From an uncultured Acidobacteriota bacterium (lineage in GTDB: Bacteria > Acidobacteriota > Vicinamibacteria > Vicinamibacterales > UBA2999), in NCBI GenBank assembly GCA_963772955.1, contig CAVYZF010000001.1:147860-211859 (forward strand): 64,000 nucleotides of DNA, in the 5' to 3' direction. Positions 1 through 64,000 of the stretch are shown in pieces (position 1 is the first letter of the stretch; each line of letters begins with the position of its first letter). Under the pieces are notes generated by a model, which saw nothing but the letters and a program-made list of their open reading frames with translations, made no database searches and had not been told where the DNA came from. The position numbers were made by a program, and so were the translations under genes.

Positions 1-2641
1 GCTTCCGCCGGCAGAGGCGTTCGTGGATTGGGACGCGCTCTCGGCGCGCACGTCAGCGGCGCCTCGTCTCGAGGAGTTGGCGGTTGATGAAGACGGTGTT
101 CACCAGGTCGCCTGCCAGCCCGCAATGGAGTTCCGTAGCCGAATAGCCGACTGGGTCGCCGATATCCGGCGAGGGCGCGAACGCGGCGCCGCCGTAATCG
201 TTGTCGTGGGCAGCGTCGGCCGCGCGGAGAGGACAGTCGAGATCCTGCGCGACTACGACATCATCGCGATTCCGGTCGAACGCTCGGAGGATGCGCACTC
301 TGCGTCCGTCCTCGTCGCGCGTGGAAGTCTGTCAAAGGGGTTCTTCCTCGAAGCAGCGGGGCTTCAGGTCTACGCCGAGACCGATGTCTTCGAAGAAGAG
401 CGCCGTGGTCCCGAGCAGCGCAGGAATCTCGCGCGGACGTTTCTCTCAGATCTGCGCGATTTGAAAGTCGGTGATCTGGTCGTTCACGTCGATCACGGCA
501 TCGGTGAATTCGTTGGTCTGAAACAACTGGCAACAGGTACTCGGACTGCCAACGCGTCGGGTGCCGACATTCAGGAGTTCCTCGAGCTTCGCTATCACGG
601 AGACGACAAGCTGTTCGTCCCCGTCGAGCGCCTCGATCTCATTCAAAAGTTCACGGGCGGCTCGCGACCAGCGCTCGATCGCTTGGGCGGCACGTCCTGG
701 GACAAGGCGAAGACGCGCGTCAAGAAGGCGATGCGCGACATGGCCGAGGAGCTGCTCAAGCTGTACGCTCAGCGAAAGGCAGTGCCCGGACATGCCTTCC
801 CGCCGGATACGCACTGGCAAGATGAATTCGAAGGAGCATTCCCCTACGAGCCGACCCCGGATCAGGCTGCGGCCATCGCGGATGTGAAGCGAGACATGCA
901 GGTGGCCACGCCGATGGATCGCCTGCTGTGCGGTGACGTCGGGTACGGGAAGACCGAAGTTGCGATGCGAGCAGCCTTCAAGGCCGTTCTTGATGGAAAG
1001 CAGGTCGCGGTTCTCGCTCCAACGACCGTCCTGGCGTTCCAGCACCTGAAGACACTCCGCGATCGGTTTGCCGGCTTTCCTGTCGTGATCGACATGGTCA
1101 GCCGCTTCCGGACCAAGCAGGAGACAAAGGAAGTCCTGGAGCGTCTCGCAGCCGGACGAGTCGACATCATCGTCGGGACCCATCGCCTCCTCTCGAAAGA
1201 CGTTCAGTTCAAAGACCTGGGTCTACTCGTGGTCGACGAAGAGCAACGTTTCGGTGTCGTCCACAAGGAGCGCATCAAGCAACTGCGCAAGCGCGTTGAC
1301 GTGCTGACGATGACGGCGACACCGATTCCGAGGACGCTGAACATGTCGCTCGTGGGCATTCGCGACATGTCGGTCATCGAGACGCCGCCGAAGGATCGGT
1401 TGTCGATTCAGACGAACGTCGTCAAGTTCGACGCGCCCGTGATCGAACGCGCGATTCGCAGCGAGCTCGCACGCGGAGGCCAGATCTACTTCGTCCACAA
1501 CCGGGTCGAATCAATCTTTTCGATCGCGAGCCTGCTTCAGCGTCTTGTCCCCGAGGCGAAGATGGTGGTCGGTCATGGCCAGATGGGTGAGGAAGAACTC
1601 GAGCGGGCGATGCTGGGATTCGTCGAAGGAAAGTTCGACATCCTCCTCGCAACGACGATCGTGGAGAACGGTCTCGATATCCCGAACGCGAACACAATCA
1701 TCATCAACCGCGCGGATCGCTACGGCCTTGCGCAGTTGTATCAATTGCGAGGTCGAGTTGGTCGATCGGATCGCGCCGTGTACGCGTATCTCCTGATTCC
1801 ACCGGAGGAGTCGCTGTCGCCCGTCGCGCGTAAGCGCCTGGCGGCGATCAAGGAGTTCAGCGATCTCGGAAGCGGCTTCCGCGTCGCGGCCCTCGATCTG
1901 GAGATTCGCGGCGCAGGAAACCTGCTCGGCGGCGAGCAGAGCGGTCACATCGACACCGTCGGCTTCGAGATGTACACGAAGCTGCTCGAAGAGACGATCC
2001 GCGAACTCCGTGGCGAGGAACTGGAAGAGGACACGCGAGCGACGGTCAATCTCCGCATCGATCTCAAGATCGACCCTGGCTACATCCAGGACATGAACCA
2101 GCGGCTGATGGTGTATCGCAAGGTGGCTTCTTCGAGAACCGAGCAGGAGCTGACCACCGTTCTGGAGGAACTGCGTGACCGGTATGGTCAACCGCCGGAG
2201 TCAGTGCTCAATTTGGCAGAGTTTGGCCGGCTCCGAATCAAGGCCGACCGCCTCGATGTAGATACTGTCGACCGGGAAGGGCGTTTGGTCGTCATTAGGT
2301 TCAGGCCCAATGCGCGACTCGATGGTGCTCGCCTCGTGAAAGTCATCAGCGGTTGGCCCGGGGCCGTGCTCGTGCCCCCCGTATCGATCAAGCTCGATCT
2401 GGAGGCGCCTCTCGCGCCCAAACCAGTGGCCGCCCCCAAGGCGCCGCCGGGCAAGGGCGCTCACGGGCGGGGCAGGACCGAGCCCCAGGTCAGCTGGTGG
2501 ACGGCGCGAGCAACTGCGGGGGAGGTCAAGCCCGGGTTTTCGAAGGACGAGGTTCTGCGAAAGCCGGATCTCGATTCCCGAGCCGAGGGAGGCATATTCT
2601 CCCGGCTCATAGGGCTGTTCGAGGCGCTCTCGGTCCAGTGA
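1..2641 (+). CDS. mfd: Transcription-repair coupling factor Mfd, 5'-truncated by the window edge
   Basis: The ORF is open from the window edge (frame 2, no upstream stop), so the track start GTG 23 is not the real start. Stop is at 2639-2641. The translation has the CarD/TRCF RNAP-interaction segment [14 protein letters not shown]. It has SF2 helicase motifs [10 protein letters not shown] (Walker A), [17 protein letters not shown] and QLRGRVGR, plus a TRCF C-terminal region. Mfd proteins are normally over 1100 aa and only 872 aa are present. Confidence 0.9.
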
Positions 2642-2690
2642 CCTGTGCGTCAGAGATGTCGTGTAAAATGCTGATGTTCAAGGAATTGTC

Positions 2691-3776
2691 ATGCTGAAGC
2701 GACTAACTGCGGCCACACTTCTCCTGGGTGCAGTCACTTTCTCGCCACGGATCCACGCCGAGATCCTCGAGCAGGTGCTGGTCAAGGTAAACGGCGAAAT
2801 CATCACCAAAACTGAGTTCGAGGGCCGTCAGGTCGCCGAACTTCGAAATCGTCCAGAGTTGGCGAACGCCTCTCCGTCCAGCTCGGACCTACAGAAGGCC
2901 GTCGCGGAGATCACGCCTGATCTGATCCTGTCCGCCGTCGACGAACTGCTCCTCGTTCAGCGCGGCCGCGAATCAGGCTTCGCGCTCGGCGACGCGCAGT
3001 TCGCTCAGATTCTCGACAACATCAAGACGTCCAACAACCTGCAAGACGACGCAAAGTTTCAGGAAGCCCTCAAGCAGGAAGGGCTGACGATGGCTGATCT
3101 GCGCCGCAATCTCGAGCGGCAGATGCTCGTCTCGCAGGTACAACGTGCCGAGATTCTCGACAAAATCAGCATCACGGACGAGGAAGCCAGGGGCTACTAC
3201 GACGCGCATCGGGAGGAATTCACGGCGCCGGCGGAGGTTACGCTACGAGAGATCCTCCTCGAGGTGAAGGCGTCGGACCGCGGCGTCAACGTTGCCGAAG
3301 ACGATGCCGTTCGCGAGCAGGCTGTGGATCTTCGAAAGCGTCTTCTGGGTGGAGAACCATTTCCTCGTCTGGCCGGCGAATTCTCTGTCGCGGCGTCGAA
3401 AGCCAACGGTGGCCTGATCGGTCCGCTGAAGAGTGAGGAGCTGGCTCCGACGCTCAGAGATCTCCTTGCGAAGATGCAGGTCGGCGATATCACCGAGCCG
3501 ATTCGAACTCAGCGCGGATACCAGCTTCTCAAGCTGGAGTCTCGAAGCGAGGCCAAGCTCCGCTCGTTCGAGGAAGCGCGCGGAGACATTGGGAACAAAA
3601 TCGGCGAGCAGAAGCTGCGTGGTGAACGCGAGAAGTACCTGGATCGTCTGCGGGCGCAGGCGACGATCACGTGGCGCAACCCCGAGCTCGAGAAGGCGTA
3701 CAACACGGCGCTGACCAAACGCCGGGAGGCTAGCAACAAGCAAGGCTCTTTGTCCCAGGCAGAGACCACTCGATGA
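2691..3776 (+). CDS. SurA-like periplasmic peptidyl-prolyl isomerase/chaperone (SurA_N + parvulin-type PPIC domain)
   Basis: The N-terminus looks like a signal peptide (LLLGAVTFSPRIHA). A SurA_N-like region follows, then a parvulin rotamase-like segment (FSVAASKANGGLIGPL...GDITEPIRTQRGYQLLKLE). Confidence 0.75.
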   Translation: MLKRLTAATLLLGAVTFSPRIHAEILEQVLVKVNGEIITKTEFEGRQVAELRNRPELANASPSSSDLQKAVAEITPDLILSAVDELLLVQRGRESGFALGDAQFAQILDNIKTSNNLQDDAKFQEALKQEGLTMADLRRNLERQMLVSQVQRAEILDKISITDEEARGYYDAHREEFTAPAEVTLREILLEVKASDRGVNVAEDDAVREQAVDLRKRLLGGEPFPRLAGEFSVAASKANGGLIGPLKSEELAPTLRDLLAKMQVGDITEPIRTQRGYQLLKLESRSEAKLRSFEEARGDIGNKIGEQKLRGEREKYLDRLRAQATITWRNPELEKAYNTALTKRREASNKQGSLSQAETTR

Positions 3777-4315
3777 ACAAGGACAATCCGATTGAAGTAC
3801 CGGAGATCTTGCCGACGCGTGACCCCGATGAGAATTGGTTTGCGTTGTGGACCAGGTCCAGACACGAACAGGTTGTCCGTGAACAACTCGAGCAGAAGCG
3901 GATCGAGACCTTCCTCCCGACCGTGACTCGGTGGAGCCGCTGGAAGGACCGCAAGAAGAAGATCGATTGGCCGTTGTTTCCGGGCTACTGTTTTGCGCGA
4001 TTCGATCCGCGTGAGCGGTTGCCTGTTCTCAAATGCACCGGCGTCGTCAGCATCATCTCGTTTGAAGGCGAGCCAGCGCCGATTCCCGAGCCCGAGATCG
4101 ACGGCATTCGTCGTCTCGTTGAGAGTGATCTCGCATTCGATCCGTGCCCGATGATTCGGGAGGGCATGATGGTCGAAGTGGTTCACGGCCCCTTGACCAG
4201 TGTCATCGGACGGCTGGTCCGGAAGAATGACAAAGCGCGGCTCGTGCTCTCTGTGGATCTGATCGGACAGGCAGTCAGCGTCGAGGTCGACGCGGCAGAC
4301 GTTCGTCCCTACTGA
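3773..4315 (+). CDS. NusG-family paralog (NGN + KOW; RfaH/UpxY-like specialised elongation factor)
   Basis: NGN-like signature WFALWTRSRHEQVV...FLP...IDWPLFPGYCFARF, followed by a KOW-like segment GMMVEVVHGPLTSVIGRLV. The ATG overlaps the upstream stop (ATGA 3773-3776). The gene is not in a secE-nusG-rplK context. Confidence 0.7.
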   Translation: MNKDNPIEVPEILPTRDPDENWFALWTRSRHEQVVREQLEQKRIETFLPTVTRWSRWKDRKKKIDWPLFPGYCFARFDPRERLPVLKCTGVVSIISFEGEPAPIPEPEIDGIRRLVESDLAFDPCPMIREGMMVEVVHGPLTSVIGRLVRKNDKARLVLSVDLIGQAVSVEVDAADVRPY

Positions 4316-4321
4316 ACACTC

Positions 4322-5361
4322 ATGAAAGTCGGTTCGATCGAACTGCCTTCGCCGTTCGTGGTGGCGCCTATGGCCGGCATGACGGACACGGCTTTCCGTC
4401 GGCTGGTCAAGCGACATGGCGGCTGCGGCCTTGTCGTGACGGAGATGGTGTCGTCGGAAGGGCTCGTACGCGGCATCGATCGAACACTCGAGTACGCCGA
4501 TACACCGAGGAAGAGCGCCCCGTTTCCATTCAGATCTTCGGTGGCGATCCAGGCAGGATGGCTGACGCTGCTCGAGTCGTGCAGGATATGGGTGCAGACA
4601 TCGTCGACATCAACATGGGTTGCCCCGTGCCGAAGATTGCCAAACACAACGCCGGCTGCAGCCTGATGCGTGAGCCCAATCATGCGGCTCGTGTGGTGGA
4701 AGCGATGGTCGAGGCCGTCACGATTCCGGTGACGGTGAAGATGCGCGCGGGGTGGACGGACAAGGATCGCAACGCGCCCGTGCTGGCAAGAAAGGTTCAG
4801 GATGCCGGCGCGTCAGCAATCACGATCCACGGTCGGACAGCGGAGCAGTCATACACTGGTCTGGCGGACTGGGATCTGGTTCGAGAGGTTGCCAGTGACC
4901 TGCAGATTCCCGTCTTTGGAAGCGGCGATTGTATCGAGCCCGAGCAGGTTGTTGAGCGAATGAAATCCGGCGTTGAAGGAGTGCTCGTCGGTCGCGGCGT
5001 TCTTCGCAATCCGTGGATTCTTGCTCAGGCCGCTGATCTCGTCGCTGGGCGAACCCCCCGGACGGTGACGATGCAGGAGCGAGGTCAGTTCCTGCTCGAC
5101 TACATCGATCTTCTTGTCGATCAGCGGGAACACGAGCAACAAGGCTTTCGTCATGTTGCGCCTGGCATGTCTCAGGCGGTTGTGCCCGCCTCAGGTCACC
5201 AGCGCTGGGTCATCAATAAGCTGCGAGCGCTCTGCGCGTGGTACTCGAAGGGCCTGGACTCGGGCTCGCATCTTCGTATCGCCGTCAACAGCGCGGAGAG
5301 CATCTCGCAGCTCCGTCACCTGATTGAAGACTTCTTCATGACCGCTCCGGCAACGGTCTAG
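4322..5361 (+). pseudogene. dusB: tRNA-dihydrouridine synthase (DusB-like), interrupted by an apparent 1-nt frameshift near 4490-4505
   Basis: Track ORFs 4322-4666 (frame 2) and 4558-5361 (frame 1) together form one Dus protein. The N-part reads VVAPMAGMTDTAFRRLVKRHGGCGLVVTEMVSSEGL. Frame 1 read upstream of the Met at 4558 gives YTEEERPVSIQIFGGDPGRMADAARVV...DINMGCPVPKI. The frame switch implies one missing base. Confidence 0.75.
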
Positions 5362-5367
5362 CGACCG

Positions 5368-5955
5368 ATGCAATCCGACGTTTCACGTCTTTTGCGCGAG
5401 ACTGCGGATGCGCTTCGAGTGATCAGCGAGAGCGACTACGCCGCGGCGGTAGAACGAGCGCTCAATCTCCTCGAGGAGGCCTTTCGCGCGGGACGGAGCC
5501 TCCTCGCCTTCGGGAACGGCGGCTCGTCGGCAGATGCACAGCATCTGTGTGCGGAGCTCGTCGGCCGCTTTCTCCTCGAGCGTCGAGCACTCCCAGCGGT
5601 GGCGCTGACAACGAATCAGGCGCTGCTCACCGCGTGGAGCAACGACTATCAGTTCGAAGATATCTTCGCGCGACAGATCGAGGGACTCGGCCGAACAGGT
5701 GACGTGGCGTGGGGGATCTCGACGAGCGGCAATTCCGCGAACGTCGTCAAAGGTCTTCGACGCGCACGAGAACTTGGGCTGCGAACGATCGGTCTGACCG
5801 GGTCAGGGGGCGGTCGCATGGCGGAGCACTGCGACGTCCTGATGGCTGTGCCGCTGACACAAACGCCCAGGATCCAGGAAGTGCACCTGGTGACGTTTCA
5901 CGCGATCTGTGGTGCGCTCGAGCAGCGGCTGTTTGGTGCGAGCTCAGTAGCGTGA
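5368..5955 (+). CDS. gmhA: D-sedoheptulose-7-phosphate isomerase (SIS domain, GmhA/DiaA family)
   Basis: SIS-domain motifs FGNGGSSADAQHLCAELVGRF and GISTSGNSANV. The length and C-terminal QEVHL..H pattern are typical of GmhA. Confidence 0.75.
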   Translation: MQSDVSRLLRETADALRVISESDYAAAVERALNLLEEAFRAGRSLLAFGNGGSSADAQHLCAELVGRFLLERRALPAVALTTNQALLTAWSNDYQFEDIFARQIEGLGRTGDVAWGISTSGNSANVVKGLRRARELGLRTIGLTGSGGGRMAEHCDVLMAVPLTQTPRIQEVHLVTFHAICGALEQRLFGASSVA

Positions 5956-7773
5956 AAACCCGCTGACCATACGATGATCGCCGGGCTGTGTGTCGGTCGG
6001 CCTGACATCGCGTCCACCGGCCAGCGCAAGCTTCCCAGACGAAGTCGTTCGAGCCTGTGAACGAACGAGCGCGACCAGGTGGCTTCGATCGATGGCCTGA
6101 CTCGCGGCTTCGCGAAGCGAGATCTGGCGACGGGTGACTGCGCGAGCGAGCGCTTCGTCCACCGATTTCATCTTTGCGGCGACGTCATTTTGCGTCCGTG
6201 CGAATCCAGTGAAGTCGCCGGACTCGATCATGCCGGACACTGAACCCGAGGCCAGGACGACGTCCTGAATCAGGGTTCGTCCGCCACCGAGGCGACGAAC
6301 ACTGCGATACCCGATCGCTGCACGGAACGAGGCGGCCAGCGCGCGGCGCACGTGCGACTCTGACCCCGCAAGCATACGAAGCGCTTCGACCGTTGTTGGG
6401 CCGACGACTCCCGCGATGACCAGACGACCACCGGCTGCGGCGAGCACCGCCGCCTGCAGCGACTGTTCGGCCTGGAGACCGGTCACGAGCAGAATATCCG
6501 GACTCTCCTGTGCTGCGCGGCGGATGGCTGCGGCGAAGTCCTTGTCCGTACCCGCGATGGTTCGCTGACTGACGAACGCACCGGTGATGTCGCCGTGCGA
6601 CCGGCTGCGTCGCTGCAGCGAAATCAGATAGCCGCCCCGATCCCGCCCACTCCAGTCCGCGACTGCCGCAGCGAGTGCTTCGACGTCCGCTTCGTTCGAC
6701 GCAGCCACGACGACGAGTCCATTCCCCTCGCACGCCGCGCGAACCTGTCTCGGAATGTGCTTGTGCAGGAGTCGCAGCGATGTTGACGGACGCAGATGAA
6801 GGATCAGGCCGCTGCCCTGCTGGTCCGAGAACACACGGCAGCTGATGTAGCCGAGTTCATCGTCCTCACGAACCCACTCGCCATCTGCGCGCGCTTCCCA
6901 AACGCCTTCCCCACCGCGCGTGAATGCCGCCACCGTGTCCTCGATGACCGAAGCCGCGACAGTCTCCTGGCTGATTGGCTGAATTCGTTCGTCGATACGA
7001 GCGGCCGCCGGCGATCCAGCTCTGAGGTAGAGCATCGTGGCACCGAGATCCGCAGCGTGACCAATCCATTCGAACAGGTCGAGTGCCGCGCTAACACTGG
7101 CAACGGGTCGTGGTGTGCGCAACGGTTTTTCTACACGAGTCACGACGGTGACCTCCGGCTGGCGAATGGGTTCCGGCCGAACTTCGCGGGGAGCGTCGAC
7201 AACGACCTCCTGTACTGGAGGAGGCATCGGTGCAGCCTCGGGTTCCGGTATGGATGCTGGCGTCGGCGGTTCGTAGGCAGTAACGATTTCAGGCTGCTCG
7301 ACTGGTGCGGGCTCCGGCTCCGGAATGTACGCCTGCGCAGGCTCTTCCTGAACTGGTTCTTCTCGTGCTGAGTAGTAAGCGGATGGTGCCGAGTAGCTGA
7401 TCTCCGGCTCTGGAGGCGCAGCAACTGGTGTCTCTTCGACAATCGGCGCCGGTGCTTCAACAGGTACCATCGATACGATCAGCTCGATGCAGAAATCATC
7501 ACCGACCCGTTCGGCTCTCGCCGTCAGTGGACGCGGGAAGGAAGTTGACGTGACAGCTTCACTGACGGATCCATTTGCCGCCAACTCGTGTCGGCCTGCG
7601 GACGAAAGAATCTGTTCCGCCAGCGCTTCCACCGCATTGACGGACAGGACCGCGGAGGCTACGTCATGACGGCGCTCGCCTGCTAACACGTGTGGCCGTT
7701 CACCGGCTCTCATGACCAGACGGTCCCCACCGGCACGTTCAAGGGCCGCACATAGCGACGGCATCAAGCTCAT
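5944..7773 (-). CDS. PilT/GspE-like protein with duplicated N-terminal module, Pro/Glu-rich linker and degenerate (Walker-A-less) ATPase core
   Basis: There are two PilT/GspE-N-like modules (GGDRLVMRAGERPHVLAGE... and GATMLYLRAGSPAAARIDE...), separated by a Pro/Glu-rich linker of about 120 aa. The C-terminal half resembles the PilT core by eye (GLVVVAA.., PDILLVTGL.., GRLVIAGVVGPT). No GxxxxGK[ST] occurs anywhere in the 609 aa. The 3' end overlaps the gmhA 3' end by 12 nt (convergent). Confidence 0.45.
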   Translation of the reverse strand: MSLMPSLCAALERAGGDRLVMRAGERPHVLAGERRHDVASAVLSVNAVEALAEQILSSAGRHELAANGSVSEAVTSTSFPRPLTARAERVGDDFCIELIVSMVPVEAPAPIVEETPVAAPPEPEISYSAPSAYYSAREEPVQEEPAQAYIPEPEPAPVEQPEIVTAYEPPTPASIPEPEAAPMPPPVQEVVVDAPREVRPEPIRQPEVTVVTRVEKPLRTPRPVASVSAALDLFEWIGHAADLGATMLYLRAGSPAAARIDERIQPISQETVAASVIEDTVAAFTRGGEGVWEARADGEWVREDDELGYISCRVFSDQQGSGLILHLRPSTSLRLLHKHIPRQVRAACEGNGLVVVAASNEADVEALAAAVADWSGRDRGGYLISLQRRSRSHGDITGAFVSQRTIAGTDKDFAAAIRRAAQESPDILLVTGLQAEQSLQAAVLAAAGGRLVIAGVVGPTTVEALRMLAGSESHVRRALAASFRAAIGYRSVRRLGGGRTLIQDVVLASGSVSGMIESGDFTGFARTQNDVAAKMKSVDEALARAVTRRQISLREAASQAIDRSHLVALVRSQARTTSSGKLALAGGRDVRPTDTQPGDHRMVSGFSRY

Positions 7774-8270
7774 AGGTCTGCGTCCTGCAAGGCTAAGGTG
7801 TCTTCGAATTGCAGTGCCGCGCGAAACACTGGATTCGGCGCGACTGCGTGCATCGACGATCGAATGACCGTGGCACGGAGAACCTTGCGAACGCCACCAT
7901 AACGAAGGAAGACGTCAACGGTTCGGCCGGGACACAATCTTTGATTGGTTTCGGCCAATAAGCCGCTCGCCGATAGATTCACGAGCCGCATCGGGAAGCC
8001 CGCGACGGCCAGTCGCAGTTCAGCCTTGAATTCGTGAGGCTCTCGGCGCTCGGCGCCTCTCCGCTCCTGGCGCTGTGAGGAAGGAGGTGGCGGGGGTGGC
8101 GGAGGCGGCTCCTCCACCGACGGAGGTGGAGCGGGTTCCAGCGCCGCCGCTTTTGGCGGGGCTGCACCCTGCCAGGTCGCCTCCAGACCAGCGATCAGAT
8201 CGTCCAACGAAGCTTCTTCGGGAAGCTTCACGACGATTTCGTCGTCAGGGTCTGGGAGCGAATCGCTCAT
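7770..8270 (-). CDS. PilZ-domain protein with proline-rich N-terminal half
   Basis: c-di-GMP-binding motifs RxxxR (RGAER) and NxSxxG (NLSASG), followed by a PilZ beta-barrel-like sequence. A run of nine consecutive Pro codons lies at 8082-8108. The stop overlaps the start of the downstream PilT-like gene (7770-7773). Confidence 0.7.
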   Translation of the reverse strand: MSDSLPDPDDEIVVKLPEEASLDDLIAGLEATWQGAAPPKAAALEPAPPPSVEEPPPPPPPPPSSQRQERRGAERREPHEFKAELRLAVAGFPMRLVNLSASGLLAETNQRLCPGRTVDVFLRYGGVRKVLRATVIRSSMHAVAPNPVFRAALQFEDTLALQDADL

Positions 8271-8544
8271 AAGTGTGTAAAAGTAGCAACCTGTTTGCCG
8301 GTTGAGCCTTAATTCGGCGTAGCAGCGTTTAGATGATAGATTGCACTAAAATTCGTAGACGTTCCGCAATCCTCAATCGAGCGTTCTTAAAGTGGCACCG
8401 CAGGGGACCAGGGAAACCGTGCAGTTGCAGAAAATCTGAAGTCACAGGCGACTTCAGTGTGATCTCCTCAACCTAATCGGCCTATTATCGGCCAGCAAGT
8501 AGTCCTCGGCGCCACTTCCCTGCGGCCGAGGTCGAGAGGCGCTC

Positions 8545-8907
8545 ATGGCGAAGATTCTGATCGTCGAGGACGACGACGCGACCAGGACCGGATATCGAGA
8601 GTTCCTGAAGCTTGCCGGTCACGACGTGATCGCAACCAGCACATATCAGGAGGGTCGCCAGGCGGCGGCCACGGAGAGCCCGGATCTGGTTATCGCCGAT
8701 CTACGCCTTGGTGGCTTCAATGGGTTACAGCTGCTACTCCTGAGTCCCGAGCCAATACCAACCATTATTGTGACAGGCTTCCACGACGAAGTGCTCGAGG
8801 CCGAGGCCCGCCGAGCCGGTGCGGACTACGTCGTCAAACCGATCTCGCCTTCCGGCCTCGTGACTCTCGTCAAGGAGAGGCTCGAGCGCAAGTCTGGGCC
8901 GCACTAA
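8545..8907 (+). CDS. Single-domain response regulator (CheY-like receiver)
   Basis: KILIVEDDD..., phospho-acceptor context DLVIADLRLGG, and conserved T/K positions (IIVTG..., VVKP). 120 aa with no output domain. Confidence 0.85.
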   Translation: MAKILIVEDDDATRTGYREFLKLAGHDVIATSTYQEGRQAAATESPDLVIADLRLGGFNGLQLLLLSPEPIPTIIVTGFHDEVLEAEARRAGADYVVKPISPSGLVTLVKERLERKSGPH

Positions 8908-9041
8908 GTCGCGCAAAATCGTGCGGGGCATCGATTACCCGATCAGCGTTTGCGTCAGAGGTACGGCTGAGCTACTCTGACCGCGGCGCCCGCGGTGTTG
9001 TCTCCACGAGAGGCGTCTTTCGTCGGAGCGATCGGGGCCTA

Positions 9042-10856
9042 ATGCTGTCGATAATCGAGCGTTTTGAGATAGATCCGGAACGGCGGCTGGCGGCAGCCTT
9101 GCAAGAACCTCGTCATCGTTCCCGTGCGGTTCTACGGGAATCGACGCTGATGTCGAACACCGAGAACCCGTCACTCGTGGCCCAGGAACCCTCGTCGTTC
9201 GAAATTGCTGTTCGTGACCGGTCGTGGGACTGGTTGCTTGAGCTGCGTCGACGGCTGAAGGTAGACCTCCTGCTCGTGGATAGCCGTCCGTCCGTGTTGC
9301 TCCCGACGTTGGGTGATCAGGCGGCGAGGCTCTCGGCAATGCTGGAGCATGGGGAGGGCGCTCTCTTGACCGCGATCGGTGCCTCACTCAGGGAACGCAC
9401 TTCCCAGGCGCTCGATCTCGGCGGACTGCAAATCATTTGTGTCCCAGTTGTCACGGAGCGCAACGCGTGCGGTGTGCTTCTGGTCGGACGGGTGAATCCC
9501 TCTCGTCTGGACACAACGGCATCACGCTCGCAACTGGAACTCGTCGCATCGTGGTTGACGGCGGCGGTGGATGCGCACCTCCTCAGCCCGCCAGCGTTTC
9601 CGTCGAGTGGCTTGAACCGTGTCGCACCGCTCGCGCAACTCCTTGGACAAGCTTCCGATCGTGAGTCGGACAGAGAGTTGATCCGACTGTTTGGTGAGGC
9701 GATCGCTGTGTGGCACGACATCGAGGTCAGTGGATACGTCGAGACAACGGCAGGTGTGTTTGCTCGCGACGTCACACTTCCCGGGACGAAGAAAGGCGAG
9801 AGGCCTGCAGTAATTCCGTCGGTGGGTTTACCCGATTCAACAGATCTTGCTCGCTTGCCGCAAGGCCATCTCGATCGATTTGGCCTGCCGGTCAACGACG
9901 ACGTCTTCGTGCGTCGCTTCAAGGGCAAAGACGGACGTTCGTGGCTGATGGTGTTCACGGGTGAGATCGGCGTGTACGATCTCCAACGCATCGGCGCCTA
10001 TGTCGCTCTACTCGATTTAGCGCTGTCACTCTCGACGAGCTCACTCACGTCGCGATTGACGAAGACGATCGCGGCTTGTCTTGCGACTGTCGACGCGGCG
10101 GAGACACAGGCGGCGCACGCGCTCGAGGAATTACGCACCGCGCTCGGCGCTGCCGCGGCGACGTTGACCATCGAATCGAGTGCTGGAGTGCCCGCACTTC
10201 GTGTCACGTCACCTGCGGGTGCGTCGGAAGTCGATACCGACACAAATGCGTTTCGACTCGTGCTCGTCAAACGCTCAGAACGGCATTACACTACGACCGT
10301 TTCGCTGGGACGCAATGAGAGCTTGCAGTTCACACCGAGGGATCACGCAGCAGCAAGTGTCGCGGCCACCATGTTCGATACATGGGCACCGGCGGCTCTC
10401 GGAGCAGCGCGCAAACGTCACGAACGGCGGTCGGCACCGCGCGGTTTCACAGAAATTCTCCAACGGTCTGCGGGTGAAGCGTTCGAGCGGGGAGCGCCCG
10501 TCGCGGTTGTCGTGCTCCTTATTCGCGACGCAGCATCGCTGCCTGGATCGACGCAGCGCTGGGTCGCGGGAATTCGAGCGCAGATGCGTGCATCCGATCT
10601 GGCGGGGTCGCTCGGTGAAGGAGAGATCGGCCTGCTGATGATCGACACGAGCGCCGAGCAGGCGAAGAGCATCGCCGAGCGTCTCAGAGCAGTTGTGGGG
10701 GGAAACCCTGGCGACGAGTCGATTCTCGTTGGTGTCGCCGCGCGGAATCCGGAACAAAATACGGTTGATGGCATCGTTCAGGACGCTCGCGAGGATGCGC
10801 TCGCCGGTACACGGCGCAGGCGATCGTCTGATTCTCCTCACGGAGTGAACCGCTGA
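9042..10856 (+). CDS. Large signalling protein with C-terminal degenerate GGDEF domain that retains an RxxD I-site
   Basis: The C-terminal ~170 aa look GGDEF-like (APVAVVVLLIRD...RASDLAGSLGEGEIGLLMIDTS...AERLRAVV). The GG[DE]EF position reads GEGEI, while RASD lies exactly 5 residues upstream, which is I-site geometry. The N-terminal ~400 aa have GAF-like stretches and are otherwise unassigned. The start is uncertain; an alternative ATG is at 9150 (MSNTENP). Confidence 0.4.
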   Translation: MLSIIERFEIDPERRLAAALQEPRHRSRAVLRESTLMSNTENPSLVAQEPSSFEIAVRDRSWDWLLELRRRLKVDLLLVDSRPSVLLPTLGDQAARLSAMLEHGEGALLTAIGASLRERTSQALDLGGLQIICVPVVTERNACGVLLVGRVNPSRLDTTASRSQLELVASWLTAAVDAHLLSPPAFPSSGLNRVAPLAQLLGQASDRESDRELIRLFGEAIAVWHDIEVSGYVETTAGVFARDVTLPGTKKGERPAVIPSVGLPDSTDLARLPQGHLDRFGLPVNDDVFVRRFKGKDGRSWLMVFTGEIGVYDLQRIGAYVALLDLALSLSTSSLTSRLTKTIAACLATVDAAETQAAHALEELRTALGAAAATLTIESSAGVPALRVTSPAGASEVDTDTNAFRLVLVKRSERHYTTTVSLGRNESLQFTPRDHAAASVAATMFDTWAPAALGAARKRHERRSAPRGFTEILQRSAGEAFERGAPVAVVVLLIRDAASLPGSTQRWVAGIRAQMRASDLAGSLGEGEIGLLMIDTSAEQAKSIAERLRAVVGGNPGDESILVGVAARNPEQNTVDGIVQDAREDALAGTRRRRSSDSPHGVNR

Positions 10857-11176
10857 TGGCGCTCGGGGATCGGCGTTCTCGCGTGCGACTGGAAGTCATC
10901 GGCGCTCTTTGGGCGACACTGGAGTTGACCGAGCCGGCGCGTGTGGTCAACATCAGCCGCGACGGTGCGCTCATCACTTCACCAGTGCCGATGCCGCCAG
11001 AATCAGTGCAGCCTCTGCACTTGAAGCTCGAAGGACGCGAGGTGACTGTCGATGCGCGCGTTCGTCACATCCGTCGAGTGTCCGGGCCCGACGAGCCCAT
11101 TCGATACCTTGTAGGCGTCGAGTTTCTTTCCCCTCCGCCAGCCCTTGTCCGAGCGTCGGACTGTCCTCAGGTATAG
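10856..11176 (+). CDS. Stand-alone PilZ-domain protein
   Basis: RxxxR (RSRVR) and NxSxxG (NISRDG) motifs; 106 aa. The ATG overlaps the upstream stop (TGATG 10854-10858), so the two genes are probably translationally coupled. Confidence 0.7.
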   Translation: MALGDRRSRVRLEVIGALWATLELTEPARVVNISRDGALITSPVPMPPESVQPLHLKLEGREVTVDARVRHIRRVSGPDEPIRYLVGVEFLSPPPALVRASDCPQV

Positions 11177-11349
11177 GGAGCGTTCTCGGAGGCAGGCCGA
11201 CGGAGGGAAAGTCTTCCCTGCTGAGTGTCTTAGCCCAGATTCGCCCAGACTTTCTGAGGACCGATCCTCGCGCGAAAGTCTCCTAAGACAGACCCATAAG
11301 TCCTTGAGTTACATAGCCTTGTTTTGGTAGACAAACGTCTACCGGAGTT

Positions 11350-11365
11350 TGGCGACTCGCTTGCA
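11350..11365 (+). promoter_or_regulatory. Candidate sigma-54 (-24/-12) promoter TGGCGA-N5-TTGCA
   Basis: TGGCGACTCGCTTGCA has GG and GC in the canonical positions of TGGCACG-N4-TTGCW, with exact spacing. It lies 76 nt upstream of the PilZ ATG at 11441. The predicted start is near 11376. Confidence 0.55.
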
Positions 11366-11440
11366 CTTCTAAACGGAAGCCTCAGAGCGGCAGGACATAC
11401 GGTCGGCCGCGAGAGGTTCGGCAGGTGACAGAGGAGTGGG

Positions 11441-11752
11441 ATGGAGGAACGGCGACGCGTCGCACGCCACCAGGTGAGCGAGGAATTCGCGAACCTGCCG
11501 GCCAACATGAGCGTGCGGGTACTCGACATCAGTACCGCAGGAGTGCTCCTGCAGTCTCCGCGGTTGCTCAATCCGGGCTCCCGCGGAAGCCTCCGCTTCA
11601 CGTTGGCTGGGGCACCGTTTCTGGCAGACATTCAGGTTCGACGCGTAACCCCAGGATCGGATGCAGGTTCCGGGTATCGGATTGGAGCCACGTTTGTTGG
11701 GATGACGCTGGAACACCGGCAGCTCATTGAACGGTTCATGAACAATGATTGA
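11441..11752 (+). CDS. Stand-alone PilZ-domain protein, translationally coupled to a sigma-54 activator
   Basis: RxxxR (RRVAR) and DxSxxG (DISTAG) motifs; 103 aa. A GAGGAG Shine-Dalgarno-like sequence precedes the ATG. Stop TGA 11750-11752 overlaps the ATG at 11745 of the next gene. Confidence 0.75.
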   Translation: MEERRRVARHQVSEEFANLPANMSVRVLDISTAGVLLQSPRLLNPGSRGSLRFTLAGAPFLADIQVRRVTPGSDAGSGYRIGATFVGMTLEHRQLIERFMNND

Positions 11753-12863
11753 TGGTGTCGCTGAAAGCAGCTCTCGGGTCAGCACGATCGGTGCGATCCG
11801 GCCGCGTTCGCATGTCCAACTGACCGGCCGCAGCGCAGAGGTCACGGCACTCGAGCAGGAGATCGACCGCGTCGCCCGGTCCGACGCAAAGGTTCTGGTC
11901 ACAGGCGAGAGCGGAGTTGGCAAGGAAATCGTGGCGCGCGCGATCCACTCGCGCGGACCGCGAGCGAGCCATGTCTTCGCACCAGTCAATTGCGCTGGTT
12001 TGCCTGAGACGCTCCTCGAGTCCGAACTGTTTGGTCACGTGAAGGGCAGCTTCACAGGCGCTTACCGCGACAAACCAGGAAAGCTCGAGACTGCCCACAT
12101 GGGCACGATCTTCCTGGACGAAGTCGGCGAGATGACGCTGCGGATGCAGGGTCTTCTCCTGCGCTTCCTCGAGACGGGTGAGTTACAGAAGGTTGGCGCC
12201 GATGGCAGTGGCCGCATCGTCAACGTCCGCGTGATCGCAGCGACCAATCGCGACCTGCGCGACATGATCAAGCAGGGGACGTTCAGAGAGGACCTGTTCT
12301 ACCGTCTGAACGTCATTCACATCGTTGTGCCGCCGCTGCGGGATCGTCGTGAAGACATCCCCGTTCTGGCGAGTCAGTTCTTGACGCAATTCACCGCTGC
12401 GGGACGCTCATCGATCACGACGATCTCGCCAGAGGCTATGAAAGCGCTCACCGAGTACTCGTGGCCGGGGAACGTGCGCGAGCTCGAGAACGTGATCGAG
12501 CGACTCGTGGTGACGGTGAGTGGTTCGGCGATCGGCGTCGAACACCTGTCGTCTGAAATCAGAGCCTACGATGCGGTCCTTCTGCGTCCGAAGCGAGAGC
12601 GTCGCCGGACAGTAGCCGACGACCTTTACAAGCGGATGATTGAACAACATGAGTCCTTCTGGACGGCCGTATATCCGCTGTTCATGGACAGAGAAATCAC
12701 TCGCGCGAACGTTCGCGAGGTCGTGCGTCGGGGACTCGAGGAAGCACGGGGCAACTACAAGATTGTCGCGCGGCTCTTCAACATGGAAGCGCGCGACTAC
12801 AAGCGATTCCTCAACTTCCTTCGGAAGCACGACTGCCAGATTCCGTTCAAGGAATACCGCTAG
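11745..12863 (+). CDS. Sigma-54-dependent transcriptional activator (bEBP) without N-terminal sensory domain
   Basis: AAA+ sigma-54 interaction domain with Walker A GESGVGKE, a GSFTGA loop (GAFTGA variant), Walker B IFLDEVGEM and RVIAATNRDL...FREDLFYRLNV. Only about 55 aa precede Walker A. The C-terminal helical DNA-binding-like tail reads GNYKIVARLFNMEARDYKRFLNFLRKH. Confidence 0.85.
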   Translation: MIDGVAESSSRVSTIGAIRPRSHVQLTGRSAEVTALEQEIDRVARSDAKVLVTGESGVGKEIVARAIHSRGPRASHVFAPVNCAGLPETLLESELFGHVKGSFTGAYRDKPGKLETAHMGTIFLDEVGEMTLRMQGLLLRFLETGELQKVGADGSGRIVNVRVIAATNRDLRDMIKQGTFREDLFYRLNVIHIVVPPLRDRREDIPVLASQFLTQFTAAGRSSITTISPEAMKALTEYSWPGNVRELENVIERLVVTVSGSAIGVEHLSSEIRAYDAVLLRPKRERRRTVADDLYKRMIEQHESFWTAVYPLFMDREITRANVREVVRRGLEEARGNYKIVARLFNMEARDYKRFLNFLRKHDCQIPFKEYR

Positions 12864-12895
12864 CAATATCCCCGCTCCCCACAGCAGCGACCACG

Positions 12896-12927
12896 GAGGT
12901 CTTGGTTTGTGCATAATCCAAGACCTC
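12896..12927 (+). terminator. Hairpin downstream of the activator gene (10-bp stem GAGGTCTTGG / CCAAGACCTC, 12-nt loop)
   Basis: A perfect inverted repeat 33 nt after stop 12863. No clear U-tract follows, so its function as an intrinsic terminator is uncertain. Confidence 0.35.
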
Positions 12928-13028
12928 GATCGCTTGTGAGGTGCTTCCTGGACGTTGATCGATCCGCCGTCGACTCACAGGACGAGCCTTCAGTGAAAAG
13001 GTGAGAATCAGGCGATTTTCGCGTCCAA

Positions 13029-13043
13029 GGGCACGCTTGTTGC
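13029..13043 (+). promoter_or_regulatory. Candidate sigma-54 promoter GGGCACG-N4-TTGC
   Basis: gGGCACGcttgTTGCc matches TGGCACG-N4-TTGC at every conserved position except the first T. It lies 80 nt upstream of the GTG start at 13123, which is preceded by GGGAG. The predicted start is near 13055. Confidence 0.6.
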
Positions 13044-13122
13044 CACCTCATCCTGGCGTGGAAGGGGACGCTGTCTATCTGGCGTTGGTACAAGGGAATA
13101 TCGATAGAACCCAGGGAGTTTC

Positions 13123-14664
13123 GTGAGCAGCGATTCCCAGAGAGGGAACGATTATCTTCCCGCCGGAGGATTTCATCGCATTGTGTCAGCCGATGAGCCT
13201 GGGCCATGCAGTCGGCGCCTTAGCCGCGAACAGCGTCGAGCCGTGCTCGAAGTACGGGAAAAGGTCAGCGCCAAAGACCGGCCGCAAGAGTTTCTGCAAG
13301 ACCTCGTCACCCTGATCGGGCAGATCATCCGCGTCAAGGTTGCGGTCGCTGGTAAACGAGGCCGATCCTGGGTGATCGGCGCGGAGTCGACCGCCGAACC
13401 TCCGATTACTGTTTACGCCGCCGGCGGGCCACATCCTTTCGATCGCATGAGCGCCACTCCGGGCCTTCGCGTGGAGCTGTGGCGAACGATTGATCGAGAC
13501 TGGACGCTCGTAAGCCTGTCAAGTCAGCCCGATCCGCCGGTCATCCTGGTACTCGATGGCGACTGGACACCGTGCGCGCTCGTCTTTCGAGATCTCGCCC
13601 GGAGCTTCTTCGTCGGCGATCGTGCAGAGGAGTCCTCGAGTCCCGGTGTCGATGCCATCTCCCAACATCTGACCCGCGCTCTCGCGGATACCTCAGGGCT
13701 TGCTGCCGTCGGAGAAGTGGTGCTGCATCACGTCGTGCAGGCGGTGCCGAGCGGAATGGCTTCACTTGCTGTGGCTGCGGCCGACGGCGAGCTGTCGATT
13801 GTCGCCACACATGGCTATCCGCGTGCCCTCGTGGAGCACCTTCGAATTCCAGCAGGGAGCGGCGTCATCGGCGCGGTTCACGTCTCGAGAATGCCATTGC
13901 TCGTGCCAGATGTCGCGGCCACACCAGGCTTGGACCGGCGTCGCTCGCGCTATCGAACAGGATCCTTTGCGGCGGTTCCTATCGTCGCCGGCGCTGAATC
14001 TCTGGGTGTCGTATCGCTCACCGATCGCCTCACGCCTGGTCCATATACAACTGAAGATCTCAACGCCCTGGCAGTACTCCTGGCTCCCGCTGCTCTCGCG
14101 CTCGGAAGAGAGCGCGTATGGCGAGAGGCCCAGGCGTACGCGCAGGCCGCTGTGATTGATCCGGTAAGCGGATTGTTCAACCGAAGATACTTCCAGGCGC
14201 GGCTCGATGAAGAACTCCAGCGCGCGATTCGTCAGCTGACGTCGGTCGCGCTGCTAATGGTCGATCTCGATGGGTTCAAGAGCATCAACGATCGCTTCGG
14301 GCACGTCGCAGGCGATCTCGTGATACGCGACATCTCCGAGATTCTCCGTCGCTCAGTCCGCATCTTCGATGTTTGCACTCGCTTTGGCGGTGAGGAATTC
14401 GCCGTGATGATGCCGGGAGGAACGGCGGAAAGCGCGGGAACGATCGCGGAGCGCATCCGCGAGCGAGTAGAGGCTTACCAGAGAAGCGAATCCGATCTCT
14501 CCGACCTCAGCGTGACCGCCAGCATTGGCGTCGCCGTGTCTCCACCGGGCGTGACCGCCCGCGACTTGATAGAGAGAGCTGATCGAGCCCTCTACCATGC
14601 GAAGAAGGCAGGGAAGAATCGCGTCAGCACCGCGACCAGCGACGGCAGTGTTCTGCCTGCCTAG
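13123..14664 (+). CDS. GAF-GGDEF diguanylate cyclase (GGEEF active site, RxxD I-site present)
   Basis: GAF-like segment (...GSGVIGAVHVSRMPLLVPDV...AVPIVAGAESLGVVSLTDR). GGDEF domain with DPVSGLFNRRYF, LLMVDLDGFKSINDRFGH and RIFDVCTRFGGEEFAVMMPG (RxxD 5 residues before GGEEF). Confidence 0.85.
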   Translation: MSSDSQRGNDYLPAGGFHRIVSADEPGPCSRRLSREQRRAVLEVREKVSAKDRPQEFLQDLVTLIGQIIRVKVAVAGKRGRSWVIGAESTAEPPITVYAAGGPHPFDRMSATPGLRVELWRTIDRDWTLVSLSSQPDPPVILVLDGDWTPCALVFRDLARSFFVGDRAEESSSPGVDAISQHLTRALADTSGLAAVGEVVLHHVVQAVPSGMASLAVAAADGELSIVATHGYPRALVEHLRIPAGSGVIGAVHVSRMPLLVPDVAATPGLDRRRSRYRTGSFAAVPIVAGAESLGVVSLTDRLTPGPYTTEDLNALAVLLAPAALALGRERVWREAQAYAQAAVIDPVSGLFNRRYFQARLDEELQRAIRQLTSVALLMVDLDGFKSINDRFGHVAGDLVIRDISEILRRSVRIFDVCTRFGGEEFAVMMPGGTAESAGTIAERIRERVEAYQRSESDLSDLSVTASIGVAVSPPGVTARDLIERADRALYHAKKAGKNRVSTATSDGSVLPA

Positions 14665-14991
14665 GACGTTTCCTTAATTGTCGGGCTCGAGTGGCTTGTC
14701 GCCGTTAGAGCTCTGGTACCCTCCTGAATTCAGCCCAACCCTAGGTTCCTGAGAAGTTGTGGCATTTGCGTGACCTCTGCCGTGAGATAATCCACGCAAA
14801 CTTATGCATAAGCTGGTGTTCCTGCACATGACCAAAGAATCGTTAATCTAGTGATTGTCGCTCGATACGCGGATTTGGCGCAGAAGTGTGATCTTTGACA
14901 CGACTTTAGCGGACTTTACCGTTGACCTTAGTCGCTTCAAAAAGGCAGACTTATTCCCTCCTGCTTATCTGAGATATTTGGAGTCATTGAG

Positions 14992-16185
14992 ATGTCGACA
15001 TTGTCCTCACCCCGAACACCCCGTAATCTTCCCCTGCTTCTTGGCGAGAGCCCAGCGATCACCTCGCTCCGGCGAGAGATCGAGGCAGCAGCTCGAACGG
15101 ACGCTAAGGTCCTGGTGCTGGGGGAGACGGGAGCCGGGAAGGAAGTCGTTGCGCGACTAATCCACGAACACAGCACGAGATCCGCGCGAGGTTTCGTTGC
15201 AGTGAACTGTAGTGGTATTCCGGAAACGCTGCTCGAATCGGAACTGTTCGGTCATACGCGGGGAAGCTTCACAGGCGCGTATCGTGACAAGCCCGGACTT
15301 GTCCGTCAGGCCGACCGGGGGACCTTGTTCCTCGACGAACTCGGCGAGATGAGCTTGCGCATGCAGGCAGTTCTGCTGAGATTTGCGGAGACGGGCGAGA
15401 TCCAGACCATCGGTGTCGATGGCGTTACCGGTCGCTCCGATGTCCGCCTGATCACGGCGACGAACCGCAACCTGCGTGAGCGCATCGACGCGGGCGTCTT
15501 CCGCGAGGATCTCTACTTCCGCCTCAACATCATTCAGATTCATGTCCCGGCGCTGCGCGAGCGCCCGGAAGACGTGATGCTGTTGTTGCGACACTACCTC
15601 CGCAAGGCAAGTGAGACGCATCGCCTCCATTGCCCCGAGCTGACGTCAGAGGCTGAGCAGGTGCTCAGCGCGTACGCCTGGCCTGGAAATGTCCGCGAGC
15701 TGAAGAATCTTGCCGAGCGACTCGTCGTACGGGAGTGGGATCGACCGATCGCTCCCGAAGATCTCCCGACGGAGATTCGCGGTAGCCGCGACGCCGTCTC
15801 GGTCATGCCGAGCTCCAACGTCGTGTTCAATCAGGAATCGGTTCCAACGGCCCGTCGCCTCGAGCGTGGCTCAGGTGCCGCCGATCGACTGTGGGACCGC
15901 TTAATCGCGGGCGAGAACTTCTGGACTGTCGTGCACCAGCCATTCAAGGCACACGAGCTGACCCGTGACGATCTCGCGGCGCTGATTCACCGCGGCCTCG
16001 AGCACACTCGCGGTAGCTATCGGGCCTTGCTCGGTGTGTTTGGCTTGCCCCCGACCGACTACAAGCGCTTCCACGCGTTCTTGTATCAGCAGAACTGCAA
16101 TTTGCCTGTAGGACCGTATCGCACGGCGCGCGCAACGTTGCGTCGGCAGGATCGTCCGCCGTCCGTCTACACCCCGGCCTGCTAG
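14992..16185 (+). CDS. Second sensor-less sigma-54-dependent activator (paralog of 11745-12863)
   Basis: Walker A GETGAGKE, GSFTGAYRDKPG loop, LFLDELGEM and VRLITATNRNL...FREDLYFRLNI. About 45 aa precede Walker A. The C-terminal tail (GSYRALLGVFGLPPTDYKRFHAFLYQQNC) has the same unusual type as the first activator. Confidence 0.85.
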   Translation: MSTLSSPRTPRNLPLLLGESPAITSLRREIEAAARTDAKVLVLGETGAGKEVVARLIHEHSTRSARGFVAVNCSGIPETLLESELFGHTRGSFTGAYRDKPGLVRQADRGTLFLDELGEMSLRMQAVLLRFAETGEIQTIGVDGVTGRSDVRLITATNRNLRERIDAGVFREDLYFRLNIIQIHVPALRERPEDVMLLLRHYLRKASETHRLHCPELTSEAEQVLSAYAWPGNVRELKNLAERLVVREWDRPIAPEDLPTEIRGSRDAVSVMPSSNVVFNQESVPTARRLERGSGAADRLWDRLIAGENFWTVVHQPFKAHELTRDDLAALIHRGLEHTRGSYRALLGVFGLPPTDYKRFHAFLYQQNCNLPVGPYRTARATLRRQDRPPSVYTPAC

Positions 16186-16206
16186 CGAAGACCGACTCAG
16201 AAGTAA

Positions 16207-16232
16207 GCGGGAGCGACACGAGTCGCTCTCGC
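16207..16232. terminator. Hairpin between convergent genes (11-bp stem including one G-U pair, 4-nt loop)
   Basis: GCGGGAGCGAC-ACGA-GTCGCTCTCGC lies between stop 16185 (+) and stop 16239 (-). This is a plausible bidirectional terminator. Confidence 0.45.
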
Positions 16233-16238
16233 TTCCAC

Positions 16239-16595
16239 TTAAAGCTCGTCCTCAATTAGCGTATTCAGTCCGATGTGTCCGTCATGCACGTCGAAGTCGT
16301 ACATCAAGGCCTGCTCGAAGCAGTCAAAGAATCGGGACCCAAGTTCGGTGTGTGCGGGGTGCTCGAGGTAGGCGCGAAGACCCGCGAGATCTTCGAATTC
16401 GAGTACGGCCGCGTGCGTGTAGTCCTCACGCATGAGTTGTTCGTACGCGCGCCCGTGCGTGCGTCGCCGCCCGATTCGGGCTCGTTTGATCGTACCGATG
16501 TTGTCGATCGCGCTGGCGAACGCCTTCGCGAGTGCTTGTCGCTGATCTTCTCCGAGTCCAGATCTCGGCCTGAACAACACGATGTGAAGAATCAT
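16239..16595 (-). CDS. Dabb-family (stress-responsive alpha/beta barrel) protein
   Basis: MILHIVLFRPRSGL...AFASAIDNIGTIKRARIGRR...AAVLEFEDLAGLRAYLEHPAH is a typical Dabb pattern. 118 aa. Confidence 0.6.
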   Translation of the reverse strand: MILHIVLFRPRSGLGEDQRQALAKAFASAIDNIGTIKRARIGRRRTHGRAYEQLMREDYTHAAVLEFEDLAGLRAYLEHPAHTELGSRFFDCFEQALMYDFDVHDGHIGLNTLIEDEL

Positions 16596-17095
16596 CGACG
16601 CCGGCCTCCCTTGGATGGCGGTCTGGGTCCCGGCCGGCGGCTCCGCGAGTCATCGGTGCGTGGCCGCTTAGTGCGCGGGTCGTCAGCCCGCGGACGGTCG
16701 GTTTGTGGGCGGTCGGCTCGCGGACGCCCCTCAGGCTTGTGTCTCTGACGATCGGTCGACTCCTGCGCGGGCCCGCCATGCTTCCGATCGAACCGTTGCT
16801 GACGACGAGCCTGGTTGCGCTCCCGCTTTTGCTTCTTGAACGGCTCCCGTGGATCGCGATGCGCTCCGCCGGGTCGCCAGTCGCGTCCGCGTGGTTCTGC
16901 GGGTTTTTGAAAGGCGCTTTCCGCCTCCTTTGGAGACGTCCACAGCTTCCCGCGCTGGAACCACTTCATCTCGGCATCTGGATGCCGTTCCTGCAAGCGA
17001 CGGAGCGTCGGCAAAAGATCGTCGTGCTCGGCCGAGCGAAACGACGTCGGTAATCCTCCGGCGAGAATCGTCCAGTACGAAAAGCGTGGTGGCAT
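16592..17095 (-). CDS. Hypothetical protein: compact N-terminal domain plus strongly basic Arg/Pro/Asp repeat tail
   Basis: 167 aa. The tail contains RPRADRPQTD / RPRADDPRTK / RPRTDDSRSR-type repeats. The start lies 4 nt from the stop of the NtrC-type regulator gene, and the stop overlaps the start of the Dabb gene, so the arrangement looks operonic. No family was recognised. Confidence 0.4.
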   Translation of the reverse strand: MPPRFSYWTILAGGLPTSFRSAEHDDLLPTLRRLQERHPDAEMKWFQRGKLWTSPKEAESAFQKPAEPRGRDWRPGGAHRDPREPFKKQKRERNQARRQQRFDRKHGGPAQESTDRQRHKPEGRPRADRPQTDRPRADDPRTKRPRTDDSRSRRPGPRPPSKGGRRR

Positions 17096-17098
17096 TGG

Positions 17099-18586
17099 TT
17101 ATTGCTGTCCGAATCTTTTGAGTTTTTCGACGAGCGTCGTCCGCTTGATGTGAAGAAGTTCAGCGGCGCGATTTCGGTTTCCGCCGGTGCGATCGAGCGA
17201 ACGCTGAATCAGCTCACGCTCGATCGCTGCGAGATAGCCTGGCAGATCGAGTCCATCCTCAGGGAGTTCGACGAATGGCGCCTGCGTCGACGGTGGAGCC
17301 ACGTGCACTTCCGTGGGGAGATCCGTCAACTCGATCTGCAGTCGTCCAGCGCTCAGAGCGACAGCGCGCTCGACAGCATTCTCGAGTTGTCGAACATTCC
17401 CCGGCCACGGATACGCCATGAGCGCGCGCATCCCATCCTGTGAGACTTGCATAGCGGATGTTGGAGAGAACTTCTCCAGGAAATGTTGCGCGAGCACTGG
17501 AATGTCCTCGCGACGATCGCGAAGCGGCGGTAGCTGCACTGGAATCACGTGGAGCCGGTAGTAGAGATCTTCTCGAAAAGAACCCTCAGCAACCATCTTC
17601 GCAAGGTCGGAGTTCGTTGCTGCAATGACACGAACATCGACCTTGATCGTCTGGCTGTCACCGACTCGCTCGAACTCTCGTTCCTGCAACGCACGCAACA
17701 GCTTGGTCTGCAGCGCACTGCTCATCGTTCCCACTTCGTCGAGAAAGAGCGTGCCCTTGTGCGCTTGCTCGAACCGGCCCTGGCGCGCGCCGACCGCGCC
17801 CGTGAAGGCGCCACGAACGTGGCCAAACAACTCCGCCTCGAGAAGCGTTTCCGGAATCGCGCTGCAGTTCAGAGCGACAAAACGATGTGTGCGCCGGGCG
17901 CTGTTGTGGTGAATGGCGCGCGCGACGACCTCTTTGCCAGTACCGGTTTCTCCAGTAATCAGAATCGTGCTGTTCGACCGCGCAACGGTCTCGAGCAGAT
18001 GAAAGAGTTTCTGCATCGGCCGGCTGCGCCCCAGGATGCCGCCAAACTGGTAACGTTCTTCGAGTTGAGAGCGGAGATACGCATTCTCCGAGCGCAGTCG
18101 ACGCTGTTCGAGAGCTTTCTGCAGCACGTGGAGGAGTTCGTCGAACTGGAACGGCTTGGCGACAAAGTCAGATGCCCCCCGCTTGATGGCATCAACAGCA
18201 TCCTTCACCGTGCCGAAGCCAGTAATGACGATCGCGACGATGCTGGGATAGCGGTCCCGGGCAGCCTCGATGACACGGGAGCCGTCGATGCCCGGCAGGC
18301 GCAAGTCAGTGATGACGATATCGAAGGCGAACTGTTCGAGCAGTTCCAGGGCTCGTTCACCGCTGTCAGCCTGAACGACCTCGAAGCCGCGCTCCGCCAG
18401 CCGCTCCGCCATCAGGCCGCGTAGCGTGGCCTCGTCGTCGACGATAAGCAGATGAGGCGCGGCGCCCGGGGATTGCAAGGTGCCAATATCTTGACACAGC
18501 GCAAACCTAACGATCAGTCGGGACTGACCGATACAGCAAATGAAGCAATGCGGCGGGCCAAGTGGCTCGCAGTGACCAACTAACAA
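17099..18586 (-). CDS. NtrC-family sigma-54-dependent response regulator (REC-AAA+-Fis HTH)
   Basis: Receiver (LLIVDDE...DIVITDLRLPG...AKPF). AAA+ domain (GETGTGKE, GAFTGA, LFLDEVG). Fis-type HTH (NRNRAAELLHIKRTTLVEKLKRFG). The first ~36 aa of the ORF look non-native, and the real start is probably downstream, for example in-frame TTG at 18478 (MQSPGAAPHLLIVDDE). Confidence 0.9.
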   Translation of the reverse strand: MLVGHCEPLGPPHCFICCIGQSRLIVRFALCQDIGTLQSPGAAPHLLIVDDEATLRGLMAERLAERGFEVVQADSGERALELLEQFAFDIVITDLRLPGIDGSRVIEAARDRYPSIVAIVITGFGTVKDAVDAIKRGASDFVAKPFQFDELLHVLQKALEQRRLRSENAYLRSQLEERYQFGGILGRSRPMQKLFHLLETVARSNSTILITGETGTGKEVVARAIHHNSARRTHRFVALNCSAIPETLLEAELFGHVRGAFTGAVGARQGRFEQAHKGTLFLDEVGTMSSALQTKLLRALQEREFERVGDSQTIKVDVRVIAATNSDLAKMVAEGSFREDLYYRLHVIPVQLPPLRDRREDIPVLAQHFLEKFSPTSAMQVSQDGMRALMAYPWPGNVRQLENAVERAVALSAGRLQIELTDLPTEVHVAPPSTQAPFVELPEDGLDLPGYLAAIERELIQRSLDRTGGNRNRAAELLHIKRTTLVEKLKRFGQQ

Positions 18587-18617
18587 CGGCCGTCACCAGG
18601 AGGCCTGTGAGAGTTAT

Positions 18618-18836
18618 ATGGACCGCCAGACCCTTTCGATTATGAAGGCGTGCGAAGCAGTCGGAGTGAGCCGACGCACGATCTACAACTGGATTTCCGC
18701 AGGTAAGGTCGAGTACGTGCGAACGGCCGGAGGATCCATCCGGATCTTCGCAGACACGCTGTGGCGTGACGCGGCTGCGCCGGCACGTCCCGAGGAGGCT
18801 GATGACTCCCGGGCCGCGTCCGGATCGCACGTGTGA
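18618..18836 (+). CDS. Small excisionase/MerR-like helix-turn-helix DNA-binding protein
   Basis: LSIMKACEAVGVSRRTIYNWISAGKVEYVRTAGGSIRIF matches the HTH_17/excisionase-family pattern. 72 aa. The stop overlaps the GTG start of the next ORF (GTGTGA). Confidence 0.6.
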   Translation: MDRQTLSIMKACEAVGVSRRTIYNWISAGKVEYVRTAGGSIRIFADTLWRDAAAPARPEEADDSRAASGSHV

Positions 18837-19072
18837 CAGGGCCTCAGACAACCCTCGGCGAAGCCGATTCTCAGTCTGGTCTCGACCTTCAGGCGCTATT
18901 TCACCGCCTGAATAACCAACTGGGAGTCCTTTTGGCGCAGGCAGAGTTGCTTGAAGCCAAGGCCGCGGACGATGCGAATCGTGTGCGGGCGACCCAGATG
19001 GTGAGCAGCACGCTCGCGGCTCTCGGCACTGTTCGAGAGATCCGTCAGCGAACGGAAACGACGGCGAGCTGA
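18833..19072 (+). CDS. 79-aa two-helix DHp/HisKA-like protein (H-box FHRLNNQL) lacking any ATPase domain
   Basis: ALFHRLNNQLGVLLAQAELLE parallels the H-box of the neighbouring kinase (VAHELNNPLATILSWAERLSE). A second predicted helix follows (ANRVRATQMVSSTLAALGTVREIRQ). The gene is coupled to the upstream HTH gene. Confidence 0.45.
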   Translation: MTGPQTTLGEADSQSGLDLQALFHRLNNQLGVLLAQAELLEAKAADDANRVRATQMVSSTLAALGTVREIRQRTETTAS

Positions 19073-19095
19073 CAGTCCTACGCACTACCTCCCGA

Positions 19096-19130
19096 AAGGG
19101 CCGGCCCTCAGACCGGCCCTTCTTCAATTC
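19096..19130 (+). terminator. Rho-independent-type terminator after the HTH/DHp pair
   Basis: A 9-bp GC-rich stem AAGGGCCGG / CCGGCCCTT with an 8-nt loop, followed by the T-rich stretch TCTTCAATT. It begins 24 nt after stop 19072. Confidence 0.6.
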
Positions 19131-19342
19131 CCAGCAGCAAATCAAGAAACGTAATTCGAGTGTCAGCTTCTTGGCGAGCCATGTTGGCGTTTCGTCAATG
19201 ATTTGGCGATCGTGGGCGCTCTCTACCTCCGCGAGATGCCGTGGCTGGAGACGGAATAACTCATCCAACTGCCTATATTCACAGCAACTTACAGGCGCCT
19301 TCGTCACGCAGTTGCACTGAGATGCGCGTCGATTCGCCCCCC

Positions 19343-19357
19343 TGGTACCGCGGTTGC
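19343..19357 (+). promoter_or_regulatory. Candidate sigma-54 promoter TGGTAC-N5-TTGC in front of the fliA-like gene
   Basis: TGGTACCGCGGTTGC has GG and GC at exact canonical spacing. The predicted start is near 19369, just upstream of GGAGG (19371-19375) and the ATG at 19384. Confidence 0.5.
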
Positions 19358-19383
19358 CTTACATGGCGCCGGAGGTCACATTC

Positions 19384-20394
19384 ATGCGCCCCCAGACAGT
19401 TTCTGAGAATCCGCGCGTTATCGCCAGCATCCCGTTCGTAGAACAACTCGCTCGACGTGTCGCGGCCACGATGCCCCACTCGATCGACATCGGAGATCTT
19501 GTCCAAGACGGTGTCATTGGGCTCATCGACGCCGCGCATCGTTTCGACGAGGCGCGCGGTATCAAGTTCGAGACGTTCGCTGAACGTCGCATCAGGGGCG
19601 CGATGATTGACGCTCTGCGGAAGGACGCCTGGCCACGTGGCGTTCGCCGCCAGCGCCGCGAGCTCGAAGCGGCACGTGAAGAACTGCGACGGGAGTTGGG
19701 CCACGAGCCGTCCCTGGCGGACCTCGCCGCGAAAGTCGGGTCTGACGAAAAACGCCTTGGCCGGACCATCGTCCGCATCAACGCGATTGAGTCGACCTCG
19801 CCGCTGGCGAACAACGATCACGTCGACGAATCGACGCTTCCGACAGCCCTCATCCCCTCAGAACCGGAGCAGCCGGATGCCGCCTACGAGCGACAGGAAA
19901 CCAGGGACCGGGTGTGCGCCGCAATCGCGTCGCTGCCGCCCCGCGAGCAGAAGGTGATCGGTCTTTACTACTACGGCGAAGCGACGATGAAGCAGATTGG
20001 CGCCGAAATCGGTGTCAACGAATCGCGCGTGTCCCAGTTGCATGCGCGCGCCATTCGTCGTCTGCGTGATGCGCTCGCGGCAATGATGCCGGGTGCTGAG
20101 ATCGCCAAGGTGATGCGGAGCGCGATCCTTGAGTTCCAGAAGCCGCGCATGGCGAAGGCAACGCTCGAAAGCCGAAGCTCGGTCAACGATGGCGTGAGCC
20201 GCCCTGGTGTGGTTGTGAACTACGCCAGCGCTTCGCGAACGCTGCGCAGCAAGTCGCCCAACCGAAAGGGTTTGGAGAGCCAGCGGCAGCCGCTCTCTTC
20301 GAGGAAACGTTCGGCATCCGCTCCGGCCACGTCGCCTGTCACGAAGATGACGCGGCGGGCCAACACCGGACTCGCGGCCGCGATTGCCCGGTAA
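19384..20394 (+). CDS. fliA: FliA/WhiG-type (sigma-28 family) RNA polymerase sigma factor with unusual C-terminal extension
   Basis: Region 2 is DLVQDGVIGLIDAAHRFD...FETFAERRIRGAMIDALR. Region 4.2 is ATMKQIGAEIGVNESRVSQLHARAIRRLR. The track ORF starts at TTG 19354. I prefer ATG 19384 because GGAGG lies 8 nt upstream. The first in-frame stop is at 20392-20394, about 100 aa past the normal end of region 4.2 and 175 nt inside the convergent kinase gene. Confidence 0.75.
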   Translation: MRPQTVSENPRVIASIPFVEQLARRVAATMPHSIDIGDLVQDGVIGLIDAAHRFDEARGIKFETFAERRIRGAMIDALRKDAWPRGVRRQRRELEAAREELRRELGHEPSLADLAAKVGSDEKRLGRTIVRINAIESTSPLANNDHVDESTLPTALIPSEPEQPDAAYERQETRDRVCAAIASLPPREQKVIGLYYYGEATMKQIGAEIGVNESRVSQLHARAIRRLRDALAAMMPGAEIAKVMRSAILEFQKPRMAKATLESRSSVNDGVSRPGVVVNYASASRTLRSKSPNRKGLESQRQPLSSRKRSASAPATSPVTKMTRRANTGLAAAIAR

Positions 20395-21893
20395 AGAGCC
20401 ATCCCGTCGACTCTGGGCATCTTCAAGTCGCAGATGACCACGTCGTAGCTACTCTGACGCACGCGGGCGAGGGCTTCCTCGCCGTCGCCCGCGTGATCAA
20501 CCTGAAGTCCCGCATCAATCAACGCTTCGCTCACCGCCAGAGCGAGCGCACGTTCATCCTCGACCAATAGAACCGACGCGCCTCGGGCCAGGTCGCCGTT
20601 CGATGGCGACGCACGTCGAGGCTTGGGCAGCGATTCCGCCGTACTCACCGGCAAATCGACGGTGAAAGAAGCGCCACCGTCCGGAGACGAGTCAACTCGA
20701 ATGCTGCCGCCGTGTTCCTGGACGATGGCGTAGGCGACGGTGAGACCGAGTCCAGTTCCCTTCCCCGTCTCCTTCGTCGTGAAAAACGGATCGAAGATCT
20801 TGCTCTTCACCTCTGGCGGAATCCCGGGTCCATCGTCGCTGACCTGCAGGACGACGGCCTCGTGCTCGACGTCGTGCCATGTGCGAATCACAAGCGAGCC
20901 GCGACCGTTGGCGGCGAGCATCGCCTGTTCTGCGTTGATGACGAGATTCAGGAGGACCTGCTGGATCTGATGCGCGTCAGCGAACACTGGAGGTAAGCCA
21001 GAGGCGAGCGCTGATAGCACCTCGATGTTGATCGCTCGCTGCTCGTACGGTCGCAGGGCGATCGTCTCGCGGACGACTTGATTGAGATCAATCAGGGAGC
21101 GCGTGGATTGTCGCTTTCTGGCGAAGGTCAGGAGATTTCGAACGATCCTCGCCGCGCGCTCTGATTCACCGAGGATAACGTCGAGACCGCGCCGAGTGGT
21201 ATCGTCCGTCGCCTTTTCGGAGAGACGCTCTGCCCAGCTGAGAATTGTGGCCAGAGGATTGTTCAGTTCGTGGGCGACGCCTGAGATCGTCTGGCCGAGC
21301 GCCGCCATTTTCTCTGCCTGCAGCAACTGTTGATAGAGGTCACGGGACTGATCGTCGAGTCGTTTGCGTTCGCTCACGTCCCTCAGCAGCGCCTCGACTC
21401 TAACCGCTGTGCTTCGACCGACCCGATCGGCTCGAGCAGTGACTTCGACCCACACCGACTCGCCGTCGCTCCTCTTCAGCCGAAGCAGATAGTCGGTGAC
21501 GGACCCCTCGTTCACGAGTCGAGTCAGGAATGCTGTGCGCGCGGACGCATCGACGAAGCACTCCGGCCGGAAAAGGACGACTTCTTCCTCGGGCGTTTCC
21601 GGCGGCAAGCCGAGCATGATCTTGAGGTGCGGATTGATGGCGAGGGTCGTTCCGCCGGTCGCGTCAGGAAGACGACCGAGCGTACCGATGTACACGCCCT
21701 CGTGTACAGCCTCGAAGAAGCGCGCGAACGCGGTGGCACGTTGCCGATCGGGAATCTGTCTCGAGCCAGCCGCCACGACGGACCGATTATAGGCGGCGTT
21801 CGCGCCCGCCGCAGAGCGTAGGGCTTGGGTGTTGGCCGCGACGGCGGGAAGCACTCGTGATTGCCGTTGTGTCCCATACGTTCGCACCCGCAT
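20220..21893 (-). CDS. Hybrid sensor histidine kinase (PAS-like, HisKA, HATPase_c, C-terminal receiver)
   Basis: H-box ISGVAHELNNPLATI; ATPase boxes LNLVINAEQA, DDGPGIP and GKGTGLGLTVA. The receiver reads VLLVEDE...DVVICDLKMP...SKPF. No HPt domain is present. Confidence 0.85.
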   Translation of the reverse strand: MRVRTYGTQRQSRVLPAVAANTQALRSAAGANAAYNRSVVAAGSRQIPDRQRATAFARFFEAVHEGVYIGTLGRLPDATGGTTLAINPHLKIMLGLPPETPEEEVVLFRPECFVDASARTAFLTRLVNEGSVTDYLLRLKRSDGESVWVEVTARADRVGRSTAVRVEALLRDVSERKRLDDQSRDLYQQLLQAEKMAALGQTISGVAHELNNPLATILSWAERLSEKATDDTTRRGLDVILGESERAARIVRNLLTFARKRQSTRSLIDLNQVVRETIALRPYEQRAINIEVLSALASGLPPVFADAHQIQQVLLNLVINAEQAMLAANGRGSLVIRTWHDVEHEAVVLQVSDDGPGIPPEVKSKIFDPFFTTKETGKGTGLGLTVAYAIVQEHGGSIRVDSSPDGGASFTVDLPVSTAESLPKPRRASPSNGDLARGASVLLVEDERALALAVSEALIDAGLQVDHAGDGEEALARVRQSSYDVVICDLKMPRVDGMALYRAIAAASPVLARRVIFVTGDVAGADAERFLEESGCRWLSKPFRLGDLLRSVREALA

Positions 21894-22022
21894 TAACAGG
21901 AAACGTGTATCCAGCGAGATCCCATCGGCTGGGATGGTGGTCGATCTGGGCCGGTTGGGCCGGGATGCAGGGCGTTCGGGCTACCGCCGATAAGCCGGGA
22001 AGCAGGTAGACCGCGCCGGGAC

Positions 22023-23273
22023 ATGCCCCGGCGAGCAATTTCGGCCGGGAATCGGCCGATCCATCTGGTGCGAGGATCCATGCGATTGGTGGGGCGCAAC
22101 GACATAGTCCTCATCGGAGGGCTGACGGCGGCGCTGTTCATTAGCTTTGCCGGCCCGTTGTCCAATTTCCTCGACTACGTGCGGGAAATCGAGGCGACAC
22201 GGGGTCTGCACCTGCTGCCAGCGCTGTTCATCCTCGCGACGATCTTCAGCATCCATCAACTTCGCAAGCGCCAGGAGATGCGCGACGAAGCGCAGACCGT
22301 CGCTCGCTCCGCGAAGGAAGCCACCGAACGCGCATCGGAAATGTCACGGCTCGTGGCGTTTGGCCATGCGCTCGCCCGGTCGATGGACACGGAGTCGAGC
22401 GACGCCATCCGCGATGTTGCCGCCGCTCAAGTCCCAATGCTTGCGCCCGGTCGCAGCGCCTGGGTGATGACGCGAACGCGCGGCGGCCACTGGGAATCCC
22501 TGATGGCTGTCGGCGAATCCTCACCTGCGGAGCGCGAAGGCGCCGCACGCCGCGCGCTCGGCGAAGCCGAGCCACTGATCGGCACAGTGTCAGGAGAGAT
22601 TTGTTTCCCGATGATCGTTGCGGGTACGCCCGAAGGCGTGCTCGGTGTTGCGCCGGAGCCCCCACTCACCGATCACCAGCGCAGCATTCTGAGTGCGGCA
22701 GCGGCGCTGCTGGCCGTGTCGCTCAAGAACTCTCAGTTGTTCCGCGAGGTCCGCGAAAACAGCGTGCGCGATGGATTGACCGGATGCTTCAATCGCGGCC
22801 ACGCGCTCGAAGTGCTCGATGCGGAGATTCGGCGCGCCCGACGGTCCAAGCTTCCACTGTCGCTCATCATGTTCGATCTCGACAACTTCAAGGGGATCAA
22901 CGACCGGCACGGACATCTGTGTGGAGATGCCGTTCTCGCGGCGATTGGTGCGCGCATGAAGTCGGATCTCCGTGGCAGCGATCTGAAGTGCCGGTACGGT
23001 GGCGACGAGTTCATGGTCATCCTGCCGGACACGCCGCTTGGAGGCGCCAGGCAGGTCTCGGAGAATCTCCGTCAGGCGATGGAATCACACCCGCTCACAT
23101 GGAACAGCGAGCAGGTGAGAATCACGGCAAGTTTCGGCGTCGCCGTCGTGAACCCGACCGATCAGGATCCACTGGCTGCGCTCGCGCGAGCCGATGCAGC
23201 GCTCTATCGCGCCAAAGAGCGTGGCCGGAACGACGTGCAGGTGGAAGAGCAGCCGCCCGCGCTGGTCTCTTAG
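22023..23273 (+). CDS. Membrane-anchored GGDEF diguanylate cyclase (GGDEF active site, RxxD I-site)
   Basis: Two N-terminal hydrophobic segments, a GAF-like middle region, and a GGDEF domain with DGLTGCFNRGH, IMFDLDNFKGINDRHGH and RGSDLKCRYGGDEFMVILPDT. The start is uncertain; an alternative Met (MRLVG...) lies near 22080. Confidence 0.85.
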   Translation: MPRRAISAGNRPIHLVRGSMRLVGRNDIVLIGGLTAALFISFAGPLSNFLDYVREIEATRGLHLLPALFILATIFSIHQLRKRQEMRDEAQTVARSAKEATERASEMSRLVAFGHALARSMDTESSDAIRDVAAAQVPMLAPGRSAWVMTRTRGGHWESLMAVGESSPAEREGAARRALGEAEPLIGTVSGEICFPMIVAGTPEGVLGVAPEPPLTDHQRSILSAAAALLAVSLKNSQLFREVRENSVRDGLTGCFNRGHALEVLDAEIRRARRSKLPLSLIMFDLDNFKGINDRHGHLCGDAVLAAIGARMKSDLRGSDLKCRYGGDEFMVILPDTPLGGARQVSENLRQAMESHPLTWNSEQVRITASFGVAVVNPTDQDPLAALARADAALYRAKERGRNDVQVEEQPPALVS

Positions 23274-23746
23274 CGAAGGGTTTCTTCGGGCGTCGCGCGT
23301 ACCGTTGGTCCGAGCGCGAACGTCATCGTTCCATCAACAACGACGCGACCGTCCACGCGCGCAAACCCGTGAAGCTGGCCGACACGGCTGCGCAGGCTCT
23401 TGACCTTTGCCTCTATCTCGACGACATCCCCCGCGTAGACCGGTCGTCTGAAGCGAACTCGCTCGATGCCTCTGAAGAGAGGAATTCGTCCGCGGTTCTC
23501 GGCCTTCGACAGAATCAGAATCGCCCCGACCTGCGCGATGCACTCCGTCAGGATCGTCGGGGGAAGCGCGGGCCGCTCTCCGGGCTGATGTGCCAGATAG
23601 CGTTCGTTCAGCGAAACGTTCTTGATTCCCACGATCCGCTTGTCCGGCTCGAGCTCAGTGATGCGATCCACCAGCAGGAACGGATAGCGATGCGGGAGGA
23701 TGCTCTCGATGACGGCGTTATCCAGCGGGAGATTCAGAGGATCCAT
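23270..23746 (-). CDS. fabZ: 3-hydroxyacyl-ACP dehydratase FabZ
   Basis: LPHRYPFLLVDRI...IVGIKNVSLNE...PPTILTECIAQVGAIL is the hot-dog fold signature. I trimmed the track ORF (to 23914) to the ATG at 23746 (MDPLNLPLD...), because the upstream part is Arg/Ser-rich junk and would overlap the divergent gene. Confidence 0.85.
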   Translation of the reverse strand: MDPLNLPLDNAVIESILPHRYPFLLVDRITELEPDKRIVGIKNVSLNERYLAHQPGERPALPPTILTECIAQVGAILILSKAENRGRIPLFRGIERVRFRRPVYAGDVVEIEAKVKSLRSRVGQLHGFARVDGRVVVDGTMTFALGPTVRATPEETLR

Positions 23747-23801
23747 TGCCTGCCCAGTATAATTCGCATGCCCGCCGACTGTCGGCCTGTTCGAGCCATC
23801 G

Positions 23802-25601
23802 ATGACTGACCACCTCCCAGATAAGCCGTCCGATTCCCGCTCGCAGGGCAGTGCTCGCGTGGTCACGGACACCGACCTTCTGTCGACCCTGTTCGACCTC
23901 GGGCGGGAGGTCACCTCGGTGCTCGACCTCGAGGACCTGCTGCAAAAGATTCCTCAACTCATCGCCCGGCTCACGCAGTTCAGCGCCTTCTCCGTCTATC
24001 TCCTCGACGAAAAGCGGCAAGAGCTCAGGATCGCGTATGCGGTCGGGTATCCCGATGACGGCTCGACGATACGTATGAACGTCGGCCAGGGCGTCGTGGG
24101 TGCGGCTGTCCAGGAGGGGCGGCCGATTCTCGTCAACGACATCCGTCGCGAGCCGCGTTACAGAGGGCCGCTCCGAAACATGCTGTCGCAGCTTGCGGTT
24201 CCGCTGCGGCGCAAGGGCAAGGTCATCGGTGCGCTGAATCTGCTGAACGAGGCCGAAGGCGCGTTCACTCCACAGCACGAGGCGCTGCTGCGGCAGTTTG
24301 CGGCGCACGTCGCCGTCGCGATCGAGAACGCGAGACTCTTCAAGTCCGAAAGGCACTACGTCGATACACTCGAAACGCTGGCCGAGATCGGCCGCGAGAT
24401 GTCGTCTATCCTCGACCTCGATGCGTTGCTCACCCGCATCGCGAGCCTGACCAAGCGCCTGATCGACTACCGCACGTTTGGTATTTTGCTCCTCGACGAG
24501 GACACGCAACAGCTCGAGATGAAGCTGGCCGTACGGTATGGCAAGGGCGCAGAGTCGAAGAACTTCAGGCTCGGCGAGGGGCTCGTGGGATGGGCGGCGC
24601 TGCACAAGGAACCGGTGCTCGTCTCCGACGTCTCGCAGGATCCGCGCTACATCAATCTCGTTGCCGATGCGCGCTCGGAGCTCGTGATTCCGATGCTCAT
24701 CAAGGATCGGTGCATCGGTGTGTTCGATCTGGAGAGTCCGGAGCTCGACGCCTTCAGCAAGGAGCATCAAGAGTTGCTGACGCTTCTCGCGAGCCAGGCT
24801 GCCGTCGCGATTGACAACGCGCGCCTCTACGAAGAGGTCAGTCGCAACGAAGAGCGCATCGAAAAGGAACTACGATTCGCGCGTCGCGTACAGCTCGCGC
24901 TCCTCCCGACCGAACCGCCGAAGAGCGTTCGCGACGCCGACGTTGCTGCGCGATTCGAGTCGGCGTACGAGTTGGGAGGAGACCTCCACGACTTCCTCGT
25001 GCCGGACGCCGAGGCACTCGTCGTCGCGGTCGGCGACGTCTCAGGAAAAGGCGCGCCTGCGGCGCTCTATGGAGCGTACGCCGCCGAACTCGTGCGTTCG
25101 CGGACATTGCGAAGACGATTCACGCCGGACCGATTCAGTGTCTCCGGGGTGCTTCAGGCGATGAACACGACGCTGCACGAGCGGCAGCTCGAGGCGTACT
25201 ACTGCACGCTCTGCTACGCGTTCTTCGACTTTCGGCGCCGCCTCGTCACGCTATCCAATTCGGGACTTCCGTACCCGATTCATTGCTCATCGACGTCATG
25301 CGGGCAGATCGAGTTGCCAGGCGTTCCTCTCGGATCGTTCCCCGGTGTCAGCTACGACGAGGTCAGCCTCGAGTTGAAGAAGGACGATGTGTTCGTGTTC
25401 TGCACGGACGGCATTTTCGAAGCGCTGAACGAGGAAGGCATCGAGTTCGGCGCGACTCGCCTGGCGGATGTCGTCCACCGCCAACGCGATGGCTCGGCGC
25501 GAGCGATCGTCGACGCGATTTTCGAGACCGTGACGGAGTTTCGTGGCACACGACCTCAGGGTGATGACATGACGGCAGTAGCCGTCAAGATCACTGCCTG
25601 A
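23802..25601 (+). CDS. GAF-GAF-PP2C (SpoIIE/RsbU-type) serine phosphatase
   Basis: Two GAF-like repeats (...GQGVVGAAVQEGRPILVNDI...; ...GEGLVGWAALHKEPVLVSDV...). PP2C motifs are GGDLHDF, VAVGDVSGKGAPAAL, TDGIFEA and DDMTAVAVKI. Confidence 0.85.
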   Translation: MTDHLPDKPSDSRSQGSARVVTDTDLLSTLFDLGREVTSVLDLEDLLQKIPQLIARLTQFSAFSVYLLDEKRQELRIAYAVGYPDDGSTIRMNVGQGVVGAAVQEGRPILVNDIRREPRYRGPLRNMLSQLAVPLRRKGKVIGALNLLNEAEGAFTPQHEALLRQFAAHVAVAIENARLFKSERHYVDTLETLAEIGREMSSILDLDALLTRIASLTKRLIDYRTFGILLLDEDTQQLEMKLAVRYGKGAESKNFRLGEGLVGWAALHKEPVLVSDVSQDPRYINLVADARSELVIPMLIKDRCIGVFDLESPELDAFSKEHQELLTLLASQAAVAIDNARLYEEVSRNEERIEKELRFARRVQLALLPTEPPKSVRDADVAARFESAYELGGDLHDFLVPDAEALVVAVGDVSGKGAPAALYGAYAAELVRSRTLRRRFTPDRFSVSGVLQAMNTTLHERQLEAYYCTLCYAFFDFRRRLVTLSNSGLPYPIHCSSTSCGQIELPGVPLGSFPGVSYDEVSLELKKDDVFVFCTDGIFEALNEEGIEFGATRLADVVHRQRDGSARAIVDAIFETVTEFRGTRPQGDDMTAVAVKITA

Positions 25602-25817
25602 ACCTGGAAAGGCAGAGAAGTTAGGTCGCGCTCGGATCGTGATGTGAGTCAGGGGCCGGAGTACGGCGATGCCAGCGCCTGCCTGAAAATTACGTACCCC
25701 GGTGATCCGGCGCGACCCGCCGGACACATCTTCAAGATGCGTGCCCCTTGAGCGACACGCATATTCAGGCCGAAAATCGATCCCTCACAAGACCGGCGTC
25801 ACCTGCCGGAGTCGGCT

Positions 25818-27155
25818 TCAGTACGTGTTGAGGTAACGCTCGACCTCCCAGGGCGACACATGACGCATGTAGTCGCTCCATTCCTCGCGCTTGGCGGCGA
25901 TGAAGTGGTTGAAGATGTGCTCACCCAGCGTCTCTCGCATCAGGGCACTCTTCTCCAAGTCGTCGAGCGCCTCGCTCAGGTTCGACGGCAGTTCGTCGAT
26001 GCGAAGATGCCGGCGCTCACGGTGGCTCATCTTGTAGATGTTCTTGTTGACCGGAGGGCCAGGGTCGCTCTGTTGATCGATGCCATCAAGTCCCGCTCGA
26101 AGCATCACGGCAAATGCCAGGTACGGATTGCAGGACGGATCGGGCATGCGGAGCTCGATCCTCGTCGTGGGCCCGCGGCCGGCCGGTACGCGCACGAGCG
26201 GACTGCGATTCCGCGTCGACCATGCGATCGCGGTCGGCGCTTCATATCCAGGGACGAGGCGCTTGTACGAGTTCACCAGGGGGTTGGTGATCGCGCAGAA
26301 AGACTTCGCGTGACGCAGAAGGCCGCCGATGTAGTGAAGGCAGGTGCGGCTGAGTTCGCCCTCGCCCTGCTCATCGAAAAACACATTGCGGCCACGCGCG
26401 AAGAGCGACTGGTGCGTGTGCATCCCCGACCCGTTGACGCCAAGCACGGGCTTGGGCATGAACGTCGCGTGCAGGCCGTTGCGGTTGGCGACGTTTTTCA
26501 CGACAAAGCGGAACGTGCTCACGTTGTCCGCCGTAATCAGCGCATCGTCATACCGGAAGTCGATTTCGTGCTGCCCGGGAGCGACCTCGTGGTGCGCCGC
26601 CTCGACGTGAAAGCCCATTTGTTCGAGAGCGAGGACGATCTCCCGGCGAACGTCTTCACCCAGGTCGACGGGGGTCAGATCGAAGTATCCGCCCGAGTCG
26701 TGAGTCTCAGTCGTAGGCTCGCCGGTGGGGCGTCGCTGGAAGAGGAAGAACTCCGCTTCGGGGCCGGCCTTCATCGTGAAGCCCTTGTCAGCCGCCAGGC
26801 CGATGACTCGTTTCAGCAGCGACCTGGGACATCCAGAAAACGGCGTGCCGTCGGGATTGGCAATGTCGCAGATGATGCGGGCGACTCTCTCCGAGCCTCC
26901 GTAACTCCAGGGAAAGACCTGAAATGTCTGCAGATCTGGTTTGAGGAACATGTCGGACTCTTCGATGCGCACGAAGCCTTCAATCGAAGACCCGTCGAAC
27001 ATGATCCGCCCGTTGAGGGCCTCTTCGAACTGGCGATCCGGAACCTCGACGTTCTTGATGACTCCCAGAATGTCAGTGAACTGGAGGCGCATGAACTTGA
27101 CCTTTTCCCGCGCGACTCGCTCGAGAATGCGGGTCTTGAGGTCGTCTTTGGCCAT
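25818..27155 (-). CDS. glnA: Glutamine synthetase, type I
   Basis: N-terminal VKFMRLQFTDILG and catalytic-region motifs (FFLF..., NGSGMHTHQSLF, NSYKRLVPGYEAP, RIELRMPD.SCNPYLA). 445 aa, full length. Confidence 0.92.
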   Translation of the reverse strand: MAKDDLKTRILERVAREKVKFMRLQFTDILGVIKNVEVPDRQFEEALNGRIMFDGSSIEGFVRIEESDMFLKPDLQTFQVFPWSYGGSERVARIICDIANPDGTPFSGCPRSLLKRVIGLAADKGFTMKAGPEAEFFLFQRRPTGEPTTETHDSGGYFDLTPVDLGEDVRREIVLALEQMGFHVEAAHHEVAPGQHEIDFRYDDALITADNVSTFRFVVKNVANRNGLHATFMPKPVLGVNGSGMHTHQSLFARGRNVFFDEQGEGELSRTCLHYIGGLLRHAKSFCAITNPLVNSYKRLVPGYEAPTAIAWSTRNRSPLVRVPAGRGPTTRIELRMPDPSCNPYLAFAVMLRAGLDGIDQQSDPGPPVNKNIYKMSHRERRHLRIDELPSNLSEALDDLEKSALMRETLGEHIFNHFIAAKREEWSDYMRHVSPWEVERYLNTY

Positions 27156-27243
27156 GGGCGTTGATTATGCCAACTTTCGACGGGTGGGGGCCGTCTGATA
27201 GCTGGAACCGGTCTCAAGTTGCCAGACCGGAGAGGGTTCAACC

Positions 27244-28065
27244 ATGAGAAAGGCTATCTTCGCAGGCGGGATTCTCGCCGTACTCGTGGCGGTCATGGTG
27301 ATCAGCCAGACTCGCACTGCCGCGCAAAACCAGAACAGGCTCGCGATTCAGGGAGATGTCCTGAGCCTCATTGGTCCCGGATCGTCGATAGGGATCACTG
27401 TGCGAGACTCCGAGACAGGTGTCGTCGTGCAGAGCGTGAGAGCCGACACGCCCGCATCGCGCGCAGGTGTGAAGGAAGGCGACATCGTCACGCAATTCGA
27501 TGGAGAGCGGGCAAGGAGCGCCGCTCAATTTACTCGCCTCGTCCGCGAGACGGCCCCCGGACGAATGGTGAAAATGACCCTCCTCCGGAACGGCGCGTCG
27601 ACGACGCTGGATATCTCGCCGGAGAATCGGGGTTCGGACGGCGTCCAGTTCCCCGACATTGCTCGTGACTTTCAGCACCGACTCGAAGTGCTGCCGCGCG
27701 ACTTCAACTTTGAGTTCGCCGATCCCGGGTTCCCGTTTTCCTCACCGCGCCGACTGGGTGTGACCGTCACACCGCTCAGCGAGCAGCTGGCAGACTACTT
27801 CGGCGTGAAGCAGGGTGTGCTGGTGACCGAGGTGACAGCGGGATCAGTGGCCGAAGCGGCGGGGATCAAGGCAGGGGACGTGATTACCACGGTCAGAGGT
27901 CAGACCATTGCGTCATCCGCCGACGTGGTGAGAGAACTGGGCGAGGCCGACTCCGGTACAAGTGTTGAAATCCGAGTGACGCGCAATCACAAGGAAGTCA
28001 CGGTGACCGCGAAGATGCCGGAGCGCACGCGTGCGTATGCTCGTCGCGGTGCGCGAGCGATCTGA
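27244..28065 (+). CDS. Secreted protein with two PDZ domains
   Basis: Signal peptide (ILAVLVAVMVISQTRTAAQ). Two PDZ-like segments: GVVVQSVRADTPASRAGVKEGDIVTQFDGE and GVLVTEVTAGSVAEAAGIKAGDVITTVRGQ. No protease domain. Confidence 0.7.
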   Translation: MRKAIFAGGILAVLVAVMVISQTRTAAQNQNRLAIQGDVLSLIGPGSSIGITVRDSETGVVVQSVRADTPASRAGVKEGDIVTQFDGERARSAAQFTRLVRETAPGRMVKMTLLRNGASTTLDISPENRGSDGVQFPDIARDFQHRLEVLPRDFNFEFADPGFPFSSPRRLGVTVTPLSEQLADYFGVKQGVLVTEVTAGSVAEAAGIKAGDVITTVRGQTIASSADVVRELGEADSGTSVEIRVTRNHKEVTVTAKMPERTRAYARRGARAI

Positions 28066-28066
28066 C

Positions 28067-29236
28067 TCAAGAAGACGCGGCTCGCTCGAACGGAACAAGC
28101 TCGGCCGGTGGCATCGAGCTGCCGGCCGGCCAGCCCCCGAGAACCGTCGAGAGTTGAGCGGCGAGGAGTGTCGCCGCAGCTTGCGTGGGTACGTCCGCTT
28201 CACAGCCCGGCGCGACCTCGATAGCGAGCACACCAACACATCGTTCGACGCCAAGCAGCGGCGCGACGAGCGCCGAACACGATCCGTGTCCGCCTGCAAC
28301 GGACTGAAGCAGTCCGGTTCGCCAGGCGTCAGCGACGGCGTTCAAAGATGAAATTCCGATCGGGCCGAGCTGACTCAGTTGCTTCGAGTCGTAGCCGTGC
28401 CAGGCAACAGGAAACATCTCCTCACCCGCGGCCATCCAGACCACGACGCCCGATGCCTTGAGGAGCCTGGATGTGCGCCCGAGCAGTGGCTGCAGGTCGG
28501 ACTCGGACCGGAGACGACTGATCGCGGTGCACAACGCCGCTGTCTCGGTTAAATCAATCGAAAGCACCGGATCGGGTCTGGGCGCGACGTCGAGCGATAC
28601 ACGTTCGGACGCGGGCGCCAAAGGAGACGGGTCCATCAAGGGCTGCGCTGCCGGGCGACGAGCTGATCGAACCAGTGCCCACGCAAACAGGATCGCGATG
28701 CTGGCGAGCACCATCCACGCCTGCTTCAGGTCAGTCGCTCTCGCGGCAACGACTGCGTTCGACTCAGCGACTCGCAAAGCGCGAAGCTGTTCGCGCAGAG
28801 TCTGGCGAGTGCGGGTCGTCTCGGTGAAGAGCAGATCGGCGGCCATGAGGTCGAGGCCTGCGCGGATGTTTTCCCGCGCGCGTCCGTCGACATCTCCAAG
28901 CGAGGCGACGGCTTCGGCTACTGCGCCGGCCGAGGGAGCGGCACCTGCGACAAGTCCTCCAAACAGCCAGGCACTCTCAGAGATGATCTGTCGTGTCACG
29001 TTACTCGTCGAGGTCAGCGCCTCCTTGTCGATTTGACCGGAGGCCACGTAGACCAGTTCATCGTGCGCGAGTTCGTCGAGCGCAGCCTCCACTCGATCGA
29101 TGCGAGAGGCTGTTTGCTTACCCGCGGTTTCGATCTGGTCGACGTGCTGGGCCAAGGCCCACGTCAATGCCACACTGCCCAGGCCGGCAGCGACGAGGAT
29201 CGTTGGAAGAAGCAGGCGGAGGATCCACGCCTTCAT
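28067..29236 (-). CDS. Membrane protein with long helical/coiled region and C-terminal GAF-like domain
   Basis: N-terminal TM segment (ILRLLLPTILVAAGLGSVAL), a second TM (WMVLASIAILFAWALV), and a C-terminal GAF-like sequence (ASGVVVWMAAGEEMFPVAWHGY...CVGVLAIEVA). The stop is 1 nt from the stop of the convergent PDZ gene. Confidence 0.35.
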   Translation of the reverse strand: MKAWILRLLLPTILVAAGLGSVALTWALAQHVDQIETAGKQTASRIDRVEAALDELAHDELVYVASGQIDKEALTSTSNVTRQIISESAWLFGGLVAGAAPSAGAVAEAVASLGDVDGRARENIRAGLDLMAADLLFTETTRTRQTLREQLRALRVAESNAVVAARATDLKQAWMVLASIAILFAWALVRSARRPAAQPLMDPSPLAPASERVSLDVAPRPDPVLSIDLTETAALCTAISRLRSESDLQPLLGRTSRLLKASGVVVWMAAGEEMFPVAWHGYDSKQLSQLGPIGISSLNAVADAWRTGLLQSVAGGHGSCSALVAPLLGVERCVGVLAIEVAPGCEADVPTQAAATLLAAQLSTVLGGWPAGSSMPPAELVPFERAASS

Positions 29237-29263
29237 GTGATCCCTGACAGGATACCAAAGGAA

Positions 29264-30322
29264 TCAAAATTCGATATGGGTCTGGAGGAGAATTCGATTC
29301 TCGTCGGCTCTTCCGTCGCCGTCGTCGTAGTTCACTTGCTCGTTTGTCGCGACGAGTCCCAGGCGTGCGCGATTCCACGCAAGCCAGTACGCAATGCCAC
29401 CGATCACACGCGTGTGCGAATTGTCCGTGAGGTCGTCGTTGGGATCGTAGGACTCGAAACGAAGGATCCCAGCCCATCCAACCGTGCCCTGGCGCGGCTC
29501 GATGAAGGCCGACCATCCCGATCGCAGAATGTCACCAGGTGGCAGGGTGGTCAGTGGGCTCTCCGTGGCATGGACGCCCTCGACCGTCGCGATCAGATGA
29601 GGATGCTCGTAGTGCGCCATCACGATGCCGACGTCGCGAGGTCTGTCCTCGGCGTACCACCCCTTGCTGTAGAAGCCGGAGAGACGGAAGTAGTTAGCCA
29701 GCCCTCGCCCGGGTAGCGGCCGGATCGTCAGTCGGCCCTGAAGGCTCTTGTACTTGTTGGCTTCGGCCTGGGTGAACCCCTCACCGTTGTAGACACCGAC
29801 GTGGAACTCTCCGTAGTTCTTTGGCAGCGGCGAAAAGTACCCCGCGCCAAAGTCCGCCGAGCCCGGAATCAGCCCCTCACGCTCGGAGAACATCGTCCCC
29901 TGGACCCGATAGCGATTCACCGACTCCTCGAAGTCGAGCCAGGGGGTCTGCGACAGGCCAAATCGAACCCACGACCCCTGCTTCATTACGTTATCCATTT
30001 GCAGGAAACCGTACTTGACCCGGACGGTCAACGATCCAGCGAGGCTCCCGTCAGTGACGCGCCGGATGTCGGGCGTGAACCGGAAACGGAACCGGTCGGA
30101 CAGCTGGCCGTTGATGTTCAGGTAGGCCCGCGTCATGTCGAACGAGTTGTAACCGTCGCGATTCTCGAGCTCCGACGAGTACTGCAGGTACGACAGGACG
30201 CCGACCCTGACAATTGGATATTCCGGAGGCGGTGCCGGTGCTGGTGGCGGGGCTGGCGTCTGTGCGGTTGCAGAAGTCGCGATGGTGGCGAGAAAACTGG
30301 CCAGAAACAGTCGCTTCATCAT
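29264..30322 (-). CDS. Outer-membrane beta-barrel porin-like protein
   Basis: Signal peptide MMKRLFLASFLATIATSATAQ, an alternating hydrophobic/aromatic beta-strand pattern throughout, and a C-terminal aromatic residue (LLQTHIEF) typical of an OMP beta-signal. Confidence 0.55.
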   Translation of the reverse strand: MMKRLFLASFLATIATSATAQTPAPPPAPAPPPEYPIVRVGVLSYLQYSSELENRDGYNSFDMTRAYLNINGQLSDRFRFRFTPDIRRVTDGSLAGSLTVRVKYGFLQMDNVMKQGSWVRFGLSQTPWLDFEESVNRYRVQGTMFSEREGLIPGSADFGAGYFSPLPKNYGEFHVGVYNGEGFTQAEANKYKSLQGRLTIRPLPGRGLANYFRLSGFYSKGWYAEDRPRDVGIVMAHYEHPHLIATVEGVHATESPLTTLPPGDILRSGWSAFIEPRQGTVGWAGILRFESYDPNDDLTDNSHTRVIGGIAYWLAWNRARLGLVATNEQVNYDDGDGRADENRILLQTHIEF

Positions 30323-30355
30323 GTGTCGTTACTTTTACGACACACAGATTTCACG

Positions 30356-30387
30356 AACGTCACATTGACGTTACGTCTACGTTACGT
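30356..30387 (-). promoter_or_regulatory. Candidate operator cluster upstream of the porin gene: 17-bp palindrome plus two 9-bp direct repeats at 11-bp spacing
   Basis: AACGTCA-CAT-TGACGTT (30356-30372) overlaps the direct repeats ACGTTACGT (30368-30376 and 30379-30387). All lie in the 88-bp spacer between the dsbD stop (30411) and the porin start (30322). Confidence 0.4.
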
Positions 30388-30410
30388 GCCTAGAGCGGCG
30401 AAACTCGAGG

Positions 30411-32159
30411 TTAGCGAGAGGGAACAGCGCCGCTGGGTGTCGTCTTGGGATGGAGGATCACGTAAGTGGGTAAGCCCACTGCGTCGAAACGAGCCATGAT
30501 CGAGCGGGCCGGTTCTTCGTCAGGTTGCTCGGCCTGGAGCTTGACCTTGACGTATCCGTCGAGCGCGGTCTTCACGCTCGCGTCTGCGAGTGTCGTCTCA
30601 TCCATCACGAGGCAGTTCTTGCACCACGTGGCCCACATGTCGACGAGCACTGGTTTCTGCTCCCGCTGCGCGACGGCGAGGCCCTCGGCGAGGGATGAAT
30701 GCCAGCCAGCCTTGAGTTTCTCCTCGACGCTCGCAGCGACCTGTTTGGCATCGACCCAGCGATCGGCGAACAGCCCGTAAGCCAGGTAGCCGTAGTATGC
30801 CGCCGTGGCAAGGATCAAGACTCCGAAGGCCTGCTTCACGCGGACCATCCAGGCACCCGGCTTCGGTAGCGCGGTCAGTCCTGCACCAGCCAGTGGCCAC
30901 GGTATCGCCATTCCGATGCCGAGCAGGAACGGCAGCGACAGTGCGGCGACGGTGCCGCGTGCGTAGAGGTCGCTCGAGAACAGCACCACCTGAATGACGA
31001 CAGGCGCGACGCATGCGCCGGCGAGCAACGCCGCGACCGCGCCCATGGCGAATGCGACAGGAACGCTGCCGCGCTTCGATGGGTCAGTACCTATCGAGCC
31101 TGAAAATCGCGAGAGGTCGATCTCGAAGACGTCGAACATCGCCAGGGCAAGCGCGACGAAGATCACCGCGATCCCAACGTTGAACCACGGCGAGGCGTTG
31201 ATCGTGCCGAACGTCCCGGCAGTCATGATGACGACGACGCCAAGCACGCCGTAGACAAGCGCCATGGCAGCACCGTACACGCCGCCCAGCAGGAACCCCC
31301 TCGAGCGGGATCCACTCCCGGCGCCCGCTCCGATGATCGCGAGATTGATTGGAATCATGGGGAGCACGCACGGCGTGAGATTCAGCGCGAGGCCACCAAC
31401 CAGTACGAGAAGAAGAATCGCAAGGGGGCCGCGGCCTTCGAAGAGTCCCGGCTCTTTCACTCCGGACTCCGCATTGCGAATGAACTTCAGGAAATCGTCG
31501 GTGGCGATGTAGCCGCCCGTACTGCTGGCCACCGTGAACTGATCCAACTGCGAAAGCCCGCCGTCACCAACGTTCACTGGGCGAGCAGGCGCCGCGATGA
31601 CGGGAGCTGCCCCCGGTGCGCGGCCAGTTCCGAACGCGATTTTTCCGAAGACGTCGGGGCTATTTGTTGGACGCTGTGCTGCGTCCTTTGCGACAGTCAA
31701 CGTCCAGAGGACATCGGCCGTGACGGGTGCGTAGCAGAGTCTGTCGTCGCAGGCCTGATAACGGAGGCGTCCCGGCACTTGCAGTTGCCCGGCTGCGACA
31801 CTCGAGGCGATCTCGAGGCCGACGCCAATCGCGAACTCGTGTTCGAACACGAGCAGCGGTTGAGCCTGACCGATTTGATTGAACTCGGTTGCCTGAGGGA
31901 AAACGATCTCGGTGACGTTGACGCCGTCAGGCGCGTCTACCGTGAGCACCGTTGGGATGAGCGTCGGGTCGCGTGGTGCGTCGGACTGAACATGGAACCG
32001 ATCTGGAATTCGAACCTGGAGCGCAGCGCGAACCGGCGCACCTGGTGCAGCATCAGACTCGACCAGTGTTGCGAGATCCGCCTTGACGCCACGAAGCTGC
32101 GCGCCCGCAATCTGCGAAAAGGTCAGCAGCAGCGCAACTGTCGCGACCAGCGCTCGCAC
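30411..32159 (-). CDS. dsbD: Thiol:disulfide interchange protein DsbD (N-terminal DsbD-alpha, CcdA-like membrane core, C-terminal thioredoxin)
   Basis: Signal peptide after GTG 32159 (VRALVATVALLLTFSQIAGAQ). Membrane-core motif LTPCVLPMIPI and thioredoxin motif WATWCKNC. The track ORF extends to 32648, but that part overlaps the upstream nuoG-like gene and is Arg/Gly-rich junk. Confidence 0.85.
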   Translation of the reverse strand: MRALVATVALLLTFSQIAGAQLRGVKADLATLVESDAAPGAPVRAALQVRIPDRFHVQSDAPRDPTLIPTVLTVDAPDGVNVTEIVFPQATEFNQIGQAQPLLVFEHEFAIGVGLEIASSVAAGQLQVPGRLRYQACDDRLCYAPVTADVLWTLTVAKDAAQRPTNSPDVFGKIAFGTGRAPGAAPVIAAPARPVNVGDGGLSQLDQFTVASSTGGYIATDDFLKFIRNAESGVKEPGLFEGRGPLAILLLVLVGGLALNLTPCVLPMIPINLAIIGAGAGSGSRSRGFLLGGVYGAAMALVYGVLGVVVIMTAGTFGTINASPWFNVGIAVIFVALALAMFDVFEIDLSRFSGSIGTDPSKRGSVPVAFAMGAVAALLAGACVAPVVIQVVLFSSDLYARGTVAALSLPFLLGIGMAIPWPLAGAGLTALPKPGAWMVRVKQAFGVLILATAAYYGYLAYGLFADRWVDAKQVAASVEEKLKAGWHSSLAEGLAVAQREQKPVLVDMWATWCKNCLVMDETTLADASVKTALDGYVKVKLQAEQPDEEPARSIMARFDAVGLPTYVILHPKTTPSGAVPSR

Positions 32160-32161
32160 GG

Positions 32162-33955
32162 TTATCCCACCGGCTTGAGGGGAATGAACGCGGCGGCCCC
32201 TTCCATCTGGACGTTGTGCCCCTTGACGGGCGGCAGATCCTGATACAGGAAGTCCCACTTCCAGCGTTCCGAGGGGTTCGATGCTTGCAGCCAGTTGCGG
32301 GCAGGAATCGGCCGCGTGAACGGCACCTTGTCGGCGTCCGCGTATGCGGCTGGCAAGGCGCCGGCGATCGCCTTCCGGACGTCGCTCGCCGACTGGTACG
32401 AAAGCGGCAGACCGAGGAGTCGACCGAGGTTCGCCAGAATCTGCCAATCCTCCATGGCTTCTCCCGGCGGTGCGATCGCTCGCGACGCACCCTGCACCTT
32501 CCCCTGATCGTTCGTGTAGATCGCGTCCTTTTCGACCCACGCCGCTCCCGGCAGGACGATGTCCGCAGCTCCGGCGAGCTCCGACATCACGACCCCCTGC
32601 ACCACGAGCAGCGGTAACGACCCATCTCGCCGAGCGGCGGTTATCCATGAGACATCGCCGATGGACCCGTCCGGCCCGGGGTCCACCACATACAGGGCTT
32701 TGACGCGTCCCGACGCGATTGCGGTGCGAAGTGCCGAGGTGTCCGCAGCGTGGCCGTTACCCTGGCCAATAGCGAAGCCCACGTCACGCGCACCGTTGAC
32801 GTTGGGCGCATCGGTCGTCGGCACGAGGAACTTCGCACTAGCGGGCTGCTTCTTCTCGCTGTTCTTCCAGGTCATCGTCACGGAGTTCATGCCGTCGTTG
32901 CCAAGCAGCCCGTTGACAACTTCCTTGAGAACAAAGAGGTCCTCAGTGGACGCGTGCGCTGACACCAGGAACCGCACCGATGATGGATCAGCAGATCCTG
33001 CGGACTGAATCGCGTCACGGAGCTTTGGACCGACGTCGTGCCAGGCGACCGGCTCGAGCGTCTTGCCGTTGCGCACCATCGGACGACGCAGTCGCGTGTT
33101 TCCCTCGACCCAGTGGTAGTCGAAGCGCCCGATGTCGCACATCCAGTAGCCGTTGATCTCGGGGTTCAGGCGTGGCGTCATGCGAATCAGACGCGAGCCC
33201 TTCGCCCATTCCGGCTTTGCCTTCTGCCACGCGCTCGTATTGCAACCCTTCGAGCACATCGTGCAGGTGGTGTCGACGACGCCGGGGTTGTCCCATGGCC
33301 GGCTCTTGAACCGATACTCCCTGGTCGTGATCGCGCCGACCGGGCACACATCCATCAGGTTGCCGGACAGGAGCGAGTGCACGCCCTCTTCACGGAACGT
33401 CGCGATCTCACTGCCGTTGCCGCGATCGGCGATGCTGATCTGCGCGTCGCCATCGATCTCGCGCATGAAGCGAACGCATCGCGTGCAGAGGATGCAGCGG
33501 TTGCGGTTCAGCATCAGCGTCGGACCGAAGTCGACGTCTGCCCTCACGCCCTCGCCATCGAACACGCGACGCGGGAAGTCCATTCGGCTCTCGGCGGGAC
33601 CGAAGCTGTACGAGAAATCCTGCAGCGGACATTCGCCGCCCTTGTCGCACACCGGGCAGTCGAGCGGATGGTTCACGAGCAGGAACTCGAGGACGCCGGC
33701 TCGCGCCGTGGTCGTCTCGGCATCCCGAGTCGTCACCACCATGCCCTCAGTGCAGACCGTGGAGCACGAGGTCTGCAGCTTTGGCATCTTCTCGATCTTG
33801 ACGATGCATACGCGGCAGGAGCCGTCGACGGTCAGACCGGGATGAAAACAGTAATAGGGAACCGAGATACCGGCTTCGATTGCGGCCTGCAGGACGGTCT
33901 GGCCTTTGGCGACCGTCACCTGCCGTCCGTCGATGGTCAGGGACACCGTTTCCAT
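32162..33955 (-). CDS. nuoG: NuoG-like NADH-quinone oxidoreductase 75-kDa-type subunit (2Fe-2S + 4Fe-4S + molybdopterin-oxidoreductase-like fold), not within a nuo operon here
   Basis: VSLTIDGRQVTV...YYCFHPGLTVDGSCRVCIV (2Fe-2S), HPLDCPVCDKGGECPLQD, CILCTRCVRF and CPVGAITT cluster motifs, and a NuoG-type C-terminal domain. Confidence 0.8.
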   Translation of the reverse strand: METVSLTIDGRQVTVAKGQTVLQAAIEAGISVPYYCFHPGLTVDGSCRVCIVKIEKMPKLQTSCSTVCTEGMVVTTRDAETTTARAGVLEFLLVNHPLDCPVCDKGGECPLQDFSYSFGPAESRMDFPRRVFDGEGVRADVDFGPTLMLNRNRCILCTRCVRFMREIDGDAQISIADRGNGSEIATFREEGVHSLLSGNLMDVCPVGAITTREYRFKSRPWDNPGVVDTTCTMCSKGCNTSAWQKAKPEWAKGSRLIRMTPRLNPEINGYWMCDIGRFDYHWVEGNTRLRRPMVRNGKTLEPVAWHDVGPKLRDAIQSAGSADPSSVRFLVSAHASTEDLFVLKEVVNGLLGNDGMNSVTMTWKNSEKKQPASAKFLVPTTDAPNVNGARDVGFAIGQGNGHAADTSALRTAIASGRVKALYVVDPGPDGSIGDVSWITAARRDGSLPLLVVQGVVMSELAGAADIVLPGAAWVEKDAIYTNDQGKVQGASRAIAPPGEAMEDWQILANLGRLLGLPLSYQSASDVRKAIAGALPAAYADADKVPFTRPIPARNWLQASNPSERWKWDFLYQDLPPVKGHNVQMEGAAAFIPLKPVG

Positions 33956-33991
33956 AACCGGTCGATCATATCCCGAGGCTCGGCTGCCAGC

Positions 33992-36652
33992 CTACCCTTC
34001 GACGAACTCGGCGAGGGAGGCTGAGTCCTGATTGATCTGGACCCGGCGGACGGGACCGTCCGTTGGGATGGAACGCTCGACCTGGGCGTCACTCACCGGG
34101 ATCACGACGGTGCTCGTTCGACCGTCGGCGTAGGTGAGCGTGACCGTTACGGGAATGTCAAAAACCTGGTCGCCAGCCTGCTCGAATCGGACGACGACCT
34201 GCTTGTCGCCGATCTGAGAGCCGTAGCGCACGCGGGGAATCCCGCTTCCATAAATCCATCTCTCGAAGAAGCGATCGAGCACACGACCGGACGCGCCCTC
34301 CATTGCGCGCTCGAAGTCTTCGGTGCCGGCCTTCTGATAGCGCCGGTCCATGTAGAACCGGCGCAGTCCGCGGAAGAAGACTTCGTCACCGAGCAGGCGT
34401 CGCAACATGTGCAACACCGCCGCGCCCTTGTTGTAGACCAGGGCTCGGAAGACTCGAGCGTCGCGCTTGACGTGCCCAAGCCGGGAGCCCAGGTGGACAG
34501 GGCCTTGATCTGAGTCAGAAAGAGACCACCGGCGGAACTGCCGCAGCATGTCGAAGAACACGCGATCGCCGCGCGAGCGCTGCGCATAAAGCGCGGCGAA
34601 GTATTGCGCGAAGCCCTCGCTGATCCACTGCTCGTGGTAGTTCTTCCAGCCGATCGCCTGGCCCCACCATTGGTGTGCCAGTTCGTGTGCGAGGAAGAAC
34701 TGCGGAAAGCCTTCGAACGAAGCCGGATCGCCACGCCAGTTCAGTGTTGCAAAGGACTGAGGTGTGTTGAGGACTGCAAAGTATCCGGGGCTGTGGCCGC
34801 CCGGCAGGTCGCCTTCAAGAAGCGCGACCGTGGCCGAGGTGTACGGCGCATCACCCATCAGCGACGAATAAAACTGAAGGATGCTTTGGGTGTCCTGCGC
34901 TACCTGCCGGCTCTGTCCGCGAAGACTGTTGTGCGCGAACACGCTGACCGTGATCGAGTCGACTCCAGACCCGGGATCTGTCTGATTCTCGATGACGACC
35001 TTGCCGTCTCCAATGCGCACCAGACGCGAGACGACGAGCGCAAGATAACGGAGCGGCTGGTCGGCGCGGAACGCGAAGACCGGTCCGCCGTCCTGGCCGG
35101 AAAGGATGTCGCGAAGCGAAACGATGTCGCCTGGCGCAACGGGGTGACCACTCGCGACGCACGTAAACCCGGGCGGAACGAAGATGCGGAGCGATGCCGT
35201 CGCGTAGTCGGGAACGGGATTCTGTGGGTACCAGTAAGCACGGTTGCTGAGAAGAATGGACGGTTCTCTGTTCTCGCTGACGGGAGCCTGCTCCTGCGGG
35301 TCGGGCGCGAGCGCGATCGTGTCGGAGTCGAGCTCCTGATTCAGCACCGGGCCCGCGTAAGTGATCACGAGCGTCAGATCGGAATCCTGCACGACGATGC
35401 GAGGGAGATTGACGACGACTGTGTTCTGGCCGCGAATCCGAAGATGCAGGAGGCGCCCGTACTCGACGCTCGTCACGCTGGACACGGCGAGCGTTTCTGC
35501 CAGTCGCAGCCGTAGCGTGGAGACCGATGTCGAGCGCACGCGAATCAACAGCCGTGCGCGCCCCCTCAGCGTGTTGCGCTCCGGATCGACGGACGCCTCG
35601 ACGCTGTAGTCCAGCACATCGTAGTCGCGCAGTGCATCGTCGCTGTAGAAGCGACCGCGTGCGGCCAGCTTGCCGACGGACGCATAGAGCGCGAGGGTGA
35701 GGCGATCCTTTCGACGAAAGACGCTGATGTCCTCTGCCTGTTCCGCGGTGAGTGTGTAGGTGAGTACGTCGAAGCGTCGCGTGTCAACTTCGGCAAGGAA
35801 GTCGCCGATCGGAGGAAGCAGGTACCAATCGTCTGGACTGAGGTCCTGCAGATCGACGTTGAACGACTTCGTTGCGTTCTGGGCGAAGACATCTTCGGCG
35901 CGTCTCAGCAGGCGAGCATCGGGCACGGCTTCCGTCAGTGTCGCCGCCGCCACCCGTTGGTTGTAGTCCGATGGACTCATTCGCACGAACGCCGATTCGA
36001 ACGGCGAGGTGAGCGTGTCACTGCCTGAAAACAACCGGAGCTGTCCGCGCTCGGCAGCGGCCGTTGGCGAGAACGTCATCGTGCCGCGGCCGAGCAGAAT
36101 CAACCCCGTCACGCCATCGTCGCACTCCACTCGGAAGACCGTGCCTTCGGACAACTGAAGGACGAGATCTTCCGATGTGATCTCCAGATTGTGCGCGGTC
36201 AGCGGACGCTTGTCGATCCGCAGTTTGTACAAGCCTTCGACGAAGGTGAGTCCTGCGGCGCCAGCGAACTTCCATGAAGAGAGATCTCCTCCGGCGGGCC
36301 GGCGCATGTCCATGCTCGTCGTCAGAATGCGTGCGCGTCCGGGCGTCTCGATGAAGAACTCGACGACGAGGCTGTACCCGTCTCCTGGTGGAGCACCTTC
36401 GAGCGGTGAACGATCGCGCAGGCGAACAGTCGTCTTGACCGCGCCCGGCATCAAGAGACTTCCGAGATAGAGCTCGACTTCGGAGTTTGCGACCTCCGGC
36501 GAGAACATGCCGATCAGCGCCGGTCGATCGTTCTGATTGAGTGCCCGCTCGAATCTGCCGAGGAGAGGCCCGACTGGGTCAGGCTGCGTCGTCTGGGCTG
36601 ACGACGAGGATGCCCAACCGTAGACGAACGCCAGCACCAGGAGCCATCTCAT
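33992..36652 (-). CDS. Secreted M1-family zinc aminopeptidase with long N-terminal extension
   Basis: Signal peptide (MRWLLVLAFVYGWASSSSAQ). Gluzincin motif FLAHELAHQWWG plus downstream WISEGFAQYF (third Zn ligand Glu). Confidence 0.8.
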   Translation of the reverse strand: MRWLLVLAFVYGWASSSSAQTTQPDPVGPLLGRFERALNQNDRPALIGMFSPEVANSEVELYLGSLLMPGAVKTTVRLRDRSPLEGAPPGDGYSLVVEFFIETPGRARILTTSMDMRRPAGGDLSSWKFAGAAGLTFVEGLYKLRIDKRPLTAHNLEITSEDLVLQLSEGTVFRVECDDGVTGLILLGRGTMTFSPTAAAERGQLRLFSGSDTLTSPFESAFVRMSPSDYNQRVAAATLTEAVPDARLLRRAEDVFAQNATKSFNVDLQDLSPDDWYLLPPIGDFLAEVDTRRFDVLTYTLTAEQAEDISVFRRKDRLTLALYASVGKLAARGRFYSDDALRDYDVLDYSVEASVDPERNTLRGRARLLIRVRSTSVSTLRLRLAETLAVSSVTSVEYGRLLHLRIRGQNTVVVNLPRIVVQDSDLTLVITYAGPVLNQELDSDTIALAPDPQEQAPVSENREPSILLSNRAYWYPQNPVPDYATASLRIFVPPGFTCVASGHPVAPGDIVSLRDILSGQDGGPVFAFRADQPLRYLALVVSRLVRIGDGKVVIENQTDPGSGVDSITVSVFAHNSLRGQSRQVAQDTQSILQFYSSLMGDAPYTSATVALLEGDLPGGHSPGYFAVLNTPQSFATLNWRGDPASFEGFPQFFLAHELAHQWWGQAIGWKNYHEQWISEGFAQYFAALYAQRSRGDRVFFDMLRQFRRWSLSDSDQGPVHLGSRLGHVKRDARVFRALVYNKGAAVLHMLRRLLGDEVFFRGLRRFYMDRRYQKAGTEDFERAMEGASGRVLDRFFERWIYGSGIPRVRYGSQIGDKQVVVRFEQAGDQVFDIPVTVTLTYADGRTSTVVIPVSDAQVERSIPTDGPVRRVQINQDSASLAEFVEG

Positions 36653-36711
36653 CGTGGAGAACCGGCTACATTAGACGCCAACTGACAAGGGACCGTCACC
36701 GGGTCAGAAAC

Positions 36712-37884
36712 TTAGACAACGGCGACCGTCTGAATGGGCAATGGTGGCAGACGGCGAAGTGCGAGCACCGTGAGATCGTCCAGCAGGCGCCGCTCCCGGC
36801 TGTGGGTTTCGACGGCCTCGAACAGCGCCCACCCCAACTCTTTCGCCGACGCCCAACCCTGGCTATCGACGACAGTCTGCACACCCGCCTCATCGAACGG
36901 CTGGTCGAACGTGTCCTCGGCTTCGGTGATGCCGTCGCTGTACATCACGAGGACATCGCCTGGTTCGAGTACCGTGGCGCCTGTCGTGTAGGTCGCGTTC
37001 TCGAACATCCCGAGTGCCATCCCACCCGCGCGCAGGCGTTCGTAGGATCCGTTGCCACGACGGAGCAGCGGAGGATTCTGTCCGGCGTTGACGTACGACA
37101 ACTCGCCGGTCGCAGGGTTCAGCACCGAGAGGAAGAGCGTCACGAATCGTGAATGCGGCAACGAGTGTCTGCCGATCTGCACATTGAGTCGACTCACCAG
37201 GTCGGCGCCCTGGAGACCTTCGTCGATCAGCGTCCGCATCATCGCGAGGAGCAGCGCCATGAGGAGCGCGGCGGGGCTCCCTTTGCCGGCGACATCACCA
37301 AGCGCGAGAAGGACGCGTCCGTCCGGTAGCGGCACGATGTCGTAAAAATCGCCGCCGACCGTGTTCGCCGGGCGCGTCATCCCGAAGGCTTCGATGCCGG
37401 GCGCTTTGAATGCTGCCCGCGGCAGCATCGACTGCTGAATCTCGCGAGCGATCTCGAGATCGTTCTTGAGCGAGAGACGGTCCGCGACTTCGAGCAGCAC
37501 GAGCAGATTCACGAGCAGGAATCCTGCGAGCAGCCACAACGTTCCTGGTGCAAACGCCGGATGCGGAATCAGCAGGAAGTGGACTTCACGAAAGAGCTCC
37601 ATCAATCCGATCAGGCTGGAGAGGAGCGCGATGCCGTAGATCAATCTCCGCGCGGGCGTCAGCTTGAGCGTGAAGGCGAGAAAGAGCAGCCGCGCGCGTC
37701 CCAGCATCCGCAGATGCCAGGGTTGTTTCTTCAGTTCGTCGAAGTCGATGTTTCGCGAAAAGAACTTGTAGGCCTCGAGCGTGTCGCGCGTGAAGAGGCG
37801 CTCGATGTCCACCTTCGTCAGACCACGAGTGTAGGTCTCGAAAAATGGGCCGCCAGTCTGGCGTGGCAGCGGAGGAACTTTCAT
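36712..37884 (-). CDS. Membrane-anchored PP2C/SpoIIE-family serine phosphatase
   Basis: Three hydrophobic segments in the N-terminal half. PP2C motifs are GGDFYDIVPL, ALGDVAGKGSPAALLMA and MYSDGITEA. Confidence 0.8.
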   Translation of the reverse strand: MKVPPLPRQTGGPFFETYTRGLTKVDIERLFTRDTLEAYKFFSRNIDFDELKKQPWHLRMLGRARLLFLAFTLKLTPARRLIYGIALLSSLIGLMELFREVHFLLIPHPAFAPGTLWLLAGFLLVNLLVLLEVADRLSLKNDLEIAREIQQSMLPRAAFKAPGIEAFGMTRPANTVGGDFYDIVPLPDGRVLLALGDVAGKGSPAALLMALLLAMMRTLIDEGLQGADLVSRLNVQIGRHSLPHSRFVTLFLSVLNPATGELSYVNAGQNPPLLRRGNGSYERLRAGGMALGMFENATYTTGATVLEPGDVLVMYSDGITEAEDTFDQPFDEAGVQTVVDSQGWASAKELGWALFEAVETHSRERRLLDDLTVLALRRLPPLPIQTVAVV

Positions 37885-37924
37885 GGGTAACGAGGGATCT
37901 TAGATCGGCCCGCGCGTCTTCCCT

Positions 37925-39106
37925 TCAGATAATTCCTAGCTCGACCCCAACTTTCTTGAACGTGTCCAGCGCGTACTGAAGGTCCGTCTGGGTGTGCGAA
38001 GCCGTCACAATGGTGCGGACCCGTGCCTTGTCGCGCGCAACCGTGGGAAATGTGATTCCCTGAGCGAAGACGCCCTCCTCGAAGAGACGATCGGAGAGCC
38101 TGACCGCAAGCGAGCTCTCACCAACGATCACTGGCGTAATCGGGCTTTCGCTCATGCCGGTATTGAAGCCGAGCGCTTCGAGGCCAGCCTTGAAGAACCT
38201 CGTGTTTTCCCACAGTCGTTCCATCCACCGTGCTTCGGTTTCGAGCACATCGATGGCGGCCAGGCAGGTCGCGGCCACAGACGGCGGGTGTGACGTGGAG
38301 AAAAGAAAGGGTCGGGCTCTCCGGTAGAGGAACTCGATCAGCGATTGCGATCCGGCGACGTACCCGCCGAGCGCGCCGAGCGCTTTCGAGAGAGTACCGA
38401 CCTGGACGTCGACGCGGCCGTGGAGACCGAAATGATCGACAGTGCCGCGGCCCTGCGCCCCGAATACGCCGCTGGCGTGTGCATCATCGACCATCATGAT
38501 GCAGCCGAACTCGTCTGCTATGTCACAGAGACCAGGCAACGCTCCCAAATCGCCGTCCATGCTGAAGACGCCATCGGTGATGAGCAATATTCGCTGACCG
38601 CGCGGAAGGCCGGTAAGAATCGCGCGCGCCGCCGCGACGTCGCGATGCGGAAACACCTTGATCGTCGCGCGACTCAAGCGAGCACCATCAATGATGCTTG
38701 CGTGATTCAGTTCGTCCGAGACGATGACGTCGTCGCGACCCAGGAGAGCAGCGACGGTTCCTGCATTTGCCGCGAAGCCACTCTGGAAAACGACGGCGGC
38801 CTCTGTCTTCTTGAACACCGCGAGCCGGCGCTCGAGCTCCATGTGGATCTGCATCGTGCCCGCGATCGTTCGCACAGAGCCCGTGCCTACGCCGAGCGAC
38901 GACAGCGCCGCGACCGCACGTTCACGAAGCCGCGGGTGCGATGTGAATCCGAGATAGTTGTTCGACGAGAGATTGACGACCGAACGGTGGTCGATGAAGG
39001 TGCGCGCGCCCTGTTCACCGTCAAGCACCCGCAACGGGCGGAAAAGGCCCTGCTCGCGTAGTGAGCTCAGCTCCGTATCAAGGTACGCGAGCGGGTCGGT
39101 ACGCAC
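37925..39106 (-). CDS. kbl: Glycine C-acetyltransferase (2-amino-3-ketobutyrate CoA ligase)
   Basis: NNYLGF, VRTIAGT (Kbl-like rather than BioF-like), SDELNHASIIDG, DGVFSMDGD, DDAHASG and GTLSKALG (PLP lysine). I trimmed the start to GTG 39106 (MRTDPLAYLD...), because the longer track ORF would overlap the upstream aminotransferase gene. Confidence 0.8.
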   Translation of the reverse strand: MRTDPLAYLDTELSSLREQGLFRPLRVLDGEQGARTFIDHRSVVNLSSNNYLGFTSHPRLRERAVAALSSLGVGTGSVRTIAGTMQIHMELERRLAVFKKTEAAVVFQSGFAANAGTVAALLGRDDVIVSDELNHASIIDGARLSRATIKVFPHRDVAAARAILTGLPRGQRILLITDGVFSMDGDLGALPGLCDIADEFGCIMMVDDAHASGVFGAQGRGTVDHFGLHGRVDVQVGTLSKALGALGGYVAGSQSLIEFLYRRARPFLFSTSHPPSVAATCLAAIDVLETEARWMERLWENTRFFKAGLEALGFNTGMSESPITPVIVGESSLAVRLSDRLFEEGVFAQGITFPTVARDKARVRTIVTASHTQTDLQYALDTFKKVGVELGII

Positions 39107-39110
39107 GTTC

Positions 39111-40328
39111 CTAACCGCGCGCCAGGTAGTCGCGCGTGAATGCTCCGATGTCCGTGTAGATGCTCGCGAGCTCTTGTGGATTCGCGAGGAACACGATGCG
39201 GAAGTAGCCGCCGCTTGCAGGGACGCCGAAGCCCGAGCCATTCACACAGAGGATTCCCGTCTCGCGCAACAGGCTCAACACGAAGTGCTCGTCCGTGCGG
39301 CCCGGTGGCAACGACACCGAGGGAAGCACGTAGAACGCCGCCTTCGGCGCCACGCATCGCATGCCCGGAATCGCATTGAGCATCTCGGTCGTCACACGCC
39401 CGCGTTCCGCCAGTGCCGCTCTGAACGTCACCTGATGCGAACGATCGCCGGTGAGGGCCGCCTCCACCGCGTAGTTCATCGGTCCAGGGCTACACAGTCG
39501 ACCGTCCGCGAGCTTCTTGACCGCCGCAAGCGCGTCATCGAGTCGTGGCGTCGATCCAACGACCATCCATCCAGCGCGCCACCCCGGCGCGAGGTACGCC
39601 TTCGACAGACTCGAGAACGAAATGACAGGCGCATCGAGGTCATAGCTGCCGAGCAGCGGGAGCGATCCGCTGAATCCAAGATCGCCGTACACCTCGTCGG
39701 CGAGAATCGTCAGATCGTGACGCTCCGCAAACTCGATGAGCGCGCGTCGCACCGCAGGTGGATACACCGCGCCAGTCGGGTTGTTGGGATCGATGACCAC
39801 GAGCGCGCGCGTGCGAGACGTGACAAGGCTTCGCAGGTGCTCGAGATCGGGAAGCCAGTCATCATCAGGATCGGTGCGGTAGTAACGCGGCTGCGCGCCA
39901 ATCTTCGCAAGGATCGCCGTGTATAACGGGTACGTCGGCGATGGCACGAGCACGTCGTCGCCTTCATCGACGAGCGCGTTCAGCGCGAGCTCGATCCCCT
40001 CGGAAGTTCCCGTCGTGATCAGAACGCGATCGGGCGAGACAGGAACACCACGCGCCGCGTAGTCCTCCGCCACTGCTACGCGCGCGGATTCGATCCCGGC
40101 AGACGGCACGTAACCATTGTGGCCATCCCGCATCGCGCGAGTCGCGGCTTCAACAAGATGCGTCGGCGTGTGGAACCCGAAGGCCACAGGGTCGCCGATA
40201 TTCAGGTAGCGAACACGTCGTCCCTGAGCCTCGACCGCCTTTGCCTCAGCGACGATGTTGCGAATCGCGTAGGTAAAGCGGTGGACTCGCCCGGCGACCG
40301 GCACGGGGCGGGAATTACGTGTTGGCAT
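39111..40328 (-). CDS. Class I/II PLP-dependent aminotransferase (AlaA-like)
   Basis: YAIRNIVAEAKAVEAQGRRVRYLNIGDP..FGF, NGYVPSAGIESAR and SFSSLSKAYLAPGWRAGW (PLP-lysine region). Confidence 0.8.
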   Translation of the reverse strand: MPTRNSRPVPVAGRVHRFTYAIRNIVAEAKAVEAQGRRVRYLNIGDPVAFGFHTPTHLVEAATRAMRDGHNGYVPSAGIESARVAVAEDYAARGVPVSPDRVLITTGTSEGIELALNALVDEGDDVLVPSPTYPLYTAILAKIGAQPRYYRTDPDDDWLPDLEHLRSLVTSRTRALVVIDPNNPTGAVYPPAVRRALIEFAERHDLTILADEVYGDLGFSGSLPLLGSYDLDAPVISFSSLSKAYLAPGWRAGWMVVGSTPRLDDALAAVKKLADGRLCSPGPMNYAVEAALTGDRSHQVTFRAALAERGRVTTEMLNAIPGMRCVAPKAAFYVLPSVSLPPGRTDEHFVLSLLRETGILCVNGSGFGVPASGGYFRIVFLANPQELASIYTDIGAFTRDYLARG

Positions 40329-40731
40329 CTGTTCATCTTAAGGGCTTCGGCCGCTTCGAGCGAGCCCGAGCACCAAGCTCGGCCGTATTGGGTCAGTCGT
40401 GTATCTCAATAACTAGTATATATTTCAGACAATTACGCGGACTCGTAAATCGAGTTCGGATTATTGGAGTCGTGATCGCGCAATTCTTACGCGGACATCA
40501 CGAGCGCCAACAAACTGTCGGAATTTCTCGAAGTTCCAGCCAAAGCGTTGAGCTCGACGTGCTAGAGCGTGAACACCAGAGCACAATTAACTAATAAGCT
40601 GAGGCCAGCTCAAAGTAACATTTACATATTCTCGCGGGTTATTCAGGTCGTCAAACCACCTGCCCGACCGTAAGTTGTTCAGCCATCACGATCGCGAGCG
40701 GTGGCAAGCGCATTGATACGATCCCGAGCGC

Positions 40732-41686
40732 ATGCGGAGATTGGCGGTTATCGCGTTAACGACCCTGGCAACAGTCGGGTCGGTATCCGCCCAGACTCCG
40801 ACTCAGCGGGACCCGTCACAGGCGCCTCAGGCGACGTTCAAGGCCAGTGTTGACCTGGTGACCGTGAGCGTCGCCGTGAGAGAGAACGGCCGGGTCGTTC
40901 GTGACCTCAAGCGCTCCGACTTCACGGTCGTCGATGCCGGGCAGCCTGCACCGATCAAGGACTTCTATGTCGGTGACTCGCCGATCAGCCTGGCGATTCT
41001 TCTCGACATCAGCGGCAGCATGGCGGTCGGCGGCAACATGGAGCGCGCCCGCGAAGCCGTGTCGGTCGCGACGATGAACCTGAGAGAGCAGTCCGATGAG
41101 GCCGCCCTCTTCACGTTCGATTCAGAGCTGCAGCAAGTGGTCAGCTTCACGAGGGATCTCGAACAAGTCCGCCGCGTGAGCCTCAAGGGCACCCCGTGGG
41201 GCAAGACATCTCTTTACGACGCAATCGCCGAGTGCCGCGACGACGGTAAGTCAGCGCAACAATCGGCATCGGGCAGTCCTCGTCATCACCGATGGTGTTG
41301 ACACCGGAAGCAGACTCTCCGCCGCTGAAGTGTCCGCGGTCGCCAACTCAATCGATGTTCCGGTGTACCTGCTGACGGTGGTCACGCCGATCGATCATCC
41401 TGGCTCCGAGTTCGAAGTTACGAGCGACAGCCGCTCCACGCAGACGGCCACGCTCGCGGATCTTGCACGCTGGACGGGTGGGGATATGCGCATCGCGAGC
41501 ACGCCGGCGCATACCTCCGTCGCGATTCAGGATCTGTTCACTGAGCTCCGGTATCAGTACTTGATCAGTTTCGAGCCTGGAGAACGTCCCGGGTGGCATC
41601 CACTCGAGATTCGTACGCGGAAGAAGGGTCTTGTCGTCCACGCGCGAGGCGGGTACATGTCGGGCCCTTCGCGCAGCGGAAGTTAG
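40732..41686 (+). pseudogene. VWFA-related 'Acidobacterial-type' von Willebrand A protein, interrupted by a +1 frameshift near 41233
   Basis: Signal peptide, then TFKASVDLVTVSVAVRENGRVVRDLKRSDFTVVDAG.., then the MIDAS region LLDISGSM. Frame 1 ends at 41301. Frame 2 reads through as ..AATTVSQRNNRHRAVLVITDGVDTGS...IDVPVYLL. Deleting T41233 joins both parts into one VWA protein. Confidence 0.75.
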
Positions 41687-41710
41687 TATCGTCATAGGGA
41701 GAAGAGAATC

Positions 41711-42418
41711 ATGCGGAAGAGTGTGTTGGCAGCATCGATGTTGGCACTGACCGTGGCGGTGGCCCCGGCGTGCGCGACGAAGAAGTTCGTGCGAACCGAG
41801 GTCGGCAATGTCAACGGCAAGGTTGACACGCTGACGACCACTGTCGAGGAGACACAGGAGCGCACCCGCCGCAACGAAGAGCGGATCGGCGTGGTGGACG
41901 AGAAGGCCGAAGCAGCAGGCAAGTCGGCAAGCTCAGCACGCGCAGCCGCTGACGCTGCCGCAGCTACCGCCAATTCAGCGGCAGCCGCTGCAAAGGACGT
42001 CGACGGCAAGGTCGTCACGGTGAACAACCGCGTGACGGCGGTCGAAGCATCGTCCCGACGGCTGATTTACGAGGTGACTCTGAGCGAGGATCAGGGCAAC
42101 TTCGCATTCAACAAGGCACTGTTGCCCGATGAGGCGAAAGCGCGGCTGGACAAGATGGTCGCCGACCTCAAGGCTGATCCGAAGGGCATCTTCATCGAGA
42201 TCGAAGGCCACACCGACAATCGCGGTACGCCAGAGGTCAATGAGAAGATCGGGATGGAGCGCGCCGAAGCGGTGAAACGTTATCTCTACGAGCAGCACCA
42301 GGTGCCTCTCCACAAGATCAACGTGATCTCGTACGGTGAAGAGAAGCCGGTTGCGCCGAACAACACCCGTGACGGTCGCGCGCAGAACCGCCGCGTCGTC
42401 GTCAAGGTCCTGTCGTAA
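41711..42418 (+). CDS. OmpA-family lipoprotein with Ala-rich coiled-coil spacer
   Basis: Lipobox-like LTVAVAPAC, an Ala-rich helical region, and an OmpA_C domain (FIEIEGHTDNRGT..NEKIGMERAEAVKRYL...NRRVVVKV). Confidence 0.85.
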   Translation: MRKSVLAASMLALTVAVAPACATKKFVRTEVGNVNGKVDTLTTTVEETQERTRRNEERIGVVDEKAEAAGKSASSARAAADAAAATANSAAAAAKDVDGKVVTVNNRVTAVEASSRRLIYEVTLSEDQGNFAFNKALLPDEAKARLDKMVADLKADPKGIFIEIEGHTDNRGTPEVNEKIGMERAEAVKRYLYEQHQVPLHKINVISYGEEKPVAPNNTRDGRAQNRRVVVKVLS

Positions 42419-42432
42419 GCTGCACGTCGAGG

Positions 42433-42463
42433 TAGGGCGGATCCGTTCAGTGGATCCGCCCTA
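42433..42463. terminator. Perfect 12-bp hairpin between convergent genes (bidirectional terminator candidate)
   Basis: TAGGGCGGATCC-GTTCAGT-GGATCCGCCCTA begins 15 nt after the ompA-like stop and is followed by TCTCATCTT. It overlaps the stop codon of the convergent gene. Confidence 0.65.
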
Positions 42464-43099
42464 TCTCATCTTCCCGAGATCGATCGCAACCCTCGCCAGT
42501 TCAGCCTTTCCGTCCAGCACAACAACATCGAGGCGCTGATTCGGATCGAACGCCGATCCATCCATCGGCGCGAGGATCGTTCCCCCGACAACAGTCTGGC
42601 CTCCGCCGATCTGAGGACCAGGCAGCGCCGGTCCGCTGGATTCCGCGCGCGGCCCGAATCGAGGAAACCGCTCGATCCGTTTCGGTTCGACCCGACGACC
42701 GTCCGGCAAGAGAATCTGCACCTGATACAACGGCACCGCGACGAAGGTGTTCAGCGGGTGGAAGCTCATCTCGATGAGGAGGTCGATCTGATTGACGACG
42801 TCCTTCATGACCGCGATGGCCTCCTGTTGCGAGAACATGCGACCGCCGCGGCGCGCGTTGTTCTCCGCGGCGAGCTCCACGCGGTGGAACGGTGTGATGA
42901 CGTCGATCCAATCGATCGGCGGCTGAACGGTGCGCACGCGGTAGGGTGCGTGAAACCTGGTGCGCTCCGACTCGATGCGCGATTGACCGATGTAAATGGC
43001 CTCTTCGACGGCTCGTCGATCCAGCTCGATCTGGACCGCATGCGGTGACGCGGCTCCCCACGCAAGGCAACCCACCACGACAGCCACCAGCCGCTTCAT
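42461..43099 (-). CDS. Hypothetical secreted protein
   Basis: Trimmed to ATG 43099, where a signal peptide begins (MKRLVAVVVGCLAWGAASPHA). No family was recognised. The longer track ORF (to 43243) would run through a 17-bp perfect inverted repeat. Confidence 0.45.
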   Translation of the reverse strand: MKRLVAVVVGCLAWGAASPHAVQIELDRRAVEEAIYIGQSRIESERTRFHAPYRVRTVQPPIDWIDVITPFHRVELAAENNARRGGRMFSQQEAIAVMKDVVNQIDLLIEMSFHPLNTFVAVPLYQVQILLPDGRRVEPKRIERFPRFGPRAESSGPALPGPQIGGGQTVVGGTILAPMDGSAFDPNQRLDVVVLDGKAELARVAIDLGKMR

Positions 43100-43165
43100 G
43101 TCGCGAATCGTAGCAGACGAGCCGCGGGCTACGCCCGCACGGAGTGCGGGCAAGAAGACGCTGTG

Positions 43166-43210
43166 ACTAACGAGGCCCGCCCCTCGACGGTCTGGGCGGG
43201 CCTCGTTAGT
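43166..43210. repeat. 17-bp perfect GC-rich inverted repeat (11-nt loop) in a divergent intergenic region
   Basis: ACTAACGAGGCCCGCCC ... GGGCGGGCCTCGTTAGT ends 8 nt before the ATG at 43219. Confidence 0.6.
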
Positions 43211-43218
43211 ATTGGGCC

Positions 43219-43959
43219 ATGAACGTCGATGGGCGAGTGGCACTCATCACCGGCGGGAAGCGCATCGGCGCCGTGGTCGCCACGGAGCTGGCGCGCGCCG
43301 GCGCCGACGTGGCGCTGGTCTACAACCACTCGAAGGCCGAGGCCGACGAAACGGCACGCGCCGTCGGCGCTGCGGGACAGCGCGGGATCGTGGTCCAGGC
43401 CAACCTGCGCGACCCGGATGGCTGTCAGCGTGCTGTCGATGCGACTGTCGAAGGCCTGGGCCGGCTCGATGTCCTCGTCAACATGGCGTCGGTCTACCGC
43501 TCGGTGCCGTTCGACGAGCTGACCGTGGAGATGTGGAACGCCCAACTCGACGTCGACCTCCGCGCGACGTGGTTGTGCACGCGCGCAGCGGTACCGCACA
43601 TGCGGCGACTCCGCGGCGGCCGAGTGATCAACATCAGCGACTGGCTGGCGCGGAGCAGCAGACCGAGATACGACGGCTATCTGACCTACTACGTGGCAAA
43701 GGCTGGAGTCGCGGCCCTGACCGAAGCGATGGCGCTCGAACTGGCGAAGGATCAGATTCTCGTCAACGCGATCGCGCCTGGACCAATTGTCGCGCCCGAG
43801 GACACGACGAACGAAACGTTCGCGGCCGTGGAGCGGGCGACGCCGCTCGGCCGATGGGGCGGCGAGATCGAGATCGCCAAGATGGTCCTTGCGCTGGTTG
43901 AGAGCGACTTCGTGACCGGCGAGACGATTCGTGTCGACGGCGGTCGACACTTGAAGTAA
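43219..43959 (+). CDS. Short-chain dehydrogenase/reductase (SDR) family oxidoreductase
   Basis: Rossmann motif ITGGKRIGAVV, then NMAS and YYVAKAG (YxxxK). 246 aa. Confidence 0.8.
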   Translation: MNVDGRVALITGGKRIGAVVATELARAGADVALVYNHSKAEADETARAVGAAGQRGIVVQANLRDPDGCQRAVDATVEGLGRLDVLVNMASVYRSVPFDELTVEMWNAQLDVDLRATWLCTRAAVPHMRRLRGGRVINISDWLARSSRPRYDGYLTYYVAKAGVAALTEAMALELAKDQILVNAIAPGPIVAPEDTTNETFAAVERATPLGRWGGEIEIAKMVLALVESDFVTGETIRVDGGRHLK

Positions 43960-44005
43960 CGCCCAACTCCCAAGGCCCCAACTCCCAAAGCCGTTTGGGG
44001 TTGGC

Positions 44006-44875
44006 TCAAGAACCAGATTGGGAGATTGGGAATTGGGAGTCCGCTTTCGCAAGAATCGCCGAAAGCGTCGTCCAGGCATCCGGCATCGGCAGATTGCAAA
44101 TGCAGAAGTGCCGCACGCCGAGCGCACGGACGGCTGTCAGCGTCCGCGCGCAGACGTCAACCGCGCTCAACCCGGCGCCGAATTCTTTGACGAGTCCGTC
44201 GATCGGAACGGGCATGAAGCGGTTGAGCGTCGCCAACGTCTTTGGACTCGCGCTGCGGTAAAAGAAGACGCTGAACATTCCCGGCAAAGCCACGCGCCTG
44301 CGATCGACCTCATCGAGGAAGCGCTTCACCGGCTCGAGATTGAGGTGGCTCACGACCTGCGTGAGATAGAACTCCGCACAGAAGCGAGCATCGAGCAGGA
44401 AGTCGACTTGCGTGCTTGCCGAGGCATGTGGGTTTGCCCACCCTCCGAGCGAGAGACGCGGTTCCCGTTCGCGGATCATCGCTCGCAGGTCCCACGCGTG
44501 TTCCACACATCGAGGGTGACCGACCGACGTATCACCGCCGAGGACCACCAGCGAGGAGAATCCCTGTTGCCACGCCTGCTCGGCGTACGACAGACAGAAC
44601 TCGAGTGAGTGTTTGCTCGTCAGGAACGGCGTCACCAGGTCGCGCGGCAGCTCGCGACCGAGGTTCGTGCTCAGATGCCGAAGGTTGTTTTCTTCAGGCG
44701 TGCCGACGGCACTGTCGGTGAGAAACGCTGGCACGCGATGCCGGCCCAGTCGGCGGATCTCGTGGTAGCTGTCGATCCACGCATCCATTCCCTCTACGGA
44801 GCCGAGCTCGGCCCTGGGAGGGCGAAGCTCCACGGCAACGACGGCGTCCTCGCCGTCAAGCGCTTTCGCCAGCAT
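44006..44875 (-). CDS. Methylenetetrahydrofolate reductase-family protein (tentative)
   Basis: The pattern VELRPP....FLTDS....VVLGGD....GGWANP....FYLTQVV resembles the MTHFR TIM-barrel family. The assignment is by eye only. Confidence 0.45.
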   Translation of the reverse strand: MLAKALDGEDAVVAVELRPPRAELGSVEGMDAWIDSYHEIRRLGRHRVPAFLTDSAVGTPEENNLRHLSTNLGRELPRDLVTPFLTSKHSLEFCLSYAEQAWQQGFSSLVVLGGDTSVGHPRCVEHAWDLRAMIREREPRLSLGGWANPHASASTQVDFLLDARFCAEFYLTQVVSHLNLEPVKRFLDEVDRRRVALPGMFSVFFYRSASPKTLATLNRFMPVPIDGLVKEFGAGLSAVDVCARTLTAVRALGVRHFCICNLPMPDAWTTLSAILAKADSQFPISQSGS

Positions 44876-47120
44876 CTACTCGCGCGACGACCGTACCGCC
44901 GGAGTGGCAGGCTCCGTCACGCGCATCACAAAGTCGAACATCGTCTGGTGGAGATGCGCGATCAGTCGAGGATCGCCGAACCCGTGCCGCTGCTTCGCGT
45001 AGACCATCATCTCGAACGGCTTGCCGGCTTTCTGCAACTCGTACGCAAACTGCACCGAGTTCTGCATGTGGACGTTGTCGTCCATCGTGCCGTGAATCAG
45101 CAGCATTTTCGCGTTCAACCGATCGGCCGCGAAACGAGGGGCCGTGCGTCGATACCCGTCGGCATTGTGTTGCGGCAGCTTCATCAGCCGCTCAGTGTAG
45201 ACCGAGTCGTAGTCCCGCCAGTCCGTCACTGGTGCCCCGACGATGCCTGCGGACCAACTGGTGCTGTGCGTCAGGGCATACGCCGTCATAAAGCCACCGT
45301 AGCTCCATCCGCTGAGCACGAGGCGTGACGGGTCCACCCACGACTGCTGTTTCAACCAGGTCACGCCGTCCTCGAGGTCCTGCAACTCCAGCTCACCGAG
45401 CCGACCTGTACACGGGCCACTGCGATTCTGCGCCCTTTCCGCTCGCGCTCCTGTTGTCGAGAACCCAGCAGACGATCCCGTGCTGGGCGAGCATCTGCAG
45501 GAACAGGTAGTCAGGACCGCCCCATGAATCGCGAACCTCCGCCAAACCGGGCCCTGCGTAGGTGAATTGGTAGATCGGATAGCGGCGTGACGGATTGAAA
45601 TCCAGCGGCTTGATCAACATTCCGTCCATCACGAATCCGTCGCGCGTACGTACCTGCACGAACTCGGGCGGCGTCAGCTTGAAATCGGCCAGAGCGGGGA
45701 CCGCGTTGCCGTCGATCACGCGGGTTTCGGAGCCATCCGATCGATGGAGGCGGACCTGCGTCGGCGTCGTGACGTTGCTCCAGACGCCCACGTACTGCGA
45801 GAAATCGGGACTGAAGATCGCGCGGTTCGTGCCACCACTTTGCGAGAGTCGCGTCATCCCGGTGCCATCGAGCCGGATGCGGTAGATGTCAGTGGCGATC
45901 GAATTCCGCTCCGGCGAGGAGAAGTAGGCGACGTTGTTCGCCTCGTCCACGCCGAAGAAGCTGCGGACCTCCCAGCGTCCGGTCGTGATCTGTTTCAGCA
46001 TCTCGCCCGCTGCGCTGTAGCGATACAGGTGCTTGAAGCCGCTGCGTTCGCTGAACCAGAGGAAGGAGCCGTCCTTCAACCACACAGGGTTGCCGTTCTC
46101 GTTCACCCACGCGGACGTCGTCTCTCGAAGCACACGCCGTGCGCTCCCGTTCGATGCGTCGGCCAGATTCAGGTCGAGCCATGTCTGCTCGCGGTCCTGC
46201 ACCTGATGAACGATCTGCGTCGAGTCGGGAGTCCAGCCGACGTTGACAATCAGAAACTCGGTTGACGAGTACGAGCTGAGATCGACCCAGGACGGACCGT
46301 CGCCGGTGACACGGGCCATCCCCAGTTTCGCCGTGGGATTGGGATCGCCGGCTTTCGGGTAGTCGGTGACTTCCAGTGCCGGCCGATACGGAATGTGATC
46401 GACGACCGTGTACTCCGGAACAGGCCGTTCATCGAGTTGAAGGAACGCGAGTCGACTCGAATCCGGACTCCACCAATAGCCCTTGAACTGTCCGCGACCG
46501 TAGATCTCCTCCTGATAGAGCCAGTCGAGCTTTCCGTTCAGCAGCTCACGGGTTCCATCTGTCGTGATCGCCTGCTCACGTTGTGTGGCGATCTCGACGA
46601 CGTGCAGGTTATTGCCTCGCACGAAGGCGACTCGTCGTCCATCAGGGCTGAAGGTTGGGACCTCCTCTTCACCTGACGCTGTCGTGAGTCTCTCGGCCTT
46701 CGCTGCCGCAAACGAGTAGAAGTAGAGATCGTCGGCGATTGTCACCAGCGCACCGGTGCGCGCCGGGTTGAGCGTGAGATCGCTCGAGCGCGCAAGCTCC
46801 GCGGCCTCGTCTCGAGTCACGCCAGGGAGCGCCGCAAGCGCGGTCTCCATCGAGCCGGCATCGAACAAGGGCGAGGTGCGGCCTGACCCCGCGTCGACCT
46901 TGAGCCACTCGACTCCGTTCGCCCCGCGTCGTCGAGAGAGATAGGTCGACGGATTGAGCCACGTGATGCCCGTGTCGGGTGATCCGCTGAAGTTGATGCG
47001 ACGGTTCGGGCTGTAGATGTCATCGACGGTGAGACGTCGAGATCCGACCTGCGCATCGACGGTGACCAGCGTCGCGATGATGCTCAGAGAGAAGGCCGCG
47101 CCGAGAGTTCCCTTTCCCAT
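44876..47120 (-). pseudogene. Dipeptidyl-peptidase IV-like S9B serine peptidase, split by a +1 frameshift near 45396-45405
   Basis: The N-part (45393-47120) carries a signal peptide and a DPP-IV beta-propeller-like region. The C-part (44876-45385) carries the nucleophile elbow SGWSYGG and LIHGTMDDNVH. The C-part frame read upstream gives RLGELELQDLEDGVTW, which continues the N-part (..QWPVYR). Deleting plus-strand A45404 restores one ORF. Confidence 0.8.
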
Positions 47121-47182
47121 GTCGGACAGAGTAGCACCCCGGATGGGCTGCGGTTCAAAAGCCTGATATCGTCATTCGTCAC

Positions 47183-48559
47183 GTGGCGAAACTCACCTTT
47201 CTTGGTGCCGCACGCACCGTCACAGGGTCCAAGTACCTCCTCGAACACAACGGTCAAAAGGTTCTGTTCGACTGTGGGTTGTTCCAGGGGCTCAAGGACC
47301 TGCGTCTGAGAAACTGGGACGAGTTTCCAGTCCCACCAGACAGCCTCAACGCGGTCGTCCTGACGCACGCTCATCTGGACCATGTGGGCTATCTTCCGCG
47401 TCTCGTCGCACAGGGCTATCGCGGAAGAGTCTTCTGCACACCGGGGACCAAGGATCTTTCGCAAGTCGTATTGCCGGACGCCGGGCGCATTCAGGAAGAG
47501 GACGCGAAGCAGGCCAACAAGCACGGCTACTCGAGGCACCATCCAGCGCTGCCGTTGTTCACGGAAAGCGACGCGCTTCGAGCGCTGACGCAGTTGCAGC
47601 CACTAGGATTCGAGCGGCCGATCGAGGCGGTACCAGGTCTCTCGATCGAATTTCATCCGGCCGGTCACCTGCTCGGCTCGGCATTCATCATCGTTCGACT
47701 CGCAGGCGGACCGACGATTCTGTTCGGCGGTGACCTGGGACGTTACAGCCGGCCGATCCTTCCCGACCCTTCCGGCGCGATCGCGGCAGACATCGTTCTC
47801 GTGGAGTCAACGTATGGCGACCGCGAACATCAGCCCGATGATTCAGGTGCGCAGCTTGCAGAGGTCATCAAGAAGACGGCAGGACAGCACGGCAAGCTCG
47901 TGATTCCAGCCTTCGCGATTGGACGCGTGGAGGAGTTGCTTTATTGGGTGCGGCGATTGGAGGCCGAGCACCGAATCCCCGTGCTCCCGGTATACGTCGA
48001 TAGTCCGATGGCGACCGAAGCGCTCAAGTACTACTCTGCTCGTGTGGCGGAACTGGACCCGGATCTGCGTCCGACCGCAGGCCAGGTCTATGCCTTTGCC
48101 ACGACACGGTTCCAGACGGTCTCCTCCCCTCAGCAGTCCAAGGAGCTCACGGCAAGCCGACGACCGGCGATCGTGATCTCATCGAGCGGGATGGCCACGG
48201 GCGGACGTGTGCTCCACCACCTCGCGGCCGCATTGCCAGACCCGAGGAACACGGTCCTCTTCGTTGGTTACCAGGCGGAAGGTACTCGAGGACGACAACT
48301 CGTCGATGGTGCGAAAGACGTCAGGATCCACGGACACAGCATTGCCGTGAACGCGACCGTGACCAGGATCGACTCGATGTCGGCACACGCCGATCGTGGT
48401 GAGATCCTGCGATGGCTTGGAACACTCGGCTCTGCACCTCGCCGCCTGTGCCTCGTGCACGGGGAGCCAGCGCCCATGGATGCCCTCAAAGGTTTGATAC
48501 AGGAGCGCCTGTCGTGGACGCCGCACACGCCGGCGCATGGAGAAACGATTGAGCTCTGA
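47183..48559 (+). CDS. Metallo-beta-lactamase / beta-CASP family RNA-metabolising hydrolase
   Basis: LTFLGAARTVTGSKYLL, the HxHxDH motif (THAHLDHVGYLP), a beta-CASP-like middle region, and a C-terminal HGE segment. The GTG start at 47183 comes from the track. Confidence 0.75.
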   Translation: MAKLTFLGAARTVTGSKYLLEHNGQKVLFDCGLFQGLKDLRLRNWDEFPVPPDSLNAVVLTHAHLDHVGYLPRLVAQGYRGRVFCTPGTKDLSQVVLPDAGRIQEEDAKQANKHGYSRHHPALPLFTESDALRALTQLQPLGFERPIEAVPGLSIEFHPAGHLLGSAFIIVRLAGGPTILFGGDLGRYSRPILPDPSGAIAADIVLVESTYGDREHQPDDSGAQLAEVIKKTAGQHGKLVIPAFAIGRVEELLYWVRRLEAEHRIPVLPVYVDSPMATEALKYYSARVAELDPDLRPTAGQVYAFATTRFQTVSSPQQSKELTASRRPAIVISSSGMATGGRVLHHLAAALPDPRNTVLFVGYQAEGTRGRQLVDGAKDVRIHGHSIAVNATVTRIDSMSAHADRGEILRWLGTLGSAPRRLCLVHGEPAPMDALKGLIQERLSWTPHTPAHGETIEL

Positions 48560-50511
48560 TCGCCGCTATCTCCTCGAGCGCGTCGACGACGCTGCGGTGG
48601 TGCAGCTGTACGCGGACGGCTTCGCGAGTTTGCCCCTTCGTGAAAAGGTTCTCACCTGGCACCTCTACCTCGCCGCGTTGGCCGGCCGTGACATCTACTA
48701 CGACCAGCGACACGCGCGTGGTCTCGACATGCGCGACGTGCTGGAGGCGATCGTCACGCATCCCGAGGGGATCGATGGGACCGTCCTTCAGGAAGTCAGG
48801 CGCTACACGAAACTGTTCTGGATCAACAGCGGCCCGTACAACAACGTGACGGCACGAAAGTTTGTGCTTCGTGTGACGCGTGAGGACCTGATCGAAGCGG
48901 CGGCGGTCGCCGCCAGCAATGGCGCTCGTCTCTCTCGCGGAGAGAACGAGTCGGTCGAAAGGCTGATCGATCGGCTCGCACCGATGTTCCTTGACCCGGC
49001 AGTTGACCCGACGGTGACGAGCAAGACGCCGGGTCCAGGCCGCGACATCCTCACGGCGAGCTCGAACAATTTCTACTCCGGCGTCAGCGCATCACACCTC
49101 GAGAACTACGTTGAGCGCTACGGTCTGAACTCCCGTCTGACGGTGGACAATGGCCGGCTCGTCGAGGAGGTCTACCGGATCGGCGGCCGTTACGATCGCG
49201 AAATCCGCCGCATCGTCGGTCATCTTCGCGACGCGTTGCCGTTTGCGGCACCGTCGATGGATGAGGCACTCCGCGCCCTGATTCGCTTCTACGAAACGGG
49301 CGAGGACGCCGATCGAGTGGCGTACGACATCGCCTGGGTCAGCGACCAGGAGTCGCAGGTCGACACCATCAACGGCTTCGTCGAGGTCTACATGGATCCC
49401 CGCGGCGTCAAGGGCGCGTGGGAAGGGATCGTCAGCTACGTCAACCAGGCCAAGACACGAGATATTCAGGCACTCGCGGCGAACGCGCAGTGGTTCGAAG
49501 ATCGGATGCCGTGGGATCAGCGATTCCGCAAGCCGGACGTCGCAGGCGTCACGGCGCGCGCGATCGAGGTCGTCGTTGAAACAGGGGACTCAGGTCCCTT
49601 GACCGCTGTCGGCATCAATCTGCCGAACGACCAGGCCATTCGCGAGAAATACGGCAGCAAATCCGTGTCGCTCACGAACGTCAGCGATGCATACGAGCGC
49701 TCGACGCCCGAGGCGATGAGAGTGGAGTTCTCGTGGAGCAGGGAAGAGGCCGAGCGGGCAAAGAAATGGGGGGGCTTTGCGCAGGAGCTCACGACGGCCA
49801 TGCACGAGGTCATCGGCCACGGCTCGGGCCGAATGGCTCCCGGTGTCACGGAGCCGCCGCATCGCCTTCTCGGCGAGCAGGTACTCGTCGATTGAAGAAG
49901 CGCGTGCCGACCTGGTCGCGCTCTACTTTCTTCCGGACGCGAAACTCGTCGAACTCGGCATTGTCCCCGGCGACCAGCGCGACGAGATTGTGTCTACCGA
50001 ATACGAGTACTACGTCCGCAATGCGCTGGTTCAATTACGAAGGGTGCGGGAAGGTACGCAGATCGAAGAGGACCACATGCGCAACCGCCAGATGATCGTC
50101 AACTGGTTGCGCGCGCATACATCTGCCGTGGAAGTCCGGCGCCGGGATGGCAACACCTATTACGTGATGGTCGACGCCGATGCGTTTCGCGACGGAGCAG
50201 GCCGCCTGCTCGCCGAGGTGCAACGGATCAAGGGCGAAGGCGACGTCGCGGCAGCACGAGATCTGTTCGAGACCTACGGCGTCCATTTCGACCCGGCACT
50301 CCGCGATGAAATCGTCGCTCGCGTGGATCGACTGCAGCTGCCGTCCTACACTGGTTTCGTGATGCCAAGGCTCGACGCCCGTCGAGATGCCGCCGGGGTC
50401 ATCGTCGACGTCGAGATCTCCTACCCATGTGATCTCGAGACTCAGATGCTCGAGTACTCAGCCTTCGCGCGCCGCGATGACGTTCTCGAACCGCCTTCCG
50501 CCGCACGCTGA
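48537..50511 (+). pseudogene. M49-family (dipeptidyl-peptidase III-like) zinc peptidase, split by a +1 frameshift near 49880
   Basis: HEVIGHGSG (HExxGH) lies in the first ORF, and the second zinc motif EEARADL lies in the second (49777-50511). Removing one G of CAGG at 49880-49881 gives ..LLGEQYSSIEEARADLVALYF.. as one reading frame. Confidence 0.75.
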
Positions 50512-51646
50512 GATCAATCCGCTCAGTCGCGCGCTCGCCTCGCTGCAGGCGGCCGGCGCTCGAATCATCGATCTGACGGAGTCGAATCCGACAACCGTTG
50601 GACTGGACTATCCCGCCGGTTGGCTCGACGTGCTCGGCGCAGAGCACGTCCTCCGGTATGCGCCGCAGTCGCTCGGCCTTGCCGTCGCGCGCGAGGCCGT
50701 CGCTGCCGATTACGCCAGGCGCGGCTCGCGTGTTGATCCCGCGCAGGTTGTTCTGTCCGCCAGTTCGAGCGAGGCGTACAGCTGGCTGTTCAAGCTGCTC
50801 TGCAACCCAGGCGAGGCGGTGCTCGTCCCGCAGCCAAGTTATCCGCTCTTCGAGCACCTCACGCGCCTCGAGGCAGTCCAGGCGATTCCGTATCACCTGC
50901 GCTATCACGGACGATGGGAGATCGATTTCGATTCGGTGAACGCCGCACCGCCTCAGGTACGGGCGCTGCTCCTGGTGTCGCCGAACAATCCGACCGGGTC
51001 CTTTGTCACGAGGGGTGACGCGCGCAGGCTCGGAGAGATCTGCCGCTCGCGCGGATGGGCAATCGTCGCCGATGAAGTGTTTGCCGACTATCCGCTCGAT
51101 GTGGATGAGGCGCCGACTGAAAGCGTCATGAATCTCGACGTCCTCTCGTTCACGCTCGGTGGCGCATCGAAGTCGCTCGGGCTGCCGCAGGTCAAACTCG
51201 GATGGACCGTGGTTGGCGGGCCAGCGAACGAACGCACGCGAGCTCTCGCGGCACTCGAGATCATTGCGGATGCCTTCCTGTCCGTCGGGACCTCTGTCCA
51301 GGGTGCGGCGCCTGCACTCCTGTCCACTGGCGGTGTGGTCAGGGATCAGATCCGACGCCGAATCGCCGACAACCTGGCTCGCGCCAGGGCTCTCGCACAG
51401 GACCATCCGTCGTGTTCACTGCTGCCGGTCGAAGGGGGGTGGTCACTCGTGGTACGAGTCCCGGCTGTCCGCTCTGAAGAAGCATTGGCGCTCGCGTTGC
51501 TCGATCGCGAGCGGGTCCTGGTGCATCCGGGCTACTTCTTCGACTTTCCGCACGAGGCGTTCATCGTGGTCAGCCTGATCGTGCCTCCGGAACAGTTTGC
51601 CGATGGGTTTGCCCGCGCACTGAAGTTTGCCGCGACAAATTCGTAG
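50477..51646 (+). CDS. Class I/II PLP-dependent aminotransferase
   Basis: IIDLTESNPT, AYSWLFKLLCNPGEAVLVPQPSYPLF, SPNNPTG and LGGASKSLGLPQVKLGW (PLP-lysine region). The start was set to ATG 50477 (MTFSNRLPP...); the upstream part of the track ORF overlaps the M49 gene. Confidence 0.75.
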   Translation: MTFSNRLPPHAEINPLSRALASLQAAGARIIDLTESNPTTVGLDYPAGWLDVLGAEHVLRYAPQSLGLAVAREAVAADYARRGSRVDPAQVVLSASSSEAYSWLFKLLCNPGEAVLVPQPSYPLFEHLTRLEAVQAIPYHLRYHGRWEIDFDSVNAAPPQVRALLLVSPNNPTGSFVTRGDARRLGEICRSRGWAIVADEVFADYPLDVDEAPTESVMNLDVLSFTLGGASKSLGLPQVKLGWTVVGGPANERTRALAALEIIADAFLSVGTSVQGAAPALLSTGGVVRDQIRRRIADNLARARALAQDHPSCSLLPVEGGWSLVVRVPAVRSEEALALALLDRERVLVHPGYFFDFPHEAFIVVSLIVPPEQFADGFARALKFAATNS

Positions 51647-51703
51647 CAACGCACGCACGGGTCATAATCAGATCGTCGTCTCGATTCCCACACTCCTTCC
51701 TCA

Positions 51704-53299
51704 ATGACGTCAGGGTCGAACACACGCCGCGCCGGCATCCTGGTACCCCTCTTCTCGATGCCGTCGTCTCGAAGCTGGGGTATTGGTGAAATCGGCGATC
51801 TCGAGCGGATGACGGCATGGCTCGCGGATGCCGGCCAGCGTCTGCTCCAGTTGCTGCCGATCACCGAGACGCTGCCTCACGATCCGTCCCCGTACGGCGC
51901 ATTGAGTGCGATGGCGATCGATCCGCAGTACATCTCGCTCGAGCGCGTCGAGGACTTCGCAGCTCTCGGAGGAGAGCAGGCGCTCGAACCGCATCTTCGT
52001 ACGGCGCTCGATCGAGTGCGGTCGCTTCAAGCCATTGACTACCCCGCTGTCCGCGAACTGAAACAGATCGCATTGCGCCGTGCGTTCGATCACTTCCTGA
52101 AGACCGAGTGGCCGACGGACTCGAGCCGGGCCGAATCGTTCAAGGCGTTCAAGGAGGAACACGCGTGGTGGCTGGAGGACTACGCCCTGTTTCGCGCGCT
52201 CCATGCGAAGTACGACGAGCGGCCGTGGACCGAATGGCCCGAGCCGGTTCGTACGCGCCAGCCGCGTGCGCTCGAAGCCGAGCGAGTGCCGCTCCGAAAC
52301 GAAATCCTCTTTCGCAGCTATCTCCAGTGGATCGCCGGAGACCAGTGGAAGACCGCCCAAAGACACGTGAACGGCGTGTCGCTCTTCGGCGACCTCCCCT
52401 TCATGGTGAATGGCGACAGCGCGGACGTCTGGTCGCGGCAGGACGAGTTCGGCGACGAAGGCTCCGTAGGTGTGCCGCCTGATGCTTTCAGCGACACAGG
52501 CCAGGACTGGGGCTTGCCGCCGTATCGCTGGGACGTCTTACGCGAGCGTGACTTCGACTGGCTCCGTTTGCGCGCCCGGCGGATGGCACAGCTGTTCACC
52601 GGATACCGCGTCGACCATGTCGTGGGCTTCTACCGAACGTACGTCAGGCCGCGTGGCGACGGCACGGGTCCCGGTGTGTTCACGCCCGGTGACGAACCCT
52701 CGCAGATCGCTCTCGGGGAGAGTGTCCTGAACGTGTTCAGGTCCACAGGCGTCGAGATCGTCGCGGAAGATCTGGGCACCGTGCCGGACTTCGTCCGGGC
52801 GTCGCTCGCGCGCGCTGCTATCCCGGGCTACAAGGTGTTTCGATGGGAGCGGCACTGGCACTCGCCCGGTCACCCGTTTCGCGATCCCCACGAGTATCCC
52901 AGCGCCGCCGTCGCGACGTCGGGTACCCATGACACCGAGCCGATGACGGTGTGGTGGGCGGAAGCGCCGGTCGCGGAACGACACGCCGTGCTCGAGACGC
53001 CGTCGATTCGCCAGCGTTTGAGCGACACAGACCGAACGCAGGCGATCGCGTCGCCCGAGCTCTCATCAACCGTTCGAGCGGCCCTGCTCGAGGCGCTCTT
53101 TGCCTCGGGCGCTGACCTGCTGATCCTGCCGATTCAGGACGCCTTCGGCTGGAGCGATCGCATCAATCAACCCGCCACCATCGGCGGCCACAACTGGACG
53201 TGGCGCCTGCCGTGGCCGGTCGATCGGATGTCAACTGAAGTTGAGGCCGCAGTCGTTGGCGCACAACTGCGGAAGTGGTCCGAGCAGCATCGGCGCTGA
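51704..53299 (+). CDS. malQ: 4-alpha-glucanotransferase (amylomaltase, GH77)
   Basis: RRAGILVPLFSMPSSRSWGIGEIGDL..., LLQLLPI, DPSPY, GDLPFMV, DHVVGFYR and catalytic-region motifs typical of MalQ. Confidence 0.85.
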   Translation: MTSGSNTRRAGILVPLFSMPSSRSWGIGEIGDLERMTAWLADAGQRLLQLLPITETLPHDPSPYGALSAMAIDPQYISLERVEDFAALGGEQALEPHLRTALDRVRSLQAIDYPAVRELKQIALRRAFDHFLKTEWPTDSSRAESFKAFKEEHAWWLEDYALFRALHAKYDERPWTEWPEPVRTRQPRALEAERVPLRNEILFRSYLQWIAGDQWKTAQRHVNGVSLFGDLPFMVNGDSADVWSRQDEFGDEGSVGVPPDAFSDTGQDWGLPPYRWDVLRERDFDWLRLRARRMAQLFTGYRVDHVVGFYRTYVRPRGDGTGPGVFTPGDEPSQIALGESVLNVFRSTGVEIVAEDLGTVPDFVRASLARAAIPGYKVFRWERHWHSPGHPFRDPHEYPSAAVATSGTHDTEPMTVWWAEAPVAERHAVLETPSIRQRLSDTDRTQAIASPELSSTVRAALLEALFASGADLLILPIQDAFGWSDRINQPATIGGHNWTWRLPWPVDRMSTEVEAAVVGAQLRKWSEQHRR

Positions 53300-53300
53300 A

Positions 53301-55010
53301 TTACTTGCCCGCCTTGCCGCTGATCCTGGCCCAGGTGTCCTTGAGCGTGACGGTTCGATTGAAGACCGGAGCGGTCGGTTGCGAATCCGGGTCCACGCAG
53401 AAGTAACCCTGACGCTCGAACTGAAACCGTGTGCCGGCGGGCGCACCGGCAAGCAGCGATTCCACCTTGCATCCCGTCAGCACCGTCAGTGATTCTGGAT
53501 TGAGATCGGTCAGCGGGTCGCGTCCGCCATCGCCCGGGTCCTCGGATTTGAACAGGCGATCGTAGAGCCGCACTTCGGCGTCGACGGCATGCGCAGCTGA
53601 CACCCAGTGAATCGTGCCCTTCACGCGGCGTGTGGCCGTGGAGCCGCTCAGCGACTCCGTGTCGATCGTGCATGTGAGCTCCACGGGCACGCCTGCCGGG
53701 TCCGTGATGACGCGCTCGCACTTCAAGATGTACCCGTAGCGCAGCCGCACCTCACTGCCAGGCGACAACCGGAAGAACTTCTTCGGCGGGTCCTTCATGA
53801 AGTCGTCTGCTTCGATGTACAACACCCGCGAGAAGGGAATCTTTCGAGTCCCTGCCCCCGCGTCCTCCGGGTTGTTGATCCCGACGACGTATTCGACCTG
53901 ACCCTCCGGGTAGTTCTCGATCTCCACCTTGAGCGGACGGAGCACAGCGAGCCCGCGTTGAGCCCGCCGATTGAGATCCTCACGTACCGTGTGCTCGAGG
54001 AGCGCGACGTCGACCACGTTCTCCTTCTTGGCGACACCGATTCGGGTGCAGAAGTCGCGGACCGCCTCCGGTGTGTAGCCGCGCCGGCGAAGCCCCGCGA
54101 TCGTCGGCATTCGCGGATCGCTCCAGCCGCGCACGAGGTTCTGCTCGACCAGCGCCAGCAACTTCCGCTTGCTCATCACCGTGTAGTTCAGATTCAGCCG
54201 CGCGAACTCAATCTGCTGCGGCTTCGAACGGAACCCGCCATCACGCCCCAGGCTATCGATAACCCAGTCGTAGAGCGGTCGATGGTCCTCGAACTCCAGC
54301 GTGCACAGGGAGTGCGTGATGCCCTCGATGGCGTCCGAGATCGGATGCGCGTAGTCGTAGGTCGGATAGATGCACCAGTCGTCGTGCGTCCGGTGATGCG
54401 TCGCGTGCCTGATGCGATACAGCGTCGGGTCCCGCATGTTCATGTTCGGCGACGCCATGTCGATCTTCGCGCGCAGCACGTGCACGCCGTCGAGGAATTC
54501 GGCCGCTCGCATCCGCCGGAACAAATCGAGGTTCTCGTCGACCGATCGCTCGCGGTGCGGGCTGTTCCGGCCCGGTGACGTCAGCGTGCCGCGATACTCG
54601 CGGATTTCGTCGGCGGTCAGGCTGTCGACGTACGCCTTGTCGTCGCGAATCAGCTGCTCGGCGTAGCGATACATCTGCTCGAAGTAGTCCGAGGCGTAGA
54701 ACATTCGATCGGCCCAGTCGAACCCGAGCCAACGAACGTCCTCCTGGATCGAGTCGACGTACTCGACGTCTTCCTTCGCCGGGTTCGTATCGTCGAATCG
54801 CAGGTTGCACTGCCCGGCGAATTCCTCGGCAACGCCGAAGTTGAGGCAGATCGACTTCGCATGGCCGATGTGCAGATATCCGTTCGGTTCCGGCGGAAAA
54901 CGCGTGCTGACGCGACGGTCGTGACGGCCCTCTTTCAAGTCGCTGGCGACGATGTCGCGGATGAAGTCCTGGGGACGAGTGGGTTCGACAGTCGAGGGCG
55001 GTTCAGCCAT
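53301..55010 (-). CDS. glnS: Glutamine--tRNA ligase
   Basis: [24 protein letters not shown] (HIGH), [10 protein letters not shown] and VMSKRKL (KMSKS-type). The length and C-terminal anticodon-binding barrels fit GlnRS. Confidence 0.92.
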
Positions 55011-55094
55011 TCAGAGAACAACGATTTTAACCGATGTGCCACCGACGCTTGCGCGCGTGCGTGACGTCAGTTCCGGCGACAGCACACTTAGTCG

Positions 55095-56297
55095 CTACTG
55101 ACTATCGGCCAGGTCGTCGTCGTCGGTGGTTGCACCTTCGGGCAGGCCCATAAGGCCAGCCTGTCTGAGAACGCGAGGGACGCGCTCAATCGGGTCGGCG
55201 AACGGTAGTTCCGGAGCGGTCGTGACGTCGAGTTCCCGGAGTCGCCGCGCACTGACGAGCACGCGAGCCTCCAACGAGCCCGCCGCATCGTTGTAAGCCT
55301 GCACGGCACCGTCCAGCCGCTTCCTCAGATCGTCGAAGCGGTCGGCGAACGTCGCGAGGCGCTCGTAGAACTCCTTCCCGAGTCGCGCGACCTCGCGATA
55401 GTTCTCGGTCAGCGCTTCGTGCCGCCACGAATGTGCAACCGTGGTCAGCAAGGCAATCAGCGTAATGGGGCTCGCGAGCAGGACCTTCTGCTCGAGCCCG
55501 TGCTCGATGAGTGTCAAATCCTGTTGCAGCGCCGCGCTGAACAGCGTTTCGCCCGGAAGGAACATCACCACCATCTCTGGCGAGTTCGGCATCTGGTCCC
55601 AGTAGGCCTTGTTGCCGAGGCGATCCATGTGATCGCGCACCTGCCGGGCGTGTGCCTGCAACCGTGCCGCCCGCCGATCATCGTCCGCGCACTCCTGCGC
55701 ATCGAGGAATGCGTCGAGTGGAGTCTTGGCATCGACGACGATCTGCTTGCCCCCGGGGAGATGGACGATCAGATCCGGGCGCAGCCGGCCATTGTCGGTG
55801 GGAACACCGGGCTGCTCGTCGAAATCGCACTGCTGCAGCATCCCCGCGATCTCGACGACGCGGCGAAGCTGCATCTCTCCCCAGCGTCCACGGACCGCCG
55901 GCGTACGAAGCGCGCGCGACAGCATGTTGGCGCTCGAGCCCAGCGCGACGACTTGCTCAGACAGGCGCGAATACGCTTCGACCCGCTCGCGCTCGGCCTC
56001 CTTGAGGCGTTGATTCATGTCCTTCAGCGCGTCGGCAGCCAGCACACGGAAGGTGTCGCCCATCCGTTGTTCGGCCTTGTCGAGCAGCGTCTCAGCGGAA
56101 TCGAGCGCCTGCGTCTTGCGTTCGGCGTCCTCGCGAACCCACTTGAGATCCTGTTTCGCGGCAGCGAGTTCGGCGATCGACGCGGCTCGAGCCTCGGCGA
56201 TCTGCCGCGCGGCGATGTTCCGCATCACAAGGAAGACCGCGAGCGCCGTTGCGGCCGCGATGATGAGGGCAGTCAGAAGATCAATAGCCAACGACAC
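55095..56297 (-). CDS. rmuC: DNA recombination protein RmuC
   Basis: N-terminal TM helix, a long coiled coil, and the RmuC nuclease-like core (RPDLIVHLPGGKQIVVDAKTPLDAFL...MFLPGE). Confidence 0.8.
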   Translation of the reverse strand: MSLAIDLLTALIIAAATALAVFLVMRNIAARQIAEARAASIAELAAAKQDLKWVREDAERKTQALDSAETLLDKAEQRMGDTFRVLAADALKDMNQRLKEAERERVEAYSRLSEQVVALGSSANMLSRALRTPAVRGRWGEMQLRRVVEIAGMLQQCDFDEQPGVPTDNGRLRPDLIVHLPGGKQIVVDAKTPLDAFLDAQECADDDRRAARLQAHARQVRDHMDRLGNKAYWDQMPNSPEMVVMFLPGETLFSAALQQDLTLIEHGLEQKVLLASPITLIALLTTVAHSWRHEALTENYREVARLGKEFYERLATFADRFDDLRKRLDGAVQAYNDAAGSLEARVLVSARRLRELDVTTAPELPFADPIERVPRVLRQAGLMGLPEGATTDDDDLADSQ

Positions 56298-56474
56298 GTT
56301 GATTCTGACTCAGATTTCCCGCTCTTGAACTTTCGAACTCGTCCATCGCCTGCATCTGTCTTCATTTGCTTCAGGAATTCAGGCCGGCGCTGCCGTCGAG
56401 CAGGGTCAGACCATCGCGCGAGTTGGCGCCAGCGGCCTGGCAACCGGACCGGCTCGATATAATTTCAGATATCG

Positions 56475-57692
56475 ATGGCCGGTCTCGCTCCGTTCCGAGC
56501 GCTTCGCCCCGCTGTGTCTGCGGCCGCGCGGGTCGCCGCAGTTCCCTACGATGTCGTCAGCACAGACGAAGCCCGTGCGCTGGCCGCCGGAAACCCCCTG
56601 AGCTTTCTCCATGTGTCGCGTGCGGAGATCGATCTTCCCCAGGGAGCGGGTCTCTACGAAGACGTGGTGTACACGACCGCCGTCAAGAACTTCGAGCGGC
56701 TGAAGCATGAGGCGCCGCTTCTTGTCGAGGACACGCCGCGACTCTACGTCTATCGACTGCGGATGGGCCCGCATGCGCAGGTCGGTCTGGCCGGGTGCTT
56801 TTCCATCGACGACTACGAGCGCGATGTCATCCGGAAACATGAGCACACGCGACGTGACAAGGAAGACGACCGGACCCGGCATCTGCTCGAGCTTCGTGCG
56901 CAGACAGGCCCGGTGTTCCTGACCTATCGCGCGAGGCCGGCGATCGATGGGCTGATCGAACGGGTCATGACTGCGAAGCCGCTCTACGACTTCGCGGCTG
57001 TGGACGGCGTGCAGCACACGATGTGGGTTGTCGAGCCCGGTGAAGAGCATCAGCTCGTTGTGGCCTTCGATGCCGTTCCCGCGCTCTACATCGCTGACGG
57101 CCATCACCGGGCGGCCAGTGCGATGCGTGCGCGCAAACGGCTTGCTGGTGACGCGGGCAAGCCAGGGGAGTGGGACACGCTCCTGGCAGTCGCATTTCCA
57201 GACGTTCAGGTGCAAATCCTCCCGTACAACCGGGTGATCCAGGACCTGGCTGGGATGACGCCAGGCGCATTCATGGATGCCCTGCAGAAGCGATTCACGA
57301 TCAGGAACGGACCGGCAATGCCCGCACGGAAGGGCGAGGTGGCGATGTTCCTCGACGGCGGATGGCACGCGATCGTGCTGGGTGACGCGCAGGCTGGCGC
57401 GCGAGCGGCGGATCGGCTCGACGTGATGCGATTGCAGGACGCCGTGCTGGGACCGATGCTCCGCATCGGCGATGTACGCACTGACAAGCGGATTGACTTC
57501 GTCGGGGGCGCCCGTGGTACGACCGAGTTGGAATCGCGCGTTCGCTCGGGTGCAGCCGCCGTCGCGTTTTCGCTGTACCCGGTCGATGTCCAGGACCTGA
57601 TGGCGATCACCGACGCCGGCGGGATCATGCCGCCCAAGTCCACGTGGTTCGAGCCCAAGCTTCGCGACGGGTTGTTATCGCACATGGTCTAG
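56475..57692 (+). CDS. DUF1015-family protein
   Basis: N-terminal PFRALRP......VPYDVVS...A, plus YIADGHHR and later conserved blocks, match my memory of the DUF1015 family. TATAAT at 56456-56461 lies 13 nt upstream of the ATG. Confidence 0.7.
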   Translation: MAGLAPFRALRPAVSAAARVAAVPYDVVSTDEARALAAGNPLSFLHVSRAEIDLPQGAGLYEDVVYTTAVKNFERLKHEAPLLVEDTPRLYVYRLRMGPHAQVGLAGCFSIDDYERDVIRKHEHTRRDKEDDRTRHLLELRAQTGPVFLTYRARPAIDGLIERVMTAKPLYDFAAVDGVQHTMWVVEPGEEHQLVVAFDAVPALYIADGHHRAASAMRARKRLAGDAGKPGEWDTLLAVAFPDVQVQILPYNRVIQDLAGMTPGAFMDALQKRFTIRNGPAMPARKGEVAMFLDGGWHAIVLGDAQAGARAADRLDVMRLQDAVLGPMLRIGDVRTDKRIDFVGGARGTTELESRVRSGAAAVAFSLYPVDVQDLMAITDAGGIMPPKSTWFEPKLRDGLLSHMV

Positions 57693-57803
57693 AAAGGCCG
57701 GCTTCAGACGATCGAGTGGCAGGCCTTGCGAGGCACAGCGTTGGTTTTGCCCCGCTTCGCGGAGCGACGAGCTACGATCGAGGAAGCAGTCAGAGACATT
57801 GTC

Positions 57804-58895
57804 ATGCCGACAACCACACGTGTATTCAACTTCTCCGCTGGTCCAGCCGTTCTTCCTGTTCCTGTACTCGAGCAGGCGCAACGCGATCTCGTCGCGCTTC
57901 CGGGCGTCGGGATGTCCGTGATGGAGATCAGCCATCGTTCGAAGGTCTTCGAAGATCTGCTCGCGGGAGCGATCGCGGCGCTTCGTGAGCTGGCTGGTGT
58001 ACCGTCGAACTACCGGATCCTGTTTCTCCAGGGTGGCGCGAGCCTGCAGTTCACCATGGTGCCGATGAACCTGCTGAAGGCAGGAACGACGGCCGACTAC
58101 GTCGACACTGGGGCGTGGGCCGTGAAGGCGATCGAAGAAGCCAGACGAGTCGGCACGGTCAACGTGACGGGCTCGACGAAGGCGGACAGATACAACCGAA
58201 TCCCCACGCCGGCCGAGTTGCATCTCACGCCTGGCGCGTCCTTCGCGCACATCACCTCCAACAACACGATCGAGGGGACGGAGTGGAAAGCCTTCCCTGA
58301 CGTGGGCACTGTGCCACTGGTTGCCGACGCATCGTCCGACATCCTGAGTGGTCCGATCGACGTCTCGCGATTCGGACTGATCTACGCGGGGGCGCAAAAG
58401 AACCTCGGGCCGTCCGGCGTGACGCTTGTCATCGTTCGGGAGGATCTCCTCGAGCGCTCGGACAAGAACCTCCCGACGATGCTCAGTTACAAGGTTCAAG
58501 CGGAGAACAACTCGCTGTACAACACGCCGAACACGTTCGGCGTCTACATCTTCGGGCTCGTCATGCAGTGGCTGAAATCTCTGGGCGGACTCGCCGCGGT
58601 CGCTCGACTGAATCAGCACAAGGCGGCGTTGCTGTATTCGGAGATCGATCGAACCGGGTTCTATCGTGGTACGGCGCAGGCCGAGAGCCGTTCACTGATG
58701 AACATCACGTTCCGCCTGCCAAGCGAGGAACTGGAAAAGACGTTCGACCGGCAGGCGTCTGCCGCGGGCTTCGACGGACTCAAGGGACACCGATCGGTGG
58801 GCGGATTGCGCGCCTCGATCTACAACGCGTTTCCGGAAGAGGGCGTGGCCGGACTGGTGGACTTCATGCGCGAGTTCGAACGCACGCATGGTTAG
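57804..58895 (+). CDS. serC: 3-phosphoserine/phosphohydroxythreonine aminotransferase
   Basis: FNFSAGPAVLP, QGGASLQF and YAGAQKNLGPSGVT (PLP lysine). The start was set to ATG 57804 (MPTTTRVFNF...). Confidence 0.88.
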   Translation: MPTTTRVFNFSAGPAVLPVPVLEQAQRDLVALPGVGMSVMEISHRSKVFEDLLAGAIAALRELAGVPSNYRILFLQGGASLQFTMVPMNLLKAGTTADYVDTGAWAVKAIEEARRVGTVNVTGSTKADRYNRIPTPAELHLTPGASFAHITSNNTIEGTEWKAFPDVGTVPLVADASSDILSGPIDVSRFGLIYAGAQKNLGPSGVTLVIVREDLLERSDKNLPTMLSYKVQAENNSLYNTPNTFGVYIFGLVMQWLKSLGGLAAVARLNQHKAALLYSEIDRTGFYRGTAQAESRSLMNITFRLPSEELEKTFDRQASAAGFDGLKGHRSVGGLRASIYNAFPEEGVAGLVDFMREFERTHG

Positions 58896-58918
58896 TCCCA
58901 AGGACCAAGCACCAAGGC

Positions 58919-60215
58919 CTAATTTGTTGCCGGTCTGAACGATCGCCTGCGACGCCGACGCCGGCGTCGTGGACGCGGGAGCTCTCCCGCGCCTTCCTCC
59001 GCGCTCGCAGTCACGCCCGAGGCTTCGATGAATCCGCGCCAATGCTCGACCGCCTCGGGAGCCTGCCCGTGAATCTCGAGCCATGCGAGCGCTTCACGAA
59101 ACGGACCGCGGTGCATCAACGCGCGCCGCGCGCGCGGTGACAGTCGTGAGTCGAGCAGGCGGCGCTGCAGCCCCAGGATCTGGCGGAAGCGCTCAACGTC
59201 CCTGCGTGCGAGCGGCAAGATCCCGAGCGTGAGCCGCGGCTCCTTCTCGAGTTCAGTGCTGGCGGCTTGACGCGGATGACCGGTCATGCCGAGCGGCACG
59301 ATCAGCGAGCCGAGAAGCACGGCGTTGCTCAATGTGTCGGGGATCTCTTCGTGTCGCTTGCGATAGGCGTCCAACGCTGCCAGCGACTGCCACAGTCGCC
59401 CGGCCGCGCCCTTTTGCAGATCGTGAGCAATGGGCTCGAGCAATTTGCGCTCGGCCATCATCCGGAACGCGTATTCCGACGCACCCGATCGAAGCAGCTT
59501 GTAGAACTCCTCGATCAATCGTGCCGGCGCGCTGCGCGCGATCTCCGCCCGGCTGCTGGCCATCGCCTGGTCGATCGGCGCGTCGATGGTGAACCCGAGC
59601 CGCGCAGCCATGGCGATGGCGCGCAGCATTCGCACCGGGTCCTCGTGAAAACGCTCTGCCGGGTCACCGATCGAACGGACGATGCCGGCGCGCAGGTCTT
59701 CGAGTCCGCCGGTGTAGTCGATGATCGAGAACGTTCCGATGTCGTAGAACAGTGCGTTGATGGTGAAGTCGCGCCGGAAGGCATCCTCCTCCGGTGTGCC
59801 GAACGTATTTTCGCGATGGATGAGGTGACTCGGTCCCGCGTTTCCCTCGTCCGGCGTCCCCTGCTTGTTCTGCGGTGGACTCCTCCGCTGCAGCCAGTTC
59901 CTCCGCCGTCACCTTCCGCCGAAAGGTTGCGACCTCGATCGTCTTCGTCCCGAACCGCACGTGAGCGAGCCGGAAGCGGCGGCCGATGACCCAGCAGTTC
60001 TTGAAGAGACGCTTGACCTGGTAGGGATGCGCCGAGGTGCCGATGTCGAAGTCCTTGGGACGCCGGCCGAGCAGCAGGTCCCTGACGCTCCCGCCCACCA
60101 GATACGCGACGTAGCCGTTTTGATGGAGGCGATAGAGAACTTTGAGCGCGTCGGGATCGATTTGCGATCGTGAGAGCGAGTGTGCGGCTCGCTCGACGAT
60201 GACCGGGTCACCCAT
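58919..60215 (-). pseudogene. pcnB: Poly(A) polymerase I-type nucleotidyltransferase, split by a +1 frameshift around 59840-59900
   Basis: The N-part reads [21 protein letters not shown]...[19 protein letters not shown]. The second frame read upstream of its first Met gives [27 protein letters not shown]...DPVRMLRAI, which continues into ORF 58919-59635. The tail is basic (PRRRRRRRRRS). One possible repair is deleting plus-strand A59879. Confidence 0.8.
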
Positions 60216-60235
60216 CGCCTTCAGATTGTAGGGGA

Positions 60236-61063
60236 ATGCGCTACGATCCGGCTATGCGTACCTGCGTGGTCGTCGTCGTCGCGCTGGTCCTGACGGGCGC
60301 TGGGTCGACGGCGTGGGCGAACGAGCCGCCGGCGCTTGCCAAGGCGCGGACTCTCTACAACGCCGGCGACTTCGAGGGCGCGATTGATGCGGCATCCGTG
60401 GTGCGCACGGACGAGGCATGGGCCGATGCGGCGGCGCTGGTTGTCGCGCGTTCGCACCTCGAACTGTACCGCGCGCGGGCGGATGCCGAGGATTTGTCGG
60501 CTGCGCGCGCCGCGCTCGGCGCCGTGCGGGCGGGGTTGCTCATGCCGCGCGATCAGGTCGATCTGATTGTCGGTCTCGGACAATCGTTGTATCTGAGCGA
60601 GATTTATGGCGCGGCCGCCGAGTTGTTCGATACGGCGTTGAGCCGGGCATCGTTGCTCGCCACGCGCGATCGACTGCTGCTCCTCGACTGGTGGGCGACG
60701 TCGCTCGATCGCGAGGCGCAGAGTCGTCCAGCCGATCGTCGAGCGCGCGTCTTCGATCGCATCTCACTGCGCATGAACGAAGAGATTCAACGCGACCCGG
60801 GCAGTCCCGTGGCCAATTACTGGCTGGCAGTGGCTGCGCGAGGCGCGGGAGACATTGACGGCGCGTGGAATTCCGCGGTTGCTGCGTGGGTGCGCTCGAC
60901 GCTCTCGCCGGATACGACCTCGGGGCTGCGTGACGATCTGGATCGCCTGGTGACACAGGCGCTCATCCCGGAGCGAGCGCGAACCGTGTCCGCCAGAGAG
61001 CCGCAGGAAGCGGTGGCGGCGTTGACGACCGAGTGGGAGCTGATCAAGCAGCAGTGGAAATGA
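60236..61063 (+). CDS. Hypothetical secreted helical (TPR-like) protein
   Basis: Signal peptide ([18 protein letters not shown]) and an all-helical Ala/Leu/Arg-rich sequence. No family was recognised, and the start could be ATG 60254. Confidence 0.4.
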
Positions 61064-61077
61064 CCGGGTGACGCCAC

Positions 61078-63795
61078 TCAGTGCTTGGCGTCCCGCCAGT
61101 TCTCAGCGATTCCTACGTCCACCGTCAGCGGCACGCTGAGCGCCGCCGCGCCTTCCATGTGCATGCGCACGAACGCCGACATCGCTTCGGCATCCTCGCG
61201 CGCACACTCAAACAACAACTCGTCGTGCACCGTCAGGATCATCTGCGCGTTGAGCCCGCTGGCGGGAAGCGCCCCGTGCAGATCGATCATCGCCCGCTTG
61301 AGAATGTCCGCGGCCGTGCCCTGGATCGGCATATTGACCGCTTCGCGCTCGGCCTGGCTGCGCATCTGATAGTTCCGGCTCGTCAGGTTCGGCATGAGGC
61401 GCCGGCGGCCGAACATTGTTTTCACCACCCCTGACTGCCGCGCCTCTTCCAGCGTCCGGTCGATGAATGCGCGCACGCGCGGAAAGCCGGTGAAGTAGGC
61501 GTTGATGAATTCCTGCGCGGCTTCCTGTGTCACGTTGATGTCCTTGGCAAGGGTGAAGGATGTCTTGCCGTAGAGCACCGCGTAGTTGACCATCTTCGAT
61601 CGACTGCGCAGCTCGTGCCGGCTCAGGCCCGGATTCGGCCCGAACAGGTTCGCGGCAGTCCGATCGTGGATGTCTTCGCCAGTCCGGAACGCATCGATGA
61701 GCGCGTCTTCGCCGGCCAGATGCGCGAGGACACGAAGCTCAATCTGCGAGTAATCGGCGGAAATCAGCACCGATCCGGGAGCCGCGATGAAGGCGCGCCG
61801 GATCTCGCGACCGAGCTCCGTCCGGATCGGGATGTTCTGCAGGTTTGGGTCAGAGCTGCTCAGTCTCCCGGTCGCGGCAATCGCCTGGTTGAAGCTCGTA
61901 TGCACGCGCCCCGTGATCGGGTGCACCATCAACGGCAACGCGTCGATGTAGGTGCTCTTGAGTTTGTGGAGCCCACGCCACTCGAGCACGAGTTTCGGGA
62001 GCTCGTGAACGAGCGCGAGCTCCTCGAGTACTTCAGCCGCCGTTGAAAACGATCGCGTCTTACCTGTCTTCCTGGCGACGGGCATCGCCAGCTTCTCGAA
62101 CAGAATGCGCCCGAGCTGCTGCGGAGAGTTGATGTTGAACTCCTCCTGGGCGAGCTCGAAGATGCGAGCGGTGAACGATGCGAGCTGCTCTTCCAGATGG
62201 CGCGACTGCGCCGCGAGGAGTGGCTGATCGACCAGCACCCCCGCGCGTTCGATAGCGACGAGCACCGGAATAAGCGGCATCTCGAGCTCGCGGTACACCG
62301 ACTCCAGCTGATCGCTCACGATCAGTGGTGCCAGCTTGCCTGACAGTTGCCAGGCGAGGTCAGCCCGTTCGGCGGCGAAGCTGCGAATCGCCTCAGGTGG
62401 CAGGTTCTGAAAGGGGACAGCCTTCACGCCTTTACCGCGGACGTCCTCTTCGCTGTGCGCGCGATAGCCGAGATGTTCAAGAGCAACTTCCTCGAGCACG
62501 TGATTCGATCGATTGGCGTCCAGCAGGTAGCTCGCAAGAATCGAGTCGAAATCCAGTCCGCGGAGCGTGATGCCGGACCGCGCCAGAACGAGCGCGACCG
62601 TCTTCAGGTCGTGCCCGCGCTTGCGGATCGCTTCGTCCTCGAGCAGCGGCTTCAGCGTGCGAAGCACGAGATCCGCACCGAGCTGTGTGGGAGCGGAGGC
62701 ACTCGCCAGCAGATCGTCCCGATCATCCTCACTCCGATGACCGATCGGGATATATCGTCCCTGCCTGTCGGCGGTCGACACCGCAATCCCGACAATGGTC
62801 GATCGCATCGTGTTGGGTTGGTCGGTGATCAGGTAGACCGTGAACGTCCCGGCGGTGCGCAGCTGTGAGACGAGCGCGTTGAGCTCTGATTCTGTCGTGA
62901 CGAGCGCGTAGTCGCTTTGGACGGACTCTGCGGTCGGCGCGTAATCGTTGACGAGCGTCCGGAACGCGAGGCGCGTGAACAGCTCGAAGCAGCGCTCGCG
63001 GGACGCGCCGCGATACTTCAACGATTCGAGCTCGAACTGCACCGGCGTATCGGTCCTGATGGTCACGAGCTCGCGGCTTTGCAGTGCCTGGTCGCGGTTG
63101 GACTCGAGCGCCTCCCGCTGCCTGGGTTTGAGGTCCGCCGTGTGGGCGAGCAGGTTGTCGAGGCTGCCGAACTGCGTGAGCAGGTCGATCGCGCCCTTCT
63201 TGCCGATGCCTGGGACACCGGCCACGTTGTCGCTCGTGTCGCCGACGAGTGCGAGCACGTCGACGACCTGTGACGGCTTCACGCCGAACTTCTCGAGCAC
63301 ACCCTGCTCGTCAAACCACGCCCCGTCCTCGCGCGGGTCGTAGACGCGGATCGCCCCGTCGCGAACAAGCTGGAAGAAGTCCTTGTCGATGGACACGATG
63401 GCGATCTGGTGACCTGCCTCCGCGGCCCTCGTCGCGATCGTTCCGATCACATCGTCGGCCTCGTAGCCAGGTTTGGTGATGATTGGAACGCCTAACGCCT
63501 CGCACGCCTCGTGCACCCACCTGGTCTGCTCTGCCAGGTCGTCAGGCATCTGGACGCGATTCGCTTTGTAGTCGGCGGCGATCTGATCTCGAAAGGTGGG
63601 CCCGGCCAGATCGAACGAGGCTGCGATGTACGCTGGCTTGTGGTCGGCGAACAGCTTCCGCAGCATCGTCACGAAGACGTAGACCGCGTGCGTGGATTGG
63701 CCCTCCTGGTTCGACAGCCCGCGCCCGCGGAATGCGTGGTAGGCGCGATACATCTGCGAGCTGCCGTCGATGAGAAACAAGGTCGGATGAGCCAT
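61078..63795 (-). CDS. polA: DNA polymerase I
   Basis: 5'-nuclease N-terminus (LFLIDGSSQMYRAYHA...), a 3'-5' exonuclease-like middle region, and polymerase motif A (SADYSQIELRVLAHL), motif B (RSKMVNYAVLYG) and motif C (TVHDELLFE). 905 aa, full length. Confidence 0.93.
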   Translation of the reverse strand: MAHPTLFLIDGSSQMYRAYHAFRGRGLSNQEGQSTHAVYVFVTMLRKLFADHKPAYIAASFDLAGPTFRDQIAADYKANRVQMPDDLAEQTRWVHEACEALGVPIITKPGYEADDVIGTIATRAAEAGHQIAIVSIDKDFFQLVRDGAIRVYDPREDGAWFDEQGVLEKFGVKPSQVVDVLALVGDTSDNVAGVPGIGKKGAIDLLTQFGSLDNLLAHTADLKPRQREALESNRDQALQSRELVTIRTDTPVQFELESLKYRGASRERCFELFTRLAFRTLVNDYAPTAESVQSDYALVTTESELNALVSQLRTAGTFTVYLITDQPNTMRSTIVGIAVSTADRQGRYIPIGHRSEDDRDDLLASASAPTQLGADLVLRTLKPLLEDEAIRKRGHDLKTVALVLARSGITLRGLDFDSILASYLLDANRSNHVLEEVALEHLGYRAHSEEDVRGKGVKAVPFQNLPPEAIRSFAAERADLAWQLSGKLAPLIVSDQLESVYRELEMPLIPVLVAIERAGVLVDQPLLAAQSRHLEEQLASFTARIFELAQEEFNINSPQQLGRILFEKLAMPVARKTGKTRSFSTAAEVLEELALVHELPKLVLEWRGLHKLKSTYIDALPLMVHPITGRVHTSFNQAIAATGRLSSSDPNLQNIPIRTELGREIRRAFIAAPGSVLISADYSQIELRVLAHLAGEDALIDAFRTGEDIHDRTAANLFGPNPGLSRHELRSRSKMVNYAVLYGKTSFTLAKDINVTQEAAQEFINAYFTGFPRVRAFIDRTLEEARQSGVVKTMFGRRRLMPNLTSRNYQMRSQAEREAVNMPIQGTAADILKRAMIDLHGALPASGLNAQMILTVHDELLFECAREDAEAMSAFVRMHMEGAAALSVPLTVDVGIAENWRDAKH

Positions 63796-63819
63796 TCGAC
63801 CAACGATAATATTCTTTCG

Positions 63820-64000
63820 ATGCTTTCGTCGCCTCGCGTACTTCTGACGCTCGTTGCCGTGTGTTCGATCCTCGGAGCCGCTTGTCGCGGCGGTGGTGGG
63901 ATTCTCGGCGAGGACTACGAATACGAAGAAGAGCTCCGTCTCTACGTCGACGGTTCTGCGCGGATGGATGTGAGCTCGTCGATCGCGGCGCTCGTGGCGC
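63820..64000 (+). CDS. Putative lipoprotein, 3'-truncated by the window edge
   Basis: ATG 63820 opens MLSSPRVLLTLVAVCSILGAACRGG..., a signal peptide with a lipobox-like LGAAC. The ORF is still open at 64000 and is not in the ORF track because no stop is reached. Confidence 0.4.
   Translation, partial: MLSSPRVLLTLVAVCSILGAACRGGGGILGEDYEYEEELRLYVDGSARMDVSSSIAALVA

Follow-up and report, generated by a model that had tools for sequence, protein, structure and literature searches.

PspF, a sensor-less AAA+ activator of sigma-54-dependent transcription (bEBP), is active by default, and a trans-acting partner, PspA, binds its AAA+ domain. In Pseudomonas syringae, HrpR and HrpS are two paralogous sensor-less bEBPs that are encoded in one locus and gated by HrpV and HrpG, and these small Hrp proteins act as an anti-activator and an anti-anti-activator. 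MrkH, in turn, acts with the housekeeping RNA polymerase. Partner proteins are generally expected for the sensor-less members of this family (PMC4641369). The single-domain PilZ adaptor TssZ (PA0012) binds the transcription factor HinK and inhibits it at low c-di-GMP (PMC10912698). The reviews considered here describe c-di-GMP as reaching sigma-54 transcription either by binding to the bEBP itself, as in FleQ, FlrA, VpsR and BerB, or through an upstream kinase, as with ShkA acting on TacA. In agreement with the first-pass annotation, which knew of no characterised split PilZ/bEBP pair, the literature searched for PilZ in combination with bEBP, sigma-54, NtrC-type or AAA+ yielded none.

Our analysis concerns such a pair in the Vicinamibacterales, a widespread and barely studied acidobacterial order. 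The stretch analysed, hereafter the window, comprises 64,000 nucleotides from an uncultured soil member of the Acidobacteriota. Here, a gene for a stand-alone PilZ protein, a putative c-di-GMP receptor of 103 aa (11441-11752, + strand), lies directly upstream of the gene for a sensor-less bEBP of 372 aa (11745-12863, + strand). With a sigma-54 type promoter and a candidate enhancer in front and a hairpin behind, the two genes form a self-contained operon at 11207-12927, which belongs to a larger c-di-GMP/sigma-54 locus. The first-pass annotation had described a PilZ protein with canonical motifs, a stop codon overlapping the bEBP ATG at 11745, an activator with about 55 residues before Walker A, a GSFTGA loop and no sensory domain, and a sigma-54 promoter of exact spacing in front of PilZ; each of these descriptions held.

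The PilZ ATG is preceded at 5 nt by a Shine-Dalgarno-like GAGGAG (11431-11436, + strand), as read from the sequence. The protein matched Pfam PF07238 with 43.5 bits (cut-off 22.5; E = 4.3e-11) over profile positions 9-100 of 102, and it contains both the RRxxxR (R5 to R9) and the DISTAG (D29-G34) motifs. RRxxxR and DxSxxG do not vary in 36 aligned homologues, and R4, R5, R9, D29, I30, S31 and G34 are invariant both in these homologues, with identities down to 52%, and in the orthologues derived from the locus. A total of 168 homologues was found; the 120 listed among them (98% to 53% identity) are mostly 101-103 aa long, with PilZ as the sole recorded domain. The AlphaFold2 model (pLDDT 80.8) shows the canonical fold of PilZ domains; DSSP assigns to it five long strand segments and, at 90-102, a C-terminal helix that is conserved at R93-F99. 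Foldseek matched this model with probability 1.0 to the PilZ domains of Alg44, PP4397, MrkH, PlzA and BcsA, and the best PDB matches were the c-di-GMP-bound PilZ domain of Alg44, PP4397 and MrkH. Judged by sequence and predicted fold, PilZ bears all the hallmarks of a c-di-GMP binder, and binding is predicted.

The bEBP consists of a variable N-terminus of 26 residues, the AAA+ sigma-54 interaction domain, an AAA lid and a basic, putatively Fis-like C-terminal domain. A Pfam search detected Sigma54_activat (PF00158; 1.3e-64) at residues 27-193 (nt 11823-12323, + strand) and AAA_lid_14, and no REC, GAF, PAS or V4R domain. Walker A (GESGVGKE) begins at residue 54, the GSFTGA loop at residue 101 and an acidic DEVGE motif at residue 125, the position expected for Walker B. 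The loop is unvarying in 16 aligned family members, and GSFTGA is a natural GAFTGA variant that keeps the ability to activate (PMC4641369). The C-terminal 93 residues (about nt 12582-12860, + strand) are basic (pI 10.2) and near-invariant, and GNYKIVARLFNMEARDYKRFLNFLRKH in this part reads like a Fis-type HTH. Pfam HTH_8 was not detected in the bEBP at E up to 0.01, and a weak match (8.6e-6) was obtained to the C-terminus of NF038230. The closest solved relatives of the AAA+ domain include those of FleQ (1e-66), and the sources name the family only generically. Among 30 matched models of named bEBP equivalogs, the 25 listed (NorR, NifA, AtoC, NtrC, PEP-CTERM PrsR and others) all scored below cut-off, the best being NorR with 333 against 476. 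Assignment as a PspF orthologue was rejected, the scores being 252.8 bits against a cut-off of 443.55 for TIGR02974 and 212.1 against 529 for NF008622. The bEBP may work like PspF, with no sensor and with regulation in trans, yet it is no member of the PspF family.

The junction between the two reading frames was compared across relatives. They overlap by 8 nt (ATGATTGA), and ATG 11745 is the first possible bEBP start because an in-frame TGA lies at 11739-11741. The first-pass annotation had cautioned that removal of one T at 11749/11750 would join the two frames, so that a single PilZ-AAA+-HTH gene might have been broken by an indel. Its arithmetic is correct, the deletion giving an in-frame ..FMNNDDGVAESS.. 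as read from the sequence, and at least one frameshifting indel is indeed found elsewhere in the window, since dus lacks 1 nt at 4501 compared with an Illumina contig of 96.7% identity. A Desulfovibrio REC-bEBP split by a 1-nt deletion is also documented (PMC4641369). Against a 1-nt insertion, whether a sequencing error or the mark of a pseudogene, stands the absence of any indel from 11426 to 12963 relative to an Illumina contig of that identity. Eleven recorded contigs encode the identical bEBP; three of them, from independent samples, were read at the junction and share it, and independent Illumina assemblies show it. PilZ ends in a stop codon in all 36 loci that hold both genes, and the two genes overlap by 8 or 4 nt or are separated by a gap, with all three frame relations represented. 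Moreover, no PilZ-AAA+ fusion occurs among the 120 listed of the 168 homologues or among the top 150 of 1.84 billion representatives, where the only fusions are of PilZ to PilZ. A survey of orthologues for split or fused architecture returned split genes in all of these loci; PilZ and bEBP are separate genes, and the split is ancestral and conserved. By these sequence comparisons the broken-fusion reading is refuted, and the probability that we leave to it is negligible. The two genes are co-transcribed, and they are translationally coupled in the window's clade; the coupling originally proposed stands for that clade with its 8-nt overlap and not as a universal trait, since in relatives 4 to 140 nt separate the two genes. 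As a separate matter, the absence of a PilZ-bEBP fusion among the 150 best representatives also counts against an interaction, as there is none to argue for it.

The first-pass annotation had tied its proposal to linkage of the two genes in relatives, and adjacency proved widespread. In 39 informative species-level genomes of the Vicinamibacterales (Acidobacteriota), PilZ is located just upstream of the bEBP in 30; the remaining nine orthologous bEBP loci are without PilZ upstream, which counts against control of the bEBP by PilZ. In one clade, the locus contains an additional, diverged PilZ-like ORF with a bEBP behind it, which would fit a duplication of the whole module. Another locus, L019, has lost both of its PilZ genes and retains, directly before the bEBP, what is left of the pilZ 3' end, together with the promoter, the enhancer and the palindrome described below. 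This natural pilZ deletion fits a modulatory, not an essential, role of PilZ; L026 is likewise a lineage without pilZ. Exopolysaccharide genes flank the PilZ-bEBP cassette in distant relatives, and in one of these the bEBP gene leads straight into the export genes; the cassette of the window's clade has no polysaccharide genes nearby.

The pair is surrounded by further genes of the c-di-GMP/sigma-54 locus. A second stand-alone PilZ protein, PilZ2 (106 aa; 10856-11176, + strand; Pfam PilZ 7.3e-8), adjoins PilZ in nearly all loci; its DRRxxxR motif is invariant and its second motif is partly degenerate. Natural PilZ2-PilZ fusions were found in about 18 representative proteins, PilZ2 is never fused to the bEBP, and the bEBP directly follows the fusion gene in both fusion contigs examined. 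Upstream, a conserved protein of 568 aa (9150-10856, + strand) comprises three GAF/PAS-like modules and a degenerate GGDEF domain (RASD-x5-GEGEI), and the stop codon of its gene overlaps the PilZ2 start by 1 nt. An alternative reading of 604 aa from 9042 would contain the gene's own promoter, and no named family was found for the protein. Downstream lies a GAF-GGDEF diguanylate cyclase (13123-14664, + strand; Pfam GGDEF 1.1e-44, and GAF) with a GGEEF motif and an RxxD site (RIFD), a probable local source of c-di-GMP. It is followed by a second sensor-less bEBP (14992-16185, + strand; 397 aa), a paralogue that is 50% identical to the first, has a GSFTGA loop and a C-terminal domain divergent from that of the first, and is linked to it in most loci. 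Besides the promoter of the pair, the locus holds three further conserved sigma-54-like promoters. One of these, TGGCGGCAGCCTTGCA (9088-9103, + strand), lies in front of the 568-aa gene, with TGGC and TTGC invariant in 19 aligned loci. Another element, GGGCACGCTTGTTGCC (13029-13044, + strand), is also palindromic and lies 79 nt before the cyclase gene; it is conserved in 10 loci and falls below the score threshold in L008 and L034.

The promoter of the pair, TGGCGACTCGCTTGCA, is of the sigma-54 -24/-12 type and is located at 11350-11365 (+ strand), 75 nt before the PilZ ATG, from which we infer a transcription start near 11376. In the window alone, the promoter pattern is weak evidence: it occurs 3 times where 0.86 would be expected, and 6 of 100 shuffles have 3 or more. 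The promoter is far beyond chance because of its conservation: TGGC-N7-TTGCA is kept in 30 of 36 loci, with GG and GC invariant and a variable spacer. No sigma-70 consensus promoters were found in 7500-16500, a consensus that is uninformative for Acidobacteriota, and Rfam matched no riboswitch or other known RNA anywhere in the window, leaders included.

Further upstream lies a candidate enhancer (UAS). Its distal half-site, GAAAGTCT (11207-11214, + strand), contains AAGTCT, a hexamer that begins 141 nt before TGGC, and its inverted partner (11247-11254, - strand; AGACTTTC on the + strand) begins 103 nt before it. This AAGTCT/AGACTT pair starts at these distances from the first base of TGGC in 21 of 26 loci. 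A third GAAAGTCT copy (11274-11281, + strand), starting 74 nt before TGGC, is limited to the closest clade (the window, L006, L007, L008 and L034). The three exact copies of GAAAGTCT in the 64 kb window all fall within 11207-11281, and the density of AAGTCT in the region of the 141-nt position is 10.2 per kb against a background of 0.20 per kb. Across 836 kb, each locus that has the composite AAGTC[TC]-N30-36-[AG]GACTT has a single copy of it, placed upstream of the PilZ promoter; only L040 differs, with its copy in front of the promoter that serves the 568-aa gene. Before the latter promoter and before that of the cyclase gene, AAGTCT shows no enrichment, which leaves a shared regulon unsupported. 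A looser GTCT[CT]C core does recur upstream of both of these promoters and is too short to trust. A perfect palindrome, GTAGACAAACGTCTAC (11327-11342), ends 7 nt before the -24 element and is the only exact match to this sequence in the window; members of the close clade have it as GTAGACAAACGTCTR and L019 has GCAGACAAACATCTGC; in clade II its conservation is weaker. At the other end, just 3' of the bEBP stop, a strong hairpin without a U-tract (12896-12927, + strand) probably marks where the operon ends. Folding of the 82 nt around it (12864-12945) gave -33.6 kcal/mol (z = -4.5), and none of 200 shuffles folds as well. This inverted repeat had also been considered as a second enhancer, a candidate dropped in favour of a terminator-like hairpin because the pairing is kept in relatives despite changed sequence.

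The linkage, the coupling, the possible duplication of the module and the natural pilZ deletion together suggest that the bEBP is controlled directly by PilZ as a detachable c-di-GMP sensor, an explanation to which we assign an even chance. The sensor-less bEBP would be active by default, like PspF or HrpR/S, and PilZ, probably together with PilZ2, would serve as its detachable regulatory subunit, binding the bEBP and adjusting, in response to c-di-GMP, how it oligomerises or hydrolyses ATP. We favour inhibition of the bEBP by c-di-GMP-free PilZ, with release or activation at high c-di-GMP; the direction is a guess, preferred because export genes for exopolysaccharide continue from the bEBP gene in that one distant relative. 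The bEBP would then drive its own promoter from the inverted AAGTCT/AGACTT enhancer, so that activator and anti-activator would be produced at a constant ratio; the protein that binds this pair could, however, be the second bEBP. A feedback loop could be closed by the diguanylate cyclase downstream, which has a sigma-54-like element of its own in front. More broadly, and with somewhat less than even confidence, PilZ, alone or as a PilZ2-PilZ pair, may be the detachable c-di-GMP-sensing subunit of the sensor-less activator within an arrangement common to the lineage: two or three sensor-less bEBPs would be surrounded by separately encoded sensory domains (the GAF/degenerate-GGDEF protein, a stand-alone REC and the two PilZ proteins), and a sigma-54-driven diguanylate cyclase would provide feedback and possibly switch-like behaviour. 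Direct contact has one point against it in the bEBP itself: residues 1-25 vary among relatives, except for M-I/M-D in two clades, and because the N-terminus is variable there is no obvious docking peptide, a conserved N-terminal one having been looked for in the alignment of relatives and not found.

PilZ and the bEBP might also be co-transcribed yet functionally independent, with PilZ and PilZ2 acting as c-di-GMP effectors elsewhere, perhaps on the degenerate-GGDEF protein or on machinery that makes or exports polysaccharide, and sharing with the bEBP their expression only. Such independence would suit the best solved match of PilZ, the PilZ domain of Alg44, which controls a polysaccharide synthase, as well as the exopolysaccharide genes that flank the cassette in distant relatives, the coupling of PilZ2 to the 568-aa protein and not to the bEBP, and the nine orthologous bEBPs that do without PilZ. 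However, adjacency is kept in the window's clade despite the lack of polysaccharide genes nearby, a second PilZ-like ORF accompanies a bEBP in one clade as if the two had been duplicated together, the fused PilZ2-PilZ still precedes the bEBP in 2 of 2 contigs, and the sensor-less bEBP would otherwise be left with no visible input. We consider this explanation unlikely, though it deserves serious weight.

The c-di-GMP could instead be bound by the AAA+ domain of the bEBP itself, as in FleQ, FlrA, VpsR and BerB, with PilZ as a parallel effector or buffer. Binding of c-di-GMP by bEBPs is established (PMC10333796; PMC5552954), and FleQ is among the closest solved relatives of this domain. Direct sensing would leave the retention of PilZ immediately upstream unexplained. 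Furthermore, the arginine after Walker A is followed by asparagine in FleQ, whereas alanine takes this place here (GKEIVARAI) and asparagine appears in one clade only; we regard direct sensing as improbable. It is quite improbable, too, that PilZ and PilZ2 form a MrkH-like, c-di-GMP-dependent DNA-binding factor acting at the palindrome or the AAGTCT pair and leaving the bEBP untouched. Natural di-PilZ fusions, the presence of MrkH among the structural matches, the conserved palindrome and the very basic character of PilZ (pI 10.96) all agree with such a factor, but this pI stems mostly from the c-di-GMP-binding arginines, PilZ2 has a pI of 8.0, and a DNA-binding motif is not evident in either protein. 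L019, moreover, keeps the palindrome and the enhancer after losing both PilZ genes, and another protein presumably reads these sites because both outlast PilZ there.

If control of the bEBP by PilZ is confirmed, a trans-acting PilZ subunit would constitute a third, modular route from c-di-GMP to sigma-54 and the first PilZ adaptor gating an AAA+ transcription activator, and the few sensor-less bEBPs under partner control (PspF-PspA, HrpRS-HrpV) would gain another member. The module is abundant in soil metagenomes, where clusters at 90% identity hold 160 PilZ and 360 bEBP member sequences, and it probably governs exopolysaccharide or biofilm decisions in the Vicinamibacterales. With small parts and a promoter and candidate enhancer defined to the base, the hypothesis is directly testable in vitro or in a heterologous host.

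Among the described systems, DVUA0025/DVUA0024 of Desulfovibrio vulgaris offers the same gene order, with a sensor-domain gene directly 5' of a sensor-less bEBP gene (PMC4641369); there, the arrangement results from a strain-specific 1-nt deletion in a fused REC-bEBP, while the split here is ancestral and conserved. FleQ (with FleN), FlrA, VpsR and BerB would share with the pair the control of a bEBP by c-di-GMP, often switching exopolysaccharide or biofilm genes, and the AAA+ domain of FleQ is closely related to that of the bEBP. These activators bind c-di-GMP on the bEBP (PMC10333796), whereas the sensor here would be a separate PilZ protein. The bEBP also lacks the N-terminal domain typical of FleQ, and the gene lists of the locus show nothing like FleN. 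MrkH of Klebsiella, with its two PilZ-type barrels, is a c-di-GMP-dependent activator reminiscent of the PilZ2-PilZ fusions in relatives, but it binds DNA itself, while the present locus has a dedicated bEBP and sigma-54 promoters.

TssZ, a stand-alone PilZ protein that modulates a transcription factor according to c-di-GMP, resembles what is proposed for PilZ; HinK is a LasR-type factor and not an AAA+ sigma-54 activator, and the partner came from yeast two-hybrid screening, with no sign of tssZ/hinK linkage in the abstract (PMC10912698). Genetic linkage is, in contrast, the main evidence for the PilZ-bEBP pairing. HrpR/HrpS parallels the combination of two sensor-less bEBPs and two small proteins, PilZ and PilZ2, in one locus. 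No sequence relation of the PilZ proteins to HrpV or HrpG is expected, the C-terminal domains of the two bEBPs here differ markedly, and hetero-oligomerisation of the two is speculation. With PspF-PspA, the pair would have in common a bEBP reduced to an AAA+ and a putative DNA-binding domain, activity by default, control in trans by an AAA+-binding partner, and autoregulation through sigma-54. The candidate partner, however, is a PilZ domain and not the PspA coiled coil, the input would be c-di-GMP and not membrane stress, and partner and activator are encoded here in one operon.

The first of the two ORFs (11441-11752, + strand, 103 aa) encodes a PilZ protein (Pfam, 4.3e-11) and the second (11745-12863, + strand, 372 aa) an enhancer-binding sigma-54 activator (bEBP), as seen in the ORF listing and in a reading of 11100-13200. 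They overlap by 8 nt (ATGATTGA), as the first-pass annotation had described. A GAGGAG ribosome-binding site stands in front of the PilZ ATG, and ATG 11745 is the earliest possible bEBP start, because a TGA at 11739-11741, in frame with the bEBP ORF, directly precedes its start region. The PilZ stop is present in all 36 loci with both genes. The junction takes the form of the 8-nt overlap in the window's clade, of a 4-nt ATGA/GTGA overlap in a second clade, and elsewhere of a gap of 4 to ~60 nt, or 140 nt in one metagenome contig. Since the stop is always kept while the junctions vary and all three frame relations occur, the comparison argues that the split is ancestral and maintained; the loci indicate separate, conserved, co-transcribed genes. 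In L001, a distant relative, the 28-nt spacer (L001:8309-8350) contains a perfect ~20-nt tandem duplication (ACAGAGCCAATGAGGGAATG, twice).

It had been cautioned that the pair might be a single PilZ-AAA+-HTH gene broken by an indel. Such events are known: a REC-bEBP of Desulfovibrio is documented as split through a 1-nt deletion (PMC4641369), and in the window itself dus carries a frameshifting 1-nt deletion at 4501 relative to a 96.7%-identical Illumina contig. However, the same contig shows zero indels across 11426-12963. The identical 372-aa bEBP is recorded on 11 contigs, and the three read for the junction, which come from three different ENA or JGI samples, all share the 103-aa PilZ and the overlap. 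A search of 5.8 billion proteins returned 168 PilZ homologues, and PilZ is the sole recorded domain in all 120 listed, which span 98% to 53% identity and are mostly 101-103 aa long. The survey of split versus fused architecture likewise favours two genes: PilZ has its own stop in 36/36 loci, and no PilZ-AAA+ fusion occurs among the best 150 matches of a full HMMER scan of 1.84 billion representatives. The frameshift reading is thus ruled out by the Illumina comparison, the independent contigs, the homologue lengths and the fusion scan, and we regard its probability as negligible. Elsewhere in the window, the 4501 deletion truncates dus to 267 aa (346 aa in the Illumina contig), and two more cases of a gene in two pieces may be the ORFs 44876-45385 with 45393-47120 and 58919-59635 with 59664-60215, each time neighbours on one strand; together these would fit an indel-prone assembly.

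In PilZ, R4, R5 and R9 (RRxxxR) and D29-I30-S31-x-x-G34 are invariant, and so are R93, R98 and F99 of the C-terminal helix. AlphaFold2 predicts a beta-barrel and a helix at the C-terminus (pLDDT 80.8), and the top PDB matches of this model are the c-di-GMP-bound Alg44 PilZ, PP4397, MrkH and PlzA. Judged by sequence and model, PilZ shows every hallmark of c-di-GMP binding, and its C-terminal helix, conserved to an unusual degree, may be the surface that meets a partner. The bEBP carries Sigma54_activat at residues 27-193 (1.3e-64) and AAA_lid_14, and the Pfam search detected no REC, GAF, PAS or V4R domain, bearing out the sensor-less architecture originally proposed, with Walker A from residue 54. 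The sigma-54 contact loop, GSFTGA, is among the listed natural variants that retain activity (PMC4641369). The first 25 residues are variable among relatives; the last 90 are basic, near-invariant down to 65% overall identity, and read like a candidate Fis-type helix-turn-helix, although Pfam HTH_8 was not detected in this region. Of the 30 NCBIfam bEBP models that the protein matched, 25 were listed, and it reached the cut-off of none of these, PspF and the PEP-CTERM regulator among them; by these profiles it lies outside the PspF family and every other named bEBP family.

The putative -24/-12 promoter TGGCGACTCGCTTGCA occupies 11350-11365 (+), with 75 nt between it and the PilZ ATG, within a nucleotide of the earlier estimate. 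Within the window by itself the pattern hardly exceeds chance (3 matches where 0.86 are expected; 6/100 shuffles equal that), and its weight comes from relatives. The element stands upstream of PilZ in 30/36 loci, with TGGC and TTGCA invariant and the spacer variable; in the remaining six, where only a short spacer separates PilZ2 from PilZ, a similar element is found at a greater distance upstream. Above the promoter, the alignment revealed GAAAGTCT, followed 40 nt further along by its reverse complement AGACTTTC; the 64 kb window has just three exact copies of GAAAGTCT, at 11207 (+), 11247 (-) and 11274. In the 200 nt upstream of the promoter (26 loci), AAGTCT reaches 10.2 per kb versus a background of 0.20 per kb, and its starts are fixed in 21/26 loci at 141 nt (+) and 103 nt (-) before the first TGGC base. 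Over 836 kb, each locus that has the composite pair has it a single time, upstream of the pilZ promoter everywhere but in L040, where it precedes the promoter of the 568-aa gene. This inverted pair has the geometry expected of a bEBP enhancer and is a candidate for one. A perfect 16-nt palindrome, GTAGACAAACGTCTAC (11327-11342), ends 7 nt before the -24 element and is conserved in the close clade and in the contig L019. An AGAC/GTCT core is common to this palindrome, the enhancer half-sites and a conserved TTGTCT upstream of the 568-aa gene promoter. After the bEBP stop, a strong hairpin (12896-12927; z = -4.5 for the surrounding 82 nt) probably marks the operon end.

By its record titles the family belongs to Acidobacteriota, order Vicinamibacterales, and its sources here are soil metagenome-assembled genomes only. 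The first-pass annotation had made its proposal depend on linkage in relatives, and PilZ lies directly upstream of the bEBP in 30 of the 39 species-level genomes in which an orthologue of the bEBP (>=65% identity) is present and the upstream DNA is readable. The usual order is 568-aa protein, PilZ2 (106 aa), PilZ (103 aa), bEBP. Some lineages (L025, L027, L050) are without the 568-aa gene, two (L019, L026) are without both PilZ genes, and in a more distant bEBP subgroup (65-69% identity) PilZ is missing and the back-to-back neighbour is another bEBP. One clade, comprising at least L009, L010, L012, L016 and L017, carries in the same locus another PilZ-like ORF, diverged in sequence, with a bEBP behind it. 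This extra module (L010:1176-3303, alike in the other four) is flanked by the REC gene and the 568-aa gene and consists of a 94-aa ORF, a 114-aa PilZ-like ORF whose RxxxR motif appears degenerate, and a 433-aa bEBP, with a sigma-54-like element upstream in L009 and L016; it is consistent with a module duplicated as a unit.

PilZ2 (10856-11176) keeps DRRxxxR, and the serine of its second motif is variable. Natural PilZ2-PilZ fusions occur in ~18 representative proteins or clusters (197-246 aa), and a bEBP orthologue directly follows in both contigs examined. Di-PilZ proteins of 219-235 aa are found at L066:5001-5708, L067:1542-2201 and L032:about 5200-5894; the L032 read-through, from a long-read genome bin, might instead be an assembly error. 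L019 (5660-6001) is a natural deletion of both PilZ genes: the DNA that leads straight into its bEBP gene retains the enhancer pair, the palindrome and TGGCGACTTGATTGCA, along with ~30 nt from the 3' end of pilZ. Its record is titled Bifidobacteriaceae and is probably mis-binned, because the genes are those of the Vicinamibacterales cassette. The extra module, the di-PilZ-then-bEBP arrangement and the L019 remnant tie PilZ to the bEBP and not to other neighbours.

A position-weighted scan found three more sigma-54-like -24/-12 elements conserved across loci. One (9088-9103) precedes the 568-aa gene (9150-10856), so that a 604-aa reading from 9042 is probably too long. Another (13029-13044), in front of the GAF-GGDEF cyclase (13123-14664), could be an operator instead, because it is also palindromic (GGCA..TGCC). 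The third (8300-8285, - strand) lies ~15 nt from the annotated ATG of a divergent 166-aa PilZ gene. The product of that gene has a proline-rich linker and PilZ as its C-terminal domain, and the gene shares 4 nt with that of a 609-aa protein (together 5944-8270, - strand) for which matching contigs record no Pfam hit; the pair is conserved beside the locus. Pfam finds no domain in the 568-aa protein, none of its 208 homologues bears a name, and it is conserved in Vicinamibacterales only; its stop codon and the PilZ2 start share 1 nt. Its model (pLDDT 77.8) contains three GAF/PAS-like modules and a GGDEF-fold domain, with a phytochrome-linked diguanylate cyclase as top structural match (8e-13). 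Its RASD-x5-GEGEI aligns to RxxD-x5-GGEEF, as expected of a degenerate cyclase with the inhibitory-site motif (RxxD) kept. PelD is a c-di-GMP receptor of this kind, a degenerate cyclase retaining the inhibitory-site motif, and the 568-aa protein may be PelD-like. The GAF-GGDEF cyclase, with GGEEF and an RxxD site, is active-looking. Pfam also assigns a free-standing REC (8545-8907) and a further sensor-less bEBP, paralogous to the first (14992-16185). Both are conserved in the locus and suggest a general split-sensor design; the two bEBPs possibly pair in an HrpR/S-like manner. The picture is of a putative c-di-GMP/sigma-54 hub with sensory domains encoded as separate proteins. Distant relatives have the cassette within a set of exopolysaccharide genes, which suggests exopolysaccharide as its output; in one distant contig the stop of the bEBP is overlapped by a gene for polysaccharide export, and after it come Wzz/GNVR, ParA-type and priming-transferase genes. 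From the starts of ORF translations alone, the remainder of the window looks like housekeeping.

Although the operon arrangement is well anchored by comparative genomics, direct control of the bEBP by PilZ has, in our estimate, about an even chance of being correct. The sensor-less bEBP would be active by default; PilZ, probably with PilZ2, would bind it and gate its assembly or ATPase by c-di-GMP, the operon would be autoregulated and the downstream cyclase would supply feedback. The exopolysaccharide link inclines us towards activation at high c-di-GMP. A PilZ adaptor, TssZ, can inhibit HinK at low c-di-GMP (PMC10912698). A possible but clearly weaker reading makes PilZ and the bEBP independent effectors that are merely co-expressed. 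It is improbable that the bEBP senses c-di-GMP directly, and slightly more doubtful still that the PilZ pair forms an MrkH-like DNA-binding factor.

The first-pass annotation knew of no characterised PilZ/bEBP pair, and full-text literature searches and targeted look-ups in two reviews and a PilZ survey preprint turned up none. If true, direct control by PilZ would bring the control of sensor-less bEBPs by trans-acting partners to a PilZ adaptor. The proposed arrangement resembles PspF-PspA and HrpRS-HrpV, in which a sensor-less bEBP has a trans-acting partner, and TssZ-HinK, where the target of a PilZ adaptor is a transcription factor. It is unlike FleQ, VpsR, FlrA and BerB, bEBPs that bind c-di-GMP themselves.
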